In this document: positions 1 through 64,000 of the stretch, one piece after another
Position numbering within the stretch: the first letter of the stretch is position 1
Layout of the letters: each line of letters opens with the position of its first letter
Sequence record: NC_031927.1
Length of the DNA stretch: 64,000 nt
Direction: 5' to 3' (one strand)
Made by a program: the position numbers and the translations under genes
Notes under the pieces: model-generated
Databases searched by the model: none
The model's input: only the letters and a program-made list of their open reading frames with translations
Told to the model about the DNA's origin: nothing

Positions 1-2
1 CT

Positions 3-383
3 AGAGTCAATGCCTTTGGATACGACAATCTTCCCGATGGTTATCACACATACTACCGCCACGGCAAGAAGCTGGCTAAGGCAGCAGCAGCCGCTAAGGT
101 AGCCGAAGCTAAAGCAGCTGCCCGTTCTATTCAGTGGACTGCCGAAGAATATGACGCGGTTGCTCTTGGCTACATCACATACGGCAAGAATGGATATAAG
201 CAAGCAATCAAGGATTTTAGGTTAGTTAGCCAGCGTCACACAGACAACGCCATTAAGCTGGCAACCTACAGCTGTGCTCACCTTGATACCAAGTCAGACG
301 TAGATGGATTAGCCGATTATGCCGAAGGTCTCCTAGACGCACTCAACGCAATTGAGCCTAAGCGATTCAAGGGCACCCGCTGA
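3..383 (+). CDS. Hypothetical early protein, 5'-truncated by the window edge
   Basis: My translation of frame 3 is open from base 3 to TGA 381-383 (RVNAFGYDNLPDG...DALNAIEPKRFKGTR). It is missing from the ORF track because its start lies outside the window. Confidence 0.8.
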   Translation, partial: RVNAFGYDNLPDGYHTYYRHGKKLAKAAAAAKVAEAKAAARSIQWTAEEYDAVALGYITYGKNGYKQAIKDFRLVSQRHTDNAIKLATYSCAHLDTKSDVDGLADYAEGLLDALNAIEPKRFKGTR

Positions 384-392
384 TTTCCCCTA

Positions 393-442
393 GGGGCTAG
401 CCACCTAGCCCCGATCTATGCTACAATTCATTCATACCAAAC
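393..442 (+). promoter_or_regulatory. Early promoter cassette 1: inverted repeat plus TACAAT -10 box
   Basis: GGGGCTAG-CCAC-CTAGCCCC (393-412), TACAAT (422-427). The 22 nt CTACAATTCATTCATACCAAAC are identical to cassettes 2 and 3. Confidence 0.7.
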
Positions 443-454
443 CAGGAACCATCA

Positions 455-673
455 ATGCCTTTCTCACCTGCCTGCCGCCTTTCAGACCAGACCCGCGTAT
501 GGGTTGAGCGCTCAATCTATGAAGGGTGCGATTGGCAAATCGAAAAGCACTTTGGACCAGCACAAGGGCAAGACGCCCAGACCATTGCCGCTCGCTTCGC
601 TGCTACGTATGGGGATGAGGGCAAGACGATGAGCCTAGCTAACCCCTGCAGCGGAATCAGAGCCGAAGATTGA
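455..673 (+). CDS. Hypothetical early protein, 72 aa
   Basis: ORF track. It sits exactly between two promoter cassettes and its stop codon is the first triplet of cassette 2. Confidence 0.7.
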   Translation: MPFSPACRLSDQTRVWVERSIYEGCDWQIEKHFGPAQGQDAQTIAARFAATYGDEGKTMSLANPCSGIRAED

Positions 674-735
674 TCAGCCAAGGGGGTTGACGGATCAGCC
701 CTCTATGGTCTACAATTCATTCATACCAAACAAGG
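671..735 (+). promoter_or_regulatory. Early sigma70-like promoter cassette 2
   Basis: TTGACG (687-692), 18-nt spacer, TACAAT (711-716). 63/65 identical to 946-1010. Confidence 0.85.
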
Positions 736-741
736 GAACCG

Positions 742-948
742 ATGACGACTCTTCACTCTATCGAAAATCTCACAGCCGAGCTCGACCGCCTAGAGGGAAT
801 CAAGAATCGCCTAGCAGGGCTGATCGTAGACCTTAAGCTCACCAACCCAGACTCACTATTCATCGGACTCTATCAGGACCGCCTCAAGTTCAATGTTCTC
901 CCAGCCATCAAGATCACCAAGGGCTACATTCTCAAGACCAGCAACTGA
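742..948 (+). CDS. Hypothetical early protein, 68 aa
   Basis: ORF track. Bounded by cassettes 2 and 3, with AAGGGA just upstream of the ATG. Confidence 0.7.
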   Translation: MTTLHSIENLTAELDRLEGIKNRLAGLIVDLKLTNPDSLFIGLYQDRLKFNVLPAIKITKGYILKTSN

Positions 949-1010
949 CCAGCCAAGGGGGTTGACGGATCAGCCCCCTATGGTCTACAATTCATTCATA
1001 CCAAACAAGG
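946..1010 (+). promoter_or_regulatory. Early sigma70-like promoter cassette 3
   Basis: TTGACG (962-967), 18-nt spacer, TACAAT (986-991). Near-identical to 671-735. Confidence 0.85.
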
Positions 1011-1018
1011 CAACCCAA

Positions 1019-1111
1019 ATGGACCCCATCTCATTCGCAATCGGTATGGTCGGCGCAGCTCTGGTCGGTATCGTCAACGCCGAGCTGATCAAAGCAAACA
1101 ATAAAGATTGA
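1019..1111 (+). CDS. Small hydrophobic protein, 30 aa (MDPISFAIGMVGAALVGIVNAELIKANNKD)
   Basis: Internal ATG of track ORF 893..1111, located just downstream of cassette 3. The longer track start would read through the promoter. One TM-like segment. Confidence 0.6.
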   Translation: MDPISFAIGMVGAALVGIVNAELIKANNKD

Positions 1112-1151
1112 TCAGCCCAGCTCATCCCACTCAATCAAAACTTTTTTTCAA

Positions 1152-1373
1152 ATGACTCCTTCCATCTTTATCGACACTGAGAACAGCTCAACAGCCGTTG
1201 ATGCCATCGTGCTCACCCCCCGTAGAGTTCAGTTCGCTTGGGCATCTGGTTCCGTCTCCGCTCACACCGTCCGCCTCCGCGATCAAGTGAGATTCTACGT
1301 TCGCCACTTGATGATGGATGAGGCTTTGAGCTACGGGCAATGGGCAAACTTCGTTCTAGATGAGCAGCTCTGA
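1152..1373 (+). CDS. Hypothetical early protein, 73 aa
   Basis: ORF track. Fits the tandem + strand arrangement. Confidence 0.7.
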   Translation: MTPSIFIDTENSSTAVDAIVLTPRRVQFAWASGSVSAHTVRLRDQVRFYVRHLMMDEALSYGQWANFVLDEQL

Positions 1374-1429
1374 CCCCTAGGCATCCTGCCCCATCCGTGC
1401 TACAATTCACTCAAGTCAATCAACCGACA

Positions 1430-1618
1430 ATGCTCAACATCACAGCCGACCAGAATGGAACCATCTCTTGGCAAGAGGCTCTCCGCTTCGTGAATGAGGC
1501 AGCAGCTGATCAGCGCAACTTCCTCATCCGTGATTTCTTACAGTCTGCTTACGCTGGATTGAGAGGAGAGAGAATCGACCTAGGTGAGCTCAACGTCTGG
1601 ATCACAGAGAACAGCTGA
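1430..1618 (+). CDS. Hypothetical early protein, 62 aa (MLNITADQNG...)
   Basis: Track ORF 1397..1618 re-started at ATG 1430, because TACAAT at 1401-1406 (followed by TCACTCA, resembling the cassette motif) marks a promoter. Confidence 0.65.
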   Translation: MLNITADQNGTISWQEALRFVNEAAADQRNFLIRDFLQSAYAGLRGERIDLGELNVWITENS

Positions 1619-1626
1619 ATCACACA

Positions 1627-1650
1627 GCCTCCCGCAAGGGGGGCTTTTTT
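1627..1650 (+). terminator. Intrinsic terminator closing the early cluster
   Basis: GCCTCCC-GCAA-GGGGGGC followed by T6. Confidence 0.9.
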
Positions 1651-2055
1651 AATGCGTGCGTGTCAACAGTGATCGTTCGTGATAGGACAGTGCTATCCAT
1701 TCGTGCGTTGAGGACAGTGATATGGCGTTGCGATCCATCGATGGTGGGCGGCGTTACCCCGTATATAAAAAGTACCTTCTATCTAAGCTATAAAAGTAAA
1801 GATCGACCTATACTTATCGCTATTTAAAAAATTCTCCCAGATATTCTATGGACCCCAGAGTTGGCTCAGAGTTGCCTCAGAATACTCAGTGCCCCCCAGA
1901 GTTGTCTCTATATTATACCACACTTCTTAAATATTCCCCCATAAAAAAATCCCCCAGGTATTCAATACCCCTAGGAGATGATTATTATTATCTTGATAAC
2001 ATTCGCTTATCTCTGTGTAATCCCTCTACACAGAAGTATTGCGTATATCTTCAAT

Positions 2056-2120
2056 AAGTACTTAGAGTGTCTTATCAACCTCAACAAGGCTATTCTACAA
2101 GTATCTCCGTGTATTGTCAA
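2056..2120 (-). promoter_or_regulatory. Minus-strand sigma70 promoter plus conserved 36-bp downstream block, copy A
   Basis: Minus strand reads TTGACA (2120-2115), 17 nt, TAGAAT (2097-2092). 2056-2091 matches 49821-49856 at 34/36. Confidence 0.75.
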
Positions 2121-2446
2121 GCCCCCATCAAGAGTATCCCTTTAAGTATCTCAACCATCCCCTGACAAACTGCACAAGGCTATTTAGAGAGTCATAAAAG
2201 AAGTATTTTCATTGAGATGCCGTAGGCACACACCGTAGGTGTGTTAGTAGAGATACTTAAAGAACCATAGAGAATCTTAGAGAAACATAGAGGACCGCAG
2301 AGAGCGCGAAAAATCCCCCTCTCAAGTTATCTCCGAAGAGAGTATTACAGAGAGGGTTATACTATTACTAAGGAATACCCATATACTCTACAACTCACTC
2401 CGAAGGGTATAGAAGAGCTTAGTGGTCAGGGGGGAAATATGCTGTG

Positions 2447-2454
2447 TATAAATA
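2447..2454 (+). promoter_or_regulatory. T4-type late promoter TATAAATA with no ORF downstream
   Basis: Exact gp55 consensus. Confidence 0.7.
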
Positions 2455-2609
2455 GAAGTGGAATACAAGCCTAGGAGCGTCTCTAATAGGCTCTCATCCT
2501 ACGGGGGATAGAGACACTCCGAGTTCCATTGAGGCTCCCCACAAAGGCATTTAGAGTACGTAGAAGAACATATAGTAACGTAGAGGTCCATAGAGGTCCT
2601 CTTTTTTTA
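2455..2609 (+). ncRNA. Candidate structured late ncRNA
   Basis: Lies between a late promoter and a hairpin-T7 terminator. Contains nested stems and a 6-bp pseudoknot (see findings). No ORF with an RBS. Confidence 0.5.
2582..2608 (+). terminator. Probable intrinsic terminator
   Basis: AGAGG-T-CC-ATAGA-GG-T-CCTCT followed by a T tract. Confidence 0.6.
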
Positions 2610-2691
2610 TGGGCGAACCCTTTTTATGACCCTAGGGGGCAAGCCCCCACAATGAGGACCCATAAATACCAATAGAGAATATTAACTTATT

Positions 2692-3405
2692 ATGGCAGTT
2701 AACATAAGCGGTAATGGAGCTATTGAGGGTATTACTTCTTTTAATGGGGAGGATATTGCTTCTTTTAATGAGGGAGGTCCTACTTTCCGCAATATACTCT
2801 TTAATGGTTGGGTGAACACCAGTATTGGAATAAACCAACGTGGCAAAACAATAGCTCAAGTTTCTAATGGGGAATATTGGGCTGATAGGTGGCAACGTGT
2901 TTCATCCACAACTATGACCCAGAAGGTTGAAGGGGGTAACTATATACCAAATAGGACATATACGTTATCTGGTAATAATGTAACAACAACACAAATCACA
3001 TCCCCTGCTAGTGGAACTTGGGATTGGGGTACTGTGCCCTCCAATGCGTCATTGGTTCAGTTGGAGCTAGGTGATACTGCATCTTCTTTTGAATATAGAC
3101 CCTATGGGTTGGAAGTAATTTTGTGTCAGAGGTATTATGAAGTTGTTGATTGTGAATATGGTACAACCGCAGTACTTGATGCGGGGAATTCGAATAAAGC
3201 TATAAAAAAACCTTGGATATATAAAGTTAGTAAAAGAATTATACCAACCGCTATTGTAACTGCTCAAAGTGGTGCTTATTCTACCAATGCTAGTGTGAGT
3301 GGAATACGAAGTTCTTTTTGCAATCTCAATTGGCAATGGCAACAGACATCTGGAAATTTTGATAGGACCAAGGCTGCTGTAGTTAACGTCGATGCCGAAC
3401 TATAA
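2692..3405 (+). CDS. Putative virion/tail-fibre-associated protein, paralogue 1
   Basis: ADRW, VQLELG..ASSFEYRP and LCQRYY motifs, as seen in phage tail-associated proteins. Has its own late promoter CATAAATA at 2661. Confidence 0.8.
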   Translation: MAVNISGNGAIEGITSFNGEDIASFNEGGPTFRNILFNGWVNTSIGINQRGKTIAQVSNGEYWADRWQRVSSTTMTQKVEGGNYIPNRTYTLSGNNVTTTQITSPASGTWDWGTVPSNASLVQLELGDTASSFEYRPYGLEVILCQRYYEVVDCEYGTTAVLDAGNSNKAIKKPWIYKVSKRIIPTAIVTAQSGAYSTNASVSGIRSSFCNLNWQWQQTSGNFDRTKAAVVNVDAEL

Positions 3406-3436
3406 TATAAATACTAATAGAAAATATTAACTTATT

Positions 3437-4159
3437 ATGGCAGTTAACATAAGCGGTAATGGAGCTATTGAGGGTATTACTTCTTTTAATGGGGGCGGAC
3501 TTACCTTTCGTAATATACTCTATAATGGGTGGGTAAACACCAGTAATGAAATAAACCAACGTGGCAAAACAATATCCGAGGTTTCTGATGGAGACTATTG
3601 GGCTGATAGGTGGCAACGTGTTTCCTCTACGACAATGACCCAAAAAGTTGAAGAGGGTAACTATATACCAAATAGGACATATACGTTATCTGGTAATAAT
3701 GTAACAACAGTGCAGGTAACATCACCTGCCAGTGGAACTTGGAATTGGGGAACTGTTCCCTCCAATGCTTCATTGGTTCAGTTAGAGTTGGGTGATACTC
3801 CATCTGCTTTTGAATATAGACCCAAGGGGTTAGAGTTGGGTTTGTGTCAGAGGTACTATCAAAATCTCAATGTTAGAATGTTGTTAGATCAGGTGAATTA
3901 TTTATTTTCTTCTCGCAATTCTTATGTTAATCCAATGCGAACTGCACCATCAGTAGGTTTTACAGGTAAGTTAAAGTGGGATGATTTAATTACCGGGCAG
4001 TTAAGTTCTTCTGGATTTGATTCGGATAATGTTAATGTTTCATCTAAGGTGATTCGGGCAACACAATTTTACGTTTATGTTGCGTTGTCGGGGGTTCAGC
4101 CGAATGTCTTTAAAAGGTATCAATTTGAAGAGGCTATTAGCCTTGATGCCGAACTATAA
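3437..4159 (+). CDS. Putative virion/tail-fibre-associated protein, paralogue 2
   Basis: Same N-terminal domain as paralogue 1, different C-terminus, ends DAEL. TATAAATA at 3406. Confidence 0.8.
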   Translation: MAVNISGNGAIEGITSFNGGGLTFRNILYNGWVNTSNEINQRGKTISEVSDGDYWADRWQRVSSTTMTQKVEEGNYIPNRTYTLSGNNVTTVQVTSPASGTWNWGTVPSNASLVQLELGDTPSAFEYRPKGLELGLCQRYYQNLNVRMLLDQVNYLFSSRNSYVNPMRTAPSVGFTGKLKWDDLITGQLSSSGFDSDNVNVSSKVIRATQFYVYVALSGVQPNVFKRYQFEEAISLDAEL

Positions 4160-4190
4160 TATAAATACCAATAGAGAATACTAACTTATT

Positions 4191-4865
4191 ATGTCAGTTA
4201 ACATAAGCGGTAATGGAGCTATTGAGGGTATTACTTCCTTTAATGGAGGAGGGCTTACTTTCCGCAATATTCTTTATAATGGTTGGGTGAACACCAGTAG
4301 TGAAATCAACCAACGTGGCAAAACAATAGCTCAAGTTTCTAATGGAAACTATTTTGCAGATCGATGGGAAAGAGTTTCATCCACAACTATGACCCAAAAA
4401 GTTGAAGAAAAAAATTATATACCAAATAGGACATATACGATATCGGGTACTAACGTAACAACAGTGCAGGTAACATCACCTGCTAGTGGGACTTGGGATT
4501 GGGGAACTGTGCCGTCTGATGCTTCATTGGTTCAGTTAGAGTTGGGTGATACTGCATCTTCTTTTGAATATAGACCCTATGGATTGGAGTTGAGTTTGTG
4601 TCAGAGGTACTATCAGTTTGCATATGCTAATATTAGAGGTAGGGGTGGGGGTATTTCTGAAAATGCAGTAACCTGGAATACTCAAATGAGAATAGCTCCA
4701 ACAATATTGCGCATTGCGGCAGCTTCAGGTGGAGGTCTCAATAATATAATTCGATATCTTGATATAGCTCCCTATGGGTGTCGTATGGAAGCAACAAACA
4801 CCCAACCTGGCGGTACGGAGAGTTATGCACTTGCGCAAATCTTGGAACTAAATGCTGAACTATGA
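4191..4865 (+). CDS. Putative virion/tail-fibre-associated protein, paralogue 3
   Basis: Same N-terminal domain, different C-terminus, ends NAEL. TATAAATA at 4160. Confidence 0.8.
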   Translation: MSVNISGNGAIEGITSFNGGGLTFRNILYNGWVNTSSEINQRGKTIAQVSNGNYFADRWERVSSTTMTQKVEEKNYIPNRTYTISGTNVTTVQVTSPASGTWDWGTVPSDASLVQLELGDTASSFEYRPYGLELSLCQRYYQFAYANIRGRGGGISENAVTWNTQMRIAPTILRIAAASGGGLNNIIRYLDIAPYGCRMEATNTQPGGTESYALAQILELNAEL

Positions 4866-4951
4866 TTGGATTTATTGTAATACTATTATTCTTTCTTGGG
4901 ATTATGGGTCTTATGACCTTCCTTTCCGTTTTTGGTGATTGGTTTGTATAG
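4862..4951 (+). CDS. Putative 29-aa membrane micropeptide (MIGFIVILLFFLGIMGLMTFLSVFGDWFV)
   Basis: My translation. ATGA overlap with the stop of paralogue 3. Almost entirely hydrophobic. Confidence 0.45.
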   Translation: MIGFIVILLFFLGIMGLMTFLSVFGDWFV

Positions 4952-5030
4952 TACAGTATATGAAGTGGTACATATTAATAGATGCCCCCAGACCCATGGA
5001 GTATAATAACAAGGTATTCAGGAGGTTGAA

Positions 5031-5192
5031 ATGACTCAACTTTATGATATAATCATTGAAGGACAGACAATTCACAAAGGTGTTTCGGAAGAAACCTTCT
5101 TTGATGTTATGTCTGACCTCTCAACAGCATATTATGAGAGGGGCTATCCAGATCCCTCAACAGTTTCCCACACAACTTACATTAAGGAGTAA
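5031..5192 (+). CDS. Hypothetical protein, 53 aa (MTQLYDIIIEGQTIHKGVSEETFFDVM...)
   Basis: My translation. AGGAGG RBS at 5020-5025 and TATAAT at 5002-5007 upstream. Confidence 0.8.
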   Translation: MTQLYDIIIEGQTIHKGVSEETFFDVMSDLSTAYYERGYPDPSTVSHTTYIKE

Positions 5193-5194
5193 CA

Positions 5195-5329
5195 ATGTTC
5201 GGCAAGACACAGGAAAAAATCGAAAAGGCTGGAAAAAAGACCCGTCAGGGTCGTTCCAACCGCACGAAACTCTCTGCAACTTCCGCGAGACCTAGGCAAA
5301 AGCGTTATCGTGGTCAAGGAAGGAGCTGA
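5195..5329 (+). CDS. Small basic protein, 44 aa (MFGKTQEKIEKAGKKTRQGRSNRTKLSATSARPRQKRYRGQGRS)
   Basis: My translation. AAGGAG RBS at 5184-5189. Resembles a small Arg/Lys-rich ORF I recall upstream of g25 in cyanomyoviruses. Confidence 0.8.
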   Translation: MFGKTQEKIEKAGKKTRQGRSNRTKLSATSARPRQKRYRGQGRS

Positions 5330-5394
5330 AATCCCCTTTTTAGTGCTCGAAAAACAAAACTAACCCTTTTTAGGGACCCTACCCCTTCGGGGTA

Positions 5395-5460
5395 TATAAA
5401 TATTTAAAGTTACGATGGGGATAGAACCCCCTTAAAAGTTCTAAAATGTAGTTTTTAGGA
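5395..5460 (+). promoter_or_regulatory. Late promoter followed by a leader with an H-type pseudoknot and an alternative RBS hairpin
   Basis: TATAAATA 5395-5402. S1 is GGGG 5417-20 with CCCC 5428-31. S2 is TAGAAC 5422-27 with GTTCTA 5438-43. Confidence 0.65.
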
Positions 5461-5468
5461 CAAATTTA

Positions 5469-5585
5469 ATGGGAAGACCCGTAGATCGCTCACCTGGCGT
5501 CGTTTTAGTCACCGATTATGGTGCTCTTGACCGCGCTCTCGCTCAAAAAGCTCGCCAAGAAGCCGAAAAAGCCAAGAAAAATTAA
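5469..5585 (+). CDS. Small hypothetical protein, 38 aa (MGRPVDRSPGVVLVTDYGALDRALAQKARQEAEKAKKN)
   Basis: My translation. AGGA at 5457-5460 upstream, and a terminator follows. Confidence 0.7.
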   Translation: MGRPVDRSPGVVLVTDYGALDRALAQKARQEAEKAKKN

Positions 5586-5594
5586 ATAATCTTT

Positions 5595-5621
5595 AAAAAA
5601 GCTCCTTCGGGGGCTTTTTTT
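5595..5621 (+). terminator. Intrinsic terminator, possibly bidirectional
   Basis: A6-GCTCC-TTCG-GGGGC-T7, with a cUUCGg tetraloop. Confidence 0.9.
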
Positions 5622-5626
5622 ATGCC

Positions 5627-5634
5627 TATAAATA
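5627..5634 (+). promoter_or_regulatory. Late promoter for g25
   Basis: TATAAATA. Confidence 0.85.
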
Positions 5635-6060
5635 ATGATAAATGTTGCTTATGCGATGGCTGACGTAAATCGTATCTCTAGATCATTCAAAGACATCAGT
5701 TTATCGTTCCAGCCACATCCTGTAACGAAGGATATTGGTGTTTTGGTCAATGAAAGGGCAATTAATCGGTCAGTTCGCAATATTGTTCAAACAATTCCTG
5801 GCGAAAAGTTTTTCAATCCACTATTTGGGTCCAATGTTAGGTCTCAATTATTTGAAAACGCCAACTATGCCGTTGCTCTTGCGATTGAACAGGAAATTCT
5901 TACATCATTAAGGAATTTTGAGCCTAGAATTGCTAATGTTGGAGTAACAGCTAATTTATTCCCAGACAGGAATGAGTTTGACGTTACAGTTACATATGAA
6001 ATTGTAGGACAAGCGTTTCCACCCCAAACTTATAACTTTATTTTAACGAGTACTAGGTAA
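5635..6060 (+). CDS. g25: Baseplate wedge subunit gp25
   Basis: FKDISLSF...ERAINRSVRNIVQT..GEKFFNPLFGS...FEPRI pattern, directly upstream of g6. The true start is probably ATG 5656, since 5635 abuts the promoter. Confidence 0.92.
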   Translation: MINVAYAMADVNRISRSFKDISLSFQPHPVTKDIGVLVNERAINRSVRNIVQTIPGEKFFNPLFGSNVRSQLFENANYAVALAIEQEILTSLRNFEPRIANVGVTANLFPDRNEFDVTVTYEIVGQAFPPQTYNFILTSTR

Positions 6061-7985
6061 TGGCTTTCACTAAGTTTACAAATTTAGACTACGATCAAAT
6101 TAGAGAGTCTATTAAAGATTATTTGCGAGCCAACTCAAACTTTAGTGGGTTTGATTTTGATGGTTCTAATTTTAGTATCCTTATTGATACATTAGCCTAT
6201 AATGCATATATCAACTCGGTAAATGCAAATATGATCGTCAATGAATCCTTTTTGGATTCTGCGACACTACGTAGAAACGTTGTTTCATTGGCTGGTAACA
6301 TTGGTTATCTCCCAAGATCACGCAAAGCTGCTAGAGCTAGAGTCAAGTTCACCGTACAGACCTCTTCTACGACCCCTACGTTGACCTTGAAGGCAGGTCT
6401 AGTTGCTGTTGGGTCAGAAGCTAACAGTAGTTACGTATTTTCCATTCCAGAGGATATTACGACCACTGTGGTGAATGGTGTTGCTCAGTTTGGAACTGAT
6501 GATGAGCCTATTGAGATCTACCAGGGAACATTTGCTAAGACATCATTTAATGTAGATACATCATTAGACCAGAGATTCATTATTGCTAACCCAGATCTAG
6601 ACTATAGTACTCTAGTTGTTAGGATCAAGGATCCTAATGAAGTTGGGTTGGGTAAAGTATGGGAGCGTGTAGAGAATATTATTAAAATTGATAGTAATAG
6701 TGAAATTTATTTCTTAGCTGAAGTAAACCAAGAGAACTATGAACTTCTATTCGGTGATGATATCTTCGGCAAAGCTTTACAGAATGGTCAAGTAATTGAT
6801 TCAACATATATTGTAACAAAAGGTAAAGAAGGTGATGGTCCAGCTAACTTTACATTCTCTGGTTCTCTAGTTAATGATAATGGAGCAATTACTGCACCTT
6901 CTAACGTCATCACTGTAGATACTCTAGAATCGGCTAGAAACGGTGCAGACATAGAGACGGTAGATTCTATCAAGTACTATGCTCCCCGCGTGTATGGAGC
7001 CCAATACAGGGCTGTGACGGGGCGTGACTACGAAGGCATCATTAAGAGCATCTATCCAAACACAGAATCCGTTTCTGTCGTTGGTGGTGAAGAACTTGTA
7101 CCCCCACAATTTGGTAATGTATTAATTAGTATTAAGCCAGTAAATGGTCTTGATGTTAGTGACTTTGATAAGAAGCAAATCTTAGATGGATTAAAGCAAT
7201 ATACTATTGCGGGTATTAATCAAAAAATTGTAGACCTTAAAATTCTATTTGTTGAGCTTGATGCTTCTGTATACTATGATGTTACTAAAGTTGGTAACTC
7301 AAATACACTGAAGACTGATATTATGCGGTCACTAAACTCATATTCAACTTCTATTGATATTAATAAGTTTGGTGGTAGATTTAAGTACTCTAAAGTGCAA
7401 AAAGTTATTGACGATACTGATATTGCTGTAACTTCCAACATCACTAAAGTTATTGTTAGAAGAAACCTAAATGCTGTTCTAAATCAGTTTGCTCAATATG
7501 AGCTTTGCTATGGAAATGCGTTCCATCCGATTGCATCTGGTGGTTCTATTAAGAGTAGTGGATTTACTATTGCTGGTTCACCATCCACTCTATACATAAC
7601 AGATGCTCCAAACAAGGATAATAATGGAAACTTGGATGGGTCTGGTATGGGTACCATATCATTCATCAGTGAAAATATTAATTCTACAGGTTCCTCCAAT
7701 TACATAACTGTTGTTGAAGATGCTGGCTTTGTTGACTATGCAAAAGGTGAGATTCAGTTATTTACTACAAATATAACCGGCACATCATTACCTAATGAGA
7801 TTATTGAAATACAAGCATATCCAAATTCAAATGACGTTATTGGATTGAAGGATTTATATGTCGTATTTGATGTTTCTACTAGTAGGATAAATATGGTTAA
7901 GGATACAATTTCTAGTGGTGAACAGATCTCTGGTGTTGGATTCCCAGTAACATCAAGTTACGGAAACGGCAAACTAACAAGGTAA
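6060..7985 (+). CDS. g6: Baseplate wedge subunit gp6
   Basis: LDYDQIRESIKDYL...FDFDGSNFSILIDTLAYN...ESFLDSATLRRNVVSLA and QYRAVTGRDY motifs. Confidence 0.95.
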   Translation: MAFTKFTNLDYDQIRESIKDYLRANSNFSGFDFDGSNFSILIDTLAYNAYINSVNANMIVNESFLDSATLRRNVVSLAGNIGYLPRSRKAARARVKFTVQTSSTTPTLTLKAGLVAVGSEANSSYVFSIPEDITTTVVNGVAQFGTDDEPIEIYQGTFAKTSFNVDTSLDQRFIIANPDLDYSTLVVRIKDPNEVGLGKVWERVENIIKIDSNSEIYFLAEVNQENYELLFGDDIFGKALQNGQVIDSTYIVTKGKEGDGPANFTFSGSLVNDNGAITAPSNVITVDTLESARNGADIETVDSIKYYAPRVYGAQYRAVTGRDYEGIIKSIYPNTESVSVVGGEELVPPQFGNVLISIKPVNGLDVSDFDKKQILDGLKQYTIAGINQKIVDLKILFVELDASVYYDVTKVGNSNTLKTDIMRSLNSYSTSIDINKFGGRFKYSKVQKVIDDTDIAVTSNITKVIVRRNLNAVLNQFAQYELCYGNAFHPIASGGSIKSSGFTIAGSPSTLYITDAPNKDNNGNLDGSGMGTISFISENINSTGSSNYITVVEDAGFVDYAKGEIQLFTTNITGTSLPNEIIEIQAYPNSNDVIGLKDLYVVFDVSTSRINMVKDTISSGEQISGVGFPVTSSYGNGKLTR

Positions 7986-8001
7986 CAACAGGTATCTTAG
8001 C

Positions 8002-11000
8002 ATGATTGGTACTGGTATTGATGTGAGAGTGAAGATTCAAGATATTGTTTCTTCACAACTTCCCGAATTTATTTTAAGTGAAGCGCCATTAACTGATGAC
8101 TTCTTAAAACAGTTTTATGTCTCCCAGGAATTTCAGGGAGGGGCAATTGATTTTGCTACAAATTTAGACCAGTACCTAGACCTAAACAACCTAAGTTCAG
8201 ATTCTCTCTACGGCACATTTGAACTAACCCAAGATATATCATCCACAGATACAGAAGTATTTGTAAATACAACAAAAAGTTTCCCTGGCGAGTGGGGGCT
8301 CTTAAAGGTCAATGATGAAATCATGACCTATACTGGTATTACAACCAATTCTTTCACTGGCGTTGTAAGGGGCTTCAGTGGAGTAACTTCACTTCATGCT
8401 GAAGGTGCTCCCGAAGAGATTGTATTTAATGCCACAGAGGCTTCTAGCCACCTCTCAGGTGCTTCTGTAACAAACCTAAGCACATTATTCCTAAAAGAAT
8501 TTTATAAAAAGCTCTCATACACATTTGCTCCTGGTTTTGAGGACCTAGATGTTGATTCTGAACTTGATGTAGGCAACTGGATTCGACAGGTTCGTTCATT
8601 CTTCCAAACAAAGGGAAGTGAGGAGTCAATCATTATTCTCTTCAAAGTTTTATATGGGGAGAAGCCAACTGTTATTGACTTGGAAGATTTCCTAATCAAG
8701 CCATCAACAGCAGAGTACTCTAGGAGAGATTATGCGGTAGCTATTCCCGTTGAAGGAAATCCAATTGACCTCAAAGGTAAAACTATCTTTCAAGTAGGCA
8801 GCCCCAATGTATTTGGTGCTGTTTCTGAGATTGAAGCATTTACTCGTGATGGGAGATTGTATTATAGGATTTATTTCTTCGTATCTAATGAAGAGGTATT
8901 GAATGAAAGAAAGCTATTCACAATTCCTGGAAGAACTCAATGCCAGAGGGAATGGAATCCTGGTGATACAACGCTCACCGTAGATACTACTATTGGCTTC
9001 CGCGATAATGGTGAGTTCATAACAGCGGACGGCATTGTATTCAATTACGAACAGAGGAGTGTTAATCAATTCCTAGGTGTTACTTGTTCTGTTCCAACAA
9101 AGAAAGTTCTAATTACTGATGAGATCATTGACAATATAATTGTCTCTGGTATGAATGATCTTGGGGAAGAAGTTACTTTGCGCCTAACTGGAGTTATTTC
9201 TGATATTAATTTTGGTGATGATATTCCATTTAATTTCCAAGGTGAGAAAATTCGTGTAGATACTCTAGGTGAAAGTATTTTAAGTAATATTGCTACTAGA
9301 GACGAATCAACCGTACCAGAAATTATTGCTAATAGCTTTGTATATAATACAAGTGTTAGATTTGAAGTGGAAAGTGTTAATGGTACTTCATTCATTTTAT
9401 CAGCACCTTACTTAGACAAATCATCTATTGATGTTGGAGATACTGTTGATATCCTTCCACGTGGTGGTCAGAATGCTTATATCATAGGTGCTCTAGTTAC
9501 CGAAGTTGATTTTGTTAACTCTACCGTTACAATTAATAACTCATTCGGTATTCCAGTTAACCAGTCACTGGATATTAGGAGAAATCAAAAATATGCTAAT
9601 AGTAGTGGAGCTAGAATTGACTATGGTAACAATGCCGTACTATCAAATGTTTTGAACTTATATGATGGTAGAGAGTACGATTCAAATTACTACGTAGCAA
9701 CTAATTCACTACCATCCTATGAAATCTCTGCCAATATTGTAGAGAGTTCATTAGTTAGTCCAACACAACAGAGCTTTGATGATTTTAATAGTTTCACTGG
9801 TGAGTATTCAACTATTATCTTTGCGGGTGATGTTAATTTTTATACCGGGGATTTAGTTACTTATTCCGTAAGTGAAGGAGCAACTTCATTAACTGAAACT
9901 GGGGAATATTATGTTCAAGTTCTATCTGATAGAAGAAAGGTTAAGCTTTTTGTTTCTCCATCATTTATTGGAAGTGAGAATTCAGTTGGACTTGTATATA
10001 CTCCAGACTCAGGCTCACATTTCTTTACTCTAGAAAGTCAGAAGACACGTGAAATTTCAACTAAGCGTATTTTTAGAAAAATTCCTGTATCTGATAGTTT
10101 AGTTGCTATTGATAGAACTCCTGAAGAAACTACTCCTGGTTCTATCGCAGTATTGACTAATGGTGTGGAGATTGTTTCATATAAGTCTCCAAATAAAGTA
10201 TACCTGGGTCCACTTGAGAGATTAGATGTTGGATCACGTGGTGAAGGATATAGTGTAATATCTCCACCCAAAATCTACATTGCCGAACCTGATGTTCAGC
10301 TATATGAAGGTGGTACTGGTAGTGTAGTTCCTACTAAAGCTACAAGTACTCCAGTAATTAAAGGTAAGTTAGAGGAAATTCTAATTGACCCACAGGACTT
10401 TGATATTAAAGAAGTATTCAGTATCACTGTCAGGGGTGGTAATAGTCGTGGTGCATCAGCTGTTCCTATTATTGATAAAAAGAATAGGGAACTACCTTTT
10501 GATAGTAGAGTTACTACATTGGGTGGCGGTGTTAATCCTGATGATAACAGCATCCTTTTTCAGAGCAATCATAATTTAACAGAAGGAACTGCATTAGTTT
10601 ATAATAACAAGGGTGCTGATAGTATTGGTATTACCCTTTCAGATAATACTGATTTTAGTACAGGTGCAACTCTTTCTAATGGTGGAGTTTATTATGCTAA
10701 AATATTAAACAATAGAACTATTCAATTATTCGAGACTTTAGAGTCTTTGAATAATGGTGGAGATCCAGTATTTCTATCATCAAATCTAACTGGGTATGGT
10801 TTTCAGTCATTTGATACATTAAGGGCTGATAGATTGATTGGAGCAACAATCACTGATGATGGTGGAGACTTTTTCTATAGAAATATGTCCTTCAATCCAT
10901 CAAATGTATTTGATGAGTATGATGAAATCAGATACGTATCCCACGGATTTAATAGTGGGGATATTGTAGAGTATGGGACTACTGGAACTGTTATTAGTGG

Positions 11001-14000
11001 AATGTCCACACAGAATCAGTACTATGTCTACAAAGTAAATGATAATGTACTAAAACTATCTGATGCCGGTATTGGAGCAACTATATCCAGCAACTATGAT
11101 AGGTTGGAATTTGTTGACTTTAATAGTTCTGGTACAGGCACTCATAATATCAAATATCCAGACATCACAGCCGATGTTGTAGTTTCTTTTGCTAGTAGTG
11201 CAACTGGAACAATTGTAGCTAGTCCTATTATCCGTGGATCAATTGAACAAGTCTATACAGATGATGGTGGATATTATGGTAGTGATATTATTAATTTTGA
11301 AAAAAATCCAGAAGTATATCCAATTGGTGGGTCACTGGCTAAATTATCACCATCAATTGTTAATGGGATTGTTAATTTTGTTCAAATTATCAATACTGGA
11401 AAAAACTACTCTGATTGTCCTGAATTAGTTGTTAGTGATTCTAGCGGCGCTGGAACTGGTGCTAAATTAAGGGCAGTTGTTGTAGACGGCGAAATAATAG
11501 ATGTTATCATAATTAGTGGTGGTATTGGTTATAATTCGGCATCTACAACTATTGAAGTCCTTGAGACTGGTAGAGATGCGCTAATTATTCCTAGAATTAG
11601 AGACCTAACAATCAATCTAAATTCTAGATTTGGATTTGAGGTTCTTAGTCAAAATAACTATAGGATCGTATCATATAATAGAGTCCTTAGAGAAGGCGTT
11701 TATAGTGATGTTGGTAACTTCCACTCACCTATTATTGGTTGGGCTAATGATGGTAATCCAATTTATGGTGGTTTTGGTTTCTCCGACCCCCAGGATACTA
11801 ACTCAGAAATCCGTGCTATGGAGACCGCATATGAATTGGCTCCCAATGATGTATATGGTAGACCTTCACAGACAGCATATCCAGCTGGTTTCTTCATTGA
11901 GGATTACAAGTATGTTGATGGTGGTGACCTAGATGAATACAATGGTCGTTACTGCCGCACACCAGACTTCCCCAATGGTGTATATGCATACTTTGCTGGA
12001 ATTTCACCAGACCCACAGTCAAGTGCTAGAGAGCCACAGTTCCCATACTTCATTGGACCTAAGTTTAGGGATTCTGCAATTGATTCAAATAGTACTAATG
12101 TTGATCAGAGCTTTGATCTTAATGATAAGCCAATCTTTAGAAATACATTCCCATACTATGTTGGGAGTCCAGTAGCTGGTAGTGAGTTCATCGATCAATC
12201 CTATCTATTTGATATTCAGGATAGTATTGTACAATCAACTTCTCCAGGAACTATTGATTCCATTTCAATTGTTGGTGACGGAAAAGATTACTCCGTTGGT
12301 GATGTACCTTTATTTAATTCTGATGAAGATTTTATCAGTGCTACTATATCTCAGGTAACTGGTATTGGTGTATCAGAAGTTAGAGAAAATACCCTATCTT
12401 ACAGTAAGTTAGATACAGCAGTAATTAGATTAGATCAGAAAACTATTCGCATATATGTTTCCCCCAATCACCAATACAATGATAACGACTCTGTTATTAT
12501 TAGTGGATTAAGTACGATTACATCCACTATTAGTGGATCAAGAATTGTAAATATAGATAACTCAGCAATGACTCTATATTCACCAGTTCAGCCTATCGTA
12601 AATGATGGTGTTACTGATATATTTGTAAATTCAATATCTCAAAATGTGAGTGTTGGATCTTCAATTGAAATTGGTAATCCCGGCGAAACTGAATTGGTAA
12701 GTGTATTAAATATCTTCCCAATCAATAAGGCACTTCGTGTATATCGCCCTGTTGGGTTTAATACTGTCGCAAACATTGGTGATCTCGTATCACCATTACC
12801 AAACTTCTTTGATGTTAATGTTAGAACTCCCGAGTTTGAGTCCGAGCTTGACTATGCGTATAACTTCAATCCAAAACAATCTTTAAGTATTGCTCCATCT
12901 CTTGGAGAATCTACTAGTAGAGTTTATAGTATTGGTAGTATTGATTACCCAATATCAGTACCTGCTGCGTCAATTTATGCACCAAACCATCAATTTAAAA
13001 ACTTAGAGGAAGTTGTATTTACTAAGCCAGCTAATGGTATTAGCCTTGATGGATTGGATTCAAATAATAATCCAGTTGTTGTTCCTATCATTGGCGATAG
13101 CCAAGTGCTGTATGTTCATAACATTTCCAAAGACTACATTGGGTTGAGATTTACTCCTAGTGACGAAGACATCATCTTCCTCACGGATGCTTCCGATCTA
13201 TTCACATATTCTATAAAAACAAATAGGTTTGTTGAAACTGCAAACTTGGATAGAATTCGTGCCGAAGTCACTACTATTAAACCTCATCAACTAAAGAATA
13301 ATGATACTGTTACTATTAGTGTATCTGCGTTGAATTCTTCCGGCATTGGAACTGCTTCCGATGTTTATATTCAGTTTGATGAAATTTCGCAGTCATTGAT
13401 CGTTGATCCAAAATTTGCTACATCAGCAGATATCTCAACTGAATTGAATCTCGTCTTCATTGAAGATCACGGATATATTTTGGGAGACTATGTTTTATAT
13501 GAGTGTGATGGAACTTCTATTTCTGGATTAACAACTCATTCCAAATATTTTATCATTCCATTTGATACCGATAGATTCTATCTAGCGGAAACTGCTATTG
13601 ATGTTAAGATTGGATCTGAGCTTCCTATCATATTGGGTTCTACTGGTTCTGGTGAGCATAAGTTCTCCAAAGTTAATCCAGAACTCAATATTACCGGCAA
13701 TCACGATATATTGTTCGATGTATCTGATCCATCACTTTTAAATAGAGAGCTAAAGTTCTTCTACGATCAGAATCTAACAGAAGTATTTGAGAATAATGGT
13801 ATTGATCCCGTATTTGTTGTTAGTGGAGTTTCTAGTGAAGGAACTATTGGAGCAACTAAAGAGATTAGATTCTCTGAAAACAATCCTGGAGTAATTTATT
13901 ACGGTATTGAGTCTGGTGGATACATCTCCACATCAGATACTAATGCAATCGCATATAACTCAATTAAGTATGTTAATAGTGTATATTCTACTAAAGGAAC

Positions 14001-17000
14001 TATCACATCAGAAGATGATAATGTATTCTCATTATCTTTATCAGAGAAGCCCGAAGTTCCTCTATACACATCCACCAATTCCTTACTATCGTATACTACT
14101 TCATCCAAAAATACTGTTGGGGGTGTAGGTGAGGTTAGGATTATCTCTAGTGGAAATAATTTTAAGACTCTACCAGAATTTATAACAATACAAAGTGAGA
14201 CTGGAAACAACGCATCATTGAGAGCAAATTCCAGTGATATTGGTAGGCTTTCATCATTCAGGATTCAGAATGCTGGATGGGCATATTCTGCAGATAAGAC
14301 ATTGAGTCCTAAGGGAATCGTCCAACCAAGTATTAAATTCACTAATTCTGACTTTGTATCTTCAATTGACGTTATTAATGGTGGAATTGGATATCAGGTA
14401 AATCCTGATGTTGTTCTAATTGATGCTATCACTAGACAAACCATAGATAATGGCTCATTAATTGCAAATACACAATCATCTAAGATTGTTGAAATTGAAA
14501 TTGATGTTGCACCATCAGGTCTTTCAAAAAATCCTCACGAATTATACACAACTAATAATGGTAATGGTATTCCTATTCTTGAGATCATTGATATCGATTC
14601 AACCTCAGCAGAAGTAGTATTTTCCCTACAAACACCTATTATTGGTTATGCATCAACTCCATTTGAGATTGGAGACCAAGTATTCATTGAGAATATCTTC
14701 TCAGATAGTACTGATTCATCCAACTTAAATTCTAGTGATTATGGATATTCATTCTTTGATGTTGTTTCGGTAATTTCATCCAATCCAACTATTATTACCG
14801 TTAAGTATCCAGAAAGTGCGGTTGATAACATCTATACTGGTATTGGAGCAACTAATCAAGGTGCCTTCTCTTCCATTGTTAATAGGAAAAATTATCCAGA
14901 ATTCCAAGTAAATCAAACTACTGCAGTATTTGTTATTGGTGAGAGACTATCAGTTATTATTGATGGTGATGATAGAGAAACTGATTTAATTATTGAAGAA
15001 TCCAATACTAATTTCTTTAAGGTCAGTGGTAATTATGACTTGCTTACAGGTGATACTGTTCGTGGAAACGTTAGTGGTATTGAAGCTACTGTAACGGATA
15101 TCGACAAGAGTTTCTGTAGGTACGTTGTAGACACTGTTAGTCGCACAAGTATTGGTTGGAGAGATTCTATTGGATTTACTAATGATGAATTTCAAGTAAC
15201 ACCAAATAATGATTACTATCAGAATCTTTCATATTCCATTAAGAGTACTATTGGCTTTGAGACACTTATTGGACCAGTCAATCGTCTAGTACATCCAGCT
15301 GGATTGAAAAACTTCTCGGATACTAAAATTGAGTCAATTGGTGTTGTTGGTCTTGGAACGACAGCTATTACAACCGACCCATCAATCACCATTGATTTCA
15401 TTGGATTGACTGATGTATCAGATACCCCATTGCGCGTTGATAGAATTAACGTATTTGATTTGGGGTATGATTCAAACGTTAACAATAACAAGACCAATGA
15501 GATCCGATTTAATAGCGCTACACCTGAGAAGAGGTTAACTAATTATTTTGAAGTGAAGACTAACCGAGTATTACTAATTGATGATATTAGTAGTTCATTT
15601 ATTGATAGTGATAATCTAAGGGCTCAGAATGATTTTATAGACTTTGATGTTATTACTTCAGTTTATACTAGAGGTATTATTCAAGTTAGAAATCCATCTA
15701 CCGATCAAGTCCAACTATCAGAAATTATATCTCTAACATATGATGATAATGCATATACGCTTAGTAAAGCTAGTGTATATGATGGAAACGTTCCGCACGG
15801 TATTTTCCAATCTACTTCATTAACTAGTAGTGATTATACATTGAGGTTTATTCCAACTGAACCAGATACATTTGATATGGATCTAAAGCTATTGACTCAA
15901 AAGTTTGATAGTAACTCTATTGGTGCAAAGGAACTTGGATATGTAACTCTTGGAGGTCTTGCTAGAACTGCACCTGCATTATCATCAACTCTTGTATATT
16001 CAGCACCAAATAATTCCATTAATGCTGTAGCACTTCAAGTATATGTGCAGAAAGCAAGTGGTCAACCATCATACTATGAAGTATATGCATTTGTTGCTAA
16101 TGGTGAAGTTTTATCAAAAACATACAATTTTACTGGTGATCCCATTAGAGAGTCAAACTCACCTGGATTTGACTTTATATCTATTCTAGATGGTGGTGGT
16201 AAGATTAGGATTTCTGTAGAGAACACGGATGCTGATTTCTTACGTATCAACACAAGAGAACTTGAGTATAAAGCAACTGCTTCTGGAGAAAATCCATACA
16301 GGTTCAAAAAGGATAATATCTTTGATGGTTCTGAAAGAGGATTGAATCTTCTATCCGAGCAGACTGTTGGGTCTACAACAGATTCATCCATCAATGTATT
16401 AACATTAAATAGTGAGCTATTCCAAACAGCCAAGTTGGTAGTATACATTGAGGGTACCACTATCGGTGCTATCCATCAAGTTATGGTAGCCAATTCTGAT
16501 GGATCAACATACAACGAAACATATCCATTCATTACTGAGGGTGATGGATCTGGTGGTTCGGGTATTGGTACATTTGGAGCTACTATCAATGGTAGTGACT
16601 GGAACATTGAGTTCTATCCAGATTCTAGTTTTTCTGCGCAGTCATTGACCTTCACAACATATGCTGAAGCATTTTATCGCGAGTATGATGCAGTTAACTA
16701 TGATCCAAGACCACTTACTTACCAAAATAACGAAGAGGCATATTTCTTAGAGATATACAATACCCCTCTAGGTAATAGAACTAATAAGGTTAGTTTTCCA
16801 ATTCAATATAATGGAATACCAGTATATGAAAAGGGGTTTGATCCAATTGCAGTCATTGATGATTCTAGTGATGTTATTTCATTGAATAATCATTTCTTTA
16901 GTGATTCTGAAGAATTGTATTATGAGTTTGGTGATACCGTTAGTACAGTAATACCAGAGGCAATTGGAATTGTTCCTGTTATTGATTACTTGGGCATAAG

Positions 17001-20000
17001 TACCGACAAGATGCCTTCTAAGGTATGGGCAATTAAAATTGACTTAAATAAATTCCGAGTTTCAGCAACAAAAGAAGACGCTGATCGGGGTATTTATATC
17101 GATATCGTTGATTTTGGTGTGGGCAACAACCATAAGTTTGGTATGGAAAAGAAATTGGAGAAATCACTCTATACAATTGATGGAGTTATTCAATCCCCAA
17201 TCGCACAAGCTAACTTAGTATATGAGTTGGATTCATCCACAACAGATAATGATAAGTTATTGCAACTAGTTGGAATATCCTCTATTACTGCTGGAGATAT
17301 CTTATTAGTTGATGAAGAATACATTATCATTGAAGATGTTGGATTTGCTGAGCAGGCTTCTGGTCCAATCTCTAATACTGGATCTATACCACTTATCGAG
17401 GTTAAGCGTGGTACTTTAGGATCATTATCAACATCACATTCAGCAGGAGCAGAAATGTTCTTATTTAGGGGTTCGTATAATATTGTTGGAAACAACCTCA
17501 TTTTTACTGAAGCACCAAATGGTAGTGGTCCACAACAACCAAACCAAAGTAACTTAGTGATTGTGAACTCATCTTTCCAAGGAAGAGTATTCTTACAGCA
17601 GAACTACGATAAGATTGCAATTTTTGATGATATTAGTTCTGAATTTGATGGAACTACTGAGCAATTCAAATTGACTTCTGGTGGAATAACAACAGGGGGA
17701 GTTGAGAATGGTAGTGGAGTATTGATAATCAATGATATCTATCAAACACCAACAACTACAAATAATGAGGGTAACAATTATTACTTTACTGATGCCGAAA
17801 AGAATATTGTATATTCTTGGAGTGACCTTGGCGATACTAGCCAATGTTTAGTCGGTGAAATCAGAATAAGTGATTCTGAAGATGAAATTGGTCTATCCAA
17901 CATAGACTTAAATTCCATTGATCAGGAAGCATATTTTAATACCTTAGTTGCGGGTGATGAATACGTAGTTAATGTTAAGTATAGTGAATCTCAGTTTGAG
18001 TATCGCGGTAATTATCAAGCATCTCTACCAGGAAATACTACCAGATTTGTAGGTGGTTCTGTTATTAGTGGAATTGTAACTACAACTGATGATGTCGTTG
18101 ATGTTACCATTGTACCAGTTATTCCAAAATCAGATGTTGTATTTACCGGCATTAGATCTCCAATCACTGGACTACGTGTTGAATCTGAGTTTGATGTAAA
18201 TCAAAACCAAATTCCTCGTGGTGGTCTCATCGTATCCCTCGGATCAACTCCTGGACTGGGTTATGCTCCACTAGTTGATGCTATCTTGGAACCAGAAGTT
18301 GTTGGTGGTGAGATTGTCGGTGTTTACACAGGCAATAACATTGGAGAAACTACGCAAGTTAGATGGGCTGTCTATGACAATGAAACTGGTGAGTTGACTG
18401 TTAGTTTCTATGGGAACGCCACTACAGCCCAGGAGCCCGTCAGTGGTGCTGTTTACTTTAAGGAGAGTGGTAGGCTATTAGTTACTACACCAGCTTCTCT
18501 AAGCGGTCAGAGCATCCTTACAGGTGATTTGGTGTCATTGGACGCATTACTATTTGAGTGTAGTTCTGGTGGAGCACCTTCACAGCAGATTTTTCCTGAT
18601 CGGGACTCTGTATTTACTATTGAGTCTATTGTTAACGACAATACATTCTCAGTTTCTGTTGGAATATCCACTCTAGATCATACATACATTGCGGGTGGTA
18701 CATGGCAGAAAGTCCTACCATTTGAGTTTGGTCGCCAAGAGTTGAATCCAAGCTTTGTATATCTAAACAACCTGGAATTTGAATGTCCAAGTGGTCAGAC
18801 TGCTGGTTTGACTACAACTCTATTCCCAACAGACACCAATAACTTCCCAGTAATTACTAGGGATGATGGAGCACACTTGAGACTTCAAGTAGGTATTTCA
18901 ACTCTAGTTCACAACTATGTTGGTGGCGGTACTATCGGGGAGATTACAAAGAACTCCGTTGGTTCGGGATATAACAGTGTAGTTTCTATTGGAATTACTG
19001 AAGCTGGTCATACGGGCGCGGCTGCGTCTATTCGCGGAATCCCTGGTCCTGGTGGAGAACTACAGATCGTGATTGATGATCCTGGTAGTGGATATGTTGA
19101 TCCATACATCTGGGCACCATCACCAAACTACTTCAATCTACCCATCAAAGGTATTTCACGCAGAGATGGAACAACAGACACTGGTAAAAACTTGTTTGTT
19201 ACTTGTGAAGTTGGTGGAGCCACAACCACTGCTATTGGTAAATCCGAATACTTTGAAGTTATTAATTATGAAATAAGTAACTTGGGTTATGGTTTTATGG
19301 AAGGTGATGTTGTAACTGTTGTTGGACTAGTTACTGATAAGAGTTTATCACAACCAATCGAAGAGTTTCAATTAACAGTATTGGATACATTTACTGACAA
19401 TTTCTCTTACTGGAATTATGGTCAGCAAGACTATATTGATAGTATTTCATCATTGCAAGATGGAATCAGAACAAGATTCCCTCTAATCTATAATGGAGAA
19501 TTATTATCCTTTGAAAAAAATCCTTTGGATGAAGATTCTGATGCTATCGATTTAAACTCTATCCTATTAATCTATGTGAATTCTGTACTGCAAGTTCCTG
19601 AAGTTGCTTATAGGTTTAATGGAGGAACATCATTTGAATTTACAGAACCACCTTTACCCGCTGATGATATTGATATCTATTTCTATAGGGGAAATAGAGA
19701 CCTTGATAGTATTGAGGTCACAACAATAACTGAGTCAATCAGACCTGGTGATGATTTACAAATCATGAAGAATGACGTTTATGATTTGAGTAAGACCCAG
19801 GATATTAGGTTGGTGACTCAAATCAAATCTTCAGATACTGTTAGGACTAACATCTATTCCGGCAATCGTGATTTGGATACTATAAATCCACGCCCTGTTG
19901 CTTGGGATAAGCAGAAGAGAGATATCTTCATCTATGGAGAACCAGCATTCAAAACTAGAGATAGTCTTGAGTCTGATATTAGACCTGATGCATCTATTAT

Positions 20001-20946
20001 TTCCCCATTGAATTCATCATCAATCAACTTGTACATTGATAGTCCACAACTCTTTAGATATGAGCAAGATGTTGATAATAGTGTAGAAGACATATCAAGT
20101 TTGGCTGCTAATATTTACGGTCAATCTGATTTGTTTACCAATACCTCAGACACCTTTGAGGAGGCAGAAATTAAGGCTGTTGTTAACGCAAATGGACAAG
20201 TTTCTGATCTTCAGGTTATCAATCCAGGTAGAGGTTATCCAACTGATACTCAGATAACAATATCATCTCCGGTTGATGGATCTAGGGCATTCCTAACAAA
20301 CAAAATTATTATTGGAGGTACGATAATCTTCGTATCAACTCAGCCCAGTGGAGTTGGTTCTGGATATGATCCAGCAAATCCCCCAATAGTATTGATTGAG
20401 AGACCCGCAATTAAGTATGAGTCTGGTATTAAGTTTAATGGTGATAATGTACGCGGTTATTCTGCAGCCATTACTCGTATTGTGGGAGCACCAAGTCCAA
20501 ACTTTTCTGTTCCGTACTTCCTAAGGTTCTACTTCAACAAGTTAGACGATAGTCAAAATATTAATGATATTTTAGTTGGAGACTACATCGTTACTAGTCA
20601 AACTAATATTGGCTCTGGAGTAAATGCTATAGGGGGCAATCAACTGGATCTTGTGGGCACATCAAATCAGTTCCTAGATTGTGTTTACAAAGTTAGTGGA
20701 ATCGATGCTTCAACATATGAATACATTGACGTAAACGTTACTACAAATGTTTCTGGTATAGATGTATCTGGTGATCTTGGGTATTTCAGCTTTGGTGTTA
20801 TCAGTAATGTATCCAGACCTAACGGCAAAACGTTTGATATTCCAAATCCAGAATATACTAATGATATGGACAACTTCCCAACATTAGTTAGGACTAAAGG
20901 TGGTCTTCGTGATAGGGGTGGACTCGCAAAGAAAGTTGTAACGTAG
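8002..20946 (+). CDS. g7: Giant baseplate wedge initiator (gp7-like), 4314 aa, multi-repeat, with a YHYH-like domain
   Basis: Located between g6 and g8. N-terminal SQLPEF...FLKQFY.SQE and FFQTKGSEESI..LFKVLYG motifs. Repeated H(G/N)x3GDxVxY and GxGY modules. Confidence 0.85.
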   Translation: MIGTGIDVRVKIQDIVSSQLPEFILSEAPLTDDFLKQFYVSQEFQGGAIDFATNLDQYLDLNNLSSDSLYGTFELTQDISSTDTEVFVNTTKSFPGEWGLLKVNDEIMTYTGITTNSFTGVVRGFSGVTSLHAEGAPEEIVFNATEASSHLSGASVTNLSTLFLKEFYKKLSYTFAPGFEDLDVDSELDVGNWIRQVRSFFQTKGSEESIIILFKVLYGEKPTVIDLEDFLIKPSTAEYSRRDYAVAIPVEGNPIDLKGKTIFQVGSPNVFGAVSEIEAFTRDGRLYYRIYFFVSNEEVLNERKLFTIPGRTQCQREWNPGDTTLTVDTTIGFRDNGEFITADGIVFNYEQRSVNQFLGVTCSVPTKKVLITDEIIDNIIVSGMNDLGEEVTLRLTGVISDINFGDDIPFNFQGEKIRVDTLGESILSNIATRDESTVPEIIANSFVYNTSVRFEVESVNGTSFILSAPYLDKSSIDVGDTVDILPRGGQNAYIIGALVTEVDFVNSTVTINNSFGIPVNQSLDIRRNQKYANSSGARIDYGNNAVLSNVLNLYDGREYDSNYYVATNSLPSYEISANIVESSLVSPTQQSFDDFNSFTGEYSTIIFAGDVNFYTGDLVTYSVSEGATSLTETGEYYVQVLSDRRKVKLFVSPSFIGSENSVGLVYTPDSGSHFFTLESQKTREISTKRIFRKIPVSDSLVAIDRTPEETTPGSIAVLTNGVEIVSYKSPNKVYLGPLERLDVGSRGEGYSVISPPKIYIAEPDVQLYEGGTGSVVPTKATSTPVIKGKLEEILIDPQDFDIKEVFSITVRGGNSRGASAVPIIDKKNRELPFDSRVTTLGGGVNPDDNSILFQSNHNLTEGTALVYNNKGADSIGITLSDNTDFSTGATLSNGGVYYAKILNNRTIQLFETLESLNNGGDPVFLSSNLTGYGFQSFDTLRADRLIGATITDDGGDFFYRNMSFNPSNVFDEYDEIRYVSHGFNSGDIVEYGTTGTVISGMSTQNQYYVYKVNDNVLKLSDAGIGATISSNYDRLEFVDFNSSGTGTHNIKYPDITADVVVSFASSATGTIVASPIIRGSIEQVYTDDGGYYGSDIINFEKNPEVYPIGGSLAKLSPSIVNGIVNFVQIINTGKNYSDCPELVVSDSSGAGTGAKLRAVVVDGEIIDVIIISGGIGYNSASTTIEVLETGRDALIIPRIRDLTINLNSRFGFEVLSQNNYRIVSYNRVLREGVYSDVGNFHSPIIGWANDGNPIYGGFGFSDPQDTNSEIRAMETAYELAPNDVYGRPSQTAYPAGFFIEDYKYVDGGDLDEYNGRYCRTPDFPNGVYAYFAGISPDPQSSAREPQFPYFIGPKFRDSAIDSNSTNVDQSFDLNDKPIFRNTFPYYVGSPVAGSEFIDQSYLFDIQDSIVQSTSPGTIDSISIVGDGKDYSVGDVPLFNSDEDFISATISQVTGIGVSEVRENTLSYSKLDTAVIRLDQKTIRIYVSPNHQYNDNDSVIISGLSTITSTISGSRIVNIDNSAMTLYSPVQPIVNDGVTDIFVNSISQNVSVGSSIEIGNPGETELVSVLNIFPINKALRVYRPVGFNTVANIGDLVSPLPNFFDVNVRTPEFESELDYAYNFNPKQSLSIAPSLGESTSRVYSIGSIDYPISVPAASIYAPNHQFKNLEEVVFTKPANGISLDGLDSNNNPVVVPIIGDSQVLYVHNISKDYIGLRFTPSDEDIIFLTDASDLFTYSIKTNRFVETANLDRIRAEVTTIKPHQLKNNDTVTISVSALNSSGIGTASDVYIQFDEISQSLIVDPKFATSADISTELNLVFIEDHGYILGDYVLYECDGTSISGLTTHSKYFIIPFDTDRFYLAETAIDVKIGSELPIILGSTGSGEHKFSKVNPELNITGNHDILFDVSDPSLLNRELKFFYDQNLTEVFENNGIDPVFVVSGVSSEGTIGATKEIRFSENNPGVIYYGIESGGYISTSDTNAIAYNSIKYVNSVYSTKGTITSEDDNVFSLSLSEKPEVPLYTSTNSLLSYTTSSKNTVGGVGEVRIISSGNNFKTLPEFITIQSETGNNASLRANSSDIGRLSSFRIQNAGWAYSADKTLSPKGIVQPSIKFTNSDFVSSIDVINGGIGYQVNPDVVLIDAITRQTIDNGSLIANTQSSKIVEIEIDVAPSGLSKNPHELYTTNNGNGIPILEIIDIDSTSAEVVFSLQTPIIGYASTPFEIGDQVFIENIFSDSTDSSNLNSSDYGYSFFDVVSVISSNPTIITVKYPESAVDNIYTGIGATNQGAFSSIVNRKNYPEFQVNQTTAVFVIGERLSVIIDGDDRETDLIIEESNTNFFKVSGNYDLLTGDTVRGNVSGIEATVTDIDKSFCRYVVDTVSRTSIGWRDSIGFTNDEFQVTPNNDYYQNLSYSIKSTIGFETLIGPVNRLVHPAGLKNFSDTKIESIGVVGLGTTAITTDPSITIDFIGLTDVSDTPLRVDRINVFDLGYDSNVNNNKTNEIRFNSATPEKRLTNYFEVKTNRVLLIDDISSSFIDSDNLRAQNDFIDFDVITSVYTRGIIQVRNPSTDQVQLSEIISLTYDDNAYTLSKASVYDGNVPHGIFQSTSLTSSDYTLRFIPTEPDTFDMDLKLLTQKFDSNSIGAKELGYVTLGGLARTAPALSSTLVYSAPNNSINAVALQVYVQKASGQPSYYEVYAFVANGEVLSKTYNFTGDPIRESNSPGFDFISILDGGGKIRISVENTDADFLRINTRELEYKATASGENPYRFKKDNIFDGSERGLNLLSEQTVGSTTDSSINVLTLNSELFQTAKLVVYIEGTTIGAIHQVMVANSDGSTYNETYPFITEGDGSGGSGIGTFGATINGSDWNIEFYPDSSFSAQSLTFTTYAEAFYREYDAVNYDPRPLTYQNNEEAYFLEIYNTPLGNRTNKVSFPIQYNGIPVYEKGFDPIAVIDDSSDVISLNNHFFSDSEELYYEFGDTVSTVIPEAIGIVPVIDYLGISTDKMPSKVWAIKIDLNKFRVSATKEDADRGIYIDIVDFGVGNNHKFGMEKKLEKSLYTIDGVIQSPIAQANLVYELDSSTTDNDKLLQLVGISSITAGDILLVDEEYIIIEDVGFAEQASGPISNTGSIPLIEVKRGTLGSLSTSHSAGAEMFLFRGSYNIVGNNLIFTEAPNGSGPQQPNQSNLVIVNSSFQGRVFLQQNYDKIAIFDDISSEFDGTTEQFKLTSGGITTGGVENGSGVLIINDIYQTPTTTNNEGNNYYFTDAEKNIVYSWSDLGDTSQCLVGEIRISDSEDEIGLSNIDLNSIDQEAYFNTLVAGDEYVVNVKYSESQFEYRGNYQASLPGNTTRFVGGSVISGIVTTTDDVVDVTIVPVIPKSDVVFTGIRSPITGLRVESEFDVNQNQIPRGGLIVSLGSTPGLGYAPLVDAILEPEVVGGEIVGVYTGNNIGETTQVRWAVYDNETGELTVSFYGNATTAQEPVSGAVYFKESGRLLVTTPASLSGQSILTGDLVSLDALLFECSSGGAPSQQIFPDRDSVFTIESIVNDNTFSVSVGISTLDHTYIAGGTWQKVLPFEFGRQELNPSFVYLNNLEFECPSGQTAGLTTTLFPTDTNNFPVITRDDGAHLRLQVGISTLVHNYVGGGTIGEITKNSVGSGYNSVVSIGITEAGHTGAAASIRGIPGPGGELQIVIDDPGSGYVDPYIWAPSPNYFNLPIKGISRRDGTTDTGKNLFVTCEVGGATTTAIGKSEYFEVINYEISNLGYGFMEGDVVTVVGLVTDKSLSQPIEEFQLTVLDTFTDNFSYWNYGQQDYIDSISSLQDGIRTRFPLIYNGELLSFEKNPLDEDSDAIDLNSILLIYVNSVLQVPEVAYRFNGGTSFEFTEPPLPADDIDIYFYRGNRDLDSIEVTTITESIRPGDDLQIMKNDVYDLSKTQDIRLVTQIKSSDTVRTNIYSGNRDLDTINPRPVAWDKQKRDIFIYGEPAFKTRDSLESDIRPDASIISPLNSSSINLYIDSPQLFRYEQDVDNSVEDISSLAANIYGQSDLFTNTSDTFEEAEIKAVVNANGQVSDLQVINPGRGYPTDTQITISSPVDGSRAFLTNKIIIGGTIIFVSTQPSGVGSGYDPANPPIVLIERPAIKYESGIKFNGDNVRGYSAAITRIVGAPSPNFSVPYFLRFYFNKLDDSQNINDILVGDYIVTSQTNIGSGVNAIGGNQLDLVGTSNQFLDCVYKVSGIDASTYEYIDVNVTTNVSGIDVSGDLGYFSFGVISNVSRPNGKTFDIPNPEYTNDMDNFPTLVRTKGGLRDRGGLAKKVVT

Positions 20947-20968
20947 AATTTGGTATTATTGAATGGAG

Positions 20969-20976
20969 TATAAATA
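20969..20976 (+). promoter_or_regulatory. Late promoter for g8
   Basis: TATAAATA. Confidence 0.85.
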
Positions 20977-21012
20977 CAACTAAAGGTATTTGTATCACCA
21001 CTAAATTATACC

Positions 21013-22557
21013 ATGGCTGCTTTAATTACTGATGAATTTAGGCTATTTAATGCTGATAACTTCATCGAATCCGTAACTGACCCAGATAATTCATATTATA
21101 TCTTTGTTGGTCTTCCCAATCCCGTTGGTGAGGGCTATGGTCGTTCCGAAGATTGGAACAACGACCCCCTAGCCCCCATCGACAATTTTTCATATATCCG
21201 CAGTTGTTATGACTGGATGATGTATGGTCGCCGTATTACTCCGGGTAATATCCGTAGGGTGATTCGTCGTGTTGATTGGACTAAAGGGACTAGATACGAT
21301 CAGTATAGGGATGATTATAGCGTATATAACGTTTCTCCTAATAGTGGATCTACTAGACTTTATGATACAAATTACTATGTTCTAAATAGTGATTTCCGTG
21401 TTTATGAGTGCTTGAGTAATGGTTCCAGTGGTGATAATCCAAAAGGTAATGGTTCTGAAGATGAGCCAAATTTCGTAGACACAGAGCCATCAGCAGCCGG
21501 TTCTAGTGGAGACGGATATATTTGGAAGTATCTATTTACGGTTTCTCCTGCCGACGTTATTAAGTTTGATAGTACTGAATTTATTACAGTACCTAGCGAT
21601 TGGTTGACTACGGATTCCCCACAGATTGTTTCTATTAGAGAGAGTGGTGATTCTACGATTAATGACGCTCAATTGAAGCAGATTTATATTGATAAGCGTG
21701 GTTCTGGCTATAGTGGTGGTGCTGGGCAAGAACTTCCCATCTTAGGTGATGGTACTGGTGCTAGGGCAGTGGTTGATGTTAATTCAGGTCAGATTACCAA
21801 GGCACTTGTTTCTAAAGGTGGTAAGGGCTATACCTGGGGTCTAGTTGACTTAGGTTCAATTAATACTAGTGCATCTGAAGCAGCTAAGTTAGACGTTATA
21901 GTTCCACCATCAATTGGTCATGGCTTTGATATCTATCAGGAGTTAGGTACTGATAGAGTTCTTGTGTATGCTAGATTTGATGATTCAACACAAGATTTTC
22001 CCATCGATACACAGTTTGCTCAAATTGGTATTTTGAGAAATCCAACTATTAATGACTCTATTACAGTATTTACAGAAAATACATTTACGGCTGCAGATTC
22101 TCTTAAGTTAACTCCATCATATAATGGAACTCTTGATGTTGGTGATGTTATTGAGCAATCAACAGTTGATGGTATTGCTAGAGGCTATGTAATTTCATTC
22201 AATCCCGATACACAAGTTATCAAGTATACTCAGGATAGGTCATTATATTATAATCCACCTGGCAAAACTAATACCGATTATGTTGGAATTTCAACTAATG
22301 GTAACCAAGTTAGCTTTATCTCAAATAGTAATAACATCACAGGTCCAGGATTCTCTGGTGCATTAGACACATCCTTTACTGGATCAACTTTGACTGTTGG
22401 TAATAGAGCAGTTGAATTGGGTGTTGAGTTCACAAAAGGCGTTGCTAGAAGTGAGATAAATAAACCTAGCGGAGAGATTTTATATCTCGACAACCGTCCT
22501 TTGGTGACACGTAACCCACGCCAAAAAGAAGACGTTAAGATCATCTTGGAATTCTAA
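21013..22557 (+). CDS. g8: Baseplate wedge subunit gp8
   Basis: RRVIRRVDW..GTRYDQY, YYVLNSDFRVYECLSN, DGYIWKYLFT and C-terminal SGEILYLDNR...RNPRQKEDVKIILEF. Confidence 0.93.
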   Translation: MAALITDEFRLFNADNFIESVTDPDNSYYIFVGLPNPVGEGYGRSEDWNNDPLAPIDNFSYIRSCYDWMMYGRRITPGNIRRVIRRVDWTKGTRYDQYRDDYSVYNVSPNSGSTRLYDTNYYVLNSDFRVYECLSNGSSGDNPKGNGSEDEPNFVDTEPSAAGSSGDGYIWKYLFTVSPADVIKFDSTEFITVPSDWLTTDSPQIVSIRESGDSTINDAQLKQIYIDKRGSGYSGGAGQELPILGDGTGARAVVDVNSGQITKALVSKGGKGYTWGLVDLGSINTSASEAAKLDVIVPPSIGHGFDIYQELGTDRVLVYARFDDSTQDFPIDTQFAQIGILRNPTINDSITVFTENTFTAADSLKLTPSYNGTLDVGDVIEQSTVDGIARGYVISFNPDTQVIKYTQDRSLYYNPPGKTNTDYVGISTNGNQVSFISNSNNITGPGFSGALDTSFTGSTLTVGNRAVELGVEFTKGVARSEINKPSGEILYLDNRPLVTRNPRQKEDVKIILEF

Positions 22558-22560
22558 ACA

Positions 22561-25500
22561 ATGTCTCAGATCAATCTAGATACCAGCCCATACTTTGACG
22601 ATTTTGATGCTGATAAGGATTATTATAAAGTCCTTTTTAAGCCAGGATTTCCTGTACAGGCACGTGAGTTAACTACTTTACAGTCAATCTTACAAAATCA
22701 AATTAGTACTTTTGGAGAGCACTTCTTCAAAGAAGGTTCTATGGTGATTCCTGGTGGAATTACATACAATCCCCAATATACTGCTGTTATTCTTGAAGCG
22801 CAGCAAGGTGGTATTGACGTATCCTTGTATCTAGATCAACTGGTTGGTAAATCAATTCGAGGTGAAGTAACAGGAGTTCGTGCTAAAGTTATTGGATATG
22901 CTCTTCCCCCACAAGATGCTATAACAAATCCAACTATCTTTGTTACGTATACTGATAGTGGAAATGATGATACTACCGTATTTTTCACAACAAATGAGTC
23001 ATTGCTATTAGATCAAGCAATTGTATATGGAAATACTACAATTACTGCAAATAGTATTTTTGCAACTACTGTTTCTACAGATGCTACTGCGGTTGGTTCC
23101 GCTGCAGAGATTGCTGAGGGTGTATATTTCTTAAGAGGTACGTTTGTACAGGTTTCTAAATCATCTATTGTACTTGAGCCATATGTAAATACTCCATCAT
23201 ATAGAGTTGGTCTTCAGATTACCGAGCAGATTGTTACTGCGGGTCAAGATAATACTTTATATGATAACGCTAAAGGATTTAATAATTTCTCAGCACCTGG
23301 TGCAGATAGATTAAAAATTACTCTCAAGTTAATTAAAAAACCTTTAAATGATTATAATGACTCAAACTTTGTTGAGTTATTGAGAGTTGATTTTGGTGAG
23401 GTTAAAAAGCTAGAAGAAAATAGTAACTATAATATTATTAAGGAGTATATTGCTGGTAGAACTTTTGATGAATCTGGTGATTATGTAATTAATGGCTTCC
23501 AACTAACTGCCGATGACTCATTAAATGATAATATGGGTAATGGCGGTATCTATAATGCCGAGCAGACTACTGAAGGAGGTAGCAAGCCCTCAGAAGATTT
23601 GGCTATTCTAAAAGTGTCTTCTGGTAAGGCATATGTTCGTGGTTTCGACATTAAGAACCCAGGAACTGTTAATATTGATGCACCCAAAGCACGTACAACT
23701 GAAACCCAAACAAGTACTGGCGTTCCATTTGAAATGGGCAGTAAGTATTTTGTAAATAATGTTACTAGCACACCTGTAGTTGGATTAGATATTGCTGATA
23801 ATATCATTCAACTTTATAGTGGTCGTCTAGATGACTCTAAAGAGCCTACAGGGGACTTAATTGGTGAGGCGCGTGTATATAGCTATTCTTTGGAAGATGC
23901 GCCTTATACTTCTCCTGCTACCCCTTGGAACCTGTATCTATATGATTTCCAAATATTTACTAAAATTAACTTAAACCGAGATGTTACCAGTCTGCTGTTA
24001 GCAGGATATAGAGTTCGTGGTCTAAGTTCAGGTGCAACTGGATTTGTTAGGACAGTTTCTAGTGATAGTGCAACTCTAACTGAAGTTAGTGGTGAGTTTA
24101 TTATTGGTGAAAGAATTTCTATTAACGGTTCTAGTATCGAATCTATTTCGATTGCATCATTAACAATCAATAAGCAAAATCAAGTAAAGTCTGTAAAGCA
24201 AAACACAAGTTCATTAGACCCAAATATTGCAGTAGATTTTAGTGCGGATACTAGATTATATGCAAGAGTTGCTAGAAATTTTGCACCTAGCGATACATTT
24301 AGTATTGATACTTCAGGTTTCGTTACTTGTGCCGGAAGATCATTCGACTCATTTAAGGTTGGTGATATTGTTGTTTGGCAAGATTCTACCAATGCCACAT
24401 TAGTTTACAATGAAGTATTGTTTCTACTCCCCAATGATTTGGGTATGAATGTTGGACCTGTTTCTAATGTTGCTGGTGTTGCAGCTGGCACTTTACCAAC
24501 TAGTGATTTGACTGGTGTGAATTTACGTGCAACTGAATCACGTGTTCTTAATACTGAAAATTCAGCTCTATACGTAGAGATGGAGAAGGAAAATATTGCT
24601 AAGGTAAATCTAGATTCTTCACAACTATACTTTACTACACAGATTACTCAACAGGCTACTGTTGGATCTACACTCACTCTTAATAGAACATTGACGGGTG
24701 TAAATGATGCATTATTTACATCATTTGATCAGGAAAGATATTCAATAGTATATAACGATGGCACAACCGAGACTATTGGATCTGAGCAAGTCTCTTTATC
24801 GGCAGATAGTACTGTTATTACATTCACTGGATTATCTAAGATAAATGAGATTGGAATTACTGTAAATGTAACAGCAATCAAACCTTCTATTAAATCAAAA
24901 ACAAAGGTTTTACTTAAGAGCCAATTACTACTAGTTGATAAAATTAGTCCCAATCTACCAGCTGATTTTGGATTAACTTCTAATGAATTCTATGGATTGC
25001 GAGTTGATGATGAGGAAATCTCATTAAACGTTGCTGATGTTGAGTCTATCAGTGCTGTATATGAATCACTTGATGGTGGTGATCCCGTTTTAGATGTATT
25101 AGGTTTTGTTAATGGTCTATCATTAGATGCAAATACTGTTAAAGGTGAATTGATCTTGGGTTCTGTAAGCGGAACCGTTGCTAAGATGGTAGATACTACC
25201 TCACCCTCAAATGTTAGGATTGTATATTTCGGTCAATCCCGTTTTGAGGTTGGGGAGGAAGTTATTTTCTCTGAGTCAAACATAAAGACAAATTTGCAGG
25301 TAGTGCAGCCAGGTAATTATAATGATATTACCTCAAAATATACATTAGATAAGGGTCAAAGAGAGCAGTTCTACGACTTCTCCAGATTGATTAGAAATGG
25401 AAATGCAGCAGCTCCAAATAAAAAGCTATTGATTGTATTCGATCAGTTTGGAGTACCTGCTGATGATAATGGTGATTTCTATACAGCAAACTCATATGTA

Positions 25501-28500
25501 GAGGAAATCTTTGCTACTGGTGTGCCTATGTTGAGGGGCGGTAGATTGCGTGCTTCTGATACATTGGATTTCCGTCCTCGTGTTGCTCCATTCACTGCTA
25601 CAGACGCATCACCATTTGATTATACATCTAGAGATTTTGCTACTTCTGGGTCTACTGTAGTTCTAGTAACTGCTCCAGATGAAAGTATGGTTCTTGGATA
25701 TGACTATTTTGTTGGTAGAAAGGACCGTGTAGTTCTAAACACATTGGGTGAATTGAAGTTGGTTATGGGTGCCCCCGCATTCTTACCCCAACTACCAGAG
25801 AGTGCTGAAGCTGCTTTAGAAATAGCTCGCGTTACATACCCACCATATGTCTATGATGTTGATGATATTACAATCATCACACTAGATAATCGTAGATATA
25901 CGATGCGCGATATTGGTGAATTGGAAGATCGTATTGAGACACTAGAGGAGGTTACTTCACTATCATTACTTGAAAGAGAAACACAGTCATTACAAGTTCT
26001 TGATGCTGATGGTAATGATAGATTTAAGAGTGGTTTCTTTGCGGATGACTTTAGGAATACTGACTTTATCGATTTTGATAATCCAGAGGCTAGAGTTGTT
26101 GTAGGACCTACAGGCACTCTTGAAGTTGGAACACAGTTTGCATCAATCCCAATGCAGCTGCAACCTGAAAGTGGTATTGATATTAATACACTTTCACTAG
26201 ATCAAGATTTCCCTCTAATTGATTCAAATGTTAGAAAGACTGGTGACCTAGTTACTCTAAATTACAATCAAATTGAATGGTTGAATCAGCCACTAGCATC
26301 ACGTGTTGAAAATGTAAACCCATTCAACGTTATTCTATATGATGGTGGGATGACTCTAAATCCCGCTAGTGATGATTTTATTGTAACTAGATCTATCGGT
26401 AACCGCCAAGTCAATGTATTTGGTGAGTCTGATGAGGACTTCAGTAGAACTTTTGTTGAGGGTATTGAGGTTGCTCAATTTATGAGGGAGCGCAATGTTG
26501 CCTTCAATGCGAGGGAGATCAAACCATTAACCAGATTCTATCCATTCTTTGAAGGTTCTGGTGGTATTGACTTTGTGCCCAAGCTCATTGAAATTACAAT
26601 GCAGAATGGTACTTTCCAAGTAGGAGAGGCAGTAATTATTAGTGTAAACAATCAGACAATCTTCAGTGCTCGTGTAGCTGTACAGAATCACAAAACTGGT
26701 CCATTTAATAGTCCAACTACTAGATTTACTACAAATCCATATAATAGGGATGAATTAATTTCTGATGGGTACTCATCATCATCAACAGTATTGAATGTTG
26801 ATATTCAATCACTTTCAAATCTATCTGATGAAAGATACTTTGGTTTGATTGGTCCTGGTTTGAGATTGGTAGGAGATCAAAGTGGTGCTATTGCAGTAAT
26901 CACTGATCAAAGATTGGTTAGTGATGTGTCCGGTGATTTATTTGGATCGATATACTTTAGAGACCCATACACAGATCCAGCTCCGAACTTTAGGTTAAGA
27001 ACTGGTATAAGGACATTTAGATTATCATCTAGCCCTACTAATGAGCTGCCACAGTTGGGTGAAACTATCATTTCATTTGCAGAGGCATCATTTACTTCAG
27101 GTGGTACTATCCAGAATAGGAGAACCGAATCAGTAAATATTCGCGAGCTTCCACCACCACCTCCACCTATTATTATTGACCGTACAGTTACTAATAACTT
27201 TACTACGGTTATTGATAGGACAGTTACTGTTAGACCACAGACAAATATCACTCAGATCACCAATATAACTCAGAGAATCCGAAGAAGACGTAGGGACCCT
27301 CTAGCCCAAACATTTTTTGTTGATGGTACAGGTGCTTTCTTAACTGGTCTAGACATTTATATGAAGACCAAATCTGAAGTAGACAATCTAACAATTCAGA
27401 TTAGGCGGACTGAGTTGGAAATTCCTCTAAGCTCACCTATACAAGATTTTGCGGAGGTTATTCTTACCCCCAATGAGGTTATAGTATCTGATGATGCTAC
27501 ATTACCGACTCCTATTACATTCCCATCTCCTATTTACTTGGAGCCAAATGTAACATATGCAGTTGTTCTTCTAGCACCAACTACCGATGACTATACTGCT
27601 TGGATCGCTAGGATGGGTGAGAATAACATTACCACACCTGAGGGTGCTGCTAGTGGTGCTGCTGTTATTTCTCAGCAGTATTTGGGTGGTTCATTGTTCA
27701 AGTCTCAGAATGGTTCTCTTTGGACACCATCACAGTTTGAAGATTTGAAGTTTACTTTATATAAGGCACAGTTTGTTGATACTGGTACAGTATTCCTAAA
27801 CAACCCATCAATATTTGAAACAACTGATCTCGATAGGAACCCAATTCAAACTCTACCAAGAAAACTAACAGTATTTGTAGAACCAACTACATATGCATTT
27901 GAAACTGGCGAAAAGTTAGCTTCTACTGCATCAGGAGTTAATAATATTGCTCGTGTTGTTGGTGAAGTTGAATTTGTTGGTGCTGGAGTAACATTATCAT
28001 CTGTAACTGAAGGTGGTATTGGATACTTGGATGGATCATATAGTTCAGTTGAGCTAACACCAATCAATACTAATGGAATCAACGTATTAGCTGATGTTAC
28101 TATTACTGGTGGGCAAGTTGGTATAGTATCAATTACATCTTCAGGTAGTGGATATCGGGTTGGAGATACACTGGGAATCACAACTTCCCTAGTTGGAGGT
28201 TCCGGTGGGGATGCAGTAGTCACTGTTGATAGTGTCGGAGATACCGATACTGTATTTTTAACTAATGTTATTGGTGAAAAAATCAACATCACAGACTCAC
28301 TCAACTCATATGATGAAGTTGGTAATGTACTAACTGCTATTGGTACTACTATTAGTGCAGAAAGTGAAGTTACAGATCCTATGAATACTGGATCAGTATT
28401 TGTACTAGATCTAGCAGCACATGGTATGATGGCTGATAACAATATCGTTAGAATCAATGGATGTTTGCCTGATACATTGGGTACTGACCTAGTTGAAGGT

Positions 28501-29748
28501 ATTGATATTTCATCTAACCAAATTACAGTCGTTAGTCCAGAACTATTCTCAACCTTTGAAGGTATTTCCAGTAGTATTGGTTATCTATTGGTTGGTGGTG
28601 AGATTATGGAATATACGGACAATGGTGATGGCACATTGGGAATTACTTCTCGTGGTGTTGATTCAACATTGATTAATATTCATGATCAAGGCTCTAGGGT
28701 ATTCAAATATGAGTTGAGTGGTGTTTCTCTCAGGAGAATTAACACAGAGCACCAATTACCTACTGACCAGATTCTAGGAAATACTAGAGACTTTAATACT
28801 CTTCCATTGGAAATTGATCGTGGAGTTAGATCTATTGATGTTGGAATTACTCCATATACACCACAACTAAGTTTCAACCAAGAGCAACAATCTGGTGGAA
28901 ATTCTGTTAGATCATCACAAAACTTCCAGTATAATGCGATATTCCCTGCATTTGGGGTACTTACTCCTGGTGCAACTACCCAAATTGATACTTTGGTAAG
29001 AACTGTTACAGGAACTAGTGCTGGAGGTAATGAGGCATCATTTATTGATCAGGGTAGTGAGCCTATCGTATTAAATGCATTCAATGACTTTGATTCTCCT
29101 AGATTAGTTGCATCCATATACAATGAGAATGCATACTTACAAGATCTACCTAATAATAAGTCACTAACTATGGCTTTGACTTTTAGAAGCTCAGATCCAA
29201 ACTTAAGTCCCGCATTGGATATCAACCAAGCAACAGTCTTTAGTGCTAGATCTGCTCTTAATAATCCAGTAAGTAATTATGCTGATGATCCAAGAACAAA
29301 CCAGTTACTTGGAGATCCACATACCTCAATCTACATCTCCCAGAAGGTTGATTTGGATAATCCAGCAACATCTCTCAAAGTAATTCTTACTGCATATAGA
29401 GATGAGACGGCTGATTTCCGAGTTTGCTATAGGTTGTTTGGTGCTGATACACAAGGAAGCACAGAGCCAAGTTGGGTGTTATTCCCTGGGTACGACAACT
29501 TATTAGATACTACTGGTAATGGTATTGGTGATAAAATCATTGACGTATCCAAGTTCAGTGGTCTTCCCAATAAGAAAGTTCGTGCTAGTCGCTTAATTGG
29601 TCCATCAGGTTTTGAGGATCTTGAGTATCTTTATGAGATCGATTCTCTACCTGAGTTCTCAGCTTTCCAGTTGAAGATTGTATTCAGTGGAACCAATGAG
29701 GCTAGACCACCTTCACTCAACGACATCCGAGCAATCGCACTAGCTTAA
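22561..29748 (+). CDS. Large virion structural protein (VrlC-like / DUF4815-type), 2395 aa
   Basis: PYFDDFD..KDYYKVLFKPG.PVQARELT.LQSILQNQI, DNRRYTMRDIG.LEDRI and DPLAQTF motifs. Follows g8. Confidence 0.85.
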   Translation: MSQINLDTSPYFDDFDADKDYYKVLFKPGFPVQARELTTLQSILQNQISTFGEHFFKEGSMVIPGGITYNPQYTAVILEAQQGGIDVSLYLDQLVGKSIRGEVTGVRAKVIGYALPPQDAITNPTIFVTYTDSGNDDTTVFFTTNESLLLDQAIVYGNTTITANSIFATTVSTDATAVGSAAEIAEGVYFLRGTFVQVSKSSIVLEPYVNTPSYRVGLQITEQIVTAGQDNTLYDNAKGFNNFSAPGADRLKITLKLIKKPLNDYNDSNFVELLRVDFGEVKKLEENSNYNIIKEYIAGRTFDESGDYVINGFQLTADDSLNDNMGNGGIYNAEQTTEGGSKPSEDLAILKVSSGKAYVRGFDIKNPGTVNIDAPKARTTETQTSTGVPFEMGSKYFVNNVTSTPVVGLDIADNIIQLYSGRLDDSKEPTGDLIGEARVYSYSLEDAPYTSPATPWNLYLYDFQIFTKINLNRDVTSLLLAGYRVRGLSSGATGFVRTVSSDSATLTEVSGEFIIGERISINGSSIESISIASLTINKQNQVKSVKQNTSSLDPNIAVDFSADTRLYARVARNFAPSDTFSIDTSGFVTCAGRSFDSFKVGDIVVWQDSTNATLVYNEVLFLLPNDLGMNVGPVSNVAGVAAGTLPTSDLTGVNLRATESRVLNTENSALYVEMEKENIAKVNLDSSQLYFTTQITQQATVGSTLTLNRTLTGVNDALFTSFDQERYSIVYNDGTTETIGSEQVSLSADSTVITFTGLSKINEIGITVNVTAIKPSIKSKTKVLLKSQLLLVDKISPNLPADFGLTSNEFYGLRVDDEEISLNVADVESISAVYESLDGGDPVLDVLGFVNGLSLDANTVKGELILGSVSGTVAKMVDTTSPSNVRIVYFGQSRFEVGEEVIFSESNIKTNLQVVQPGNYNDITSKYTLDKGQREQFYDFSRLIRNGNAAAPNKKLLIVFDQFGVPADDNGDFYTANSYVEEIFATGVPMLRGGRLRASDTLDFRPRVAPFTATDASPFDYTSRDFATSGSTVVLVTAPDESMVLGYDYFVGRKDRVVLNTLGELKLVMGAPAFLPQLPESAEAALEIARVTYPPYVYDVDDITIITLDNRRYTMRDIGELEDRIETLEEVTSLSLLERETQSLQVLDADGNDRFKSGFFADDFRNTDFIDFDNPEARVVVGPTGTLEVGTQFASIPMQLQPESGIDINTLSLDQDFPLIDSNVRKTGDLVTLNYNQIEWLNQPLASRVENVNPFNVILYDGGMTLNPASDDFIVTRSIGNRQVNVFGESDEDFSRTFVEGIEVAQFMRERNVAFNAREIKPLTRFYPFFEGSGGIDFVPKLIEITMQNGTFQVGEAVIISVNNQTIFSARVAVQNHKTGPFNSPTTRFTTNPYNRDELISDGYSSSSTVLNVDIQSLSNLSDERYFGLIGPGLRLVGDQSGAIAVITDQRLVSDVSGDLFGSIYFRDPYTDPAPNFRLRTGIRTFRLSSSPTNELPQLGETIISFAEASFTSGGTIQNRRTESVNIRELPPPPPPIIIDRTVTNNFTTVIDRTVTVRPQTNITQITNITQRIRRRRRDPLAQTFFVDGTGAFLTGLDIYMKTKSEVDNLTIQIRRTELEIPLSSPIQDFAEVILTPNEVIVSDDATLPTPITFPSPIYLEPNVTYAVVLLAPTTDDYTAWIARMGENNITTPEGAASGAAVISQQYLGGSLFKSQNGSLWTPSQFEDLKFTLYKAQFVDTGTVFLNNPSIFETTDLDRNPIQTLPRKLTVFVEPTTYAFETGEKLASTASGVNNIARVVGEVEFVGAGVTLSSVTEGGIGYLDGSYSSVELTPINTNGINVLADVTITGGQVGIVSITSSGSGYRVGDTLGITTSLVGGSGGDAVVTVDSVGDTDTVFLTNVIGEKINITDSLNSYDEVGNVLTAIGTTISAESEVTDPMNTGSVFVLDLAAHGMMADNNIVRINGCLPDTLGTDLVEGIDISSNQITVVSPELFSTFEGISSSIGYLLVGGEIMEYTDNGDGTLGITSRGVDSTLINIHDQGSRVFKYELSGVSLRRINTEHQLPTDQILGNTRDFNTLPLEIDRGVRSIDVGITPYTPQLSFNQEQQSGGNSVRSSQNFQYNAIFPAFGVLTPGATTQIDTLVRTVTGTSAGGNEASFIDQGSEPIVLNAFNDFDSPRLVASIYNENAYLQDLPNNKSLTMALTFRSSDPNLSPALDINQATVFSARSALNNPVSNYADDPRTNQLLGDPHTSIYISQKVDLDNPATSLKVILTAYRDETADFRVCYRLFGADTQGSTEPSWVLFPGYDNLLDTTGNGIGDKIIDVSKFSGLPNKKVRASRLIGPSGFEDLEYLYEIDSLPEFSAFQLKIVFSGTNEARPPSLNDIRAIALA

Positions 29749-29972
29749 TGGAAGATAAAAGAATAAAAGTAGAGGGACATAACACCCTCTACAGGACTAG
29801 TAAAGGTTCTATTGTAAATTCGGACAAAGATGCCTATGAGGCATATATGACGAAAAGGGCACTTTCTAAATCAAAAAACGAAACATTAAAATGTTTAAGT
29901 AATGAGTTGGAAAATGCTAAGGCTGAGATTGAAGAGCTTAAATGTTTGATAAAACAAATTATTCATAAATAG
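29748..29972 (+). CDS. Small coiled-coil hypothetical protein
   Basis: ORF track. TAATG coupling to the upstream gene. Heptad-like C-terminus. Confidence 0.8.
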   Translation: MEDKRIKVEGHNTLYRTSKGSIVNSDKDAYEAYMTKRALSKSKNETLKCLSNELENAKAEIEELKCLIKQIIHK

Positions 29973-29999
29973 AAATAGTATAGAATTAACTTAACTTCC

Positions 30000-30533
30000 A
30001 TGGCTAGTGCCTACGTATCAAACATTACTATTGATCAAGGTACTGACTTTTCGGCTAGCTTTAAGTTGGACGACGCTGGAACTGCTATTCCAATTAACTT
30101 AACCCAATTTAGAGGTGTAAGTCAGTTGAGAAAGCATTCTGGTGCTAAATTTGGAGTGGGATTCGATGTCTCCATTCTAAATCCAAAGTCAGGTGAAATT
30201 ATCATTAGACTCACCGCCGCCCAAACATCTGTCCTCAGGGAGGGTAGATATGTATATGATGTCATATTGATTAATAATACAGACGGTAAAATTTATCGAG
30301 CTGTTGAGGGCATGGCTCTAGTAAATCCAGGAGTAACAGACATGCATTCAGGAATTATTCCACCATCAACTCCACCAGTTGCTGTTGGTCCAAATCCCCC
30401 AGAAAATCCAATCGAAGGAAATCTCTGGTGGAATACTCACGAAGGTCGTATGTACATCTACTACACCGATCAAGATAGCTCACAGTGGGTACAAACTAAC
30501 CCATCTAGTAAAGATAACGAGAGGTCTTTCTGA
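30000..30533 (+). CDS. Virion structural protein with a C-terminal fibre-type W-rich motif
   Basis: NITIDQGTDF...GRYVYDV...AVEG.ALVNPGVT, then P-rich NPIEGNLWWN..EGRMYIYY.D...QWV. CATAAATA at 29964. Confidence 0.75.
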   Translation: MASAYVSNITIDQGTDFSASFKLDDAGTAIPINLTQFRGVSQLRKHSGAKFGVGFDVSILNPKSGEIIIRLTAAQTSVLREGRYVYDVILINNTDGKIYRAVEGMALVNPGVTDMHSGIIPPSTPPVAVGPNPPENPIEGNLWWNTHEGRMYIYYTDQDSSQWVQTNPSSKDNERSF

Positions 30534-30790
30534 TGGCAAATCTACTCGACCAAATTGGGCAAAGAAATGTTGTCCGTGTTCTTTCTAATGGAGTTCCATC
30601 TTCACTAGAGGGTCTAACTGATACCGACTTTAATGGTATCCAAGACGGATCTGTTCCTGTGTGGAATGGTGAAGTTTTTAGTCAGAAAGTTGAATCATGC
30701 CAGCTAAGTACATCATCTTGTATCCTTACTGTTGATCCTGTAACTAAAAATACAGCATTTACAGACACTCTAGATGGAGGTTTCTTCTGA
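30533..30790 (+). CDS. Short virion structural protein
   Basis: ORF track. Translationally coupled on both sides, ends LDGGFF. Confidence 0.7.
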   Translation: MANLLDQIGQRNVVRVLSNGVPSSLEGLTDTDFNGIQDGSVPVWNGEVFSQKVESCQLSTSSCILTVDPVTKNTAFTDTLDGGFF

Positions 30791-31674
30791 TGGCTAAGCC
30801 AAGTACAAGGCAAGAGCTTGTAGAATACGCTCTAAGGCGTCTAGGTGCCCCTGTATTGGAGATTAACGTTGCTGATGAGCAACTCGATGATATCCTTGAT
30901 GATACCATCCAGCACTTCCAGGAAAGGCACTACGATGGGGTTATTCGTACTTATCTAAAGTATGAATTTACCGAAGAAGACATTATGAGGGGTACTGATT
31001 ACAACCCATTCTTCCAGGCAGGTATTAGTACTGCTTCCCAGACTTATCCAGGAGCCACTGGTGCTACTGTAGATAAGTTTGTAGAAAACTCAAACTATAT
31101 CCAAATACCAGACCATATTATTGGTATTGAGAAAGTATTCACTCCCCCTAGTGCAACTGGTGGCGGTAGTGGATACTATCCTGGTGGTGGTATCTTGGGT
31201 CCAGGAGCATCCTATTATGGGATGAATGGATATGGATACCTCGGTGGTATGGGTGGATTTGGTAATGGGGGAATGGTTACCCTTTATATGGCTGAAATGT
31301 GGAGATCTACTTATGATTTCCTAGCCAACCCACCATCAATCATCCGCTTCAACAAACGCCAAAATCGTCTGTACCTAGATATTAACTGGAACAGACTTTC
31401 AGCGGGTAGTGTGATTATTGTTGATTGTTACAGAGCACTAGATCCAGAGCATTTCTGTGAGATCTACAACGATAGTTGGGTCAAAAAGTATCTAGTTTCT
31501 GCTATCAAGAAGCAGTGGGGTCAGAACCTAATCAAATTCACTGGTACCAAACTACCTGGTGGAGTTGAGATGAATGGAAGACAGTTATATGATGATGGCG
31601 TTAGAGAGCTTGAAGAAATCAAGCGAGATATGTCTAGCGCATATGAACTACCACCCCTAGATTTCGTCGGTTAA
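30790..31674 (+). CDS. g13: Neck protein gp13
   Basis: RQELVEYALRRLGAPVLEINV, WVKKY...IKKQWGQNLIKF...LPGGVEMNG and ELPPLDFVG. Confidence 0.95.
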   Translation: MAKPSTRQELVEYALRRLGAPVLEINVADEQLDDILDDTIQHFQERHYDGVIRTYLKYEFTEEDIMRGTDYNPFFQAGISTASQTYPGATGATVDKFVENSNYIQIPDHIIGIEKVFTPPSATGGGSGYYPGGGILGPGASYYGMNGYGYLGGMGGFGNGGMVTLYMAEMWRSTYDFLANPPSIIRFNKRQNRLYLDINWNRLSAGSVIIVDCYRALDPEHFCEIYNDSWVKKYLVSAIKKQWGQNLIKFTGTKLPGGVEMNGRQLYDDGVRELEEIKRDMSSAYELPPLDFVG

Positions 31675-31679
31675 TTACA

Positions 31680-33143
31680 ATGGTCGTCAATCCTTTCTTT
31701 TTACACGGCTCTACTCAAGAGCAAAACCTACAACAGGATCTCATTAATGAGCAGATCCGAATGTATGGTATGGATGTATATTACATTCCTCGTAATTTTG
31801 TTAGGGAGGCGACCATTATGAGGGAGGTAACTTCCTCTGCCTTCAGATCTTACTTTATTATTGAGGCTTACCTCAACAACTTTGATGGCTACGGCGGTCA
31901 GGGTGATATTATGTCTAAATTTGGTATCCAAGTTAAAGACGAGATCACCTTGACCTTATCAAGAGAGCGATATGAGAATTATATTGCTCCTTTCTTGAAT
32001 TCTAGGATGCTATATCTTATGAATTCTGCTGCCGATGATGGCGCACTTCAAACAATTCAAAGACCTAGAGAAGGGGACTTAATCTATTTCCCACTAGGCA
32101 GAAGACTTTTTGAAATCAAATATGTAGAGCACGAACAGCCATTCTATCAGCTAGGTACAGGATATACCTACGAATTGCAGTGTGAGCTATTTGAATATGA
32201 AGATGAAATCCTCAATACCTCTATTGATGAGATTGATACTACCATCATTAATAAAGGTTTCATCAATACACTAAATCTAGTACCATTAAGTAATAGAGCA
32301 GAGGTTACTGCTAATTTGGGTACTGGTTACATTAGAGAGTTGGTTATATTAAATGAAGGTAATAACTTTAGAGAAACTCCTTCAATCTATATCACTCCAC
32401 CCCCAGAAGGTGGGGTTGAGCCTAATGTTGTCGCACTATTAACTAAAGCAGACTCAAATATTATTGAGCCAGCTATTAAGCAACTAGTTACATTTAGTAG
32501 TGGTTCTGGTTATATTGAAGATCCAGAAGCAATTGCTGTAGGTGGAGGTGGTGAAGGTTCGATTATTAGGGCAACAATCAATACAGAATCTTTAGGTATT
32601 ATTGATTTTGAGGTTACTAATGCCGGTGCTGGTTATCCCGAAGATGCTGCGATTATTGTATATGATAAAGATAATAACCCAGTAGCCGAAGGTTTAGCAT
32701 TGACTGACGGGGAAAAAATTGTATCCGCAATCATTAAAAATCCTGGTGCTGATCTAAAAGATGATATTAATGTTGTAGTATCTGCCCCAGCAACTTCTGG
32801 TGAAGGTGCTTACCTTTACAATGAGATTATTATAGGTAAAGAATCTGGTATGCAGGCACGTGTTCGAGGTTGGAATGCTATTACTTGTCAATTAGAAGTC
32901 ACTAACCTTGACCCAGAGAAAAACTTTGTTAATTTCCAGACAGGTGAGATTATTGAAGGTGAGAAGAGTGGTGCTAGGTATTCATTGAAAAACTTCAACT
33001 CAGATCAGACCCCAGCGGATGGTTTCAGTCAGAATGATGGAATCCAAGAGGAAGCTGATGTGGTTGTAGATACAAGTGAGTATAACCAGTTCTTTGATCC
33101 CAACCAAGATTACTTCTCATCTGATAATCCATTTGGCGAATAA
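31680..33143 (+). CDS. g14: Neck protein gp14
   Basis: NPFFLHG...EQ.L.QDLINEQIRMYG, PREGDLIYFP...LFEIKYVEHE.PFYQLG and terminal DNPFG. Confidence 0.95.
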   Translation: MVVNPFFLHGSTQEQNLQQDLINEQIRMYGMDVYYIPRNFVREATIMREVTSSAFRSYFIIEAYLNNFDGYGGQGDIMSKFGIQVKDEITLTLSRERYENYIAPFLNSRMLYLMNSAADDGALQTIQRPREGDLIYFPLGRRLFEIKYVEHEQPFYQLGTGYTYELQCELFEYEDEILNTSIDEIDTTIINKGFINTLNLVPLSNRAEVTANLGTGYIRELVILNEGNNFRETPSIYITPPPEGGVEPNVVALLTKADSNIIEPAIKQLVTFSSGSGYIEDPEAIAVGGGGEGSIIRATINTESLGIIDFEVTNAGAGYPEDAAIIVYDKDNNPVAEGLALTDGEKIVSAIIKNPGADLKDDINVVVSAPATSGEGAYLYNEIIIGKESGMQARVRGWNAITCQLEVTNLDPEKNFVNFQTGEIIEGEKSGARYSLKNFNSDQTPADGFSQNDGIQEEADVVVDTSEYNQFFDPNQDYFSSDNPFGE

Positions 33144-33171
33144 ATAAAGCATACTGATACTGTTTATTGCT

Positions 33172-33978
33172 GTGGGTGAATATTTCTATCACGGAATATT
33201 TAAGAAGACTACCGTTGCTTTTGGTAATCTCTTTAATAATATCCAAATCCAAAAAGTAAATAACGCTGATAAAACAATCAATGTTATGAAGGTAGGTCTT
33301 GGCTATGGACCTACTCAAAAGTTTTTGGCTAGATTGAATCAAATGGGTGAGTTGGATCAGCCAACACAGATCACTCTACCTAGAATGTCCTTTGAGATGA
33401 CTGGGATTTCTTATGATGCAACTAGAAAAACCAAGCCAACACAGACATTTAAGACCACTGATCGGGGTGAAAAGTTACAGAAAGTATACTTACCTGTTCC
33501 GTATAATGTTGAATATGAGCTTACCATTATGGCTAAGCTTAATGAAGATTGTTTGCAGATTGTAGAACAGATTCTTCCATACTTTCAGCCAGCATATACA
33601 ACGACAGTTGATCTATTAGAAGAAGTTGGTGAGAAGAGAGATATTCCTATTGTACTAAACTCAATCAATTTTACTGATGATTATGAAGGTGACTTCGCTA
33701 GTCGTCGTATCTTATTGTATACATTAAGCTTTACGGCTAAAACTTATCTATTCGGTCCTCTTGATGAGACTGGTGATGGTCTTATCAGGAAGGTTCAGGT
33801 TGATTATCATACAACTCATAAGAGACCTCCTGTTAGAGAAGTTAGATATACCGTCACACCTGACCCAGTTGACGCTGGTCCCGATGATGACTTTGGGTTT
33901 AATGAAGAGACTGAACTATTCTTTGATAGTAAGGTCTATAGCCCAACACAAAATATAGACTATACACCTGATAAATAA
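33172..33978 (+). CDS. g15: Tail sheath stabiliser / tail terminator gp15
   Basis: YFYH..FKKT.VAFG.LFNNI, PRMSFE and EQILPYFQP motifs. GTG start. Confidence 0.95.
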   Translation: MGEYFYHGIFKKTTVAFGNLFNNIQIQKVNNADKTINVMKVGLGYGPTQKFLARLNQMGELDQPTQITLPRMSFEMTGISYDATRKTKPTQTFKTTDRGEKLQKVYLPVPYNVEYELTIMAKLNEDCLQIVEQILPYFQPAYTTTVDLLEEVGEKRDIPIVLNSINFTDDYEGDFASRRILLYTLSFTAKTYLFGPLDETGDGLIRKVQVDYHTTHKRPPVREVRYTVTPDPVDAGPDDDFGFNEETELFFDSKVYSPTQNIDYTPDK

Positions 33979-34000
33979 ACATAGTAAACCCCATATTCCT

Positions 34001-34447
34001 GTGAGTAATTTCGATCCCATTGATGAAGCTCTGAATATTGAGTCTGAGATTGTTAAGCAACCAAAGACCTATGATCTAACTCGGATTGATGATGAGGAAG
34101 AACTTGTCGTTTCTGATCGGAATGATAAGCAGAAGGATTATGAGTATGCTAGGGCTAATCTATACAGCCTAATGGAAAAGGGACAGGAAGCCGTAGCAGG
34201 TGCCCTAGAACTAGCCCAGGAGGGCGACAGTGCCCGTTCTTATGAAGTAGCCATCAATGGCGTCAAAAGTATGGCAGAGGTCGCAGAGAAGCTCCTAGAC
34301 CTTCAGAAGAAGGTTAAGGACTTGGATGAGGTTTCTGTAACCAATACTCAAAATAATGTAACAAACAATTCCGTCTTTGTTGGTTCTACAACAGAATTGC
34401 AGAAGATGATTAAAGAGGGAATGCTAAATAAACTACCAGAATCGTAA
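34001..34447 (+). CDS. g16: Terminase small subunit gp16
   Basis: DYEYARANLYSL.EKGQEA and NVTNNSVFVGSTTELQK motifs. Confidence 0.93.
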   Translation: MSNFDPIDEALNIESEIVKQPKTYDLTRIDDEEELVVSDRNDKQKDYEYARANLYSLMEKGQEAVAGALELAQEGDSARSYEVAINGVKSMAEVAEKLLDLQKKVKDLDEVSVTNTQNNVTNNSVFVGSTTELQKMIKEGMLNKLPES

Positions 34448-34451
34448 GGCT

Positions 34452-34862
34452 ATGGCTAAGAAAGATAAAAAGCGCTGTAAAGAGTGCGAAGGTATGGGAA
34501 AGGACTGCAAGTGCTCTAAAAAAGGAAAGGGTGGGTACTTTGGCTTTGACCAAAATATGGATGACTATACTATGGATTCCGGTCACGGATCGGATGAAGG
34601 TGGAGACGGTGGTGGGATGTCGGAAGGTATTAGGATGCCTAAAGCACCTTCAGATGCCGACAAATCAATGCAAGGTGCATCTAGACAAAGAAAGGAGAAA
34701 ACATTGTCCGATTTTAGATCTGCTGCTGATGACGCCAAAAAACGTCAGAAGTATAAAGATGAGAATGATGACCTTGCGGTTACTCGTATGAAGAAAGGTG
34801 TTCGTTTCTATGATAAGAAGGGATCTGGATACCTTAAAGGTGGTAAAAAAACGTATGACTAA
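34452..34862 (+). CDS. Lys/Gly-rich hypothetical protein in the g16-g17 insert
   Basis: ORF track. C-x2-C-x5-C-x-C N-terminus, GGDGGGMSEG linker, basic C-terminus. Confidence 0.75.
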   Translation: MAKKDKKRCKECEGMGKDCKCSKKGKGGYFGFDQNMDDYTMDSGHGSDEGGDGGGMSEGIRMPKAPSDADKSMQGASRQRKEKTLSDFRSAADDAKKRQKYKDENDDLAVTRMKKGVRFYDKKGSGYLKGGKKTYD

Positions 34863-34960
34863 ATAAGTGTGAAGGGCAATATAATGAAGGACGGCTTTAT
34901 ATGTCGTCGATGCAGTTCTTGGAGCCTTTCACATTATTTTATTAAATCCTGTTATTAGAT

Positions 34961-36079
34961 ATGGCTAAGAAAAAGGGTCTATGGGATAATATCCACGCTA
35001 AACGTAAGCGCGGTGAAGCCCCCGCTAAAAAAGGTAGCAAAGACTATCCCGAGACACTAGATATTGGTGAAGGTATGAAGACCGCTCGCAAGAATGTGGG
35101 CGCTGATACTTGCTGGGATGGTTACAAAGCCAAAGGAACTAAAAAGAAAGATGGTAAAGAAGTCCCAAACTGTGTAAAGGAAGGTAAGACCTTTGCGGAG
35201 TTTTGTGCTGAAGGTAAGTCACGTATTGAGACTGATCCAGATTATAGAAAAAGATTTAAGGCTTTAGCTGATAACTTTGCAGAAAAGCGCAAGGAGCAAA
35301 CAAAGGCAAAGATGAAGAAGGAATCTGTAGAGATTCTTGATGTTGACGGGAATATGGTTGCTGAAATAACAGACCTAATTTCACCAGAGCCTATGAGTGG
35401 TTGGAAGCAGCAGATGGGTGAAGGTGCTATTGCTGATAGGATGAGAGCAAATCTCAAAGCCAAAAAGAAGGAATGGGATGAGAAGGGAGAGAAAGCCAAG
35501 AAAGATGGCTATGATGCCCTAGAAAAAGTCAAAAAGACCCAAGATGACCTTGAGAAGAGTGACTATATCCAAAATGTAGGTGAAGACTACAAGAAACTTC
35601 CCAAGCGCAAGATGGGAATGAAGGCTGGTAAAAAGATTATCAGTGCTATCGGTCACGCTGGTAAAGCTGGCGAAGAGGATGAAGGCACTATTGAAGACCA
35701 GATCCGTATGCAAAAGGCAGGTAAAAAAACTAAGCAAGCTGACAAAATCCATAAGACTGCCAGCAAGCATAGTGAAACTCTATCTAAAATGAAATCTTTG
35801 AAGAATAAGCTTAAGGGTCTTACCAAAGAAGAGTATGTAGATGAGGCTGCTTGGACTAAAAAAGAGGGAAAGAATAAAGCCGGGGGGCTTAACGAGAAGG
35901 GACGCAAATCCTATGAACGAGAGAACCCCGGCAGTGACCTAAAAGCACCACAACCAGAGGGTGGAGATCGCAAGGACTCCTTTTGTCGTAGAATGAAAGG
36001 GATGCGTAAGCGCCAAAAGCCAGAGAATAATACTGGCGATGACCGTCTATCCCTATCACTTAAAAAATGGAAATGCTGA
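34961..36079 (+). CDS. Lys-rich modular protein, possible internal head protein
   Basis: Modules GLWDNIHAKRKRGE, CWDGY...PNCVKE and WTKKEGKN..GGLNEKGRKSYERENPGSDLKAP...FC.RMKGM, separated by xxE-G/A junctions. Confidence 0.8.
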   Translation: MAKKKGLWDNIHAKRKRGEAPAKKGSKDYPETLDIGEGMKTARKNVGADTCWDGYKAKGTKKKDGKEVPNCVKEGKTFAEFCAEGKSRIETDPDYRKRFKALADNFAEKRKEQTKAKMKKESVEILDVDGNMVAEITDLISPEPMSGWKQQMGEGAIADRMRANLKAKKKEWDEKGEKAKKDGYDALEKVKKTQDDLEKSDYIQNVGEDYKKLPKRKMGMKAGKKIISAIGHAGKAGEEDEGTIEDQIRMQKAGKKTKQADKIHKTASKHSETLSKMKSLKNKLKGLTKEEYVDEAAWTKKEGKNKAGGLNEKGRKSYERENPGSDLKAPQPEGGDRKDSFCRRMKGMRKRQKPENNTGDDRLSLSLKKWKC

Positions 36080-36174
36080 TACACGCATTAGGGCATAAAT
36101 GGTTCCTAGGACTACTATGCTATGCACTTGTTATGATACCCACACTAGGTATAATGTACATTCACAAAGAATGA
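36073..36174 (+). CDS. Putative 33-aa membrane micropeptide (MLIHALGHKWFLGLLCYALVMIPTLGIMYIHKE)
   Basis: My translation. Overlaps the upstream stop codon. One TM segment. Confidence 0.5.
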   Translation: MLIHALGHKWFLGLLCYALVMIPTLGIMYIHKE

Positions 36175-36286
36175 TATATAATGCGTCAGTAATACTTCTT
36201 TACCTCAATGGGTCATTTTTACGAAGGCGCTGCCTGCCTATTTGCATTCATCTTTGTTCTAAATATTATTAAAGTATCCAAGTAAG

Positions 36287-36556
36287 ATGTCTAATCAAAA
36301 CTACATAAGATATGATGAGACTCCAGGTGATGTGGCTTCACCCCAACCAACTACAACTCCAGGTACTGTTGATCCGGGCAGTACTTGGGAAACCAAGCCA
36401 TATCTAAACTTTAACGGCGACTACGAAAGGTATAGTGATACCGCAGGAATCTCAACTGCACCTCAACCAACTCCAAATGGTGGGGATTATGTTAGATATA
36501 GTGATGTTCCAGGTGTTGCTGCACCCCCCGCACAGCCCTATGTAAGAACTCCCTAA
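36287..36556 (+). CDS. Pro/Thr-rich protein with three internal repeats
   Basis: YIRYDETPG / YERYSDTAG / YVRYSDVPG, each followed by a PQP(T) motif. Confidence 0.8.
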   Translation: MSNQNYIRYDETPGDVASPQPTTTPGTVDPGSTWETKPYLNFNGDYERYSDTAGISTAPQPTPNGGDYVRYSDVPGVAAPPAQPYVRTP

Positions 36557-36562
36557 TAAACT

Positions 36563-36587
36563 GCCCTACATACAGTAGGGCTTTTTT
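36563..36587 (+). terminator. Intrinsic terminator before g17
   Basis: GCCCTAC-ATACA-GTAGGGC followed by T6. Confidence 0.85.
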
Positions 36588-36593
36588 AATGCA

Positions 36594-38243
36594 ATGGCTG
36601 ATACACAGTATCTCGGTAATCCAAATCTAAAAAAGACTAATGTGCCTGTTCAGTTCTCAAGAGAACAGGTGATGGAGTATATTAAGTGCAAAGAAGACCC
36701 AATTTATTTTGCTCTGAATTATATTAAGATTGTATCACTGGACCACGGTGTTATTCCTTTCAGGCTATATGACTTCCAGGAAAACTTGATTCGGAGTTTT
36801 CACGAGAAGAGATTTACTATTTGTAAGATGCCTCGCCAGACGGGTAAGTCTACCACTTGCGTTGCGTTTCTACTTCACTATCTAATTTTCAACGATAATG
36901 TTACTATCGGCATCCTAGCCAACAAAGCGTCCACTGCGAGAGAGATTCTTGGGCGTTTGCAGTTGGCTTATGAGAACCTACCACAATGGTTACAGCACGG
37001 TATTATTTCTTGGAACAAAGGTTCTGTTGAACTTGAGAATGGTTCCACTATCCTAGCTGCTTCCACATCAGCATCTGCTGTTCGTGGTATGTCCTTCAAC
37101 ATTATTTTCTTGGACGAATTTGCGTTCGTTCAAAACAACATTGCCGACCAGTTCTTCGCTTCTGTATATCCAACAATTACTTCTGGTAAATCTACAAAGG
37201 TTATTATCGTTTCTACGCCTCACGGTATGAACCACTTCTACCGAATGTGGAACGATGCTGAAAAGGGGAGGAATGATTATAATCCCATTGAGGTTCATTG
37301 GTCACAGGTTCCTGGTAGGGATGATGTCTGGAAAGAGACTACAATTAAGAACACAAGTGAAGAACAGTTCAAGGTTGAGTTTGAATGTGAGTTCATTGGT
37401 TCTGTTGATACACTAATCTCTCCGATGGCATTGAGGTCTATGGAGTATCGTGAACCAATCACAAAAAATAAAGGATTGGATATTTTCACAGACCCCGAGG
37501 ATGACCACACATATGTAATAACTGCTGACGTTGCTCGTGGAGTCGGTAAAGATTTCTCTGCGTTTATTGTTTTTGATACAACAACCTTCCCGTACAGAGT
37601 TGTTGCGAAGTATAGGGATAATGAGATTAAACCTATGGTATTCCCAAGTATCATTGAGAGAGTTGCTAAATCTTATAACAAAGCTCACGTTCTTATTGAA
37701 GTCAATGATATTGGTGACCAGGTTGCCTCTATTTTGAATTATGACTTGGAATATCCCAACGTAATGATGTGTGCGATGCGTGGAAGGGCAGGACAGCAGC
37801 TTGGAGCGGGCTTCAGTGGCTCTAAAACACAATTAGGCGTAAAGATGAGCGTAGCCACGAAGAAGCTCGGGTGCTCCAATCTGAAGGCTCTGGTGGAGGA
37901 GAAGAAATTAGAGTTCTGTGACTTTAATATTGTCCAGGAACTAACCACCTTTATTTCTAGGAACAACTCATATGCCGCTGAAGATGGTTGTAATGATGAC
38001 CTTGCTATGTGTATGGTTATTTTTGCTTGGTGTGTAGCACAGGATTACTTCCGTGAAATGACTGATAATGATGTCCGTAAGGAAATCTACAGTGATAAGG
38101 AAGGGCAAATTGAGCAGGATATGGCTCCGTTTGGTTTCATTAGTTCTATGGATGATGATAGTAGCTTCGTTGATGCTCAAGGTGACCGTTGGAATACAGT
38201 TGATGAGTATGGGAGTATGAGTTATATGTGGGACTATAGCTAG
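36594..38243 (+). CDS. g17: Terminase large subunit gp17
   Basis: Walker A-like MPRQTGKST, IFLDEFAF, IVSTPHG, and nuclease ADVARG and DDLAMC motifs. Confidence 0.98.
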   Translation: MADTQYLGNPNLKKTNVPVQFSREQVMEYIKCKEDPIYFALNYIKIVSLDHGVIPFRLYDFQENLIRSFHEKRFTICKMPRQTGKSTTCVAFLLHYLIFNDNVTIGILANKASTAREILGRLQLAYENLPQWLQHGIISWNKGSVELENGSTILAASTSASAVRGMSFNIIFLDEFAFVQNNIADQFFASVYPTITSGKSTKVIIVSTPHGMNHFYRMWNDAEKGRNDYNPIEVHWSQVPGRDDVWKETTIKNTSEEQFKVEFECEFIGSVDTLISPMALRSMEYREPITKNKGLDIFTDPEDDHTYVITADVARGVGKDFSAFIVFDTTTFPYRVVAKYRDNEIKPMVFPSIIERVAKSYNKAHVLIEVNDIGDQVASILNYDLEYPNVMMCAMRGRAGQQLGAGFSGSKTQLGVKMSVATKKLGCSNLKALVEEKKLEFCDFNIVQELTTFISRNNSYAAEDGCNDDLAMCMVIFAWCVAQDYFREMTDNDVRKEIYSDKEGQIEQDMAPFGFISSMDDDSSFVDAQGDRWNTVDEYGSMSYMWDYS

Positions 38244-38269
38244 AAAAGGGGGGTCTAAATGTATTTTTT

Positions 38270-38277
38270 TATAAATA
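38270..38277 (+). promoter_or_regulatory. Late promoter for g18
   Basis: TATAAATA. Confidence 0.85.
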
Positions 38278-38317
38278 TTTTTAGATTATTTCGGACTTTC
38301 ATAGGGAGACCCAAAAG

Positions 38318-40504
38318 ATGCCTGTAAACTTAGCATCGCCCGGTGTTTTAGTTAGAGAAGTTGACCTTACACTAGGTCAAGTACAAACTTCTTCTAGCAA
38401 AACCGGCGCTATTGTTGCCCCCTTTGCTAGGGGACCTGTTGACGAGCCTGTATTAATCGCAAGTGAGAATGAACTACTTGATGTTTTCGGACAGCCATCT
38501 TCTACTGATAGACAGTATGAAGGTTGGCTAACAATTGCATCATACCTTTCTTATGGCGGTATAATGCAGGTCGTCCGCTCGGACAACGACAAAATTAACA
38601 ACAGCTACGCTGGCGTAGCATCAACTGATATTAAAATTAAGAGTATTGAAGATTATAACGCTCTAGCGTATGATGAAAATATTATTCCTGGATACACTGT
38701 AATTGCTAGAAACCCCGGTTCTTGGGCTAACGGTGTTAAAGTTGCTTTCATTGATGGTAGAGCAGACCAGACTTTTACTGGAATCGGAACAACATCTGCC
38801 CCTTCACTAGTTGAAGGTTATGGTTTTACTCAACTAATCAGTAAGGTTGCTGCTGGCGCAGGAACAACTAGCTTGGTTGAAGGGGAACTAAAGGGCATCA
38901 TTACTGGTGTTACTTCAACTACAACAGACTATAGTGTAGACGTTAAGGTTCTATCGTTCACCCCAACTGGAGGCAAAGAGGTAGAAGTTGATTATCAGCA
39001 AGGGGGTACTTGGTCCTTTGTTGCTGGAAATTTTGATATCTATGATTCAGTTGGATTGGTTGAAACTGTTAACAACTCCATCTCCCCAAGAGATTGGTTT
39101 GATGATCAGGAAGTTTCACTTCAGAGTGGAAGAGTAAGCGTTCCTTGGAACACAATTGCTAACCGCCCAACAACTACTGAGTATGCACGTAACCGCAACT
39201 CACGTTTTGATGAAGTCCATATCGTCATCTTTGATGATACTGGAGAAGTAACAGGTAATGCTGGTACTATTCTAGAGAAGAACATTGGTATTTCTAAAGG
39301 TAAGGATGCTGAGTTCTCTGTTGGTACACCTTCTTACTGGAGAAAGTTCCTAGCAAACACATCACGTTACCTATTCGGTGGCTCTGAGCCAGAAGGTGCT
39401 GTTCCAACTTCATTTGAAGCAGGTGGTAATGGATTCGATCCAGAAACCGGTGGTGAGTGGGATCAACAGATCCGTAACACCAGATTCTTCAGCTGCGGTA
39501 ACAAGCAACTAATCCTAGAGAACGGAACAAACTATGACGGCGGTACGGACATCGAACAAACTGGTGCTCTACAAGTTTCCGTAGGAGACATTGCTGCTGG
39601 TTACAACAACTTTGAGTCAGACGATGAGACCAATGTAGATTTCCTACTAATGGGATCAGCTGCTTATAACGAAGCAGAAGCTCAATCACTTGCTAACAAG
39701 CTAATCTCTATTGCTGAGAGACGTAAGGATGCCCTAGCATTCGTTAGCCCATATCGCGCATCACAGATCATCGATGGTCAAAGTGGCGCTCAAACTGTTA
39801 TTGATTCTGAAACAATCACTGGTAAAGTCATTAGTTTCTACAGTACAGTTGCTTCATCTTCATACGTTGTATTCGATACTGGATACAAGTACATGTATGA
39901 CCGCTTCGCAGACAAGTTCCGCTATGTTCCTCTAAATGGAGACATCGCTGGTTGCTGTGCTCGTACTGACCAGATTGCGTTCCCTTGGTTCTCACCTGCT
40001 GGTACAACACGTGGCGCTATCCTAAATGGTGTACGCCTAGCATACAACCCAACATTGATTCAAAGAGACAGACTATACTCTGCAAGAATCAATCCAGTTA
40101 TCTTCTCCAACGATGTTGGTGGTATCACCCTCTTCGGCGATAAGACTGGACTATCCGCATCTTCCGCTTTCGATAGAATCAACGTTCGTCGTTTGTTCAT
40201 CTATGTTGAAGAAGCAATCACAGCTGCTGCACAAGATCAGCTATTTGAATTCAATGACGAAGTTACTCGTACCAACTTTGTTAACATTGTTGAGCCTTTC
40301 CTCCGCGACGTTAAGTCAAAGCGTGGTATTACAGACTTCCTAGTAGTTTGTGACGAGACCAACAACACACCAGCGGTCGTAGATCGCAATGAGTTTGTTG
40401 CTGACATCTTTATTAAGCCCACCCGCTCCATCAACTTCATCGGTCTAACATTTGTTGCTACCCGCACAGGTGTTAACTTTGAAGAAGTTGTAGGAACTGT
40501 TTGA
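38318..40504 (+). CDS. g18: Tail sheath protein gp18
   Basis: LASPGVLVREVDLT, PWFSPAG..RG, FDRINVRRLF and IKPTRSINFI motifs. Confidence 0.98.
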   Translation: MPVNLASPGVLVREVDLTLGQVQTSSSKTGAIVAPFARGPVDEPVLIASENELLDVFGQPSSTDRQYEGWLTIASYLSYGGIMQVVRSDNDKINNSYAGVASTDIKIKSIEDYNALAYDENIIPGYTVIARNPGSWANGVKVAFIDGRADQTFTGIGTTSAPSLVEGYGFTQLISKVAAGAGTTSLVEGELKGIITGVTSTTTDYSVDVKVLSFTPTGGKEVEVDYQQGGTWSFVAGNFDIYDSVGLVETVNNSISPRDWFDDQEVSLQSGRVSVPWNTIANRPTTTEYARNRNSRFDEVHIVIFDDTGEVTGNAGTILEKNIGISKGKDAEFSVGTPSYWRKFLANTSRYLFGGSEPEGAVPTSFEAGGNGFDPETGGEWDQQIRNTRFFSCGNKQLILENGTNYDGGTDIEQTGALQVSVGDIAAGYNNFESDDETNVDFLLMGSAAYNEAEAQSLANKLISIAERRKDALAFVSPYRASQIIDGQSGAQTVIDSETITGKVISFYSTVASSSYVVFDTGYKYMYDRFADKFRYVPLNGDIAGCCARTDQIAFPWFSPAGTTRGAILNGVRLAYNPTLIQRDRLYSARINPVIFSNDVGGITLFGDKTGLSASSAFDRINVRRLFIYVEEAITAAAQDQLFEFNDEVTRTNFVNIVEPFLRDVKSKRGITDFLVVCDETNNTPAVVDRNEFVADIFIKPTRSINFIGLTFVATRTGVNFEEVVGTV

Positions 40505-40537
40505 TCACTACTACCTAACTAATAAGGAGAAATACCA

Positions 40538-41134
40538 ATGGCAAGTACAAGAGTTCAGGTAGAATCCCCAGTATTGAGGACTATCAGCGACTTCAAAGCA
40601 AAAATGACTGGTGGCGGTGCTCGCCCCAATCTATTTGAAGTTGTTCTTCAGTTCCCTCTTTCAGCACCTACCGACACAGATACACTACAGAAATCACGCT
40701 TCCTAGTCAAGGCAGCTGCTCTTCCCGCTTCTAACATTACACCCATCGAAGTTCCCTTCCGTGGTCGTACATTGAAGATTGCAGGAGACCGCACCTTCGA
40801 CACCTGGACCATTACCGTTCTAAACGACACCGACTTCGCTATTCGCTCTGCGATGGAGAATTGGATGAACACAATGAACCGTATGGAGAACGCCACAGGC
40901 ACCCAGGATCCCGCTGAGTACCAGTCCGACGCATATGTCTACCAGATTGACCGCGACGGCTCCACGCTCCGCACATACCGTTTCCACGATGTGTTCCCAA
41001 CGAACATCTCAACGATTGATCTTAACTACGATACAACTGATACCATTCAGGAGTTCACCGTAGAGATGCAAGTTCAGTGGTGGGAAGCGATTAAGGGCAC
41101 AGGTCCTAACGCAGGTGGTCAGGATATCTTCTGA
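40538..41134 (+). CDS. g19: Tail tube protein gp19
   Basis: GGARPNLFEV, PFRGR.LKIAGDRTFD.WTIT and FP..IS.IDL.YD motifs. Confidence 0.97.
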   Translation: MASTRVQVESPVLRTISDFKAKMTGGGARPNLFEVVLQFPLSAPTDTDTLQKSRFLVKAAALPASNITPIEVPFRGRTLKIAGDRTFDTWTITVLNDTDFAIRSAMENWMNTMNRMENATGTQDPAEYQSDAYVYQIDRDGSTLRTYRFHDVFPTNISTIDLNYDTTDTIQEFTVEMQVQWWEAIKGTGPNAGGQDIF

Positions 41135-41156
41135 TTCCAACACAAAAAACACACAG

Positions 41157-41182
41157 AGGATCCCGAAAGGGGTCCTTTTTTT
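41157..41182 (+). terminator. Intrinsic terminator after g19
   Basis: AGGATCCC-GAAA-GGGGTCCT followed by a T tract. Confidence 0.9.
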
Positions 41183-41230
41183 ATGCGCTAAATATAAATG
41201 TAAGACGGTATACACCCACTTTTTATTATT

Positions 41231-42967
41231 ATGGGAAAGCTATTTGGTTTTTCAATTGAAGACTCTGATGTCCAACGCCCCGGATCTATCAGCCCCGTCC
41301 CCGAAAATAATGCGGACGGTGTTGATTACTATGCATCTGGTGGTTTTGGTGGAGCTTATGTTGATCTTGAGGGTGTCTATAGGACAGAATATGAACTTAT
41401 TCGCCGCTATAGGGAGATGGCTCTGTATCCAGAAGTGGACAGTGCTATTGAAGATATTGTAAACGAGGCAATTGTTAGTGACTTGTATGAGTCACCTGTT
41501 CAGGTTGAGTTGAGTAATGTAAATGCTAGCGATAAAGTAAAAAACATTATTCGCGATGAATTCAAATACATTAAAGAGTTATTGGATTTTGATAAGCGTT
41601 CTCACGAAATTTTCCGTAATTGGTATATTGACGGGAGAATGCATTACTTAAAAGTTATTGATATGAAAAATCCCCAAGATGGGATTATGGATTTGAGATA
41701 CATTCCCCCAACGAAAATTAAGTTTGTTCGTAAACTTAATGATAAGGCAGCAACCAATGGTATGGCTAGTCAAGTATTAACCAAAAATAATACTGGTGGT
41801 CAGAATCCACTTGGACGTAATAATATTTTTAGTCAAGAAATTGATGAATATTATGTCTACACCCCAGGAGCAAGTAATGTTACTGGATATGGTGGGGGTA
41901 TGGGTAATAACTCAACAGCTTCTATCAAAATTGCTAAAGACTCTATTGCATATTGCAATTCCGGTTTGGTTGATAGAAATAATAATACAACTCTTTCTTG
42001 GCTACACAAAGCAATCAAATCCACCAATCAACTAAGAATGATTGAGGATGCGATTGTAATTTACAGACTATCACGTGCCCCAGAGCGCCGTATCTTCTAC
42101 ATTGATGTTGGTAACTTACCTAAAGTAAAGGCAGAGCAATATCTACAGCAGGTTATGAGTCGTTATAGGAATAAGCAATCCTACAATGCCCAAACTGGTG
42201 AGATGAAGAATGATAAGAAAGTGATGTCTATGCTAGAAGATTTCTGGCTACCCCGCCGTGAAGGTGGTCGTGGTACAGAGATTTCTACTCTACCTGGTGG
42301 TCAAAACCTAGGTGAGATCAGTGATATTGAGTACTTCCGTAACAAGCTATATGCTTCTTTGGGTGTACCTTCATCCAGATCACCTGGCGGTAGCGAAGGT
42401 TTCAATATGGGACGTTCTAGTGAGATTTTACGAGACGAGGTAAAGTTTTCCAAGTTCGTTGCTCGCCTTCGCAAGCGCTTTGCTGGTTTATTCAGCGATC
42501 TACTAAGGACTCAACTTATCCTAAAAAATGTTATCACCCCTGATGATTGGGAAGGTATCAAGGATAATATTCAGTATGACTTCTTATATGATAATCATTT
42601 TGCTGAACTAAAAGAAACAGAACTCTTCCAAGAGCGTCTAAATCTACTAGCTCAAGCAGAACCTTATATTGGTAAGTACTACTCACAAGAGTATATCCGT
42701 AGCAAAATCCTCCGCCAAACTGATGGTGAAATGGAAGAGCAGGATAAGCTCATTGAGAAAGAGATTGCTGATGGTACTATTCCAGATCCATCAACTCTAG
42801 ATCCAATCACAGGTGAGCCACTACCAGCAATGGAAGGCGAAGGTGATCCTGCTGGTGCAATGGCTGATATGGCTGGCGCAGCAGCTGATATTAATGGTGC
42901 TGCAGGAGCTGTACCAACGGATCCAGCACCCCCTAAGCTCCCCAAGAGCGGTGAAGGTGAAATCTAA
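41231..42967 (+). CDS. g20: Portal protein gp20
   Basis: IYRLSRAPERRIFYIDVGNLPK.KAEQY and LEDFWLPRREGGRGTEI.TLPGG motifs. Confidence 0.99.
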   Translation: MGKLFGFSIEDSDVQRPGSISPVPENNADGVDYYASGGFGGAYVDLEGVYRTEYELIRRYREMALYPEVDSAIEDIVNEAIVSDLYESPVQVELSNVNASDKVKNIIRDEFKYIKELLDFDKRSHEIFRNWYIDGRMHYLKVIDMKNPQDGIMDLRYIPPTKIKFVRKLNDKAATNGMASQVLTKNNTGGQNPLGRNNIFSQEIDEYYVYTPGASNVTGYGGGMGNNSTASIKIAKDSIAYCNSGLVDRNNNTTLSWLHKAIKSTNQLRMIEDAIVIYRLSRAPERRIFYIDVGNLPKVKAEQYLQQVMSRYRNKQSYNAQTGEMKNDKKVMSMLEDFWLPRREGGRGTEISTLPGGQNLGEISDIEYFRNKLYASLGVPSSRSPGGSEGFNMGRSSEILRDEVKFSKFVARLRKRFAGLFSDLLRTQLILKNVITPDDWEGIKDNIQYDFLYDNHFAELKETELFQERLNLLAQAEPYIGKYYSQEYIRSKILRQTDGEMEEQDKLIEKEIADGTIPDPSTLDPITGEPLPAMEGEGDPAGAMADMAGAAADINGAAGAVPTDPAPPKLPKSGEGEI

Positions 42968-43001
42968 TCTTCATAAATAACTCTATATTGGTTTTTTTAT
43001 T

Positions 43002-43175
43002 ATGGCTTCAAACATTGTAGATGCAATCGCATCAGGCTCTTCACCATCTGAAGTGACTCAGGAAATCAAAGACATTCTTTTCGCTAAAAGCAGTGAGAGA
43101 ATTGATGACTACAGACACGCAGCTGCATCTCACCTATTTCAGGGACAAGATCAGACAGAAGCTGAAGAGGAGTGA
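43002..43175 (+). CDS. Small acidic protein between g20 and g21, 57 aa (possible prohead core protein)
   Basis: My translation MASNIVDAIASGSSPSEVTQEIKDILFAKSSERID...EAEEE. CATAAATA at 42972. Occupies the position of T4 g67/g68. Confidence 0.75.
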   Translation: MASNIVDAIASGSSPSEVTQEIKDILFAKSSERIDDYRHAAASHLFQGQDQTEAEEE

Positions 43176-43219
43176 TCCTAATTCAAACTAATCTCATTCT
43201 AGAGTAAGCATTTACTAAA

Positions 43220-43870
43220 ATGAAACTAATCACAGAAGAAATTAACAAGGTTGAGTTTATCGTTGAGGAAATCGACGGTAAAAAGTCTATGTTTATTGAG
43301 GGAATCTTCCTTCAAGGCAATCAAAAGAACCGCAATGGTCGTGTCTATAGGACAGAGACCCTTGAGCGTGAAGTTGGTCGTTACAACGAGCAGTATGTAA
43401 ATAGTGGTCGTGCCCTAGGAGAACTAGGTCACCCCGATGGACCTACTGTGAACTTAGACCGCGTATCCCATAAAATTGTTTCTCTAACTAAAGAAGGAAA
43501 CAACTTTATCGGTAAAGCTAAGCTACTTGAAACCCCAATGGGTAAGATTGCTAAAAGCTTGATCGGTGAAGGAGTAACTCTAGGGGTTTCTTCTCGTGGT
43601 ATTGGCTCACTAACAGAAACCAAGCAAGGTTATAAGTTGGTGGGTGAAGACTTTATGCTTGCTACTGCTGCTGATATTGTAGCCGATCCTAGTGCCCCTG
43701 ATGCGTTTGTTCAGGGAATTATGGAAGGAAAAGAGTGGGTTATGGAGGGAGGAATCCTAAAAGAACACGAAGTAGATAGGGCTAGATCTACTATAAATAA
43801 ACTAGTTGAGACAAGGGAACTCGAAGAGAAGAAAATTCAACTCTTCCAGAACTTTTTGTCCAATCTATAA
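43220..43870 (+). CDS. g21: Prohead protease gp21
   Basis: IEGIFLQ...NRNGR.Y, ALGELGHP, GVSSRG.GS and ADIVADPSAPDAFV motifs. Confidence 0.98.
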   Translation: MKLITEEINKVEFIVEEIDGKKSMFIEGIFLQGNQKNRNGRVYRTETLEREVGRYNEQYVNSGRALGELGHPDGPTVNLDRVSHKIVSLTKEGNNFIGKAKLLETPMGKIAKSLIGEGVTLGVSSRGIGSLTETKQGYKLVGEDFMLATAADIVADPSAPDAFVQGIMEGKEWVMEGGILKEHEVDRARSTINKLVETRELEEKKIQLFQNFLSNL

Positions 43871-43874
43871 ATCT

Positions 43875-43882
43875 TATAAATA
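43875..43882 (+). promoter_or_regulatory. Late promoter for g22-g23
   Basis: TATAAATA. A second copy lies at 43792-43799 inside g21. Confidence 0.85.
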
Positions 43883-43941
43883 ATTGTAGATTTATACTGT
43901 TAAATCATTTACTCGTCGGTAGCAACTAATTTTTACAAGAC

Positions 43942-45087
43942 ATGGAAAACGTAGTAACGAAAGGTGCTAAGGCTGCTGAACCAATGGAAAAGGTTCCGAC
44001 CAGCGTAGTTCCCGGACAATCAATCACTGATCTCGGTGGTCCAACCCCCGAGAACTATACTAACGAACCTGACGGTCCTGCCAAGCTAAAGGATGCATCT
44101 GCACCCCTTAAGCAGGTTAAGGATGTAGTCAATAAGGGCGCAGCTAGTGCTGATGGCATGAAGGAAATTGTAGGCAAGTCCGCAATCCCTTCTGGCGAAG
44201 GCACAACTGATGCTCGTTCCGCTGGTTCACAAGCTGAAAAGGTACCCGCTTCTGTAGTTCCCGGTCAAACCCGCAAGGAAGAGATCGAAGCTGAAGGTGA
44301 AGTTGTAGCTGAAGAGGAGATTTCTTCCGAAGAAATCGCCATGGCTGAACTAGACATCGAAGAAGACGTTACTGCACTTCTAAGTGGTGAAGAACTCTCC
44401 GAAGAGTTCCAGAGTAAAGCTCGCATCATCTTTGAAGCCGCTATCCGTAACAAGGTTGCTGTCGCCAAAGAAGAGCTACAAGCTGCATATGAAGAGAAGC
44501 TAACTGAAGAGCTAGCTACTGTTCGTACCAGCCTAAGTGAGCGTGTAGACGCTTACCTAGAGTACGTAGCAGACGAGTGGATGGCTGAAAATGCCATTGC
44601 CGTCGAACATGGTCTACGCACCGAAATGACTGAAAGCTTCCTAAAAGGAATGCATTCACTCTTCTCAGAGCATTATGTCTCTGTACCTGAAGAGCGTTTC
44701 GATGTTGTTGAGTCCATGGTTGAAAGACTTGATGAAATGGAATCAAACCTCAATGAGCAAATTGAGCGTAATGTAGCTCTTAACAGCCGCCTAAGCGAAG
44801 CTGTTTCTGAGACCATTCTCGCTGATGTTTCTGAAGGGCTCGCTGAGACCCAGAAAGATAAGCTCGCAGCCTTGGCTGAGAACGTTGAGTTTGATAGTGA
44901 AGTAGGTTATCGCGGAAAGCTAGAGTCCCTAAAGGAGAGCTATTTCTCTTCAGGCAGTTCTGCTAGTTTGAGCGCAAGAAACAGTGTCGAAGACCTAACT
45001 GAGGAAGTCGGTACTCAAGATATTAAGCCTGAGTATTCATCTCAAATGGCTTCACTCCTAGAGCATCTCGACAGATTTTCTAAGTGA
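43942..45087 (+). CDS. g22: Prohead scaffold protein gp22
   Basis: Acidic coiled coil with LSEEF..KA..IFEAA and VD.YL.YVA.EW..EN..A.E.G motifs, located between g21 and g23. Confidence 0.95.
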   Translation: MENVVTKGAKAAEPMEKVPTSVVPGQSITDLGGPTPENYTNEPDGPAKLKDASAPLKQVKDVVNKGAASADGMKEIVGKSAIPSGEGTTDARSAGSQAEKVPASVVPGQTRKEEIEAEGEVVAEEEISSEEIAMAELDIEEDVTALLSGEELSEEFQSKARIIFEAAIRNKVAVAKEELQAAYEEKLTEELATVRTSLSERVDAYLEYVADEWMAENAIAVEHGLRTEMTESFLKGMHSLFSEHYVSVPEERFDVVESMVERLDEMESNLNEQIERNVALNSRLSEAVSETILADVSEGLAETQKDKLAALAENVEFDSEVGYRGKLESLKESYFSSGSSASLSARNSVEDLTEEVGTQDIKPEYSSQMASLLEHLDRFSK

Positions 45088-45142
45088 ATTTTAGATCATT
45101 AGATCAAACTTTAATTTTTTTCACCTAAAAGGTATTAATCAA

Positions 45143-46561
45143 ATGTATAACAATGCTAACGCAGAACAGCTCATGGAGAAGTGGGCTCCTGTTCTAGAGC
45201 ACGGAGACGGTATCCAGGACGCACACAAGCGTGCAGTAACCGCACAACTCCTAGAGAACCAGGCTGTAGCCCTTCAAGAAGAGCGCACCTTCCTCTCCGA
45301 GACTCCTATCACAACTGGCTCCAACGCAACTCCTGGTGCTGGTGCAGGCAACGCTGGCTTCTCAGCTGACGCTACCGATGCAGGTCCTGTTGCTGGTTTC
45401 GATCCAGTACTAGTGAGCCTAATTCGCCGCTCAATGCCTAACCTATTGGCTTACGACATCTGTGGTGTTCAGCCAATGAACGGTCCTACTGGACTTATCT
45501 TCGCAATGCGTTCACGCTACGAAGGTCAGAACGGTCCCGAGACCTTCTACAACGAAGTTGATTCTGCTTACTCCGGTCAGCCCCAGAGAAGCGAGCAGTT
45601 CTATGTACAAGGTTCTGAAGGCGAGTCTGTTGGTCTAGGTACCACAGCCCAGCAAGGTTCTAACCCAGGTCTACTTAACCCAACTTCAGGCGCTCCTGCT
45701 AACCAGGTTGCTTATAACGAAGGTCAGGGCATGGGAACCGATGACGCAGAAGTCCTCGGTACCGCTGGTAACGAATTCCGCGAAATGGGTTTCTCAATCG
45801 AGAAGCTTACTGTTACTGCTAAGAGTCGCGCACTCAAGGCTCAGTACAGCATGGAACTCGCACAAGACCTTAAGGCAATCCACGGTCTAAATGCAGAAGC
45901 TGAGCTAGCTAACATTCTCTCCTCTGAGATCCTAGCTGAAATCAACCGCGAAGTCATCCGTACAGTATACAAGACTGCTGTTCCTGGTGCTCAGGCTAAC
46001 GTTGCTCAAGCTGGCGTATTTGACCTTGACGTTGACTCCAACGGTCGCTGGTCTGTTGAGAAGTTCAAGGGTCTTATCTTCCAAATGGAAAGAGACGCTA
46101 ACGCAATCGCTCAGCAAACTCGTCGTGGGAAGGGCAACATCATCATCTGTTCCGCAGATGTTGCTTCCGCTCTAACTATGGCTGGTGTGCTTGATTACAC
46201 CCCTGCTCTTAACGCCAACCTTAACGTTGACGACACCGGCAACCTATTCGCTGGTACTCTACAAGGTAAGTACAAGGTCTACATCGATCCTTATGCTGCT
46301 AACGTATCCTCACAGCAGTTCTACGTTATGGGCTACAAAGGTACTTCACCTTATGACGCTGGTCTATTCTACTGCCCTTACGTTCCTCTTCAGATGGTTC
46401 GTGCAGTTGGTCAGGACACCTTCCAGCCTCGTATCGGCTTCAAGACTCGCTACGGCATGATCGCTAACCCATTCGCTGAAGGTGCAAACCAAGGCTTGGG
46501 TGCTCTTCGTACCAACAGCAACGTCTACTACCGCCGTGTACAGGTCAAGAACCTAATGTGA
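45143..46561 (+). CDS. g23: Major capsid protein gp23
   Basis: LIRRSMP.L.AYDICGVQPM.GPTGLIFAMR, KSRALKA.YS.ELAQDL.A.HG and FYCPYVPL motifs. Confidence 0.99.
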   Translation: MYNNANAEQLMEKWAPVLEHGDGIQDAHKRAVTAQLLENQAVALQEERTFLSETPITTGSNATPGAGAGNAGFSADATDAGPVAGFDPVLVSLIRRSMPNLLAYDICGVQPMNGPTGLIFAMRSRYEGQNGPETFYNEVDSAYSGQPQRSEQFYVQGSEGESVGLGTTAQQGSNPGLLNPTSGAPANQVAYNEGQGMGTDDAEVLGTAGNEFREMGFSIEKLTVTAKSRALKAQYSMELAQDLKAIHGLNAEAELANILSSEILAEINREVIRTVYKTAVPGAQANVAQAGVFDLDVDSNGRWSVEKFKGLIFQMERDANAIAQQTRRGKGNIIICSADVASALTMAGVLDYTPALNANLNVDDTGNLFAGTLQGKYKVYIDPYAANVSSQQFYVMGYKGTSPYDAGLFYCPYVPLQMVRAVGQDTFQPRIGFKTRYGMIANPFAEGANQGLGALRTNSNVYYRRVQVKNLM

Positions 46562-46595
46562 TTTAAACTCCGACGAGTTAATCTTCACAGTAATA

Positions 46596-46625
46596 AAGGG
46601 GGCTCCGAAAGGGGCTCCTTTTTTA
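46596..46625 (+). terminator. Intrinsic terminator after g23
   Basis: GGGGGCTCC-GAAA-GGGGCTCCT followed by a T tract. Confidence 0.85.
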
Positions 46626-46662
46626 TGCCTCTAAATAGTACACGGTCTATTATATTATTAGA

Positions 46663-47229
46663 GTGCCTGACATCTATTACAAGCAGATAACCAATAGGAA
46701 CTATATGAGTCCTCTTGGCTTTGACTTTACCATTGCTAGATTCCCAAAGGTATCATTCTTTGCAAATACCGCATCACTTCCTCAAATCTCTTTAGGTGGA
46801 GCGGAGCAATCGAATTACCTAAAGCAGCTTATGCATCCAGGAGATCGTGTTGAGTATGGTGAACTACCTATTCAATTTCTAGTTGATGAGGATATGATCA
46901 ACTATACTCTAATTCATAATTGGATGACTGGATTAGGATTTCCTGAATCTTGTCAGCAGTTTTTGGAACAAACTACCGATGATTCTGGAGATAGGGATCT
47001 TGAATTGCAGTATAGTGATGCTTCATTAAGAATTCTAAACAGCAATTACAATACGATATCTCAACTTAAGTTTTGGAGTATTTTTCCAACATCATTGTCA
47101 TCACTTGACTTTACAACCTCCGATACGGATGTTAATTACTTCACTGCTAATGTAACATTCCAATTCCTGTATATGCAAATTTTAGATAAGGATGGTAAAG
47201 CCTTATCACCTGATTATGTTAACTCGTGA
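46663..47229 (+). CDS. g3: Tail tube terminator / tail completion protein gp3
   Basis: NRNYMSP.GF.F, PGD...YG.L...FLVDE.M.NY..IHNW motifs. Follows g23. GTG start. Confidence 0.9.
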   Translation: MPDIYYKQITNRNYMSPLGFDFTIARFPKVSFFANTASLPQISLGGAEQSNYLKQLMHPGDRVEYGELPIQFLVDEDMINYTLIHNWMTGLGFPESCQQFLEQTTDDSGDRDLELQYSDASLRILNSNYNTISQLKFWSIFPTSLSSLDFTTSDTDVNYFTANVTFQFLYMQILDKDGKALSPDYVNS

Positions 47230-47239
47230 CTTTTAATTA

Positions 47240-47674
47240 ATGAATTTAGAAAAAATCCAGGAAATGTGGGAAGCTGATTCCAAGATTGATATGGATAATC
47301 TCCACGATGAATCAATCAAAATCCCACAGCTACATCAAAAGTATTACACACTGTATACCACAATTAAACTTCTACGGACAAAATGTAATGATACTCTAGC
47401 TAAAACTAGGTTAGAGAGATACAACTACTACAGTGGTAAGGCACCAGCAGAAGCATATGTCGAAGAGCCATTCCCATATAAGGTAAGGGATAAGGAGTCA
47501 ATGTCTATGCATTTGAATGCCGATGATAAGCTAGCAAAAATCAAGCTTAAAATGGATTACTATGATGTGATGATTTCTTTCTTGGAAGATATTCTAAAAA
47601 TGGTTCACAATAGAGGCTATCAAGTAAAAAATAGTATTGACTTTCTCAAATTTCAATCTGGTATGGGGTTCTAA
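47240..47674 (+). CDS. uvsY: Recombination mediator UvsY
   Basis: W..DS.ID..NL..ES..IP.LH.KY and I.NR.YQ.KN.I.F..F..G motifs. Confidence 0.92.
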   Translation: MNLEKIQEMWEADSKIDMDNLHDESIKIPQLHQKYYTLYTTIKLLRTKCNDTLAKTRLERYNYYSGKAPAEAYVEEPFPYKVRDKESMSMHLNADDKLAKIKLKMDYYDVMISFLEDILKMVHNRGYQVKNSIDFLKFQSGMGF

Positions 47675-47865
47675 TGGATAATATTCCTGACTATACAGTA
47701 GATCTTACAATTGAAGACATTAGGCTTATGCATCAATGCATTGAGTATCGTATTAAGTATTGGGAAGGATCCCCAGCAAGACCACCAGAGGAGCAGGAGC
47801 ATCTTTGGAAGGTTAGAGATTCTCTCTATGCGATGATGCTTGACTATACTTTTCACAATTTGTAA
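47674..47865 (+). CDS. Hypothetical protein, 63 aa
   Basis: ORF track. TAATG coupling to uvsY. Confidence 0.75.
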   Translation: MDNIPDYTVDLTIEDIRLMHQCIEYRIKYWEGSPARPPEEQEHLWKVRDSLYAMMLDYTFHNL

Positions 47866-47910
47866 CCTCCTGAACATCGGCTAAATAACTTTAGCTGATG
47901 TTTTTTTTTA

Positions 47911-49371
47911 ATGTCCGACTTGATTATCAGCAAGAAGAACGAGGTGTTTCTTCAAATTGATTGTGAGCCACATATTCAATATGAGTTGCGTGATGCATTC
48001 TCATTTGAGGTTCCTGGTGCTAAGTTCCATCCATCATTCCGTAAGAGGCATTGGGATGGGACAATTAATTTATTTTCCCCACAAACCAAACAGATCTATG
48101 TTGGGTTGCTAGATCGTGTTATTGCGTTTTGTGAACAGTATGGTTATACATATGAATTCAGGGACAATAAGTTTTATGGATTACCTTATGAAGAAAATGA
48201 AGAGATCTCTCCTATTGGTGTTACTGATTGGGTTAAATCCATTACTTCTTATAAGCCCAGAGATTATCAGCTCCACGGGATCTATACCGCTCTCAAATCA
48301 AATAGGAAACTTATCGTTTCTCCAACTGCGTCTGGTAAGTCGCTAATGATCTATGCCCTAGTGGCATACTATGCTCAACGCAATGAGAATATTCTTATTG
48401 TAGTTCCTACTACATCTTTGGTAGAACAGATGTATAAGGACTTTGAGGATTATGGATTTGATGTTGGTTCTTATTGCCATAAGATCTATGGTGGCAAAGA
48501 ACTTAAAACTGATAAGCAAGTCACTATTACCACTTGGCAGTCTGTATACAAATTACCTAAACCATTCTTCCAAAAGTTTAATGTAGTCATTGGTGATGAG
48601 GCACATAACTTTAAGTCAAAGAGTTTAGTTAGTATTATGACTAAGCTATGTGACGCAAAGTATCGCTTTGGTTTCACAGGTACTCTTGATGGAACACAGA
48701 CAAATAAGCTTGTATTAGAAGGGCTATTCGGTCCAGCATATAACACCATTAGAACAAAGGAGCTAATGGAAGCTGGTCACGTAGCTAAACTTGATATAAA
48801 AGTTCTCTTATTAAAGCATGATGAGCAAACATTTAATAGGTATGAGGATGAGATTCAGTATCTTATCGGACACGAAAGAAGAAACAAATTTATTAGCAAT
48901 CTAGCATTAGGTTTGGAAGGTAATACTTTGGTTCTATTCACAAGAGTAGAAAATCACGGTAAACTCCTTCACGATCTTATAAATAATAAGAAAGATGAGA
49001 AACACCAAGTATTCTTCGTACATGGTGGTGTTGATGTAGAAGAACGAGAACAAGTACGAGAGATCACAGAAAGAGAAAACAATGCGATTATCATCGCATC
49101 CTACGGTGTATTCAGTACTGGTATCAATATTAAAAATCTACACAATGTAATTTTTGCTTCTCCATCTAAATCTCGTATACGTAATTTACAAAGTATAGGA
49201 CGTGTTCTTAGAAAAGGTGCTAATAAAGATAAGGCTATGTTATATGATATAGCTGATGATACGACAAAGAATGGTAAAAAGAACTACACTCTTAATCACT
49301 TAATTGAACGTATTAAAACATATAACGAAGAAAAATTTAATTATGACATAATCAATGTTAATTTACGGTAA
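47911..49371 (+). CDS. uvsW: SF2 RNA-DNA/DNA helicase UvsW
   Basis: SPTASGKS, IGDEAH, GFTGT and LQSIGR.LR motifs. Confidence 0.97.
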   Translation: MSDLIISKKNEVFLQIDCEPHIQYELRDAFSFEVPGAKFHPSFRKRHWDGTINLFSPQTKQIYVGLLDRVIAFCEQYGYTYEFRDNKFYGLPYEENEEISPIGVTDWVKSITSYKPRDYQLHGIYTALKSNRKLIVSPTASGKSLMIYALVAYYAQRNENILIVVPTTSLVEQMYKDFEDYGFDVGSYCHKIYGGKELKTDKQVTITTWQSVYKLPKPFFQKFNVVIGDEAHNFKSKSLVSIMTKLCDAKYRFGFTGTLDGTQTNKLVLEGLFGPAYNTIRTKELMEAGHVAKLDIKVLLLKHDEQTFNRYEDEIQYLIGHERRNKFISNLALGLEGNTLVLFTRVENHGKLLHDLINNKKDEKHQVFFVHGGVDVEEREQVREITERENNAIIIASYGVFSTGINIKNLHNVIFASPSKSRIRNLQSIGRVLRKGANKDKAMLYDIADDTTKNGKKNYTLNHLIERIKTYNEEKFNYDIINVNLR

Positions 49372-49376
49372 GTATT

Positions 49377-49802
49377 ATGACTGATAAGAAGATAGCATCT
49401 ATTAAACTAGTATCGGGTGAAGAAGTTGTATGTACATTACTGAGTATTGAAAAGGATGGTTCTTATACAATCTTATCTTTTACCAATCCATTAAGAATAC
49501 AATTACGGGATAGAAGGAGGAACAAAAGGTATTCATTAGAGCCTTGGTTGTGTCTTAAAAATGATACGATTCATTGTATTGATGTTACTAAAATTATTAC
49601 AGTAAATGAAATTACTGATGAGGATGTTCTTAGTGACTATAACTCATACTACAGGAAAAAGATTAACTTAATGCCTAAACCTAAAAGGGAGATATCAACT
49701 TCTAATAAAATAGGTTATGTAGGTAATACAAAAGACTTTAAAGATGTTCTAGAAAAACTCTATAGAGATACTGATTCATATGAGAAGCCAACTGACGTAT
49801 AA
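49377..49802 (+). CDS. Hypothetical protein downstream of uvsW (Sm-like-type N-terminus)
   Basis: IKLVSGEEVV motif at the position usually found between uvsW and g55. Confidence 0.75.
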   Translation: MTDKKIASIKLVSGEEVVCTLLSIEKDGSYTILSFTNPLRIQLRDRRRNKRYSLEPWLCLKNDTIHCIDVTKIITVNEITDEDVLSDYNSYYRKKINLMPKPKREISTSNKIGYVGNTKDFKDVLEKLYRDTDSYEKPTDV

Positions 49803-49820
49803 GTATCTCTATGTTTCTCT

Positions 49821-49886
49821 AAGTACTTAAAGTGTCTTATCAACCTCGACAAGGCTGATTGTACTCCATTTTGAGACCCTTGTCAA
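49821..49886 (-). promoter_or_regulatory. Minus-strand sigma70 promoter plus conserved 36-bp block, copy B
   Basis: Minus strand reads TTGACA (49886-49881), 17 nt, TACAAT (49863-49858). Block is 34/36 identical to 2056-2091. Confidence 0.75.
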
Positions 49887-49910
49887 GTCTTTACCATTTA
49901 TTGTGAATCT

Positions 49911-49920
49911 GTGCTATAAT
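49911..49920 (+). promoter_or_regulatory. Extended -10 promoter for g55
   Basis: TG-C-TATAAT, 27 nt upstream of the g55 ATG. Confidence 0.7.
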
Positions 49921-49946
49921 GTACACATATAAGCAGTAGAAGTGCT

Positions 49947-50423
49947 ATGGCTAAAGCTAAAACTGAACATTACGTTAACAATAGAGATTTTCTTGATGCT
50001 CTTATCGAGTACCGAGAGAAGGTAGCTGAAGCTGCTGCTAATGATCGCCCTAAGCCTAGGATTACTAACTATATTGGGTCTTGCTTCCTTAAGATTGCTA
50101 CCCACCTTAGCTATAAGTCTAACTTCGTAAACTATATGTACCGTGAGGATATGATCTCCGATGGTATTGAGAACTGCGTACAATACATCCATAACTTTGA
50201 CCCAGCTAAGTCAAAGAACCCATTCGCATACTTCACCCAGATTAGCTACTTCGCATTCCTACGCCGTATTCAGCGAGAGAAGAGACAGCTTGATATTAAA
50301 ACTAAGATTGTAGAGAAGAGTGGATTTGAAGCACTAATGACTTCTGATGCTAATCTAACCAACGAATACCGTAACGATTACAACGCAATCAAAGAAAACA
50401 TCATTACCAAGCTTAACTCATGA
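49947..50423 (+). CDS. g55: Late-transcription sigma factor gp55
   Basis: HYVNN..F, F..Y.YREDMISDG.ENC.QY..NFDP.KS.NPFAYFTQI...AFLRRI..EK.Q motifs. Confidence 0.97.
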   Translation: MAKAKTEHYVNNRDFLDALIEYREKVAEAAANDRPKPRITNYIGSCFLKIATHLSYKSNFVNYMYREDMISDGIENCVQYIHNFDPAKSKNPFAYFTQISYFAFLRRIQREKRQLDIKTKIVEKSGFEALMTSDANLTNEYRNDYNAIKENIITKLNS

Positions 50424-51475
50424 GTTTAGTTGCTATTATCACCGACACCCACTATGGGGCACGTAAAGGTGCTGACTATCTACACAATCATTTTGAGAAG
50501 TTCTACTCAGAAGTATTCTTTCCTACACTAAAAGCTCGTGGTGTAAAGACTATCCTTCACTTGGGTGATGCTTTTGATAGTAGAAAATCTATTGAATACA
50601 ATTCCTTACAGTGGACCAAGCGTGTAGTCTTTGATCCAATGAAAGACTTTGACGTTCATATGGTTGTAGGAAACCACGACTGTTATTTCAAGTCAACGAA
50701 TAGGACCAACTCCCCTGATCTTCTTCTACAAGATTATAGTAACGTTAAAACCTATTCAGATCCCACTGAAATCACAGTAAATGGTGAAAAAATCCTAATG
50801 TTGCCTTGGATATGTGACGAGAATGTTACTAGAACCAAGGAAATGCTTACTAATAGTGACGCAAAGTATGCTATGGGTCACCTAGAACTCGGTGGCTTTG
50901 AGGCATATCGCGGTCATAAGTTTGAAGATGATAAGGGGCTAGTAAAGCCTTCCGAGTTCAGTAAGTTTGATAAAGTATTATCAGGTCACTTCCACACAAG
51001 ATCCGATGACGGTCACATCTATTATATGGGTAATCCATATGAGATGTATTGGAATGATGTAAATGATGCCCGTGGTTTTGTTCTATTTGATACTGAGACA
51101 GGTGAGATTGAGTATGTAAACAATCCAAACACACTATTCTCAATCGTATATTACGAGGACACAAAGCATCAATTATTCAATGCTACCGAGTATCGGGGTA
51201 AGATTGTAAAGGTTGTTGTCCGTAAGAAGACCAAGCAGAAGGACTTTGATAAGTTCCTAGATAAACTATTCAACGTCAATCCAATTGATATGAAGGTCGT
51301 TGAGAACTTCAATATCCAAGAGACAGAAGACTTTGACGCTAGCGATGCCGAAGAGAATACACTCTCAATCCTAAATCGCTATGTTGATGACGCTGACTTT
51401 GAGGATAGTGCCTTGGATAAGAATGAAATTAAAAACTTATTATCCACCATTTACCAAGAAGCCTGTGAGGTCTAA
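50420..51475 (+). CDS. g47: Recombination endonuclease subunit gp47 (Mre11/SbcD-like)
   Basis: ITDTHYG, HLGD.FD, VGNHD, MGHLE and SGHFH phosphoesterase motifs. Confidence 0.96.
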   Translation: MSLVAIITDTHYGARKGADYLHNHFEKFYSEVFFPTLKARGVKTILHLGDAFDSRKSIEYNSLQWTKRVVFDPMKDFDVHMVVGNHDCYFKSTNRTNSPDLLLQDYSNVKTYSDPTEITVNGEKILMLPWICDENVTRTKEMLTNSDAKYAMGHLELGGFEAYRGHKFEDDKGLVKPSEFSKFDKVLSGHFHTRSDDGHIYYMGNPYEMYWNDVNDARGFVLFDTETGEIEYVNNPNTLFSIVYYEDTKHQLFNATEYRGKIVKVVVRKKTKQKDFDKFLDKLFNVNPIDMKVVENFNIQETEDFDASDAEENTLSILNRYVDDADFEDSALDKNEIKNLLSTIYQEACEV

Positions 51476-51771
51476 TGAAATCAGAAGATCAATGCTATCT
51501 TCTAACTAGTGTAGATAGTGATGGTACCAACATATACTCTTTAAGAGATAATGGGAAGGAACCAGAGGTCCTTATTTTCCAAGACCGTGACGATGCCGAA
51601 AGGTATGCTATAATGTTAGAGCAAGACGACGGCTATATTGTTGGCGAAAGCTTAACTATGGATATAGCCGAAGTTGAACTGGGTGCCGCTATTGATATTT
51701 TAAATGAAAAAGAACGTAATTACATCCTTGTAAAAAAAGAAGACTTATTTATTCCACCCCCTATTGACTAA
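51475..51771 (+). CDS. Acidic hypothetical protein between g47 and g46
   Basis: ORF track. F.DRDDAERYA.ML motif. Coupled to both neighbours. Confidence 0.8.
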   Translation: MKSEDQCYLLTSVDSDGTNIYSLRDNGKEPEVLIFQDRDDAERYAIMLEQDDGYIVGESLTMDIAEVELGAAIDILNEKERNYILVKKEDLFIPPPID

Positions 51772-53488
51772 TATGTTGATCTTCAAAAAGCTTCGTTATA
51801 AAAACTTCTTATCTTCTGGTGACTCTTTCACTGAGATAGATTTTCTTGCGAATAACACAAATTTAATTATTGGTAGTAATGGTGCGGGTAAATCTACTAT
51901 CCTAGACTCTCTCACCTTTGTTTTATTTAACAAGCCGTTTCGCAAAATTAACAAACCCCAGTTGGTAAATAGTGTAACTGAAAAAAATTGTCTTGTCGAG
52001 ATTGAGTTTAGTAATAATAATCGTAATTATTTGGTTAGGCGCGGTATCAAGCCTAACGTATTTGACATTGAGGTTGATGGAAAGCTCCTTGATAAGAGGG
52101 GTGATGATAGAGACAATCAAGTCACATTAGAAGAAAACATCCTTAAAGTAAATTATAAGTCCTTTACCCAAATTGTTATCCTTGGTAGTTCTACTTTTGT
52201 TCCTTTTATGCAGCTATCTGCTGCTCACCGTCGTGAGGTTATTGAAGATCTTCTAGACATCCGTGTATTCAGTTCTATGTCCTCCATTGTTAAGGATCGC
52301 ACTAGGACTGTTAGAGATGAGCTAAAACTACTTGACCTTAAAAGATCTTCTCTAAAAGAGAAGGGTGAGATGCAAGCTAAGTTTATTGATGATATTACTA
52401 AGCGTGGTCAAGCCAATATTGAAAAGAAGCGTGAGAGTATTAAGCAGCATATGCTTGAGCAACAGCAACTCCAAGAAAGTTCTGTGGAAGTTCTAGCGCA
52501 GATTGAAACTCTAACCGCTGAATTAGAAGAACTCAAAGGTGCTGGTGATAAGTTGCGTGAGCTTGGTGGTATGAAAGGTAAGATTCAGCAGAAGATTACT
52601 ACACTATCAAAGAATCATAAGTTCTTTAATGATAATACTAGCTGCCCCACCTGCACTCAAGACATTGATGAAGCTCTAAGGCAAACCAAACTATCTGAAT
52701 TAGGAACAGAAGCCAAGACTCTCAAGACTGGATACCAGGATCTTGAAAAGGCTATTGAGGCAGAAGAAACTCGTGAAGCTAGTTTTACTGAAGTCTCTGG
52801 TAACGTTTTAGATCTAAATCGCAAGCTAAATTCAAACAATACGAATATAACTAATATCAATAAGAATATTAGTAACCTTGAAACGGAAGTTGAGAGTATT
52901 CGTGAGTCTATTGAAAACCAGGGAGAAGCTAAGGAGCAGCTGTCTAGTATTGCTACCAAACTATCAGAAGTGACTGATAAGAGATCTGAACTCAATACTG
53001 AAATGGAAAGGTATAAGTTTCTCAACGAACTTTTGAAAGACGGTGGTGTAAAGACCAACATCATCAAACGATACATCCCCCTCATTAATAAGCACGTTAA
53101 TAAGTATCTTCAAATGATGGAGTTCTACATTAACTTCAACCTTGATGAAGAGTTCAATGAGACTGTTGTATCACCTATCCACGAACGATTCTCTTATGCT
53201 TCATTCTCAGAGGGTGAGAAAATGCGTATTGACCTAGCATTACTATTCACTTGGCGTGAGGTTGCTAGAGTCCGTAATTCAGTCAATACCAATCTACTAA
53301 TTATGGATGAAGTATTTGATAGCTCACTTGATGGTTTTGGAACCGAAGAGTTCCTTAAGATCATCCGCTATGTTGTTAAGGATGCTAATATCTTTATCAT
53401 CAGTCATAAGACAGAGCTACACGAGCGTTTTGATTCTGTTCTCAAATTTGAGAAAGAACGAGGATTCTCCAAACTAATTTCTAAATAA
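51764..53488 (+). CDS. g46: Recombination endonuclease ATPase subunit gp46 (Rad50/SbcC-like)
   Basis: GSNGAGKST, zinc-hook CPTC, signature FSEGEK and Walker B LIMDEVFD. The start may be ATG 51773. Confidence 0.97.
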   Translation: MTNMLIFKKLRYKNFLSSGDSFTEIDFLANNTNLIIGSNGAGKSTILDSLTFVLFNKPFRKINKPQLVNSVTEKNCLVEIEFSNNNRNYLVRRGIKPNVFDIEVDGKLLDKRGDDRDNQVTLEENILKVNYKSFTQIVILGSSTFVPFMQLSAAHRREVIEDLLDIRVFSSMSSIVKDRTRTVRDELKLLDLKRSSLKEKGEMQAKFIDDITKRGQANIEKKRESIKQHMLEQQQLQESSVEVLAQIETLTAELEELKGAGDKLRELGGMKGKIQQKITTLSKNHKFFNDNTSCPTCTQDIDEALRQTKLSELGTEAKTLKTGYQDLEKAIEAEETREASFTEVSGNVLDLNRKLNSNNTNITNINKNISNLETEVESIRESIENQGEAKEQLSSIATKLSEVTDKRSELNTEMERYKFLNELLKDGGVKTNIIKRYIPLINKHVNKYLQMMEFYINFNLDEEFNETVVSPIHERFSYASFSEGEKMRIDLALLFTWREVARVRNSVNTNLLIMDEVFDSSLDGFGTEEFLKIIRYVVKDANIFIISHKTELHERFDSVLKFEKERGFSKLISK

Positions 53489-53489
53489 T

Positions 53490-54119
53490 ATGAGTAAATT
53501 TAAGAACAACCTTATAGATGCTAATTTATTTCCTAGTTTTCTTTTATCTACTGATCTAAGATCTCTTGTTAGTAATAATGATATAAACTCAGAGTTTACT
53601 ATTATTAGAAATATTGATAGTGGGTTGAATAAAACAAACGTTGGTGGGTGGCACTCCACTCTTTATAAGAAGAATAGTGATTTGTGTGATTACACTAACA
53701 TAAAAAAACTATATGAACTTGTTTCTGAGTTTGTTGATGAATTTTTAGAAAATGATAAAACTAATTTATATACATCGAGTGTTAACTCATGGTTGTTGGA
53801 AAATGATTGTGGGTCATATAATACACTACATAATCATGGTAAAACTGATCTAATTGGGGTATATTATGTTAATATTCCTGAGGACTGTGGTGGATTAACT
53901 CTAATAAGAACCGACGCATTTACTCATACTGCGCTATGTGGTTCAAATAATTCTACACAATTTGCAAATTCCTTTACCCCAGATATTGATATCGGTAGAT
54001 TGTATGTTATGCCTGGTCATCTTTATCATCATGTAAGACCATTTGATAGTGAAGGATTGAGGAGATCTATTGTATTCAATATTAATTGTCAAGATATAAG
54101 TTATAGACAATCTGAATAG
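53490..54119 (+). CDS. 2OG-Fe(II) oxygenase superfamily protein (TIGR02466-like)
   Basis: W...N..G.YN..H.HG...L.GVYYV..P, L.H.V.P and R.SI.FN motifs. Confidence 0.8.
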   Translation: MSKFKNNLIDANLFPSFLLSTDLRSLVSNNDINSEFTIIRNIDSGLNKTNVGGWHSTLYKKNSDLCDYTNIKKLYELVSEFVDEFLENDKTNLYTSSVNSWLLENDCGSYNTLHNHGKTDLIGVYYVNIPEDCGGLTLIRTDAFTHTALCGSNNSTQFANSFTPDIDIGRLYVMPGHLYHHVRPFDSEGLRRSIVFNINCQDISYRQSE

Positions 54120-54163
54120 TGTCCACTGCCCCGCCAAGGGGCTTTTTAATGCTCTATAATAAT
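54118..54163 (+). promoter_or_regulatory. Repeated hairpin/T-tract plus TATAAT promoter cassette, copy 1
   Basis: 41/46 identical to 57353-57398. GCCCC-N5-GGGGC-T5, then TATAAT at 54155. Confidence 0.8.
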
Positions 54164-54183
54164 TTCATTGAAACGGATACGCT

Positions 54184-56349
54184 ATGTCAGTCAACCTAGA
54201 AGTCAAAGGCACACTTGCCCGTCTGCTCGCAACAGAAGACCTTTTGGTTGAGCACAAGAATGTAAGCACCGCTAGCTTTAACGTCCATAGCCGTGTCCTT
54301 ACGCTCCCACGATGGGAGAAAGCATCCAATAATGTATTCAACCTCCTTATCTCCCACGAAGTAGCCCACGCTCTCTTCACACCAGATGAGGATTGGAGAA
54401 AGAAAACTAAAATCCCACAGGGCTTCATTAACGTCACAGAAGATGTGCGTATTGAAGTATTGATGAAGAAAAAATACGCAGGTCTCCCCAAAACATTCTT
54501 CCGTGGATATCAAGAACTCCACGATCAAGACTTCTTCGGCATTGCTGATGAAGATGTATCCGCAATGAATATTGCTGATCGTGTAAACCTACACTTCAAG
54601 ATCGGCAACTTCCTAAAAGTTCCTTTCACAGCTGCCGAGATGGTTGTTGTGGATCAATGTGCTGCCGCTGTAACCTTCGATGATGCTATCGCAGCAGCAG
54701 AGGCACTCTATGCCCTCCACGAGCAGCAGAAAGAAGAACAGCAGCAATCTGCTAATGAAGAAGTTAGTTCTTCCCCAGAGAGCACCGAGGAGCCACAGGG
54801 AAATGATGGTGGAGAAAGCGAAGAGCCCGAAGAGGCACCATCTGATAGTGAAGGTGAATCAAGTGAGGGTGGCGCTCCCCAAGAAGGTGAGGGTGATGAG
54901 GAACCTATTGAGAGAACTGAAAGTGATGATAGTGAGAATGTCGGCGGAGATTCTGCTGGTAATCTTACTGATGAAGTAAGCACTATGGAAAACTTCAATG
55001 AGAACCTTGAAGATATGGCTACAAAGAGTACCTATAATGAGCCTCTTTACCTGACTTATCCATCATTCCCAGCTGATAAGTATGTTGCTACTAACAAAGA
55101 TGTTCACGAATATATTAGTACTTCATTCACAATGCAACGCCAATTCTTCTATGATAATAACCCAGAAAATGCTGATTACTTTATCAATAATCTATTTGGG
55201 GTATATGATAAAAAGTATGCCGAATTCAAGCGCAATATTCAAAGTGAAGTCAACTATATGGTGAAGGAGTTTGAGTGTAAGAAGTCTGCTGCCGCATACT
55301 CTCGCGCATCAACATCCAGAACTGGTGTTCTTGACTGCACTAAACTCCATACCTATAAGTACAACGAAGATTTATTCAAGAAAGTAACAACTCTCCCACA
55401 GGGGAAGAATCACGGTCTTGTATTTGTTCTGGATTGGTCTGGCTCTATGTGTTATATCCTAGAAGATACTATCAAGCAACTACTCTCTATCGTTATGTTC
55501 TGCGATAAAGTGAATATTCCCTTTGAGGTCTATGCATTCACTAACGAGTGGAACCGAGATAATGCAAGCTTCCAAGCAAACTCTGATACTCCAAATGAGT
55601 TTATGGTTGGTGATGAGTTTAGTATGATGAATATTCTTACTAGCACAGTCAATCGCAAAGAACTACAACGCCAAATGCAAACTATCTTTATGATTGCTGC
55701 ATCCTATAATACTAGGGGTGGTGATATTGTTCCTAGCAGAGTAGGTCTTTCTGGTACTCCACTCAATGAGGCACTAATCTCACTACGCAAAATCCTTCCA
55801 CAATTCAAAAAGAATAATAATGTTGAGAAAGCACACGTAATGGTTCTCACTGATGGTGAAGCTGGTTGGACTAGGTATACCACTGAAATCCAGTCATATG
55901 ATGGTCAAAGTAAAATTAGTGTGGGGCGATTGGGTCATCAGAATGGATATCTTCGTAACCGAGTTACAGGTTCTGTCCGTAAGATTGATAAGAGTAGATT
56001 GGGTGGTGTGACCACATCAATCCTTGAAGACTTGCGCGATGAGTTCCCAGAAAGCACTTTCACTGGATTCCGTATCCTAGAGAGGCGTGGTAACTGGTTT
56101 GTCCGCCAAGCAGTTCAGTATGATGAAACTCAAATATCCAAGTGGAAGAAGGAGAAGTCAATTGCTCTAACTAATGCTGGGTATAATAAGTACTTCATTG
56201 TTGCTTCTGATAGCATCCAAGAATCCACTGAATTTGATGTAGATGAGGGAGCCACCAAAGCTAAAATCAAATCAGCATTTACTAAATCACTAAAAAGTAA
56301 GAAGAGTAACAAAAAAGTATTGGGTGATTTCATCTCACTCATCGCATAA
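54184..56349 (+). CDS. Metallopeptidase-like plus vWA (CobT-like) protein, putative MoxR partner
   Basis: HEVAH (HExxH), acidic linker, MIDAS DWSGS and LTDGE motifs. Confidence 0.85.
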   Translation: MSVNLEVKGTLARLLATEDLLVEHKNVSTASFNVHSRVLTLPRWEKASNNVFNLLISHEVAHALFTPDEDWRKKTKIPQGFINVTEDVRIEVLMKKKYAGLPKTFFRGYQELHDQDFFGIADEDVSAMNIADRVNLHFKIGNFLKVPFTAAEMVVVDQCAAAVTFDDAIAAAEALYALHEQQKEEQQQSANEEVSSSPESTEEPQGNDGGESEEPEEAPSDSEGESSEGGAPQEGEGDEEPIERTESDDSENVGGDSAGNLTDEVSTMENFNENLEDMATKSTYNEPLYLTYPSFPADKYVATNKDVHEYISTSFTMQRQFFYDNNPENADYFINNLFGVYDKKYAEFKRNIQSEVNYMVKEFECKKSAAAYSRASTSRTGVLDCTKLHTYKYNEDLFKKVTTLPQGKNHGLVFVLDWSGSMCYILEDTIKQLLSIVMFCDKVNIPFEVYAFTNEWNRDNASFQANSDTPNEFMVGDEFSMMNILTSTVNRKELQRQMQTIFMIAASYNTRGGDIVPSRVGLSGTPLNEALISLRKILPQFKKNNNVEKAHVMVLTDGEAGWTRYTTEIQSYDGQSKISVGRLGHQNGYLRNRVTGSVRKIDKSRLGGVTTSILEDLRDEFPESTFTGFRILERRGNWFVRQAVQYDETQISKWKKEKSIALTNAGYNKYFIVASDSIQESTEFDVDEGATKAKIKSAFTKSLKSKKSNKKVLGDFISLIA

Positions 56350-56389
56350 TGTGCTATAATAAACACATTAGTATTACTATTAGATAATA

Positions 56390-56590
56390 ATGAAACTAAC
56401 CAAAGAACTAATCGCGGAGATTGAATGTGCTCTGGATATGCGAAAGAAAAATGGTGATGTAGTCTGGGAAGACGGTGACGATATTGAAGTACAAATCGCT
56501 GGCGTATATGCTGGCGATAAGTTTATTGTTCTAAAAAATAGAACAAAGAGTCCCGTTATTAGTAGTGTCGCACCTACGGTAAGTGAATGA
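56390..56590 (+). CDS. Hypothetical protein, 66 aa
   Basis: ORF track. TGCTATAAT at 56354-56362 upstream. Confidence 0.8.
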   Translation: MKLTKELIAEIECALDMRKKNGDVVWEDGDDIEVQIAGVYAGDKFIVLKNRTKSPVISSVAPTVSE

Positions 56591-57327
56591 AAAAAGTAGC
56601 AATCTTTGGTTCATCTAGAACTGACCCAGACAGTAAGCTCTATGCTGCCGTAGAGCGGCTAGGAAAGCGTTGCGCTCAATCTGGCTGGACTGTAGTCACT
56701 GGCGGTGGACCAGGCACTATGGAAGCAGCAAACAAGGGTGCAGCATCTGTTGACCTTACTAGATCAGAAGCAGAGGCAATCTATCTACCATTTGAAGAGG
56801 CAGTCAACCAGTATGTATATGACTATACAAAGCACGATGATTTCTTCACTAGACTGGATACTTTCTCAAATTGCGATGCCTTTATTGTTACCCCTGGTGG
56901 AATTGGTACTCTCCTAGAGATGGCTATGATCTACCAGCTGGTTCAAGTCAATCACATTGAACAGAAGCCAATCATCTGTGTTGGTAGAATGTGGAGAACT
57001 CTCAAAGACTGGTTGGAAGAAGAGATGGTTGAGAATGGTTTTCTCTCCAATAAAGAGATGGATTACATTCACTACGTTGACCGTTTCGGTGAAGCCACTG
57101 CTCTCCTTAATTATTTACACGCCGGACCACTGGAACCAACCGAAAAAGATTACTCGACAGTTGTTAGGAATGAAGAACCCACAAGTAGTGAAATCGATAA
57201 GCTTATGAAAGAATCTGGTATGTCTTGGTATGAGTCAAGAGAATACCTTAGAGACCTTTCGTATAGGGGAGAACATCTAAATAAACCCAACAACCAAAGT
57301 TGGGGTGATTTTTGGAAAAGTTATTAA
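56587..57327 (+). CDS. LOG/SLOG-family nucleotide-binding protein with a C-terminal extension
   Basis: FGSSR, TGGGPG.MEAANKGA and PGGIGTLLE (PGGxGTxxE) motifs. Confidence 0.88.
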   Translation: MKKVAIFGSSRTDPDSKLYAAVERLGKRCAQSGWTVVTGGGPGTMEAANKGAASVDLTRSEAEAIYLPFEEAVNQYVYDYTKHDDFFTRLDTFSNCDAFIVTPGGIGTLLEMAMIYQLVQVNHIEQKPIICVGRMWRTLKDWLEEEMVENGFLSNKEMDYIHYVDRFGEATALLNYLHAGPLEPTEKDYSTVVRNEEPTSSEIDKLMKESGMSWYESREYLRDLSYRGEHLNKPNNQSWGDFWKSY

Positions 57328-57352
57328 TTTAATCAATTTGACCACCTATCAA

Positions 57353-57398
57353 AGTGACCACTGCCCCACTATGGGGCTTTTTTATGCTCTATAATAAT
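57353..57398 (+). promoter_or_regulatory. Repeated hairpin/T-tract plus TATAAT promoter cassette, copy 2
   Basis: 41/46 identical to 54118-54163. TATAAT at 57390. Confidence 0.8.
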
Positions 57399-57419
57399 CA
57401 CATACAACACAAGCCAACT

Positions 57420-58559
57420 ATGCCTCGCAAACTCGCTATGACTACCCAAGAGATGCTGGACAATCTGCGCTCCAATTTTAGTGAGGAGATTTCTGCTGCT
57501 GATGTTCGTGCCTTCTGTGCCTCACAAGGCTTGGCTTATCAGACAGTAACCCGCCGCCTAGAAGAATATAAGTCAGGTCGCGGTAAGTGGAACCTTAATA
57601 TCTCCCAAGTAAAAGCAGAACTTGAGCACACAGTAGAAGCTCCTTCTGCTGTAAAAGCAACTCCTATGGTTGAGCAGAACCTAGTTCCTGCTAAAGACTC
57701 AACCTTTGTTCCATTCGGAAACTTCGCTGATGTAAAGCAAGTAATCAAGTCAAATCTATTCTATCCCACATTCATTACTGGTCTTTCTGGTAATGGTAAG
57801 ACTTTCAGTGTGGAGCAAGCTTGCGCTCAACTAGGACGCGAACTTATCCGTGTAAACATTACTATTGAAACTGATGAAGACGATCTTATCGGCGGTTTCC
57901 GTCTTGTTGATGGTGCTACTGTTTGGCATAATGGTCCCGTTATTGAGGCACTCCAGCGAGGTGCAGTCCTCTTGCTTGACGAGATTGACCTGGCATCCAA
58001 CAAAATCCTATGTCTGCAGAGCATTCTTGAGGGCAAGGGGATTTTCCTTAAGAAGATTGGACAGTACATCACTCCAAGAGAGGGATTCAATGTTATCGCG
58101 ACTGCGAATACAAAGGGTAAGGGATCAGATGACGGTCGTTTTATCGGCACCAACGTTCTGAATGAAGCCTTCCTTGAGCGCTTTCCAATCACCTTCGAGC
58201 AGTCATATCCTTCCGTAGCAATCGAAACCAAGATGCTCAAGGGATACGCCAAGACCTTGAATATTGATGATGCTACCTTCTGTAAGCGCCTAGCTGATTG
58301 GGGTGATATTATCCGTAAGACCTTCTATGATGGTGGTGTTGATGAAATCATCTCTACCCGCCGCCTAGTCCATATCCTTCGTGCTTACAGCATCTTCGGA
58401 GATAAAGGTAAGGCAATCAACATCTGTCTCAACCGATTTGATGATGAAACTCGCCAGTCCTTTATGGACCTATATGGTGCTGTGGACAATGAAGTTGACT
58501 TTGAGACCAGTGAAGTGGATGTCAATGCGATGTCCCCAGCTGACTCCAATTTATTATAA
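57420..58559 (+). CDS. cobS: CobS-like / MoxR-type AAA+ ATPase
   Basis: GLSGNGKT, LLLDEID, ATANTKG.G and NEAFLERF motifs. Start moved from 57354 to ATG 57420 because 57354-57398 is the promoter cassette. Confidence 0.92.
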   Translation: MPRKLAMTTQEMLDNLRSNFSEEISAADVRAFCASQGLAYQTVTRRLEEYKSGRGKWNLNISQVKAELEHTVEAPSAVKATPMVEQNLVPAKDSTFVPFGNFADVKQVIKSNLFYPTFITGLSGNGKTFSVEQACAQLGRELIRVNITIETDEDDLIGGFRLVDGATVWHNGPVIEALQRGAVLLLDEIDLASNKILCLQSILEGKGIFLKKIGQYITPREGFNVIATANTKGKGSDDGRFIGTNVLNEAFLERFPITFEQSYPSVAIETKMLKGYAKTLNIDDATFCKRLADWGDIIRKTFYDGGVDEIISTRRLVHILRAYSIFGDKGKAINICLNRFDDETRQSFMDLYGAVDNEVDFETSEVDVNAMSPADSNLL

Positions 58560-58585
58560 TTGTGGTATAATATAGAGGTAATCCT

Positions 58586-59035
58586 ATGACTAACTCCTGG
58601 GCTATGCTACAAGAAGAACTAGAAGCGATGCGTGATCGTGGTTATGAAATGACCGCTGAAGGCATCTGGATGGGACGAGATCAATTAACCGAAGAAGTTG
58701 TCGTCACAGAGACTGCAAAAGATGCTAACTTTTGGAAGTATAGTGAGGGCAAAATCCTCCGTGAGATTGAAGCATACTTATCTGGTACCTATAAGGGTCA
58801 CTATGTAGCCGATGATAGTAAGATCCAAACTCTAGACCTTATTGATTCCATTGGTGATAGTGAGGCATTCTGCCGCAGTAATGCTATCAAGTATCTTTCA
58901 CGCTTCGGTAAGAAGAATGGTAAGAATCGCCAAGATATCTTGAAGGTTATTCACTATGCTATCCTTCTATATCACTTCGCAAATCTTCCATTCAGTGAAG
59001 ATGCAGTAGAAACACATAGCCCAACTGGGCGATAA
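58586..59035 (+). CDS. DUF3310-like protein
   Basis: GHY, AFC..NAIKYL.R.GKK.G....D..K..HY pattern. Confidence 0.75.
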   Translation: MTNSWAMLQEELEAMRDRGYEMTAEGIWMGRDQLTEEVVVTETAKDANFWKYSEGKILREIEAYLSGTYKGHYVADDSKIQTLDLIDSIGDSEAFCRSNAIKYLSRFGKKNGKNRQDILKVIHYAILLYHFANLPFSEDAVETHSPTGR

Positions 59036-59088
59036 TATGCTATAATCATTACACTCCTCAAACAACCCCCAAAGAATATCTATTTGTT

Positions 59089-59757
59089 ATGAAACTATCT
59101 GACTCAACTATTTCAGTTCTTAAGAACTTCAGCTCTATCAACCAGAGCATCATCGTTGGTGAAGGCAACACCTTGAGAACTATTTCAGTTATGAAAAATA
59201 TACTAGCTGAAGCAACTGTTGAGGAGACTTTCCCTCGCACCTTCGCAATCTATGATCTCAATGAGTTCCTAAACGGTCTATCACTCCACGATGACTACAC
59301 CCTAGACTTCTCTAACGACACTTACGTTGTTATCCGTGAAGGTCGTCGCCGTGTGAACTACCACTTTGCTGACCCAGAGGTCATCGTAGCACCCCCCGAG
59401 AAGCAGCTTGTACTCCCTTCTAGTGATGTACGCTTCCAGTTGGACCATTCACAGCTTCTACAGCTTGTGAAGGCAGCCAGCGTCTATAAGCTCCCTGACC
59501 TTTCTGTTGTTGGTGAAGAAGGAACCATTAGCTTGGTTGTCCGCGATAAGAAGAATGACTCTTCTAACATCTTCTCCGTTGATGTCGGTGAGACCACTGA
59601 TGACTTCTGCTTCAACTTCAAGGTTGAGAACACAAACAAAATCCTCGCAGGAAACTACGATGTTGTTATCTCCCAGAAGCTTCTAGCTGAATTTACGGGA
59701 CAGAAGAACAACGTTCATTATTGGATTGCGTTGGAGCCAGATTCCAGCTTCGGCTGA
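59089..59757 (+). CDS. g45: Sliding clamp gp45
   Basis: MKLS..T..VLKNF.SINQSI, F.IYDL..FL, F...FKVEN and G.Y.V.IS motifs. Confidence 0.96.
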   Translation: MKLSDSTISVLKNFSSINQSIIVGEGNTLRTISVMKNILAEATVEETFPRTFAIYDLNEFLNGLSLHDDYTLDFSNDTYVVIREGRRRVNYHFADPEVIVAPPEKQLVLPSSDVRFQLDHSQLLQLVKAASVYKLPDLSVVGEEGTISLVVRDKKNDSSNIFSVDVGETTDDFCFNFKVENTNKILAGNYDVVISQKLLAEFTGQKNNVHYWIALEPDSSFG

Positions 59758-59764
59758 TACACAG

Positions 59765-59790
59765 AGCCTCCCGTAAGGGAGGCTTTTTTT
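59765..59790 (+). terminator. Intrinsic terminator after g45
   Basis: AGCCTCCC-GTAA-GGGAGGCT followed by a T tract. Confidence 0.92.
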
Positions 59791-59819
59791 ATGCTATATA
59801 TTATAGATTAGATTATATT

Positions 59820-60014
59820 ATGACTTATATTGCTACACCTGGACTTACAGAATATACAGTAGTATTCAGAGCGCATCCCAGACCAGACGGAGCCAAATCA
59901 TTTCGTACCATCTACGCATATACATTAGAAGAGGCAACAAAGGGTATCTATCATTTACCGAACGCAACTAATATCGTTGAAGTCACTGATTGCTTTCCTA
60001 CCATCCGTAATTGA
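59820..60014 (+). CDS. Hypothetical protein, 64 aa (MTYIATPGLTEY...)
   Basis: Track ORF 59721..60014 re-started at ATG 59820, downstream of the terminator. Confidence 0.6.
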   Translation: MTYIATPGLTEYTVVFRAHPRPDGAKSFRTIYAYTLEEATKGIYHLPNATNIVEVTDCFPTIRN

Positions 60015-60172
60015 TGAACCTATTATTAAGAGTCCACGAAAACCCCGCTGACCCAGTATGGAGTGTAATATTTCTCACATTCCTAGCCGTAGCGGGGGCA
60101 AGCTACTACATTTACTATCTCATCAAACTTGCCTTTGATGAATACGAAGGTGAAGAACGCCCCAAACATTGA
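60014..60172 (+). CDS. Small membrane protein, 52 aa (MNLLLRVHENPADPVWSVIFLTFLAVAGASYYIYYLIKLAFDEY...)
   Basis: My translation. TGATG coupling, one TM segment. Confidence 0.7.
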   Translation: MNLLLRVHENPADPVWSVIFLTFLAVAGASYYIYYLIKLAFDEYEGEERPKH

Positions 60173-60224
60173 GTAAGATGGGTGTAAATACTCATATCTA
60201 TTAAAAGTGTAATGGGTTATACTG

Positions 60225-60346
60225 TATCCATAGCGAACCGAGCGCTTTATATTCGGCTTTCCTTGTAAATTCCAAGGACACGGTTACGGAATCTGGGGAA
60301 CGGAAAGCCCTAGATGCTATACTGCCCCCGTAAGGGGGTTTTTTTT
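60225..60346 (+). ncRNA. Candidate structured RNA ending in an intrinsic terminator
   Basis: GGCTTTCC/GGAAAGCC 8-bp stem, nested ATTCC/GGAAT stem, AACCG/CGGTT pseudoknot, then GCCCCC-GTAA-GGGGGT-T8. Confidence 0.4.
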
Positions 60347-60378
60347 GTGCCTAAATAAATCAAAATACTTTTTATATT

Positions 60379-60834
60379 ATGTCTGGTATTACTACATATC
60401 GTTGGGCAGATGAACTTGGTGAATATCTAGTTGGAATTACCACAGATCCTGGCGTCCAATACACAATTCCTACCCTTGTAGGTAATAGGGATTATGATAC
60501 TTTTGTTGCTCTTGGAGTTACTGCACTACCATATGTACCCCCAGTAATAGTTCATAGTCCAGATTATATGGCATTTTGGATTGGTTTGATATCATCCCCA
60601 TATTATGTTAAAGTTAAAACTGGAGCATCTACCGACTTACAAACAAACACCTCAGCAACGGAGTTTATTGCATTGATGGGAGATGCTAAAGGTGGTATGC
60701 GGATCGAATCAGCACTACAAACCTCATTCGATGAACTTCTCACCTTAGTTCCTGCTGATGCTGCGGATCAGTTGTACTTGGATAATCTTCTAGTACAGAC
60801 TCATTTAGATCAGACTTTCACCTTAAATTATTGA
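60379..60834 (+). CDS. Hypothetical late protein, 151 aa
   Basis: ORF track. CTAAATA late-promoter variant at 60351. Confidence 0.75.
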   Translation: MSGITTYRWADELGEYLVGITTDPGVQYTIPTLVGNRDYDTFVALGVTALPYVPPVIVHSPDYMAFWIGLISSPYYVKVKTGASTDLQTNTSATEFIALMGDAKGGMRIESALQTSFDELLTLVPADAADQLYLDNLLVQTHLDQTFTLNY

Positions 60835-60887
60835 TAGTTTTATCATATGATAAATACTATTGATTATGTGTAAATGTTATAATTGTC

Positions 60888-61919
60888 ATGGGTCGCAAAA
60901 AAAATACTTACCAAATCTATAGAGAGGATGTTTTTGATATAGATCTTCCTGAAATAAATTATTCTTTCGATTCTGTTTTTGCAGAACTTAAGGGTGAGTT
61001 GAAGGAAGGTAGTATCAGAAACTCCAAAAAAATTAAAAAGCGGGCACCACCCAAGCCAAAGAAAACTGTAGTAGAGCAAAAACATACCTTACGTAGTATA
61101 GAAGATATTGCATCTAAGTTGGATAGGCTTGAAAGAACGCATCCAACTATAACTGAAAACACAAATGATCCATTAGCATTATCCAACACTCCCGAGTATA
61201 TGACTCAAAGGGAGTTTCAGAAGCATTATAAGTTACTATTAGATCGCGTACAGATACAGTTAGGTTCATTAGGTGGCGGTGGTGCTGTTGCTATCCGAGA
61301 TATGGAGGATGTTGAAACAGCTTTCATAACGGATCCAGCAACATTAGATGGCGCAACGATGAAGATGCGCTATAACTCAACTCAAAAAGTATTGGAGTTT
61401 TATGGTGATAATACTACATTATTAGATCAAAGAACTATATCTGGTACGGCAGATATTAATGTTAATTTCCTCAATAATAATTTTGAAATTTCATTGAGTG
61501 AGAGTATAACACTTCCAGGTACACTTAATACCATTGGAATCACCTCATTAGCTTCAAGTGGTGCAGATACTAATATTGGTGGAGATATTCTAGTAACAGG
61601 AATGGCAAAAGCTACTAAATTTACTACAACTTCAGATGAAAGATTAAAAACTAATATTGCAAAGATTGAAGATCCACTTGAGGTTATTTCACATCTTGAG
61701 GGTGTTAAGTTTAACTGGATTTCTGATGGTAGTGATGATGTTGGACTAATCGCTCAGGATGTTGAGAGGTGTTTACCTGAAGCTGTTACAGAACATAAAG
61801 ATGTTAAGAGTGTTAATTACAATGGGGTAGTAGGATTGCTTGTGGAATCTGTTAAGGAGTTGTCGAAAGATAATCAATTACTGAGGATGGAGATTGAATC
61901 ATTAAAGAGAAGACTCTGA
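60888..61919 (+). CDS. Tail-fibre-associated protein with a C-terminal Peptidase_S74 intramolecular chaperone domain
   Basis: TTSDERLKTNI.KI...L..I..L.GV.F.W...GLIAQDVE..LPEAV...VNYNG.VGLL.E..KEL. SLGGGG junction upstream. Confidence 0.88.
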   Translation: MGRKKNTYQIYREDVFDIDLPEINYSFDSVFAELKGELKEGSIRNSKKIKKRAPPKPKKTVVEQKHTLRSIEDIASKLDRLERTHPTITENTNDPLALSNTPEYMTQREFQKHYKLLLDRVQIQLGSLGGGGAVAIRDMEDVETAFITDPATLDGATMKMRYNSTQKVLEFYGDNTTLLDQRTISGTADINVNFLNNNFEISLSESITLPGTLNTIGITSLASSGADTNIGGDILVTGMAKATKFTTTSDERLKTNIAKIEDPLEVISHLEGVKFNWISDGSDDVGLIAQDVERCLPEAVTEHKDVKSVNYNGVVGLLVESVKELSKDNQLLRMEIESLKRRL

Positions 61920-61931
61920 TATACATATTTT

Positions 61932-61939
61932 TATAAATA
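61932..61939 (+). promoter_or_regulatory. Late promoter for the tail-fibre gene
   Basis: TATAAATA. Confidence 0.85.
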
Positions 61940-62021
61940 TTAACCGTATTCCCATGTTTAATTGGGGGGAATATGCTACATCATGTGTACGTACTCGTGT
62001 AGTGTATAAAAGAAGGTAAAG

Positions 62022-64000
62022 ATGTCATACGAAATTAACGAAGTCGTCATTATTGACGGAAGTCGTAATATTGTAAACGCTGGTGTTGGTACTTTTACTA
62101 AAGTTCACCCAGCAGAATTAGAAGTTGGAACCTCAGGACTAGCTATCTCTGATGTTCTAAACGAGACAGATCTAAGTAGTGATAGTGCATCAGCACTACC
62201 TACCCAACACGCCGTTAAGGCATATGTTGATGCTGCAATCTCAACTGTTCAGTCAGATATAGATGCTAATGAACTAGCTTCCGACAACGCAGAATCTGCT
62301 TTGTCTGGTCGTCTAGACACTCTAGAAGCTGATCCAACAACAGCAACTGCTCTAGCAGCAGTTCAGGCTGATGTGGATGCCAATGAACTAGCTTCCGATA
62401 ATGCTGAATCAGCATTGTCTGGTCGCCTAGACACCCTTGAGGCTGATCCAACAACTCAGACTCTATTGACTGCCGAGGCAACTACTAGAGCTTCTGCAGA
62501 TGCGTCCGAGACTTCAGCTCGTCAAGTTGCAGATAATGCACTTTCTGGTCGCCTAGACACACTTGAGGCAGATCCAACAACCCAAACATTGTTGGATAGC
62601 GAAGCATCTACTCGCTCCGCTGCTGATGTTCTATTGAATGCGGCAGTTAGTAATGCTAATCTAGCTATTGCTGCTAACGAAGATCATATTGATAACCTAG
62701 CCACACTTTCTGGTGTTGCTAAAGATGCAGAAAATCTTGGTTCCTTCACTGGTTCCACGATTTCTGATAACATCACAATCAAAGCTGCTCTACAAGATCT
62801 AGAGACTGGTGTTGATAACGCTCTTGGTGGTGGCGCTGCTGCTTCTTCTGTAGAGACAGTCACACTATCTACTGATGCTACTCACTATCTAACGTTTGTT
62901 AACGCAGACAACGGTACAGGCACTCAGGAGAATCTCTATACCGATGCTGGTATCCAGTACAACCCATCATCCGACATTCTAACTGTTGGTGAAGTTGTTA
63001 TCTCAGGTAACCTAACCGTTAATGGTACTCAAACCATTTTCGATACTACGGTTATTCAGGCACAGGATAAGAACATCACTCTTGGTGTTACTACTGCTCC
63101 TACTGATGCTGGTGCAGACGGTGGTGGTTTGACCCTTATGGGAACCACTAACAAGACCTTTAACTGGATCAATGCAACTGATGCTTTCACAGCTTCAGAG
63201 CACATCAGCATTGCTGCTGGTAAGGAGTATCGTATCGATGGCGTTAAAGTTATCGAGTCCGGCGCTCTAGGTGCATCCATTGTTAGTTCATCACTACAGA
63301 CTGTTGGAACTCTTGCTAGTCTAACTGTTTCTGGTGATATTACAGCTAATGGAAACATCACTGGTGATAACTTTACAGATATCACTGGCATCAGAACGAT
63401 GCACTCTCAGTTCATTACGATTGATAATGTCAATCTAACTGCTAGTGCTACTGAGCTTAACTATCTAGATGGCTCCACTCCAGGTGCTGCAACTGCTGGT
63501 AATGCAGTAGTACTAGACTCTAGTAAAGATGTAACTGGTATCAACCAGCTACAGGCTACTTCACTAGTTGGTGAGCTTACAGGTAATGCTGATTCTTCTG
63601 ATCAGGTTAAGACAGTAAGAGTCACCACAAATAGTGCTCACTATCTAACTTTCGTTGATGGTGATAATAGTAGTCAGACTAATGAGGAACTAAACACCTC
63701 ACTACTAGCAACCTTCAATCCTTCTGACGGTAGCCTAGTAGCTAACAAGCTAACTGCATCTAGCAACTTCTACCTAGGTCTAACCGAGGTTACTGCTAGC
63801 GGAACCGAGCTAAACTACCTAGATGGCTCACTAACCGGAACCGCAGTTGCTTCCAAGGCAGTTGTTCTAGATGCTAGCAAGGACATCGCAGGTATCAATA
63901 ACATTGATATCGCTGGTGACCTAGTTGGTGATGGCGCATCTAACATCAGTGGTATCAACACAGTTACTGCTGCTGGTAAGATGTATGCTCTATCATACAC
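62022..64000 (+). CDS. Long tail-fibre / fibritin-like structural protein, 3'-truncated by the window edge (at least 659 aa)
   Basis: My translation is open from ATG 62022 to the window end. It has coiled-coil repeats (ALSGRLDTLEADPTT x3), GNLTVNGT.T and repeated TELNYLDG...AVVLD.SKD..GIN motifs. Missing from the ORF track because it has no stop. Confidence 0.88.
   Translation, partial: MSYEINEVVIIDGSRNIVNAGVGTFTKVHPAELEVGTSGLAISDVLNETDLSSDSASALPTQHAVKAYVDAAISTVQSDIDANELASDNAESALSGRLDTLEADPTTATALAAVQADVDANELASDNAESALSGRLDTLEADPTTQTLLTAEATTRASADASETSARQVADNALSGRLDTLEADPTTQTLLDSEASTRSAADVLLNAAVSNANLAIAANEDHIDNLATLSGVAKDAENLGSFTGSTISDNITIKAALQDLETGVDNALGGGAAASSVETVTLSTDATHYLTFVNADNGTGTQENLYTDAGIQYNPSSDILTVGEVVISGNLTVNGTQTIFDTTVIQAQDKNITLGVTTAPTDAGADGGGLTLMGTTNKTFNWINATDAFTASEHISIAAGKEYRIDGVKVIESGALGASIVSSSLQTVGTLASLTVSGDITANGNITGDNFTDITGIRTMHSQFITIDNVNLTASATELNYLDGSTPGAATAGNAVVLDSSKDVTGINQLQATSLVGELTGNADSSDQVKTVRVTTNSAHYLTFVDGDNSSQTNEELNTSLLATFNPSDGSLVANKLTASSNFYLGLTEVTASGTELNYLDGSLTGTAVASKAVVLDASKDIAGINNIDIAGDLVGDGASNISGINTVTAAGKMYALSY

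Follow-up and report, generated by a model that had tools for sequence, protein, structure and literature searches.

A putative minus-strand small RNA from a repeated promoter and leader cassette of Synechococcus phage S-CAM7

A gene-free interval and its promoter

What is the role of a near-consensus sigma70 promoter that fires along a strand without convincing genes? The window analysed here, 64,000 nt of record NC_031927.1, comes from Synechococcus phage S-CAM7, a T4-like cyanomyovirus with a genome of 216 kb. A first-pass annotation had singled out a canonical minus-strand TTGACA-N17-TAGAAT followed by several hairpins and a T-run, and had proposed that the site produces either an early non-coding RNA or an origin primer RNA. 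The promoter was located at 2120-2092 with its 17-nt spacer. It lies in a gene-free region of ∼1 kb that is bounded by the terminator of an early cassette array (1626-1645) and by the first tail-fibre-like gene (2692). We refer to this transcription unit as copy A, since the same promoter and leader recur elsewhere in the genome (Table 1).

The other two S-CAM7 isolates have no CDS annotated within 1650-2691. Two genes called here, gp119 (1597-1827) and gp120 (1848-2057), were rejected; neither is annotated in the two sister isolates, where 19-nt, 28-nt, and 1-nt indels disrupt the reading frames. Also rejected was a minus-strand ORF of 37 aa (2007-2120), which starts within the -35 hexamer and whose frame is not preserved in the other copies. 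The strand is indeed devoid of convincing genes at this place: the 143-nt unit holds no conserved ORF, and the reading frame varies between the cassette copies. Copy A is not cis-antisense to a conserved gene either, the sole annotated ORFs opposing it being the non-conserved frames gp119 and gp120. The gap around copy A is a mosaic of cassette fragments and includes a degenerate second -10/start region at 2166-2184. Its TAGAG units match the sequence after copy B in the opposite orientation, and the gap adjoins the hyperplastic early cassette array.

The copy A promoter matches the consensus at 11 of 12 positions and scores best among the promoter-like sites of the first 6 kb. This stretch contains 11 such sites vs. 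13.9 in shuffled sequence; the count is not above the shuffles, so that an 11/12 match is by itself no proof of a promoter. Perfect TTGACA-N16-18-TAnAAT sites number 8 in the 216-kb genome vs. 0 in a reversed-pattern control, and the only minus-strand sites among the 8 are the copy A promoter and its twin at 49886. The hexamers and the 17-nt spacing are preserved, with divergent spacer sequences, across the four paralogues and the orthologues of T4-like cyanophages, and also in 68 aligned cassettes from relatives and in isolates of six other phage lineages. Judged by these comparisons, the copy A promoter is not a chance match. A TGT situated 7-8 nt after the -10 hexamer is invariant in the 68 aligned cassettes, and the predicted start at position 2085 fits it. 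The position of the TGT and the pyrimidine (-1)/purine (+1) pattern at 2085 agree with the sigma70 start-site rules. Copy A thus looks like a genuine host-sigma70-type transcription unit without coding capacity.

Table 1. Positions of the copy A unit, copy B, and neighbouring elements in the window
Feature	Position	Strand	Remarks
Gene-free region	1650-2691		∼1 kb; holds the copy A unit
-35 hexamer TTGACA	2115-2120	-	same in 4/4 S-CAM7 copies and in ∼75/80 related gp55 loci
-10 hexamer TAGAAT	2092-2097	-	17-nt spacer; TACAAT, TAGAAT, or TATAAT at equal spacing in paralogues/orthologues
Predicted transcription start	2085	-	G of the invariant TGT, 7 nt past the -10 hexamer
Inverted repeat AGCCT-TGTTG-AGGTT	2077-2091	-	across the start site; discriminator as 5' arm, +5 to +9 as 3' arm
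37-nt block	2055-2091	-	common to four cassette copies; discriminator and first 31 nt of the predicted RNA
Palindrome TAAGTACTTA	2055-2064		within the 37-nt block
Imperfect hairpin, 63 nt	1992-2054	-	from folding; tip TCTGTGTA/TACACAGA
Intrinsic-terminator-like element	1943-1979	-	10-bp stem 1979-1970/1958-1949, 11-nt loop, U-run 1949-1943
Phased TAGAG-N5 array, 10-nt period	2248-2302	+	upstream of the copy A promoter; further units at 2509-2533 and 2561-2595
Copy B of the cassette	49815-49886	-	gp55 promoter back to back with it; fires into the gp152 3' end, toward uvsW

Cassette copies and the predicted RNA

The promoter with its 37-nt block is present in four genome copies (A to D), at record positions 64091 (-), 111856 (-), 155142 (+), and 209615 (+). 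The block that had been described as 36 bp shared with 49821-49856 was found to extend over 42 nt at 90% identity (∼49815-49856); it includes the discriminator, and the promoter is shared too. An 86-nt cassette query detected three matching places in each of three other S-CAM7 records, most likely copies A, B, and C. Copy B overlaps the 3' end of gp152 and has a 12-bp hairpin and U5 at ∼+95. Copy C is predicted to yield an RNA of ∼66 nt, ending at a strong terminator 60 nt past the start, and carries a perfect 16-bp palindrome, CTCTAAGTACTTAGAG, at +22 to +37. Copy D is the predicted leader of a small-gene mRNA, and its -35 hexamer lies in the loop of a terminator hairpin.

On sequence grounds, copy B is the ancestral, widely conserved copy of the cassette. 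The orthologous copy on the gp55 side was found in ∼79 of 80 related IMG/VR metagenomic gp55 loci (the remaining locus is incomplete) and in every isolate checked, including S-SCSM1, S-BM3, ACG-2014f, P-HM2, S-CRM01, S-RIM2, and Sinorhizobium phage phiM12. It adjoins uvsW and is divergent from gp55, and this synteny holds from the marine cyanophages to phiM12. Most relatives have the cassette promoter and that of gp55 back to back, with overlapping -35 hexamers. A terminator follows the gp55-side copy in only 17 of 68 loci of relatives, and all 17 are weak. In P-HM2, uvsY, uvsW, and gene 128 are late and g55 is middle (PMC5082946), and hence the promoter of the conserved copy, which is of early type, is directed into a late unit. 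The orthologous minus-strand start in P-HM2 is predicted at ∼120,709 of GU075905. Strand-specific RNA-seq exists for P-HM2, and start-site mapping exists for Syn9.

Several lineages have multiplied the cassette (three copies in S-RIM2, two in S-SCSM1, and one in ACG-2014f). What the paralogues within each phage have in common is the promoter with the initial 15-37 nt, whatever follows (ncRNA, antisense RNA, or mRNA). The paralogous cassettes of S-RIM2 head protein-coding genes, so what is conserved may be the promoter with its start region and not any RNA body.

Transcription of copy A from G2085 to ∼1943 would give a minus-strand RNA of 143 nt with a minimum free energy of -38.1 kcal/mol (z = -4.0). 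None of 300 dinucleotide shuffles folded as stably, and the opposite strand reached -29.2 kcal/mol vs. -38.1 kcal/mol for the sense strand. The structural elements pointed out in the first-pass annotation were recovered, in part as pieces of larger ones. The palindrome TAAGTACTTA is in place at 2055-2064. The 8-bp hairpin at 2012-2034, formed by TCTGTGTA (2012-2019) and TACACAGA (2027-2034), is the tip of the longer imperfect 63-nt hairpin (2054-1992); the 5-bp hairpin at 1995-2011 consists of GATAA/TTATC. The hairpin that had been noted before a minus-strand T7 is a 10-bp hairpin (1979-1949) running into the U-run (A7 at 1943-1949). Its stem has five G-C, three A-U, and two G.U pairs followed by U7, the make-up of an intrinsic terminator.

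Among the three S-CAM7 isolates, 2.0% of the columns are variable in the unit and 0.7% in the gap upstream, vs. 23%, with indels, in the adjacent 300 nt past the terminator; the conservation falls off exactly at the terminator. Both isolate changes in the RNA body are at unpaired positions, one of them in the terminator loop (1967), and no substitution falls within the 63-nt hairpin. Relatives of the copy A body were found neither in the phage collection nor in IMG/VR outside the S-CAM7 lineage. An Rfam search, which had been suggested as a check, gave no covariance-model match at E ≤ 1 to any of the four copies, over positions 1-6000 and around copies B, C, and D. A search for RNA targets in the phage genome beyond the cassette loci gave a best score of 31 vs. 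a shuffled mean maximum of 32.5. Among public RNA runs, four marine metatranscriptomes contain 6-11% of the words of the region; the contigs on 1-6000 are short, of low depth, and unstranded, and speak neither for nor against expression. Some of them derive from copy B relatives, and one derives from a relative in which the gap modules are rearranged.

The best reading of the copy A transcript is an early ncRNA, in view of the promoter conservation, the terminator-edged conservation, the absence of an ORF, and the start that fits the TGT. Of the two products proposed at the outset, the non-coding sigma70-type unit has thus held up, by its promoter and its terminator-edged conservation, and the origin primer is the less likely of the two. 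With moderate confidence we propose that copy A of the four-copy promoter and leader cassette specifies a predicted early ncRNA of 143 nt that acts via its shared 5' segment, and its function would most likely be that of a small regulatory RNA. Unmodified host RNA polymerase would fire the copy A promoter early in infection. Transcription would begin at G2085 and end at ∼1943, and the resulting structured non-coding RNA would have the same first 31 nt as the sibling transcripts of copies B, C, and D. The copy B transcript would be an antisense RNA into gp152/uvsW. The shared 5' segment, through which the RNAs may act, shows exact complementarity to the spacer that separates the downstream end of the late uvsY-uvsW-gp152 unit from the gp55 promoter, and the siblings would thereby add dosage to an ancestral cis-antisense RNA facing the uvsW cluster.

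The start-site repeat and competing readings

The cassette also carries an inverted repeat across the start site. Our first reading of this conserved repeat as a 5' stem-loop of the RNA was rejected: the 5' arm, formed by the discriminator, precedes the start. The repeat straddles the start site, so an RNA made from the copy A promoter would lack the 5' arm; unable to fold in an RNA that begins at G2085, the repeat is not explained by the RNA product. At least five consecutive pairs centred 7-9.5 nt past the -10 hexamer were found in 64 of 67 distinct cassettes, and the frequency at other centres was mostly 0-10%. The two arms covary (CCT/AGG, CTC/GAG, CCC/GGG), and G.T mismatches are tolerated, whereas A.C mismatches are not. 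The repeat is centred on the start in all lineages despite sequence change (AACCT/AGGTT, ACACT/AGTGT, and CAGGA/TCCTG in phiM12). Most other strong promoter-like sites of the S-CAM7 genome are without such a repeat. The pair TAGAG-N5-TAGAG occurs five times genome-wide, three times in the copy A gap and, directly behind the block, once in copy B and once in copy C (expected, ∼0.5 per strand). The cassettes are also places where TAAGTAYYT and TAGAG motifs are clustered. The start-site repeat and the phased TAGAG suggest an additional reading of the cassette at the DNA level, by the polymerase or by another factor.

It is conceivable, though in our judgment unlikely, that DNA-level reading is the whole function. 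The cassettes would then form a class of regulated promoters in which the selected unit is the promoter with the start-site repeat and the palindrome/TAGAG, and the copy A RNA would be incidental. The reader could be a phage or host DNA-binding factor or RNA polymerase itself, with a scrunched non-template hairpin aiding escape from a too-perfect promoter, and the outcome could be an on/off switch for a small regulon or a boost of the back-to-back gp55 promoter. The constant centring of a repeat of variable sequence and its scarcity at other strong promoter-like sites agree with this, as do the restriction of paralogue similarity to the promoter and first 15-37 nt regardless of downstream sequence, the copy C palindrome, the motif clusters, and the overlap of the cassette and gp55 -35 hexamers. 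However, no candidate binding protein was found. The G.T-type mismatches occur on one strand only, which points to nucleic-acid pairing and not to protein half-sites, although a transcription-linked C-to-T bias could imitate this pattern. Moreover, the well-formed terminator of copy A and the conservation edge at the RNA 3' end are unexpected for an incidental RNA.

The other proposal of the first-pass annotation, which we also regard as doubtful, can be widened to a T4-type transcription-primed origin or origin-control region at each cassette. The transcript would stay hybridised or activate unwinding, and would prime or license the leading strand. An initiator or an architectural protein would attach to TAGAG, the genome would be split into replicons by the four copies, and late UvsW would be the shut-off. 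The UvsW helicase clears R-loops and is made late, and the conserved copy adjoins uvsW (late in P-HM2), divergent from gp55, with synteny to phiM12. The 1-kb gene-free stretch is almost invariant between isolates, and all five TAGAG pairs lie in the copy A gap or at copies B and C. The non-template strand pairs better in the start-site repeat, which would suit a displaced single strand. The four S-CAM7 copies are evenly spread, with a smallest gap of 43.3 kb on the 216-kb circle; the probability of such spacing under random placement, (1 - 4d/L)^3, is 0.008 in this post hoc test with n = 4. Even spacing as a general rule was rejected since it was not reproduced in S-RIM2 (3 copies, P ∼0.16) or S-SCSM1 (2 copies). 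Other observations also weigh against origins. There is no marked A+T-rich element (GC of 0.32-0.40 in 50-nt windows from 2075 to 1950; median of the whole window 0.40, 5th percentile 0.28), and the cumulative GC skew climbs monotonically with no turn at any copy. The copy A and C transcripts are predicted to be short, strongly folded, and terminated, which disfavours a persistent hybrid, and the S-RIM2 paralogues are ordinary mRNA promoters. The general proposition that these cassettes are the replication origins of T4-like cyanophages, the ancestral one between the late uvsW unit and gp55, appears distinctly improbable. In such a scheme the displaced non-template strand would fold into the start-site hairpin, TAGAG iterons would be the assembly sites, and S-CAM7 would have multiplied its origin to four copies at even spacing.

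Finally, copy A is very unlikely to be a functionless duplicate left by recombination in a plastic region, in the manner of the mobile promoter and stem-loop cassettes of T4-type phages, and retained by recency only: the mosaic gap beside the hyperplastic array and the confinement of the copy A body to the S-CAM7 lineage would fit such a relic, but the promoter still matches 11 of 12 consensus positions, the unit and its upstream gap vary far less than the 300 nt next to them, and each of three further S-CAM7 records has three places that match the cassette query.

Related systems and significance

No description of the cassette was found in the literature covered, which was that outside the Syn9 start-site mapping (Doron et al., 2016). 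T4 oriF and oriG consist of a promoter and a downstream unwinding element with an R-loop primer, and oriE of an early-mode promoter and iterons (PMC3016281). The cassette resembles the T4 origins in its host-polymerase promoter, its suspected active short non-coding transcript, and its several dispersed copies, and the iteron-like phased repeats near copy A may correspond to the iterons of oriE. S-CAM7, like T4, encodes a late UvsW RNA-DNA helicase, in this phage beside the conserved copy. Unlike oriF and oriG, the cassette is without a clear A+T-rich unwinding element, and its transcripts are predicted to be folded and terminated. The cassette copies share sequence, whereas the T4 origins share no motif. 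Cyanophages are without MotA (PMC2984593), which would account for a cassette promoter of plain sigma70 type, unlike in T4.

The cassette may also be compared with mobile elements and with known small RNAs. T4-type phages reportedly carry mobile regulatory cassettes termed PeSL (promoter-early stem-loop), which Arbiol and colleagues are said to have described in 2010. Both are repeated, dispersed early sigma70 modules in a T4-type genome, probably spread by recombination. However, PeSLs precede small early genes on the coding strand, whereas copies A and B point against genes; the cassette has a different, conserved start region with an inverted repeat, and its ancestral copy keeps a fixed core-genome place, the uvsW/gp55 junction, in almost all of the relatives covered. 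Copy A is on the non-coding strand, is not preceded by a stem-loop, and is followed by no ORF; copy D alone fits the PeSL definition.

CfrI of cyanophage S-PM2 is an antisense RNA of ∼225 nt (Millard et al., 2010, as cited in PMC2984593 and PMC5931967). Like the predicted cassette RNA, it is an RNA of a T4-like cyanophage that lies opposite genes, and the copy B transcript would likewise be cis-antisense to a gene 3' end. The CfrI locus is psbA/homing endonuclease, with no sequence relation to the cassette. CfrI was detected experimentally, whereas the copy A RNA is known here as a sequence prediction and is antisense to nothing conserved. Qrr1-4 and OmrA/B are sibling small RNAs with a common 5' seed. 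The cassette units similarly share a mostly unpaired 5' segment of ∼30 nt and differ beyond it; unlike for those RNAs, the search of the phage genome gave no trans target, and one copy serves as the leader of an mRNA. As the shared block reaches upstream of the start, an RNA seed would not by itself account for its conservation.

Much of the Synechococcus and Prochlorococcus in the ocean falls victim to T4-like cyanophages. These phages have no MotA and are not known to have AsiA; their early-to-late switch and their replication origins are poorly understood, and a backward early-type promoter at a fixed core position, between the uvsW unit and the gene of the late sigma factor, is a strong candidate for a timing element or an origin. 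On the ordinary reading, two spurious gene calls (gp119 and gp120) would be corrected and four small transcription units added to the S-CAM7 map. If the start-site repeat does act on the polymerase, it would represent an undescribed kind of promoter element.

Genome setting and predicted RNA of copy A

Across 1600-2700 the sequence matches Synechococcus phage S-CAM7 (NC_031927.1 / KU686212.1), a T4-like cyanomyovirus of the Kyanoviridae, at 100% identity; window positions equal record positions minus 62,000. In the stretches inspected the plus strand holds every annotated CDS. Copy A, the minus-strand unit under study, sits within a ~1-kb gap, with small early genes arrayed on one side, every one behind a TTGACG-N18-TACAAT promoter of its own, and a tail-fibre-like gene on the other (see the table). 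PeSL-like promoter modules of ~70 nt (TTGACG-N18-TACAAT-TCATTCATACC) precede each small early ORF and are without the start-site inverted repeat described below. Other repeated modules, composed of a terminator hairpin, a T-run, TATGC and a (C)TATAAATA-like sequence, are apparently combined terminator/late-promoter junctions separating late genes.

The first-pass annotation had described copy A as a promoter with a 17-nt spacer, followed by a palindrome, two hairpins and a further hairpin adjoining a minus-strand U-run; all were found at the positions claimed. Folded from the predicted start (G2085), the 143-nt RNA has a mostly open 31-nt 5' segment, an imperfect hairpin in its middle part and a terminal hairpin running into U7. 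Its MFE is -38.1 kcal/mol (z = -4.0), equalled by 0 of 300 dinucleotide shuffles, and that of the opposite strand only -29.2. No Rfam family matched the cassette RNAs. Among public RNA runs, sequence from the copy A region occurs only in marine metatranscriptomes, at a depth of 1-5 in unstranded contigs. Elsewhere, Rfam searches gave two low-scoring matches. One, sub-threshold and probably due to chance, is to STnc130, an enterobacterial sRNA (35.4 bits, E = 0.012; gathering score 55); the other, also weak, places the glutamine riboswitch aptamer RF01739 (26.3 bits, E = 0.03; gathering score 35) ahead of a small ORF. This riboswitch class is known from marine cyanophages, and the match may be a real divergent member.

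Features of the S-CAM7 gap, the cassette copies and other modules (window positions unless marked)
Feature	Position	Strand	Remark
Copy A	record 64091	-	studied unit
Copy B	record 111856; 49886-49815	-	cassette paralogue
Copy C	record 209615	+	cassette paralogue
Copy D	record 155142	+	cassette paralogue
Copy A -35, TTGACA	2120-2115	-	
Copy A -10, TAGAAT	2097-2092	-	
Palindrome TAAGTACTTA	2055-2064		
Imperfect hairpin	2054-1992	-	63 nt
Hairpin TCTGTGTA / TACACAGA	2012-2034		
Hairpin GATAA / TTATC	1995-2011		
Terminal hairpin	1979-1949	-	10 bp
A7 (minus-strand U-run)	1943-1949	-	
Gap	1650-2691		holds copy A
Gap upstream of promoter	2121-2691		0.7% variable columns, no indels
Transcribed unit	1943-2091		2.0% variable columns, no indels
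Beyond terminator	1650-1942		23% variable columns, 59 indel columns
gp119	1597-1827	+	RefSeq annotation
gp120	1848-2057	+	RefSeq annotation
Strong terminator	1626-1645	+	bounds gap, ends early-gene array
First of three tail-fibre-like paralogues	2692-4865	+	other border of gap
Phased TAGAG-N5 units	2248-2302, 2509-2533, 2561-2595		10-nt period
Degenerate second -10/start region	2166-2184		
Inverted repeat at gp152 stop codon	49760-49815		12 bp
PeSL-like modules	382-451, 671-740, 946-1015, 1389-1413	+	
TATAAATA-like modules	41151-41193, 46593-46635, 54118-54168, 57353-57403, 59759-59801, 60314-60364, 5609-5634	+	
STnc130 match	5589-5703	-	sub-threshold
RF01739 match	record 210948-211002	+	weak
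Promoter with tandem 27-nt units	record 53734-53965		~8 kb before window
phiM12 orthologue	KF381361.1 22251-22403		gp55-divergent

Three S-CAM7 isolates were aligned and variable columns were counted per segment. The conservation boundary coincides with the predicted RNA 3' end; indels past the copy A terminator include 19-nt, 1-nt and 28-nt events. Two substitutions among isolates fall in the RNA body (1991 and 1967), both at unpaired positions, and a third (2065) repeats the C/T difference between the paralogues. RefSeq annotates two hypothetical ORFs in the gap, gp119, which begins before the strong terminator and reads through it, and gp120; the two other isolates have no annotation there. 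Both ORFs are broken in the sister isolates by indels of lengths not divisible by three, intolerable to any reading frame, and are therefore probably spurious. The minus-strand frame across the block shared by the four copies stops after 7 codons in copy D and continues through the terminator in copy C; since the frame differs among copies, the copy A RNA would encode no conserved peptide.

Paralogues and orthologues of the cassette

Promoter-like sites in the first 6 kb are no more numerous than in shuffles, so the consensus match of copy A alone says little. Perfect TTGACA-N16-18-TAnAAT sites, however, number 8 in the 216-kb genome vs. 0 in the reversed control, and the minus strand has only two, copy A and the site at window 49886. 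The promoter plus a 37-nt block, (C)AGCCTTGT(C/T)GAGG(T/G)TGATAAG..ACT(C/T)TAAGTACT, which we call the cassette, occurs four times in S-CAM7 (copies A to D), with identical hexamers and spacing and different spacer sequences. Copy C has a strong terminator (GGGACCTCTTTAGGTCCC-T6) within 25 nt after the block, giving a predicted RNA of ~66 nt, and a glutaredoxin gene follows. The predicted copy B RNA runs into the 3' end of gp152. An inverted repeat (CTATAGAGATACT ... AGTATCTCTATG) spans the gp152 stop codon; this hairpin, followed by U5 on the minus strand at ~+95, could end the copy B RNA at ~100 nt. Copy D is the leader of a 51-aa ORF, and an upstream terminator hairpin carries its -35 hexamer in the loop. 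Small terminated RNAs with a common first 31 nt are thus the apparent products of three of the four copies.

Copy B is placed between gp152 ("methylamine utilization", downstream of uvsW) and gp55 (late sigma factor) and points away from gp55. Weak BLAST hits in S-SCSM1 and S-BM3 revealed the same arrangement. We surveyed 80 IMG/VR loci encoding gp55 relatives (69-100% identity; one locus incomplete). TTGACA/T-N16-18-TAnnnT stood at the copy B place in 76, in 3 of which the first pattern match was a spurious upstream TTGACT site with the cassette just downstream; four more IMG/VR gp55 loci carried TTGCCA-N17-TATAAT instead. Orthologues of copy B also occur in ACG-2014f, P-HM2, freshwater S-CRM01, S-RIM2 and Sinorhizobium phage phiM12. 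In phiM12, a non-cyanophage T4 relative, the gp55-divergent TTGACA-N16-TATAAT and, after it, the inverted repeat CAGGA-ATG-TCCTG stand before an annotated gene of 50 aa on the opposite strand; the arrangement thus predates the cyanophages.

One cassette copy was found in ACG-2014f, two in S-SCSM1 and three in S-RIM2, the last with a common TA(G/C)AAT-AACCATGT(R)(R)(R)GGTT; two of the S-RIM2 copies head plus-strand protein genes. Because copies are multiple and start region identity is lineage-specific, the cassette has multiplied independently at least three times. Rarity, paralogy and orthology together indicate that the copy A promoter is not a chance match. Judged from these comparisons, the conserved module appears to be the promoter and start region, not a particular RNA body, and the cassette is ancestral to T4-like cyanophages. 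Our literature search found no account of the cassette or of a conserved gp55-divergent promoter; the orthologous start may have been mapped earlier in Syn9.

Start-site inverted repeat and repeats in the gap

Relatives have an inverted repeat directly after the -10 hexamer, and the TGT at its centre is invariant (AACCT-TTGTAG-AGGTT, AACTC-TGTAG-GAGTT, ACCCT-TTGTG-AGGGT; AGCCT-TGTYG-AGGTT in S-CAM7). Mean hairpin energy over 50 distinct 20-nt start regions was -3.6 kcal/mol, vs. -1.1 for shuffles and -2.2 for the reverse complement (Wilcoxon 4e-13 and 1e-7). In a scan of all symmetry centres, 64 of 67 distinct cassettes showed runs of 5 or more consecutive pairs with the centre 7-9.5 nt after -10; most other centres gave 0-10%, apart from two secondary peaks (2.5 and 12-12.5 nt). 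There is covariation between the arms (CCT/AGG, CTC/GAG, CCC/GGG), S-SCSM1 paralogues keep the pairing with different 3' arms (GAGGT vs. GGGAT), and P-HM2, S-CRM01 (ACACT/AGTGT) and phiM12 (CAGGA/TCCTG) have unrelated sequence at the same position. In the genome's set of 65 promoter-like sites, runs reach 7, 9 and 9 pairs in copies A, B and C and 7-9 in three unrelated non-cassette sites; the others show 2-6, mostly 3-4. The repeat is real and specific to the cassette, and appears selected for non-template-strand complementarity.

The sigma70 holoenzyme starts 7-8 nt after the -10 element, at a purine (+1) preceded by a pyrimidine (-1). The repeat centre, the G of TGT, lies 7-8 nt after the hexamer, at the expected start, so that the 5' arm would be discriminator and absent from the RNA made here. 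The RNA product does not explain the repeat, which may be an operator or a hairpin in a single-stranded (scrunched or displaced) non-template strand. Allowing G.T adds a mean of 1.5 pairs and allowing A.C 0.3, and a mutational bias mimicking wobble pairs is also possible. In the region ~8 kb before the window, a perfect TTGACA-N18-TATAAT has an 11-bp near-palindrome at its start site and, ~100 nt further, tandem 27-nt units (CCATAGAGTCCATAGAGCCTATTAGCT) with eight CATAGAG motifs at 9/18-nt spacing; this appears to be a second iteron-like non-coding region.

Besides phased TAGAG-N5 units, the gap holds a degenerate second -10/start region. The genome has only five TAGAG-N5-TAGAG pairs (three of them in the gap, one each directly after the copy B and C blocks; ~0.5 expected per strand) and four occurrences of AAGTATCTC (three in the gap, one at copy B). 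Together with how little the gap varies, these repeats suggest that it is a control region working at the DNA level, and the start-site and phased repeats show selection to act partly on DNA. In one metatranscriptome contig of 283 nt, 1940-1961 is joined to 2144-2187, after which the sequence returns to 2068; its order points to an S-CAM7 relative with rearranged gap modules and fits modular shuffling of the gap.

Possible replication origin or regulatory RNA

In T4, oriF and oriG combine a promoter, an A+T-rich unwinding element and an R-loop primer, oriE has an early promoter and iterons, and UvsW, made late, removes R-loops (PMC3016281). An origin role for the cassette is possible: a promoter is present with iteron-like repeats nearby, the conserved copy is close to uvsW (in P-HM2 uvsW is late and g55 middle), and the four S-CAM7 copies are evenly spaced, with gaps of 47.8, 43.3, 54.5 and 70.6 kb (P = 0.008 for a smallest gap so large). 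However, neither S-RIM2 nor S-SCSM1 has significant copy spacing, the copy A promoter is followed by no distinct A+T-rich element, GC skew is featureless, the transcripts are folded and terminated, and some paralogues are ordinary mRNA promoters. We consider it unlikely that the cassettes are T4-like replication origins.

The shared 31 nt was scanned against the genome plus strand for ungapped complementarity. Only cassette loci were found (score 67), the next best score being 31 vs. a shuffled mean maximum of 32.5, so the only evident target is the spacer between gp152 and the gp55 promoter. The late uvsW unit has its 3' end in this spacer, with which the RNAs of all four copies could pair.

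According to reviews, cyanomyoviruses carry neither motA nor asiA and use sigma70-like promoters for their early genes; Syn9 was predicted to have a single theta origin, and the earliest report of an antisense RNA in a T4-like phage concerned CfrI of S-PM2 (PMC2984593, PMC5931967). We conclude that copy A is a real, probably functional promoter-to-terminator unit on the non-coding strand. Its most likely product would be an early 143-nt non-coding RNA, and we regard the case for the unit together with a role at the RNA level as evenly balanced.

What the first reader, a model, noticed from the sequence alone, without database searches (positions are those of the whole stretch)
2661..4865. Triplicated self-contained cassettes with a constant N-terminal domain and a swapped C-terminal domain
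Seen: three ~750-bp units, each with its own late promoter and leader. They share about 150 aa of near-identical N-terminus up to LCQRYY, then have 75-95 aa with no evident DNA similarity (only a faint MR..PT/KR..PT motif), and reconverge on (D/N)AEL-stop (GATGCCGAACTATAA identical in copies 1 and 2). Each variable segment is therefore bracketed by homology on both sides. Inference: an array of alternative receptor-binding or adhesin tips that can be exchanged, expanded or contracted by UvsX/UvsY recombination. This would diversify host range without a reverse transcriptase or invertase.
Basis: partly seen in the sequence, partly recalled or inferred. Interest (0 to 1): 0.75.

Follow-up and report, generated by a model that had tools for sequence, protein, structure and literature searches.

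The report
Stacked spike-tip genes in a cyanophage
A marine cyanophage carries three back-to-back copies of a small tail-spike or fibre-tip gene whose front half is kept alike and whose back half is a swappable cassette. This is a clean new example of the well-known way phages shuffle their host-recognition parts.

Summary
Window 2661-4865 (Synechococcus phage S-CAM7) carries three tandem same-strand genes (237, 240, 224 aa), each 23 nt downstream of a T4-type late-promoter motif.

- **Sequence pattern:** the first 141-149 aa are 88% identical and the last 83-99 aa only 23-27%. All three tails still belong to one domain family and end in AEL, as do 175 of 235 relatives.
- **Family:** a family profile matches the solved trimeric vertex spike GP13 of vibriophage NO16. 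That spike has a short N-terminal anchor, a CBM-like sandwich, a linker helix (here LCQRYY) and a second sandwich. The predicted fold also matches the C-terminal tips of long phage tail fibres.
- **Recombination:** synonymous divergence is 0.42-0.47 in the front halves and saturated in the tails. Front-half site patterns are patchy, which indicates gene conversion.
- **Relatives:** two isolates with identical flanking genes differ almost only in the tails of copies 2 and 3. Related metagenomic phages carry one copy, each with another tail, between the same flanks. In another cyanophage lineage the tail alone differs between near-identical genomes.

The array is therefore a stack of alleles of a receptor-binding-type gene, built and edited by homologous recombination. 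Virion location and host-range effect are untested. The principle is known and the family is new, so interest is moderate.

The parts
2661..2668 (+). Late-promoter-like motif CATAAATA of copy 1, 23 nt before the ATG
   Evidence: Sequence. The same motif and leader precede the single-copy genes of relatives.
2692..3405 (+). Copy 1 (c1, 237 aa; RefSeq gp121 'tail fiber protein')
   Evidence: PHROG 4492 E=5.9e-47 over residues 1-237.
2692..3138 (+). c1 conserved front part (aa 1-149): about 19-aa N-terminal anchor peptide, CBM-like sandwich and linker helix ending in LCQRYY
2725..2777 (+). 24-nt tandem duplication (2.2 copies) giving the 8-aa insertion between anchor and sandwich in c1 only
3139..3402 (+). 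c1 variable tail cassette (88 aa, ends DAEL)
   Evidence: Related tails occur in P0011 (40% aa) and P0015 (33% aa).
3406..3413 (+). TATAAATA late-promoter-like motif of copy 2, directly after the c1 stop codon
3437..4159 (+). Copy 2 (c2, 240 aa; gp122)
   Evidence: PHROG 4492 E=1.1e-52. AF2 model mean pLDDT 79.
3437..3859 (+). c2 conserved front part (aa 1-141)
   Evidence: Model residues 21-140 have pLDDT above 95 and residues 130-138 form a helix.
3860..4156 (+). c2 variable tail cassette (99 aa, ends DAEL)
   Evidence: The same tail type occurs as a single-copy allele in L088/P0002 (86% aa) and on diverged front parts in P0010 and P0012.
4160..4167 (+). TATAAATA late-promoter-like motif of copy 3, directly after the c2 stop codon
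4191..4865 (+). Copy 3 (c3, 224 aa; gp123)
   Evidence: PHROG 4492 E=7.5e-47.
4191..4613 (+). c3 conserved front part (aa 1-141)
4614..4862 (+). c3 variable tail cassette (83 aa, ends NAEL). This is the most variable spot between S-CAM7 isolates.
   Evidence: 45 of the differences in window 2600-6200 fall here, including a 12-nt indel.
4862..4951 (+). Unannotated 29-aa hydrophobic ORF whose ATG overlaps the c3 stop (ATGA). It follows the last or only copy in every relative.
   Evidence: same length and conserved ends in 8 related loci.

Best explanation
The three genes are paralogous alleles of one small receptor-binding spike or fibre-tip protein of the T4-like cyanophage S-CAM7.

Each protein has four parts:
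- a roughly 19-residue N-terminal anchor peptide;
- a conserved CBM-like beta-sandwich;
- a short linker helix (..GLEL.LCQRYY);
- a second, hypervariable beta-rich domain that ends in the family-wide AEL terminus.

By homology with the solved NO16 GP13 spike, each is inferred to form a homotrimer that plugs into a virion socket through the shared anchor. The three kinds would then sit on equivalent baseplate or fibre sites and give one particle several binding specificities.

Each gene has its own gp55-type late-promoter-like motif, so all three are probably made late, together with the baseplate genes just downstream.

The array arose by stacking, in tandem, alleles that exist as single-copy alternatives at the same locus in related phages. 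It is edited by homologous recombination in three ways: patchy gene conversion keeps the front parts alike, crossovers in the front part and in the next unit or downstream flank replace tails, and unequal crossovers in the 43-70-nt identity tracts at the promoter, leader and 5' end add or remove units.

Shown here: the anatomy, the family membership, the recombination footprints, and the variation in copy number and alleles among relatives. Inferred: trimer formation, virion location, late co-expression and a role in host recognition.
For: Identity and context:
- The window is S-CAM7. The array sits 0.8 kb upstream of gp25, gp6 and a 4314-aa baseplate-associated protein.

Family:
- PHROG 4492 'tail fiber' matches the whole length.
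- There are 1878 cluster representatives at E<=1e-3. The module is always C-terminal, with 80-120 aa after the C.RY motif in 210 of 235 relatives. 48 of 235 are stand-alone like these.
- It forms the C-terminal end of the 771-aa ACG-2014f tail fibre. In other phages it lies next to a tailspike or tail-tip genes.

Solved relative:
- Profiles hit PDB 9t9r 'Spike (GP13)', 235 aa, three chains, at E=6.7e-8 and 5.6e-6, with both conserved blocks aligned.
- The NO16 preprint (10.1101/2025.11.28.690173) describes it as a virion protein by mass spectrometry and cryo-EM. It is a trimer whose residues 3-20 form an anchoring stalk, with two beta-sandwiches joined by a small helix; the N-terminal sandwich is CBM-like.
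- The AF2 model of c2 has residues 21-140 above pLDDT 95 and a helix at 130-138.
- 8 of 48 relatives hit Pfam CBM_4_9.

Recombination:
- Front parts have dS 0.42-0.47 and omega 0.15. Tails are saturated.
- 'Odd-one-out' site patterns form 35 runs against 59.6+-4.2 expected; 0 of 10,000 permutations reached that.
- Perfect identity tracts of 43-70 nt lie at the 5' ends.
- Isolate 0809CC03 has identical c1, gp25 and gp6. It has 12 differences in the c2 tail and 45 in the c3 tail, where dS is 0.088 and dN 0.175.

Allele stacking:
- L005-L008, L045, L087, L088 and L089 each carry one copy between the same upstream and downstream flanks. Their tails differ, and one is the c2 type at 88% nt identity over the whole gene.

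Cassette mobility:
- L013 and L046 are 95-100% identical in the flanks and 92% in the front part, but 41-62% in the tail.
- P0011 against P0015 is 62% nt in the front part and 78% in the tail.

Machinery:
- UvsY, UvsW, gp46, gp47 and a gp55-like factor are encoded in the window.
Against: - There is no direct evidence that any of the three proteins is in the S-CAM7 virion or is transcribed late.
- The PDB link is by profile only, at E about 1e-6 to 1e-8. Single sequences find nothing.
- Foldseek against the PDB library (entries to April 2026) found nothing significant.
- The tail is modelled at pLDDT 50-60, and a second model could not be run.
- In NO16 the putative sugar cleft is in the N-terminal sandwich, which is the conserved half here. 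The variable half may therefore not be the only binding surface, or not the main one.
- All cultured isolates keep the same three copies in the same order.
- The only candidate contraction (L009) comes from a short-read assembly and could be an assembly path.
- For the last copy and for single-copy loci, the 3' homology is only a few codons.
Confidence: 0.7

Rival explanations
1. Plain old triplication. The gene was copied twice long ago, and the tails simply diverged faster under diversifying selection, with no exchange between copies or genomes.
For: - All tails are homologous.
- omega exceeds 1 in the tails between isolates: 1.6 and 2.0, on small counts.
- Other tandem pairs in environmental phages show a milder front-to-tail gradient.
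Against: - Selection cannot saturate synonymous sites in the tails while front-part dS stays at 0.45.
- Front-part site patterns are clustered in blocks.
- The c3 tail has dS 0.088 between isolates whose flanking 2.3 kb has dS 0.
- The c2-type and c1-like tails occur on much more diverged front parts, and at another locus in another lineage.
Confidence: 0.05
2. The proteins are not virion parts. They are late-made soluble or cell-bound lectin-like proteins, for example decoys, superinfection-exclusion factors or assembly helpers, that merely share a fold with fibre tips.
For: - There are no proteomic data for S-CAM7.
- The proteins are very small, with only about 19 residues ahead of the first sandwich.
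- A conserved 29-aa membrane-type peptide gene is translationally coupled to the last copy.
Against: - In longer relatives the same module is the C-terminal end of annotated tail fibres.
- The only solved relative, of the same size and layout, is a virion spike held by just such a short N-terminal stalk.
- The genes sit next to the baseplate genes and behind late-promoter motifs.
Confidence: 0.12
3. One working gene plus reserve cassettes. Only one copy is used in the virion, and the others are a store of alternative tails that recombine into the used copy, as in antigenic-variation systems.
For: - There are long identity tracts at the 5' ends.
- There are gene-conversion patches.
- Most relatives manage with a single copy.
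Against: - Every copy is a complete ORF with its own start codon, leader and promoter-like motif.
- The front parts are all under purifying selection, with omega 0.15.
- No copy is truncated or promoterless.
Confidence: 0.08
4. Programmed switching. The array is a site-specific invertible or reverse-transcriptase-driven variation system, like the Mu G segment, the P1 C segment, a shufflon or a DGR.
For: Only the superficial layout of a constant N-terminal part with alternative C-terminal parts.
Against: - All copies are on one strand and complete.
- Only short, imperfect, chance-level inverted repeats are present.
- There is no ORF of 100 aa or more within 2.6 kb upstream or 0.8 kb downstream that could encode a recombinase.
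- No second copy of any tail exists that could serve as a template repeat.
Confidence: 0.02

Closest known systems
Spike protein GP13 of the non-tailed vibriophage NO16 (PDB 9t9r; preprint 10.1101/2025.11.28.690173)
   Same: - Similar size: 235 aa against 224-240 aa.
- Stand-alone, with a short N-terminal anchor followed by two beta-rich halves joined by a small helix.
- Both conserved sequence blocks align: the NiLiNG..iNQ..Y..D.W block and the EL..C.R block plus M..P.
- The N-terminal sandwich is CBM-like.
   Different: - The host virus belongs to another realm: a tailless, membrane-containing, double-jelly-roll capsid virus.
- It docks on a capsid penton, not a tail.
- It is a single gene, not an array.
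- Similarity is remote and detectable by profile only.
- Trimer state and virion location are shown for GP13 only.
C-terminal tip module of long phage tail fibres (PHROG 4492; for example the 771-aa tail fibre of Synechococcus phage ACG-2014f and the 361-aa protein of Vibrio phage phi 1)
   Same: The same module, with the same C.RY boundary and AEL end. Foldseek probability is 1.0 against many of these.
   Different: In those proteins the module is fused to a shaft of up to about 900 residues. In S-CAM7 it is free-standing and present three times in tandem.
T2/S16-type gp38 tail-fibre adhesins and the mosaic tail-fibre genes of T-even and lambdoid phages (own knowledge: Tetart et al. 1996-98; Haggard-Ljungquist et al. 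1992; Dunne et al. 2018)
   Same: - A small separate protein with a conserved attachment part and hypervariable receptor-binding segments.
- The variable segments are bracketed by conserved motifs that serve as recombination points.
- Host range evolves by homologous exchange without dedicated enzymes.
   Different: - No sequence relation: there was no Pfam hit of any kind at E<=1.
- gp38 is a single gene, and its variable segments are loops within one domain.
Multi-RBP phages with a shared N-terminal anchor and exchangeable distal domains, such as Klebsiella and other phages with several depolymerase spikes and lactococcal RBP head-domain swaps (own knowledge: Latka et al. 2019; Duplessis and Moineau 2001)
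   Same: Several receptor-binding genes side by side, with a conserved N-terminal docking part, variable distal parts and a domain-boundary recombination point.
   Different: - The folds differ: beta-helix depolymerases or lactococcal head domains.
- In S-CAM7 the conserved part covers 60% of the protein and includes a CBM-like domain.
- In S-CAM7 the copies are stacked alleles of a single locus.
Invertible tail-fibre segments (Mu G, P1 C) and DGR-diversified Mtd of Bordetella phage BPP-1 (own knowledge)
   Same: They give the same outcome: alternative or variable C-terminal receptor-binding ends on a constant N-terminal part.
   Different: Those systems need an invertase with inverted repeats, or a reverse transcriptase with a template repeat. 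None of these features is present here.

Membership tests
NO16 GP13-like spike (PDB 9t9r) | Detectable sequence homology to the solved chain | tested here: met
   Profile A4 gives E=6.7e-8 and the broader profile A5 gives E=5.6e-6, with two collinear aligned blocks. Single sequences give no hit.
NO16 GP13-like spike (PDB 9t9r) | Stand-alone protein of about 235 aa with a roughly 20-residue N-terminal anchoring stalk | tested here: met
   The proteins are 224-240 aa. The conserved first 19 residues precede the sandwich, and the alignment to the chain starts at its residues 10-14.
NO16 GP13-like spike (PDB 9t9r) | Two beta-sandwiches joined by a small helix | tested here: inconclusive
   The AF2 model has a confident N-terminal half, a helix at 130-138 and strands beyond it, but the C-terminal half has pLDDT 50-60. 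Foldseek against the PDB library found no match. I could not establish whether 9t9r is in that library.
NO16 GP13-like spike (PDB 9t9r) | Homotrimer | not testable with these tools
   Only monomer prediction is offered.
NO16 GP13-like spike (PDB 9t9r) | Component of the virion | not tested
   No S-CAM7 proteome was found in the paper library.
PHROG 4492 / tail-fibre C-terminal tip module | Significant full-length match to the family profile | tested here: met
   E=5.9e-47, 1.1e-52 and 7.5e-47, covering residues 1-237, 9-240 and 9-224 and ending at the last profile position.
PHROG 4492 / tail-fibre C-terminal tip module | Module at the extreme C-terminus, with about 80-120 aa after the C.RY motif and an AEL-type end | tested here: met
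   The tails are 88, 99 and 83 aa and end DAEL, DAEL and NAEL. In the family, 210 of 235 relatives have that tail length and 175 of 235 the AEL end.
CBM_4_9 carbohydrate-binding module (Pfam PF02018) | Match above the Pfam threshold | tested here: not met
   None of the three proteins has a Pfam hit at E<=1. 8 of 48 diverse relatives match, best E=6.4e-7. CBM4 modules in the PDB match at E 0.02-0.1 only. The proteins are therefore CBM-like by relation, not filed as members.
Invertible tail-fibre switch (Mu G / P1 C segment type) | Alternative C-terminal segments in opposite orientation, flanked by inverted repeats, with an adjacent invertase gene | tested here: not met
   All copies are on the same strand and complete. 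Only 15-17-nt imperfect inverted repeats are present. No ORF of 100 aa or more lies in the flanks.
Diversity-generating retroelement (Mtd type) | Template repeat matching the variable region, plus a reverse transcriptase | tested here: not met
   No second copy of any tail exists in the window. The reverse transcriptase was not searched for genome-wide.
T2/S16-type gp38 adhesin | Sequence membership in the gp38 family | tested here: not met
   No Pfam, NCBIfam or PDB hit of that kind came back. The likeness is functional only.

The most novel reading that the evidence does not exclude
The three proteins share one anchor peptide and compete for the same sockets, possibly even mixing within trimers because their front halves are 88% identical. 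Each S-CAM7 particle would then be a mosaic of specificities.

Tandem 'allele stacking' at a locus that is single-copy and polymorphic in the wild would be the way a specialist lineage turns into the generalist that S-CAM7 is reported to be.

The same free-standing module serves as the vertex spike of a tailless virus of another realm. That would make it a host-recognition part traded between virus realms.
Probability: 0.25. Interest if true: 0.65.

Novelty: new member of a known kind. Interest (0 to 1): 0.45.

Why it matters
- **Candidate receptor-binding proteins.** These proteins are almost unknown for marine T4-like cyanophages. S-CAM7 is used in coevolution and pilus-binding studies and is reported to interact with many hosts. 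This locus gives three concrete candidates.
- **An unnamed family with fixed cassette boundaries.** The family has about 1,900 clusters at 50% identity and no Pfam or NCBIfam model. Its cassette boundaries are the LCQRYY helix and the AEL end, so tail types can be catalogued in metagenomes as markers of host-recognition diversity.
- **A clean natural example of array formation.** It shows a multi-specificity array being built by stacking alleles of a single polymorphic locus.
- **A link between virus groups.** It ties tail-fibre tips of tailed phages to the newly solved spike of a tailless vibriophage.

The underlying principle, modular exchange in phage fibre genes by homologous recombination, is textbook.

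Tried and rejected
- **Foldseek of the c2 model against the PDB library.** No significant match; the top hits were discoidin and SiiE at E above 0.1.
- **Single-sequence PDB searches** with c3 and with the Vibrio phage phi 1 homologue found nothing relevant.
- **Pfam and NCBIfam** gave no hit for the three proteins.
- **The search for related loci in IMG/VR.** The close-relative alignment returned nothing. With c2 it returned only distant relatives.
- **Two DNA pattern scans of metagenome contigs.** One pattern targeted the copy-to-copy junction and the other the promoter and leader. The first gave no match. The second gave 38 loci, none of which holds the module, so they are chance matches.
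- **Rfam on window 1-6000.** Only a sub-threshold chance hit.
- **RNA fold of the G+C-rich stretch upstream of copy 1.** Not better than shuffles, z = -1.07, so no claim is made.
- **Composition profile.** No foreign-looking G+C in the tails.
- **Supplementary tables of the S-CAM7 coevolution preprint,** which would say which tail-fibre genes mutated, are not held.
- **Rejected readings:** assembly artefact, since three independent isolate genomes carry the array; invertible switch or DGR; unrelated swapped domains.

Transparency note: the script skipped copy 1's extra 24 nt so that the three front parts stayed in register. This is equivalent to dropping gap columns. The joined string existed only in memory for counting site patterns and was neither printed nor saved.
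Full report
**What the window is.** The region is 100% identical to Synechococcus phage S-CAM7 (Kyanoviridae, Mazuvirus; NC_031927/KU686212 and KU686213). It is 97.4% identical to a third isolate, MT586120 (0809CC03). RefSeq names the three ORFs gp121-123 'tail fiber protein'; the GenBank records call them hypothetical. Downstream lie gp25 (5635-6060), gp6 (6060-7985), a 4314-aa baseplate-associated protein (8002-20946) and a gp8-like protein. Further on, the window encodes the major capsid protein, UvsY (47240-47674), UvsW (47911-49371), a gp55-like late sigma factor (49947-50423), gp47 (50420-51475) and gp46 (51764-53488).

**Checking the observation.** The three ORFs are 2692-3405, 3437-4159 and 4191-4865. 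Each ATG lies 23 nt after an ATAAATA-type motif: CATAAATA at 2661-2668, and TATAAATA at 3406-3413 and 4160-4167. TATAAATA occurs 12 times in the window, 11 of them on the coding strand and several just upstream of structural genes. Shuffles gave a mean of 6.2 and a maximum of 11. That TATAAATA is the gp55-dependent T4 late promoter, and NATAAATA its cyanophage form, is established knowledge and was not tested here.

- The front parts (149, 141 and 141 aa, ending in LCQRYY) are 88% identical. Copy 1 has an extra 8 residues from a 24-nt tandem duplication.
- The tails (88, 99 and 83 aa) are 23-27% identical.
- The last 15 nt of copies 1 and 2, the stop codon and the following promoter motif are identical. 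Copy 3 ends NAEL-TGA.

The description is correct, with 'near-identical' softened to 88%.

**The tails are one domain, not three.** Each tail alone scores 20.6, 28.7 and 28.4 bits against a profile built only from the tails of 90 distant relatives. Shuffled tails reach at most 7.5 bits. Across 235 relatives the module is always C-terminal. In 210 of them 80-120 residues follow the C.RY motif, and 175 end in exactly AEL. The AEL 'reconvergence' is therefore a family-wide structural feature.

**What the protein is.** Pfam and NCBIfam give nothing. PHROG 4492 'tail fiber protein' matches the whole length of each copy, against the last third of that profile. An exhaustive search finds 1878 cluster representatives at E<=1e-3, with N-terminal extensions from 0 to about 900 residues; 48 of 235 are stand-alone like these. 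The module ends the 771-aa tail fibre of cyanophage ACG-2014f and a 361-aa protein next to the tail protein of an N4-like vibriophage. In metagenomic phages it lies beside a tailspike with a pectate-lyase fold, beside siphovirus tail-tip genes, or between the neck and sheath genes and the terminase gene of other T4-like cyanophages.

A family profile hits one solved structure, 9t9r 'Spike (GP13)', at E=6.7e-8, and a broader profile hits it at 5.6e-6, with both conserved blocks aligned. The paper behind it (10.1101/2025.11.28.690173) describes a 235-aa virion protein of the tailless vibriophage NO16. It is a trimer anchored by residues 3-20. Its body is two beta-sandwiches joined by a small helix, and the N-terminal sandwich resembles carbohydrate-binding modules.

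The AF2 model of copy 2 agrees in outline. Residues 21-140 are above pLDDT 95, residues 130-138 form a helix (the ..LCQRYY stretch), and strands follow at lower confidence. The CBM link is echoed by Pfam CBM_4_9 hits in 8 of 48 diverse relatives and by weak PDB hits to CBM4 modules. Foldseek against predicted viral structures returns tail-fibre C-termini of many phages. Foldseek against the PDB library returns nothing.

**Recombination footprints inside the array.**
- Nei-Gojobori estimates give dS 0.42-0.47, dN 0.06-0.07 and omega 0.15 for the front parts. The tails are saturated. Selection alone cannot produce that contrast at synonymous sites.
- Among 86 variable sites in the front parts, the three 'odd-one-out' patterns are equally common (30, 28 and 26) but strongly clustered. 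There are 35 runs against 59.6+-4.2 in permutations, and none of 10,000 permutations was as low. This is the signature of patchy gene conversion. Some blocks could instead be single multi-nucleotide events.
- Perfect identity tracts of 43-70 nt span the promoter, the leader and the first codons.

**Comparison of isolates.** Against isolate 0809CC03, copy 1, gp25 and gp6 are identical. The differences within 2600-6200 fall almost entirely in the tails:
- 12 are in the tail of copy 2.
- 45 are in the tail of copy 3, including a 12-nt indel, with dS 0.088 and dN 0.175.
- 4 are in the front parts.
- 2 are in the 1.3 kb downstream.

Synonymous differences confined to a 250-nt patch in otherwise identical DNA point to import by recombination.

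**Relatives: one copy, many tails, same flanks.** S-CAM7-like metagenomic contigs L005-L008 (gp6 dS 0.76 to the window) carry one 247-aa gene with another tail at this locus. Four further contigs each carry a single gene between sequences homologous to the c1-upstream and c3-downstream flanks:
- L088 has the c2-type tail, at 88% nt identity over the whole gene.
- L087 and L089 have the L005 type.
- L045 has a c1-like tail.

The front parts of the S-CAM7 paralogues are about as diverged from one another (12-13%) as c2 is from its single-copy counterpart in L088 (12%). This fits a stack of alleles from different lineages better than an in-place duplication. The identical junction string after copies 1 and 2 suggests that the junction was made once and then propagated by unequal crossing-over (inference).

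**A possible contraction.** Contig L009 (Logan assembly of run SRR12470689) is 99.95% identical to isolate 0809CC03 downstream of the array. It joins the c1-upstream flank directly to the c3-type gene. The switch from c1-like to c3-like sequence lies inside the 43-nt identity tract. This could be a real two-unit deletion or an assembly path; I lean towards a real deletion but cannot decide. The coevolution preprint on S-CAM7 reports that over half of the changes in evolved S-CAM7 isolates were deletions. Its BioProject number is of the same period as that run. That link is only a guess.

**Cassette exchange is a family habit.** L013 and L046 are two T4-like cyanophage contigs from one metagenome, and there the gene lies just before the terminase gene. 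Their flanks are 95-100% identical and the front part is 92% identical. Identity falls to 41-62% exactly between LCQRY(Y/F) and ADAEL, then returns. P0011 (S-CAM7-like locus) and P0015 (that other lineage and locus) are 62% identical in DNA in the front part but 78% in the tail. The c2-type tail also occurs on front parts only 56-61% identical. Five of about 20 distinct IMG/VR loci hold two genes with this module, and in L024, L028/L029 and L036 the two are adjacent. Four of these pairs were compared and show a milder front-to-tail gradient.

**How it most likely works.** This section is inference, except where marked as shown above. Three late genes would give three homotrimeric spikes with the same anchor peptide and the same CBM-like domain but different distal domains. 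They would dock on equivalent sites of the baseplate or fibres and broaden or hedge host recognition. Recombination with co-infecting relatives and between units renews the tails and changes unit number. In NO16 the proposed sugar cleft is in the conserved N-terminal sandwich. The conserved half may therefore bind a common glycan while the variable half adds strain specificity. Host galE (LPS) mutations give resistance to S-CAM7, which is compatible with a glycan receptor but does not implicate these genes.

**Compared with what is known.** This is another case of modular receptor-binding proteins with a constant docking part and exchangeable distal part, evolving by homologous recombination, as in T-even gp37/gp38, lambdoid side fibres, lactococcal RBPs and multi-spike Klebsiella phages (own knowledge). 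It is not an invertible switch or a DGR.

Three things are new:
- The family has no curated model, and its only structure comes from a 2025 preprint on a tailless phage.
- The cassette boundaries are sharp.
- The three-unit array is a stack of alleles of a locus that is single-copy and polymorphic in relatives.

**Limits.**
- There are no expression or virion data for S-CAM7.
- The relatives are mostly short-read contigs.
- The dN/dS values between isolates rest on small counts.
- In one search the extra 24 nt of copy 1 were skipped in memory to keep the copies in register; nothing was printed or saved.

Noticed in passing
window 4862-4951 (+): There is an unannotated 29-aa strongly hydrophobic ORF whose ATG overlaps the stop codon of copy 3 (ATGA). 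The same 29-codon ORF, with conserved ends (MIGFI...GDWFV), follows the last or only copy in 8 related loci. The internal copies of the array lack it, because the unit junction replaces it. It may be a translationally coupled membrane peptide; its function is unknown.
   Followed up: partly
window 382-451, 671-740, 946-1015, 1388-1423 (+): A roughly 70-nt element is repeated before successive small ORFs of 68-73 aa. Two copies carry a sigma-70-like TTGAC-17-TACAAT pair after a G+C-rich stretch. It resembles the early-promoter cassettes that flank small genes in plastic regions of T4-type genomes (own knowledge). The copies vary between S-CAM7 isolates.
   Followed up: partly
window 2058-2660: This roughly 600-nt stretch upstream of copy 1 has no annotated gene. 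It is rich in TAGAG-type short repeats and holds one more TATAAATA, at 2447-2454. Parts of it are conserved in relatives. No Rfam family matched, and its folding is not better than that of shuffles.
   Followed up: partly
window 2725-2777 (+): A 24-nt tandem duplication (2.2 copies) in copy 1 lengthens the linker between the N-terminal anchor peptide and the first sandwich by 8 residues. It is absent from copies 2 and 3 and from all relatives aligned.
   Followed up: yes
L013:5001-5675 and L046:2393-3052: In another T4-like cyanophage lineage the same module gene sits just before the terminase gene. Two near-identical genomes from one metagenome differ only in its tail cassette.
   Followed up: yes
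PDB 9t9r versus tailed-phage fibre tips: The vertex spike of a tailless, membrane-containing vibriophage (NO16) and the C-terminal tips of tail fibres of many tailed phages appear to share one module. Those tailed phages include three Vibrio phages, one of them on Vibrio anguillarum. The passages of the NO16 preprint that I read report only CBM-type structural matches.
   Followed up: partly
window 60888-61919 (+): A 343-aa protein with a C-terminal Peptidase_S74 intramolecular-chaperone domain (E=4.5e-15) is another fibre- or spike-type gene, far from the baseplate cluster.
   Followed up: no
L024, L028/L029, L036, L018 (IMG/VR contigs): In distant environmental phages, genes with this module carry a larger N-terminal domain and often come in adjacent pairs. 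Duplication at such loci is therefore recurrent.
   Followed up: partly

Follow-up and report, generated by a model that had tools for sequence, protein, structure and literature searches.

A conserved leader RNA ahead of a small gene in the baseplate region of T4-like cyanophages and its possible action as a pseudoknot/hairpin translational switch

We analyzed a stretch of 64,000 nucleotides from sequence record NC_031927.1 (hereafter the window, whose positions are used throughout), in which positions 5000-6100 are 100% identical to positions 67000-68100 of KU686212, the genome of Synechococcus phage S-CAM7, a T4-like cyanomyovirus (Kyanoviridae, Mazuvirus). The locus of interest is a compact late unit in which a leader separates a late promoter from a 38-aa ORF and which is followed by gp25 and gp6 (Table 1). 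A preliminary description of this leader had placed the promoter, the helix S1, the single-nucleotide loop L1, both strands of a second helix S2, the linker L3, the AGGA and the ORF correctly in the sequence. Judging from its sequence, the stem-loop downstream of the ORF is likely a terminator closing a one-gene late unit; a consensus terminator scan left it unflagged. The longest gp25 frame opens at an ATG at 5635, overlapping the second promoter, and a gp25 start at the GenBank position rather than at 5635 is plausible. Upstream of the unit, a 53-aa ORF (5031-5192, + strand, phrog_3252, hypothetical in KU686212) immediately precedes a very basic 44-aa ORF (5195-5329, + strand, phrog_516) that ends 'KRYRGQG..' and has Syn9 gp96 as its counterpart. 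Farther upstream lie two adjacent paralogous ORFs of 240 and 224 aa (3437-4159 and 4191-4865, + strand), with near-identical N-terminal and differing C-terminal halves, each preceded by TATAAATA (at 3406 and 4160).

Table 1. Features of the S-CAM7 leader and its surroundings, in window coordinates
Feature	Position	Strand	Remark
Short GC hairpin	about 5381-5393	+	Upstream of the promoter in the compact late unit
T4-type late promoter TATAAATA	5395-5402	+	Exact match
Leader, about 60 nt	Between TATAAATA (5395-5402) and the 38-aa ORF	+	Late unit
S1, GGGG/CCCC	5417-5420 / 5428-5431	+	Closes the 7-nt loop AUAGAAC (5421-5427)
L1, single A	5421	+	From sequence
S2 5' strand UAGAAC (proposed)	5422-5427	+	From sequence
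L3, A-rich linker UUAAAA	5432-5437	+	From sequence
GUUCUA, proposed S2 3' strand and start of the anti-RBS hairpin 5' arm	5438-5443	+	
Anti-RBS hairpin GUUCUAAAA / UUUUAGGAC	5438-5446 / 5453-5461, loop 5447-5452	+	RNAfold
Shine-Dalgarno AGGA	5457-5460	+	Wholly within the hairpin 3' arm
Optional outer helix, UUUAA with UUAAA	5465-5469 / 5432-5436	+	Suboptimal fold
38-aa ORF, ATG at 5469	5469-5585	+	KU686212 C490910_125, phrog_3602, annotated hypothetical
Stem-loop AGCUCC-UUCG-GGGGCU, then U run	5600-5621	+	Read from sequence
Second TATAAATA	5627-5634	+	Serves gp25
gp25	5656-6060	+	GenBank start; then gp6

The window holds 12 copies of the promoter motif where 6.2 would be expected, with 11 lying on the + strand, an excess consistent with NATAAATA as the known late promoter of cyanomyoviruses (PMC2984593). 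Transcription would then start at about 5408-5409, and about 8 unpaired nucleotides lie ahead of S1 in S-CAM7. Among 181 related contexts, 41% have a TAAATA whose end lies 8-11 nt ahead of the final G of S1.

Folded on its own, the S-CAM7 leader adopts S1 (dG -6.6 alone) and the anti-RBS hairpin (5438-5461; dG -8.4) in both the RNAfold MFE and the centroid, which contain these two elements only; RNAfold cannot model pseudoknots. S1 plus the hairpin comes to -15.0 kcal/mol, to -16.9 kcal/mol with the outer helix UUAAA/UUUAA, which extends the suboptimal fold as far as the A of the AUG, and the MFE is -17.1 kcal/mol. The hairpin proposed earlier as a 6-bp structure covering part of the RBS is thus present and does cover the RBS, but it is longer and more inclusive than described: it has 9 bp, and its arms take in the whole AGGA and the entire S2 3' strand. 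Since the latter falls inside the hairpin 5' arm, S2 and the hairpin are mutually exclusive, as had been suggested. The potential for S2 in S-CAM7 amounts to a 4-bp S1, A5421 as L1, a 6-bp S2 and a 6-nt L3. With z = -1.4 the fold of this single sequence is not exceptional, so that the case depends on comparison with relatives.

Such relatives are numerous. Between S-CAM7 and ACG-2014f (genus Atlauavirus), the 45 nt from S1 to the end of the hairpin are almost invariant, despite divergence of the promoter region and of the ORF's 3' half. Exact and degenerate pattern scans together with protein-based retrieval identified at least 250 distinct motif loci in IMG/VR (counts from IMG/VR and genome scans are lower bounds), and a covariance model, R1, built from 117 distinct family cores (alignment A3), found one strong copy of 40-50 bits in each of S-CAM7, ACG-2014f, S-RSM4, S-IOM18, S-CAM3 and Syn9, and no copy in S-PM2, P-SSM2, P-SSM4 or P-HM2. 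We found one copy per genome, with no second copies or paralogues in the same genome; an additional 20.5-bit R1 match in S-RSM4 lies antisense within a large structural-protein CDS and was rejected as chance. BLAST added about 20 further named cyanophages, including Prochlorococcus phage P-RSM1, in which the element mostly falls in unannotated intergenic DNA. Matches of the degenerate pattern in cellular genomes were likewise attributed to chance: an S1 of at least 4 bp is present in only 8 of the 120 matches listed, near the roughly 5% that we estimate for chance pairing of three unconstrained S1 positions, and none of the listed matches, which come from unrelated taxa, combines linker, hairpin and ORF context.

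The genomic context of the element is conserved as well. Throughout the family loci listed, it stands in front of a small modular ORF, behind which come gp25 and gp6, with the gp25 homologue about 312 nt downstream in 177 of the 182 loci listed. Because gp25 overlaps the small ORF in Syn9 and S-IOM18, the leader could set gp25 output there too. The RNA is missing from loci in which translation of the small ORF is coupled to that of an ORF upstream (S-H9-2, S-RIM44, S-RIM14 and five IMG/VR loci), which fits a role in initiating translation of the small ORF. A homologue of the basic phrog_516 ORF is found upstream on the same strand in 134 of the 228 motif loci listed, and its product, encoded near the acidic small ORF, is a possible RNA- or DNA-binding factor.

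Upstream reading frames also end close to the element. In 15 of 117 loci a long upstream ORF terminates at the UAG of the S1 loop (e.g., L136, L157, L158 and L160), and in 44 further loci of the 117 such an ORF ends at most 20 nt 5' of the element, so that terminating ribosomes could remodel the RNA. We rejected conservation as a by-product of coding, as the upstream stop varies in position and frame. The same arrangement bears on whether the element might be a 5'-terminal stabilizer or processing signal, keeping RNase E or RNase J off the late baseplate mRNA or marking a site of cleavage, rather than a switch of translation. Structures at 5' ends are known mRNA stabilizers, the T4 gene 32 leader among them, and in many phages the element sits within a few nucleotides of the predicted late start; however, an upstream ORF ends inside the element or at most 20 nt 5' of it in 67 of 117 listed loci, which makes the element internal to a longer message there, the S-CAM7 copy is preceded by about 8 unpaired nucleotides, and an arm that covaries while covering the Shine-Dalgarno (SD) sequence would be left unexplained. 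We therefore regard a stabilizing or processing role as improbable.

Comparison across the family establishes S1 as a real helix. It is 4-5 bp long, and among the 117 distinct cores the pair between positions 6 and 21 is AU in 42, GC in 33 and CG in 31, while the pair between positions 8 and 19 is GC in 87, AU in 26, UA in 3 and CG in 1, with no broken combinations. None of 500 shuffles reached the covariation score of S1.

The RBS-sequestering hairpin is a real helix too, although its sequence differs by lineage. Across the family, the longest ungapped helix that starts from GUUCU averages 7.4 bp, compared with 4.5 bp in shuffled tails, and reaches at least 8 bp in 60% of leaders vs. 3.5% of shuffles; its mean dG is -7.9, compared with -4.4 in shuffled controls. 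The 3' arm changes between lineages yet still pairs with GUUCUR and the bases that follow, positions 5-7 of the arm covary, and the arm pairs found include GAUUU/AAAUC, GUUUU/AAAAC, AAAA/UUUU, AAU/AUU and GG/CC; among close relatives, RNAalifold recovered the hairpin with one double change. Conservation of U·G pairing in the hairpin (142 of 183 at arm position 2) places the structure on the sense strand, that is, on the mRNA. In the MFE folds of 131 of the 186 leaders listed, GUUCU pairs with downstream bases and the SD is base-paired, whereas fewer than four bases of GUUCU are paired downstream in 36 of the 186, and the best local hairpin misses the SD in S-H38 (MFE fold) and in Syn9 (reading of the sequence).

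Together, the recurrence of the core in at least 250 loci and the covariation of S1 and the hairpin bear out the earlier proposal of a functional leader RNA, and the leader is a real, new cis-regulatory RNA family that was previously unannotated. We found no description of it in the literature, although PMC10690425, with its 10,006 unnamed candidates, may include it, and it is unlisted in the Rfam-based ncRNA annotation of S-CREM1, a phage that carries it (PMC9964418).

The sequences between and around these two helices behave quite differently. L1 (column 10) is A in all 117 cores; the proposed S2 5' strand has the consensus UAG-N-AAC, invariant in alignment A3, where N is C in 59 cores, A in 25, G in 18, U in 7 and absent in 8, S-CAM7 being among those without it; the four A's before GUUCU are invariant, within a linker of 6 nt in 103 of 117 cores and of 7-9 nt otherwise; and GUUCU is invariant, with G after it in 85 cores, A in 27 and a different base in 5. 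A scan pattern with an unspecified loop returned UAG-N-AA in 164 of 164 and UUCU in 163 of 164 matches listed, and 71 of the 80 listed loci retrieved by protein carry the strict core. Exceptions are few and uncompensated: in locus L308, GUUCC breaks the A12-U35 pair with the loop unchanged, and in five cores position 36 is C or U, neither of which can pair with the invariant U11. Covariation in homologous leaders, the check proposed at the outset, therefore came out in favor of S1 and the hairpin and returned no S2 covariation in the S1-free scan, the protein-based retrieval or the loop-free scan; with both S2 strands essentially invariant, covariation can neither confirm nor refute this helix.

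Other features also bear on S2. The contiguous invariant GUU·CUR is an exact complement of the two invariant loop triplets, UAG and AAC, the spacer base between these triplets is free in identity or absent, as expected of a bulge, and U11 is always U opposite G or A (UG in 85 cores, UA in 27), U being the only base that pairs with both. Moreover, GUUCU stays invariant in leaders whose hairpin partner is not the SD (L017, L049 and L129), which implies a constraint other than the hairpin. The geometry is sterically standard for an H-type pseudoknot, in which a 1-nt L1 spans 6 bp and an A-rich L3 of at least 5-6 nt runs along a GC-rich S1 of 4-5 bp. On energetic grounds S-CAM7 is the most favorable member, with its 7-nt loop and U-A pair giving the strongest S2 in the family (-4.3 kcal/mol as a duplex, initiation included); in 109 of the 117 distinct cores (about 93%) S2 would carry a 1-nt bulge, with a nearest-neighbor energy of about -0.2 kcal/mol including initiation, so that most members would need tertiary contacts or a partner for stability. 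By a rough estimate with textbook loop penalties, the S-CAM7 pseudoknot is a few kcal/mol less stable than S1 plus the hairpin, a difference that, if right, a modest stabilizing factor could tip. On balance, we lean toward the pseudoknot forming as a functional state.

The same data could be read without any pseudoknot, with the sequence of the S1 loop recognized specifically by a protein or the ribosome and GUUCUR acting as an anti-SD strand in a constitutive hairpin that damps a protein needed in low amounts. Invariant hairpin loops are typical protein-binding sites, S1 and the hairpin make up both the MFE and the alignment consensus, and S2 lacks covariation and is weak in most members. Under this reading, however, the complementarity of two triplets to one 6-mer would be a coincidence of about 1 in 4096 per register, and the variable or missing spacer base and the U always facing R would be coincidental as well; GUUCU should not be fixed where its hairpin partner is something other than the SD; and a plain anti-SD hairpin could covary freely, the way its distal half does. 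We consider this reading unlikely, if worth keeping in mind.

What we favor, with modest confidence, is that the leader works as a pseudoknot/hairpin translational switch set by a trans-acting partner. In the model that follows, this cis-acting RNA of T4-like cyanophages, represented in S-CAM7 by the segment at 5417-5461, would control translation of the first small gene in a 'small ORF - gp25 - gp6' baseplate-wedge block. Its first part, the short GC-rich S1 hairpin, would present the invariant loop A-UAG-(N)-AAC; its second would be the A-rich linker followed by the invariant GUUCUR; and its third, the lineage-specific 3' arm, would pair onto GUUCUR, normally holding the SD and sometimes reaching the start codon. 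In the putative OFF state, GUUCUR would pair with the 3' arm and bury the SD, whereas in the putative ON state it would pair with the S1 loop to form an H-type pseudoknot with a 1-nt L1 and an A-rich L3 lying along S1, leaving the SD free. The balance between the two may be set by a conserved trans-acting partner that reads the core, be it a small ligand or a factor from host or phage, and we think such a partner most likely because the core is frozen while S1 and the hairpin covary freely, a pattern typical of RNAs that bind ligands or factors. A two-state scheme of this kind is plausible; we infer the formation of S2, the assignment of ON and OFF and the existence of an effector.

A switch made of RNA alone would dispense with the partner: a pseudoknot formed during transcription could allow each new transcript a brief spell of translation before the more stable hairpin takes over, or the balance could respond to temperature or Mg2+. 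The 5'-to-3' order of the elements would let S2 form before the 3' arm is synthesized, the late-promoter core just before S1 in 41% of contexts would put the element at the extreme 5' end, and the hairpin state in S-CAM7 (about 15-17 kcal/mol) is similar in order to the energies of helices S1 and S2. Such a device needs pairing rather than particular bases, however, and about 20 positions of the core stay the same between phage genera in which S1, the hairpins and the proteins have all diverged. We accordingly hold a switch without a trans-acting factor to be rather unlikely.

A further candidate for the trans-acting role is the encoded protein itself. All 138 distinct downstream ORFs belong to a single small-protein family with a modular build, comprising an N-terminal module ('PVDR...WGT..L.TDYG') and acidic, aromatic C-terminal modules of type 1 (with 'DYDDWEYGTEP', encoded in at least 570 IMG/VR loci) or type 2 (with 'GFDDYVERW'). 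All combinations of these modules occur (e.g., in L142, L173 and L223). The S-CAM7 ORF consists of the N-terminal module only, while the ORFs of L223, L246, L143, L160 and others consist of the acidic C-terminal module only, behind an identical RNA core. A Pfam search with the small protein returned no match, PHROGs places these proteins in families without assigned function, a protein atlas returned viral hypothetical clusters only, and an AlphaFold2 model was poor (pLDDT 66, pTM 0.26). Belonging to a single family of this kind, the regulated genes offer no clue to a ligand.

Autogenous control of the T4 gp32 or E. coli S15 type, in which the small protein would bind the RNA core and repress its own translation, was suggested by the analogy to gene 32 drawn in the preliminary description, and the RNA's exclusive position ahead of members of this family (138 of 138 distinct ORFs) is in keeping with it. 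Yet no protein module is common to all of the regulated ORFs although the RNA core is identical, which makes autoregulation by the encoded protein unlikely, and the proteins are acidic or neutral and have no recognizable RNA-binding domain, with a poor structural model (pLDDT 66) besides. We judge autogenous control to be the most improbable of the explanations considered here.

T4-like cyanophages are among the most abundant viruses of the ocean, and to our knowledge very little is known of post-transcriptional control of their late genes. The element described here is among the most strongly conserved non-coding sequences in the cyanophage structural gene region, its anatomy resembles that of a riboswitch, and with about 55 nt it offers a compact, testable system in the cultured phages Syn9, S-RSM4 and S-CAM7. 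It raises the questions of whether phages monitor the condition of their host cell as baseplates are built and of what the widespread small protein before gp25 does. If a ligand exists, its aptamer would be among the smallest known; if not, the leader would be a clean natural three-strand device (anti-anti-SD / anti-SD / SD) of translation control.

The resemblance to riboswitches can be stated more specifically. The family follows the generic pattern of an invariant core, a covarying peripheral stem and a variable expression platform, and the core of about 30 nt may be the aptamer of an undescribed orphan riboswitch class of very small size, specific to T4-like cyanophages, with a preQ1-I-like fold and translational ON logic. 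We rate this as a doubtful proposition, though one that, if true, would tie the output of a baseplate-associated small protein (and of gp25 where coupled) to some metabolite or ion in the host during infection. The preQ1-I aptamers of Tte and Bsu are small H-type pseudoknots in which AAC makes up the end of the P1 loop, immediately ahead of the P1 3' strand, followed by an A-rich L3 and then a short P2 3' strand, with a conserved core and a translational platform. The cyanophage family shares the AAC before the S1 3' strand and the A run, both of them invariant, but differs in having A rather than a U-containing L1, a loop of 7-8 nt instead of 10-11 nt, no queuosine gene context, and a pseudoknot that would free the SD rather than hide it. 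The preQ1-I pocket is built from a cytidine of L2, a uridine of L1 and an adenosine of L3; in the cyanophage RNA the AAC and the A run are present, L1 is A, and the loop C can pair in cis with the invariant G31; if S2 pairs fully, G31 lies opposite this last C of the loop, leaving no L2 pocket as in preQ1-I. The preQ1-I model RF00522 (gathering threshold 39 bits) had no match at the motif locus of S-CAM7, Syn9, S-RSM4, S-IOM18 or ACG-2014f at E values up to 10, nor when run on an 81-nt region.

More generally, no Rfam 15 model reaches its threshold at the locus, long-loop SAM-II and GP20-b giving the best of the weak matches. The long-loop SAM-II model (RF01726) scores 18.4 bits against a cut-off of 44 with its 14-nt loop insert missing, and gave no match in five related leaders (E up to 5) or in a consensus-like member (E up to 10); moreover, long-loop SAM-II RNAs lie upstream of genes of methionine or SAM metabolism, whereas the ORFs downstream here are a phage small-protein family. 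GP20-b (RF03003), an RNA with two hairpins, matches partially, in the 3' hairpin only, at 13.2 bits against a cut-off of 36.2, but it was absent from the five cyanophage genomes searched, R1 in turn had no match among genuine GP20-b RNAs, and the hosts and gene contexts of GP20-b differ from those of the cyanophage leader. With sub-threshold scores and failed reciprocal and genome-wide tests, we rejected filing the leader under SAM-II, GP20-b or preQ1-I, and attribute the resemblance among them to a shared design: a GC stem (4-5 bp) whose loop terminates in AAC, then a run of A's and a G. Note additionally that in the genuine GP20-b RNAs examined (e.g., locus L561, 5413-5474, from IMG/VR) the loop of the second hairpin contains a GGC complementary to the GCC after the A run, so that GP20-b, too, may form an H-type pseudoknot of the same general design.

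The comparison drawn initially was with the T2/T4 gene 32 leader, and it holds for geometry: like that leader, the cyanophage RNA would place an H-type pseudoknot, with a 1-nt L1 crossing an S2 of 6-7 bp (6 bp in S-CAM7) and an A-rich second loop of several nucleotides, in the 5' leader of a T4-type phage message under translational control. It does not extend to the gene, the operator logic or the autoregulator. The gene 32 pseudoknot nucleates cooperative binding of gp32 on an unstructured AU-rich tract and has no competing RBS hairpin, whereas in S-CAM7 a 9-bp covarying anti-RBS hairpin competes for the S2 3' strand; and the gene 32 effector is the gene's own product, an ssDNA-binding protein, whereas the S-CAM7 gene encodes a 38-aa phrog_3602 protein for which autoregulation is unlikely. 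According to PMC10690425, the gene 32 pseudoknot is without an Rfam model that could serve for a homology test.

Closer parallels lie in mechanism. The leader of E. coli rpsO, which encodes S15, equilibrates between a pseudoknot and stem-loops, and its regulator selects the pseudoknot; there, however, the gene's own ribosomal protein is the effector and acts by trapping the 30S subunit on the pseudoknot, whereas the proteins here share no module, and the cyanophage pseudoknot would lie upstream of the SD without containing it. In the add riboswitch of Vibrio vulnificus, the 5' aptamer competes with the SD for the anti-SD strand, and stabilizing the aptamer frees the SD; that aptamer, a three-way junction whose ligand is known, regulates a purine metabolism gene, in contrast to a core of only about 30 nt here. 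Translational ON riboswitches such as add, together with the pseudoknot/hairpin equilibrium of rpsO, are the closest mechanistic analogues of the proposed cyanophage switch.
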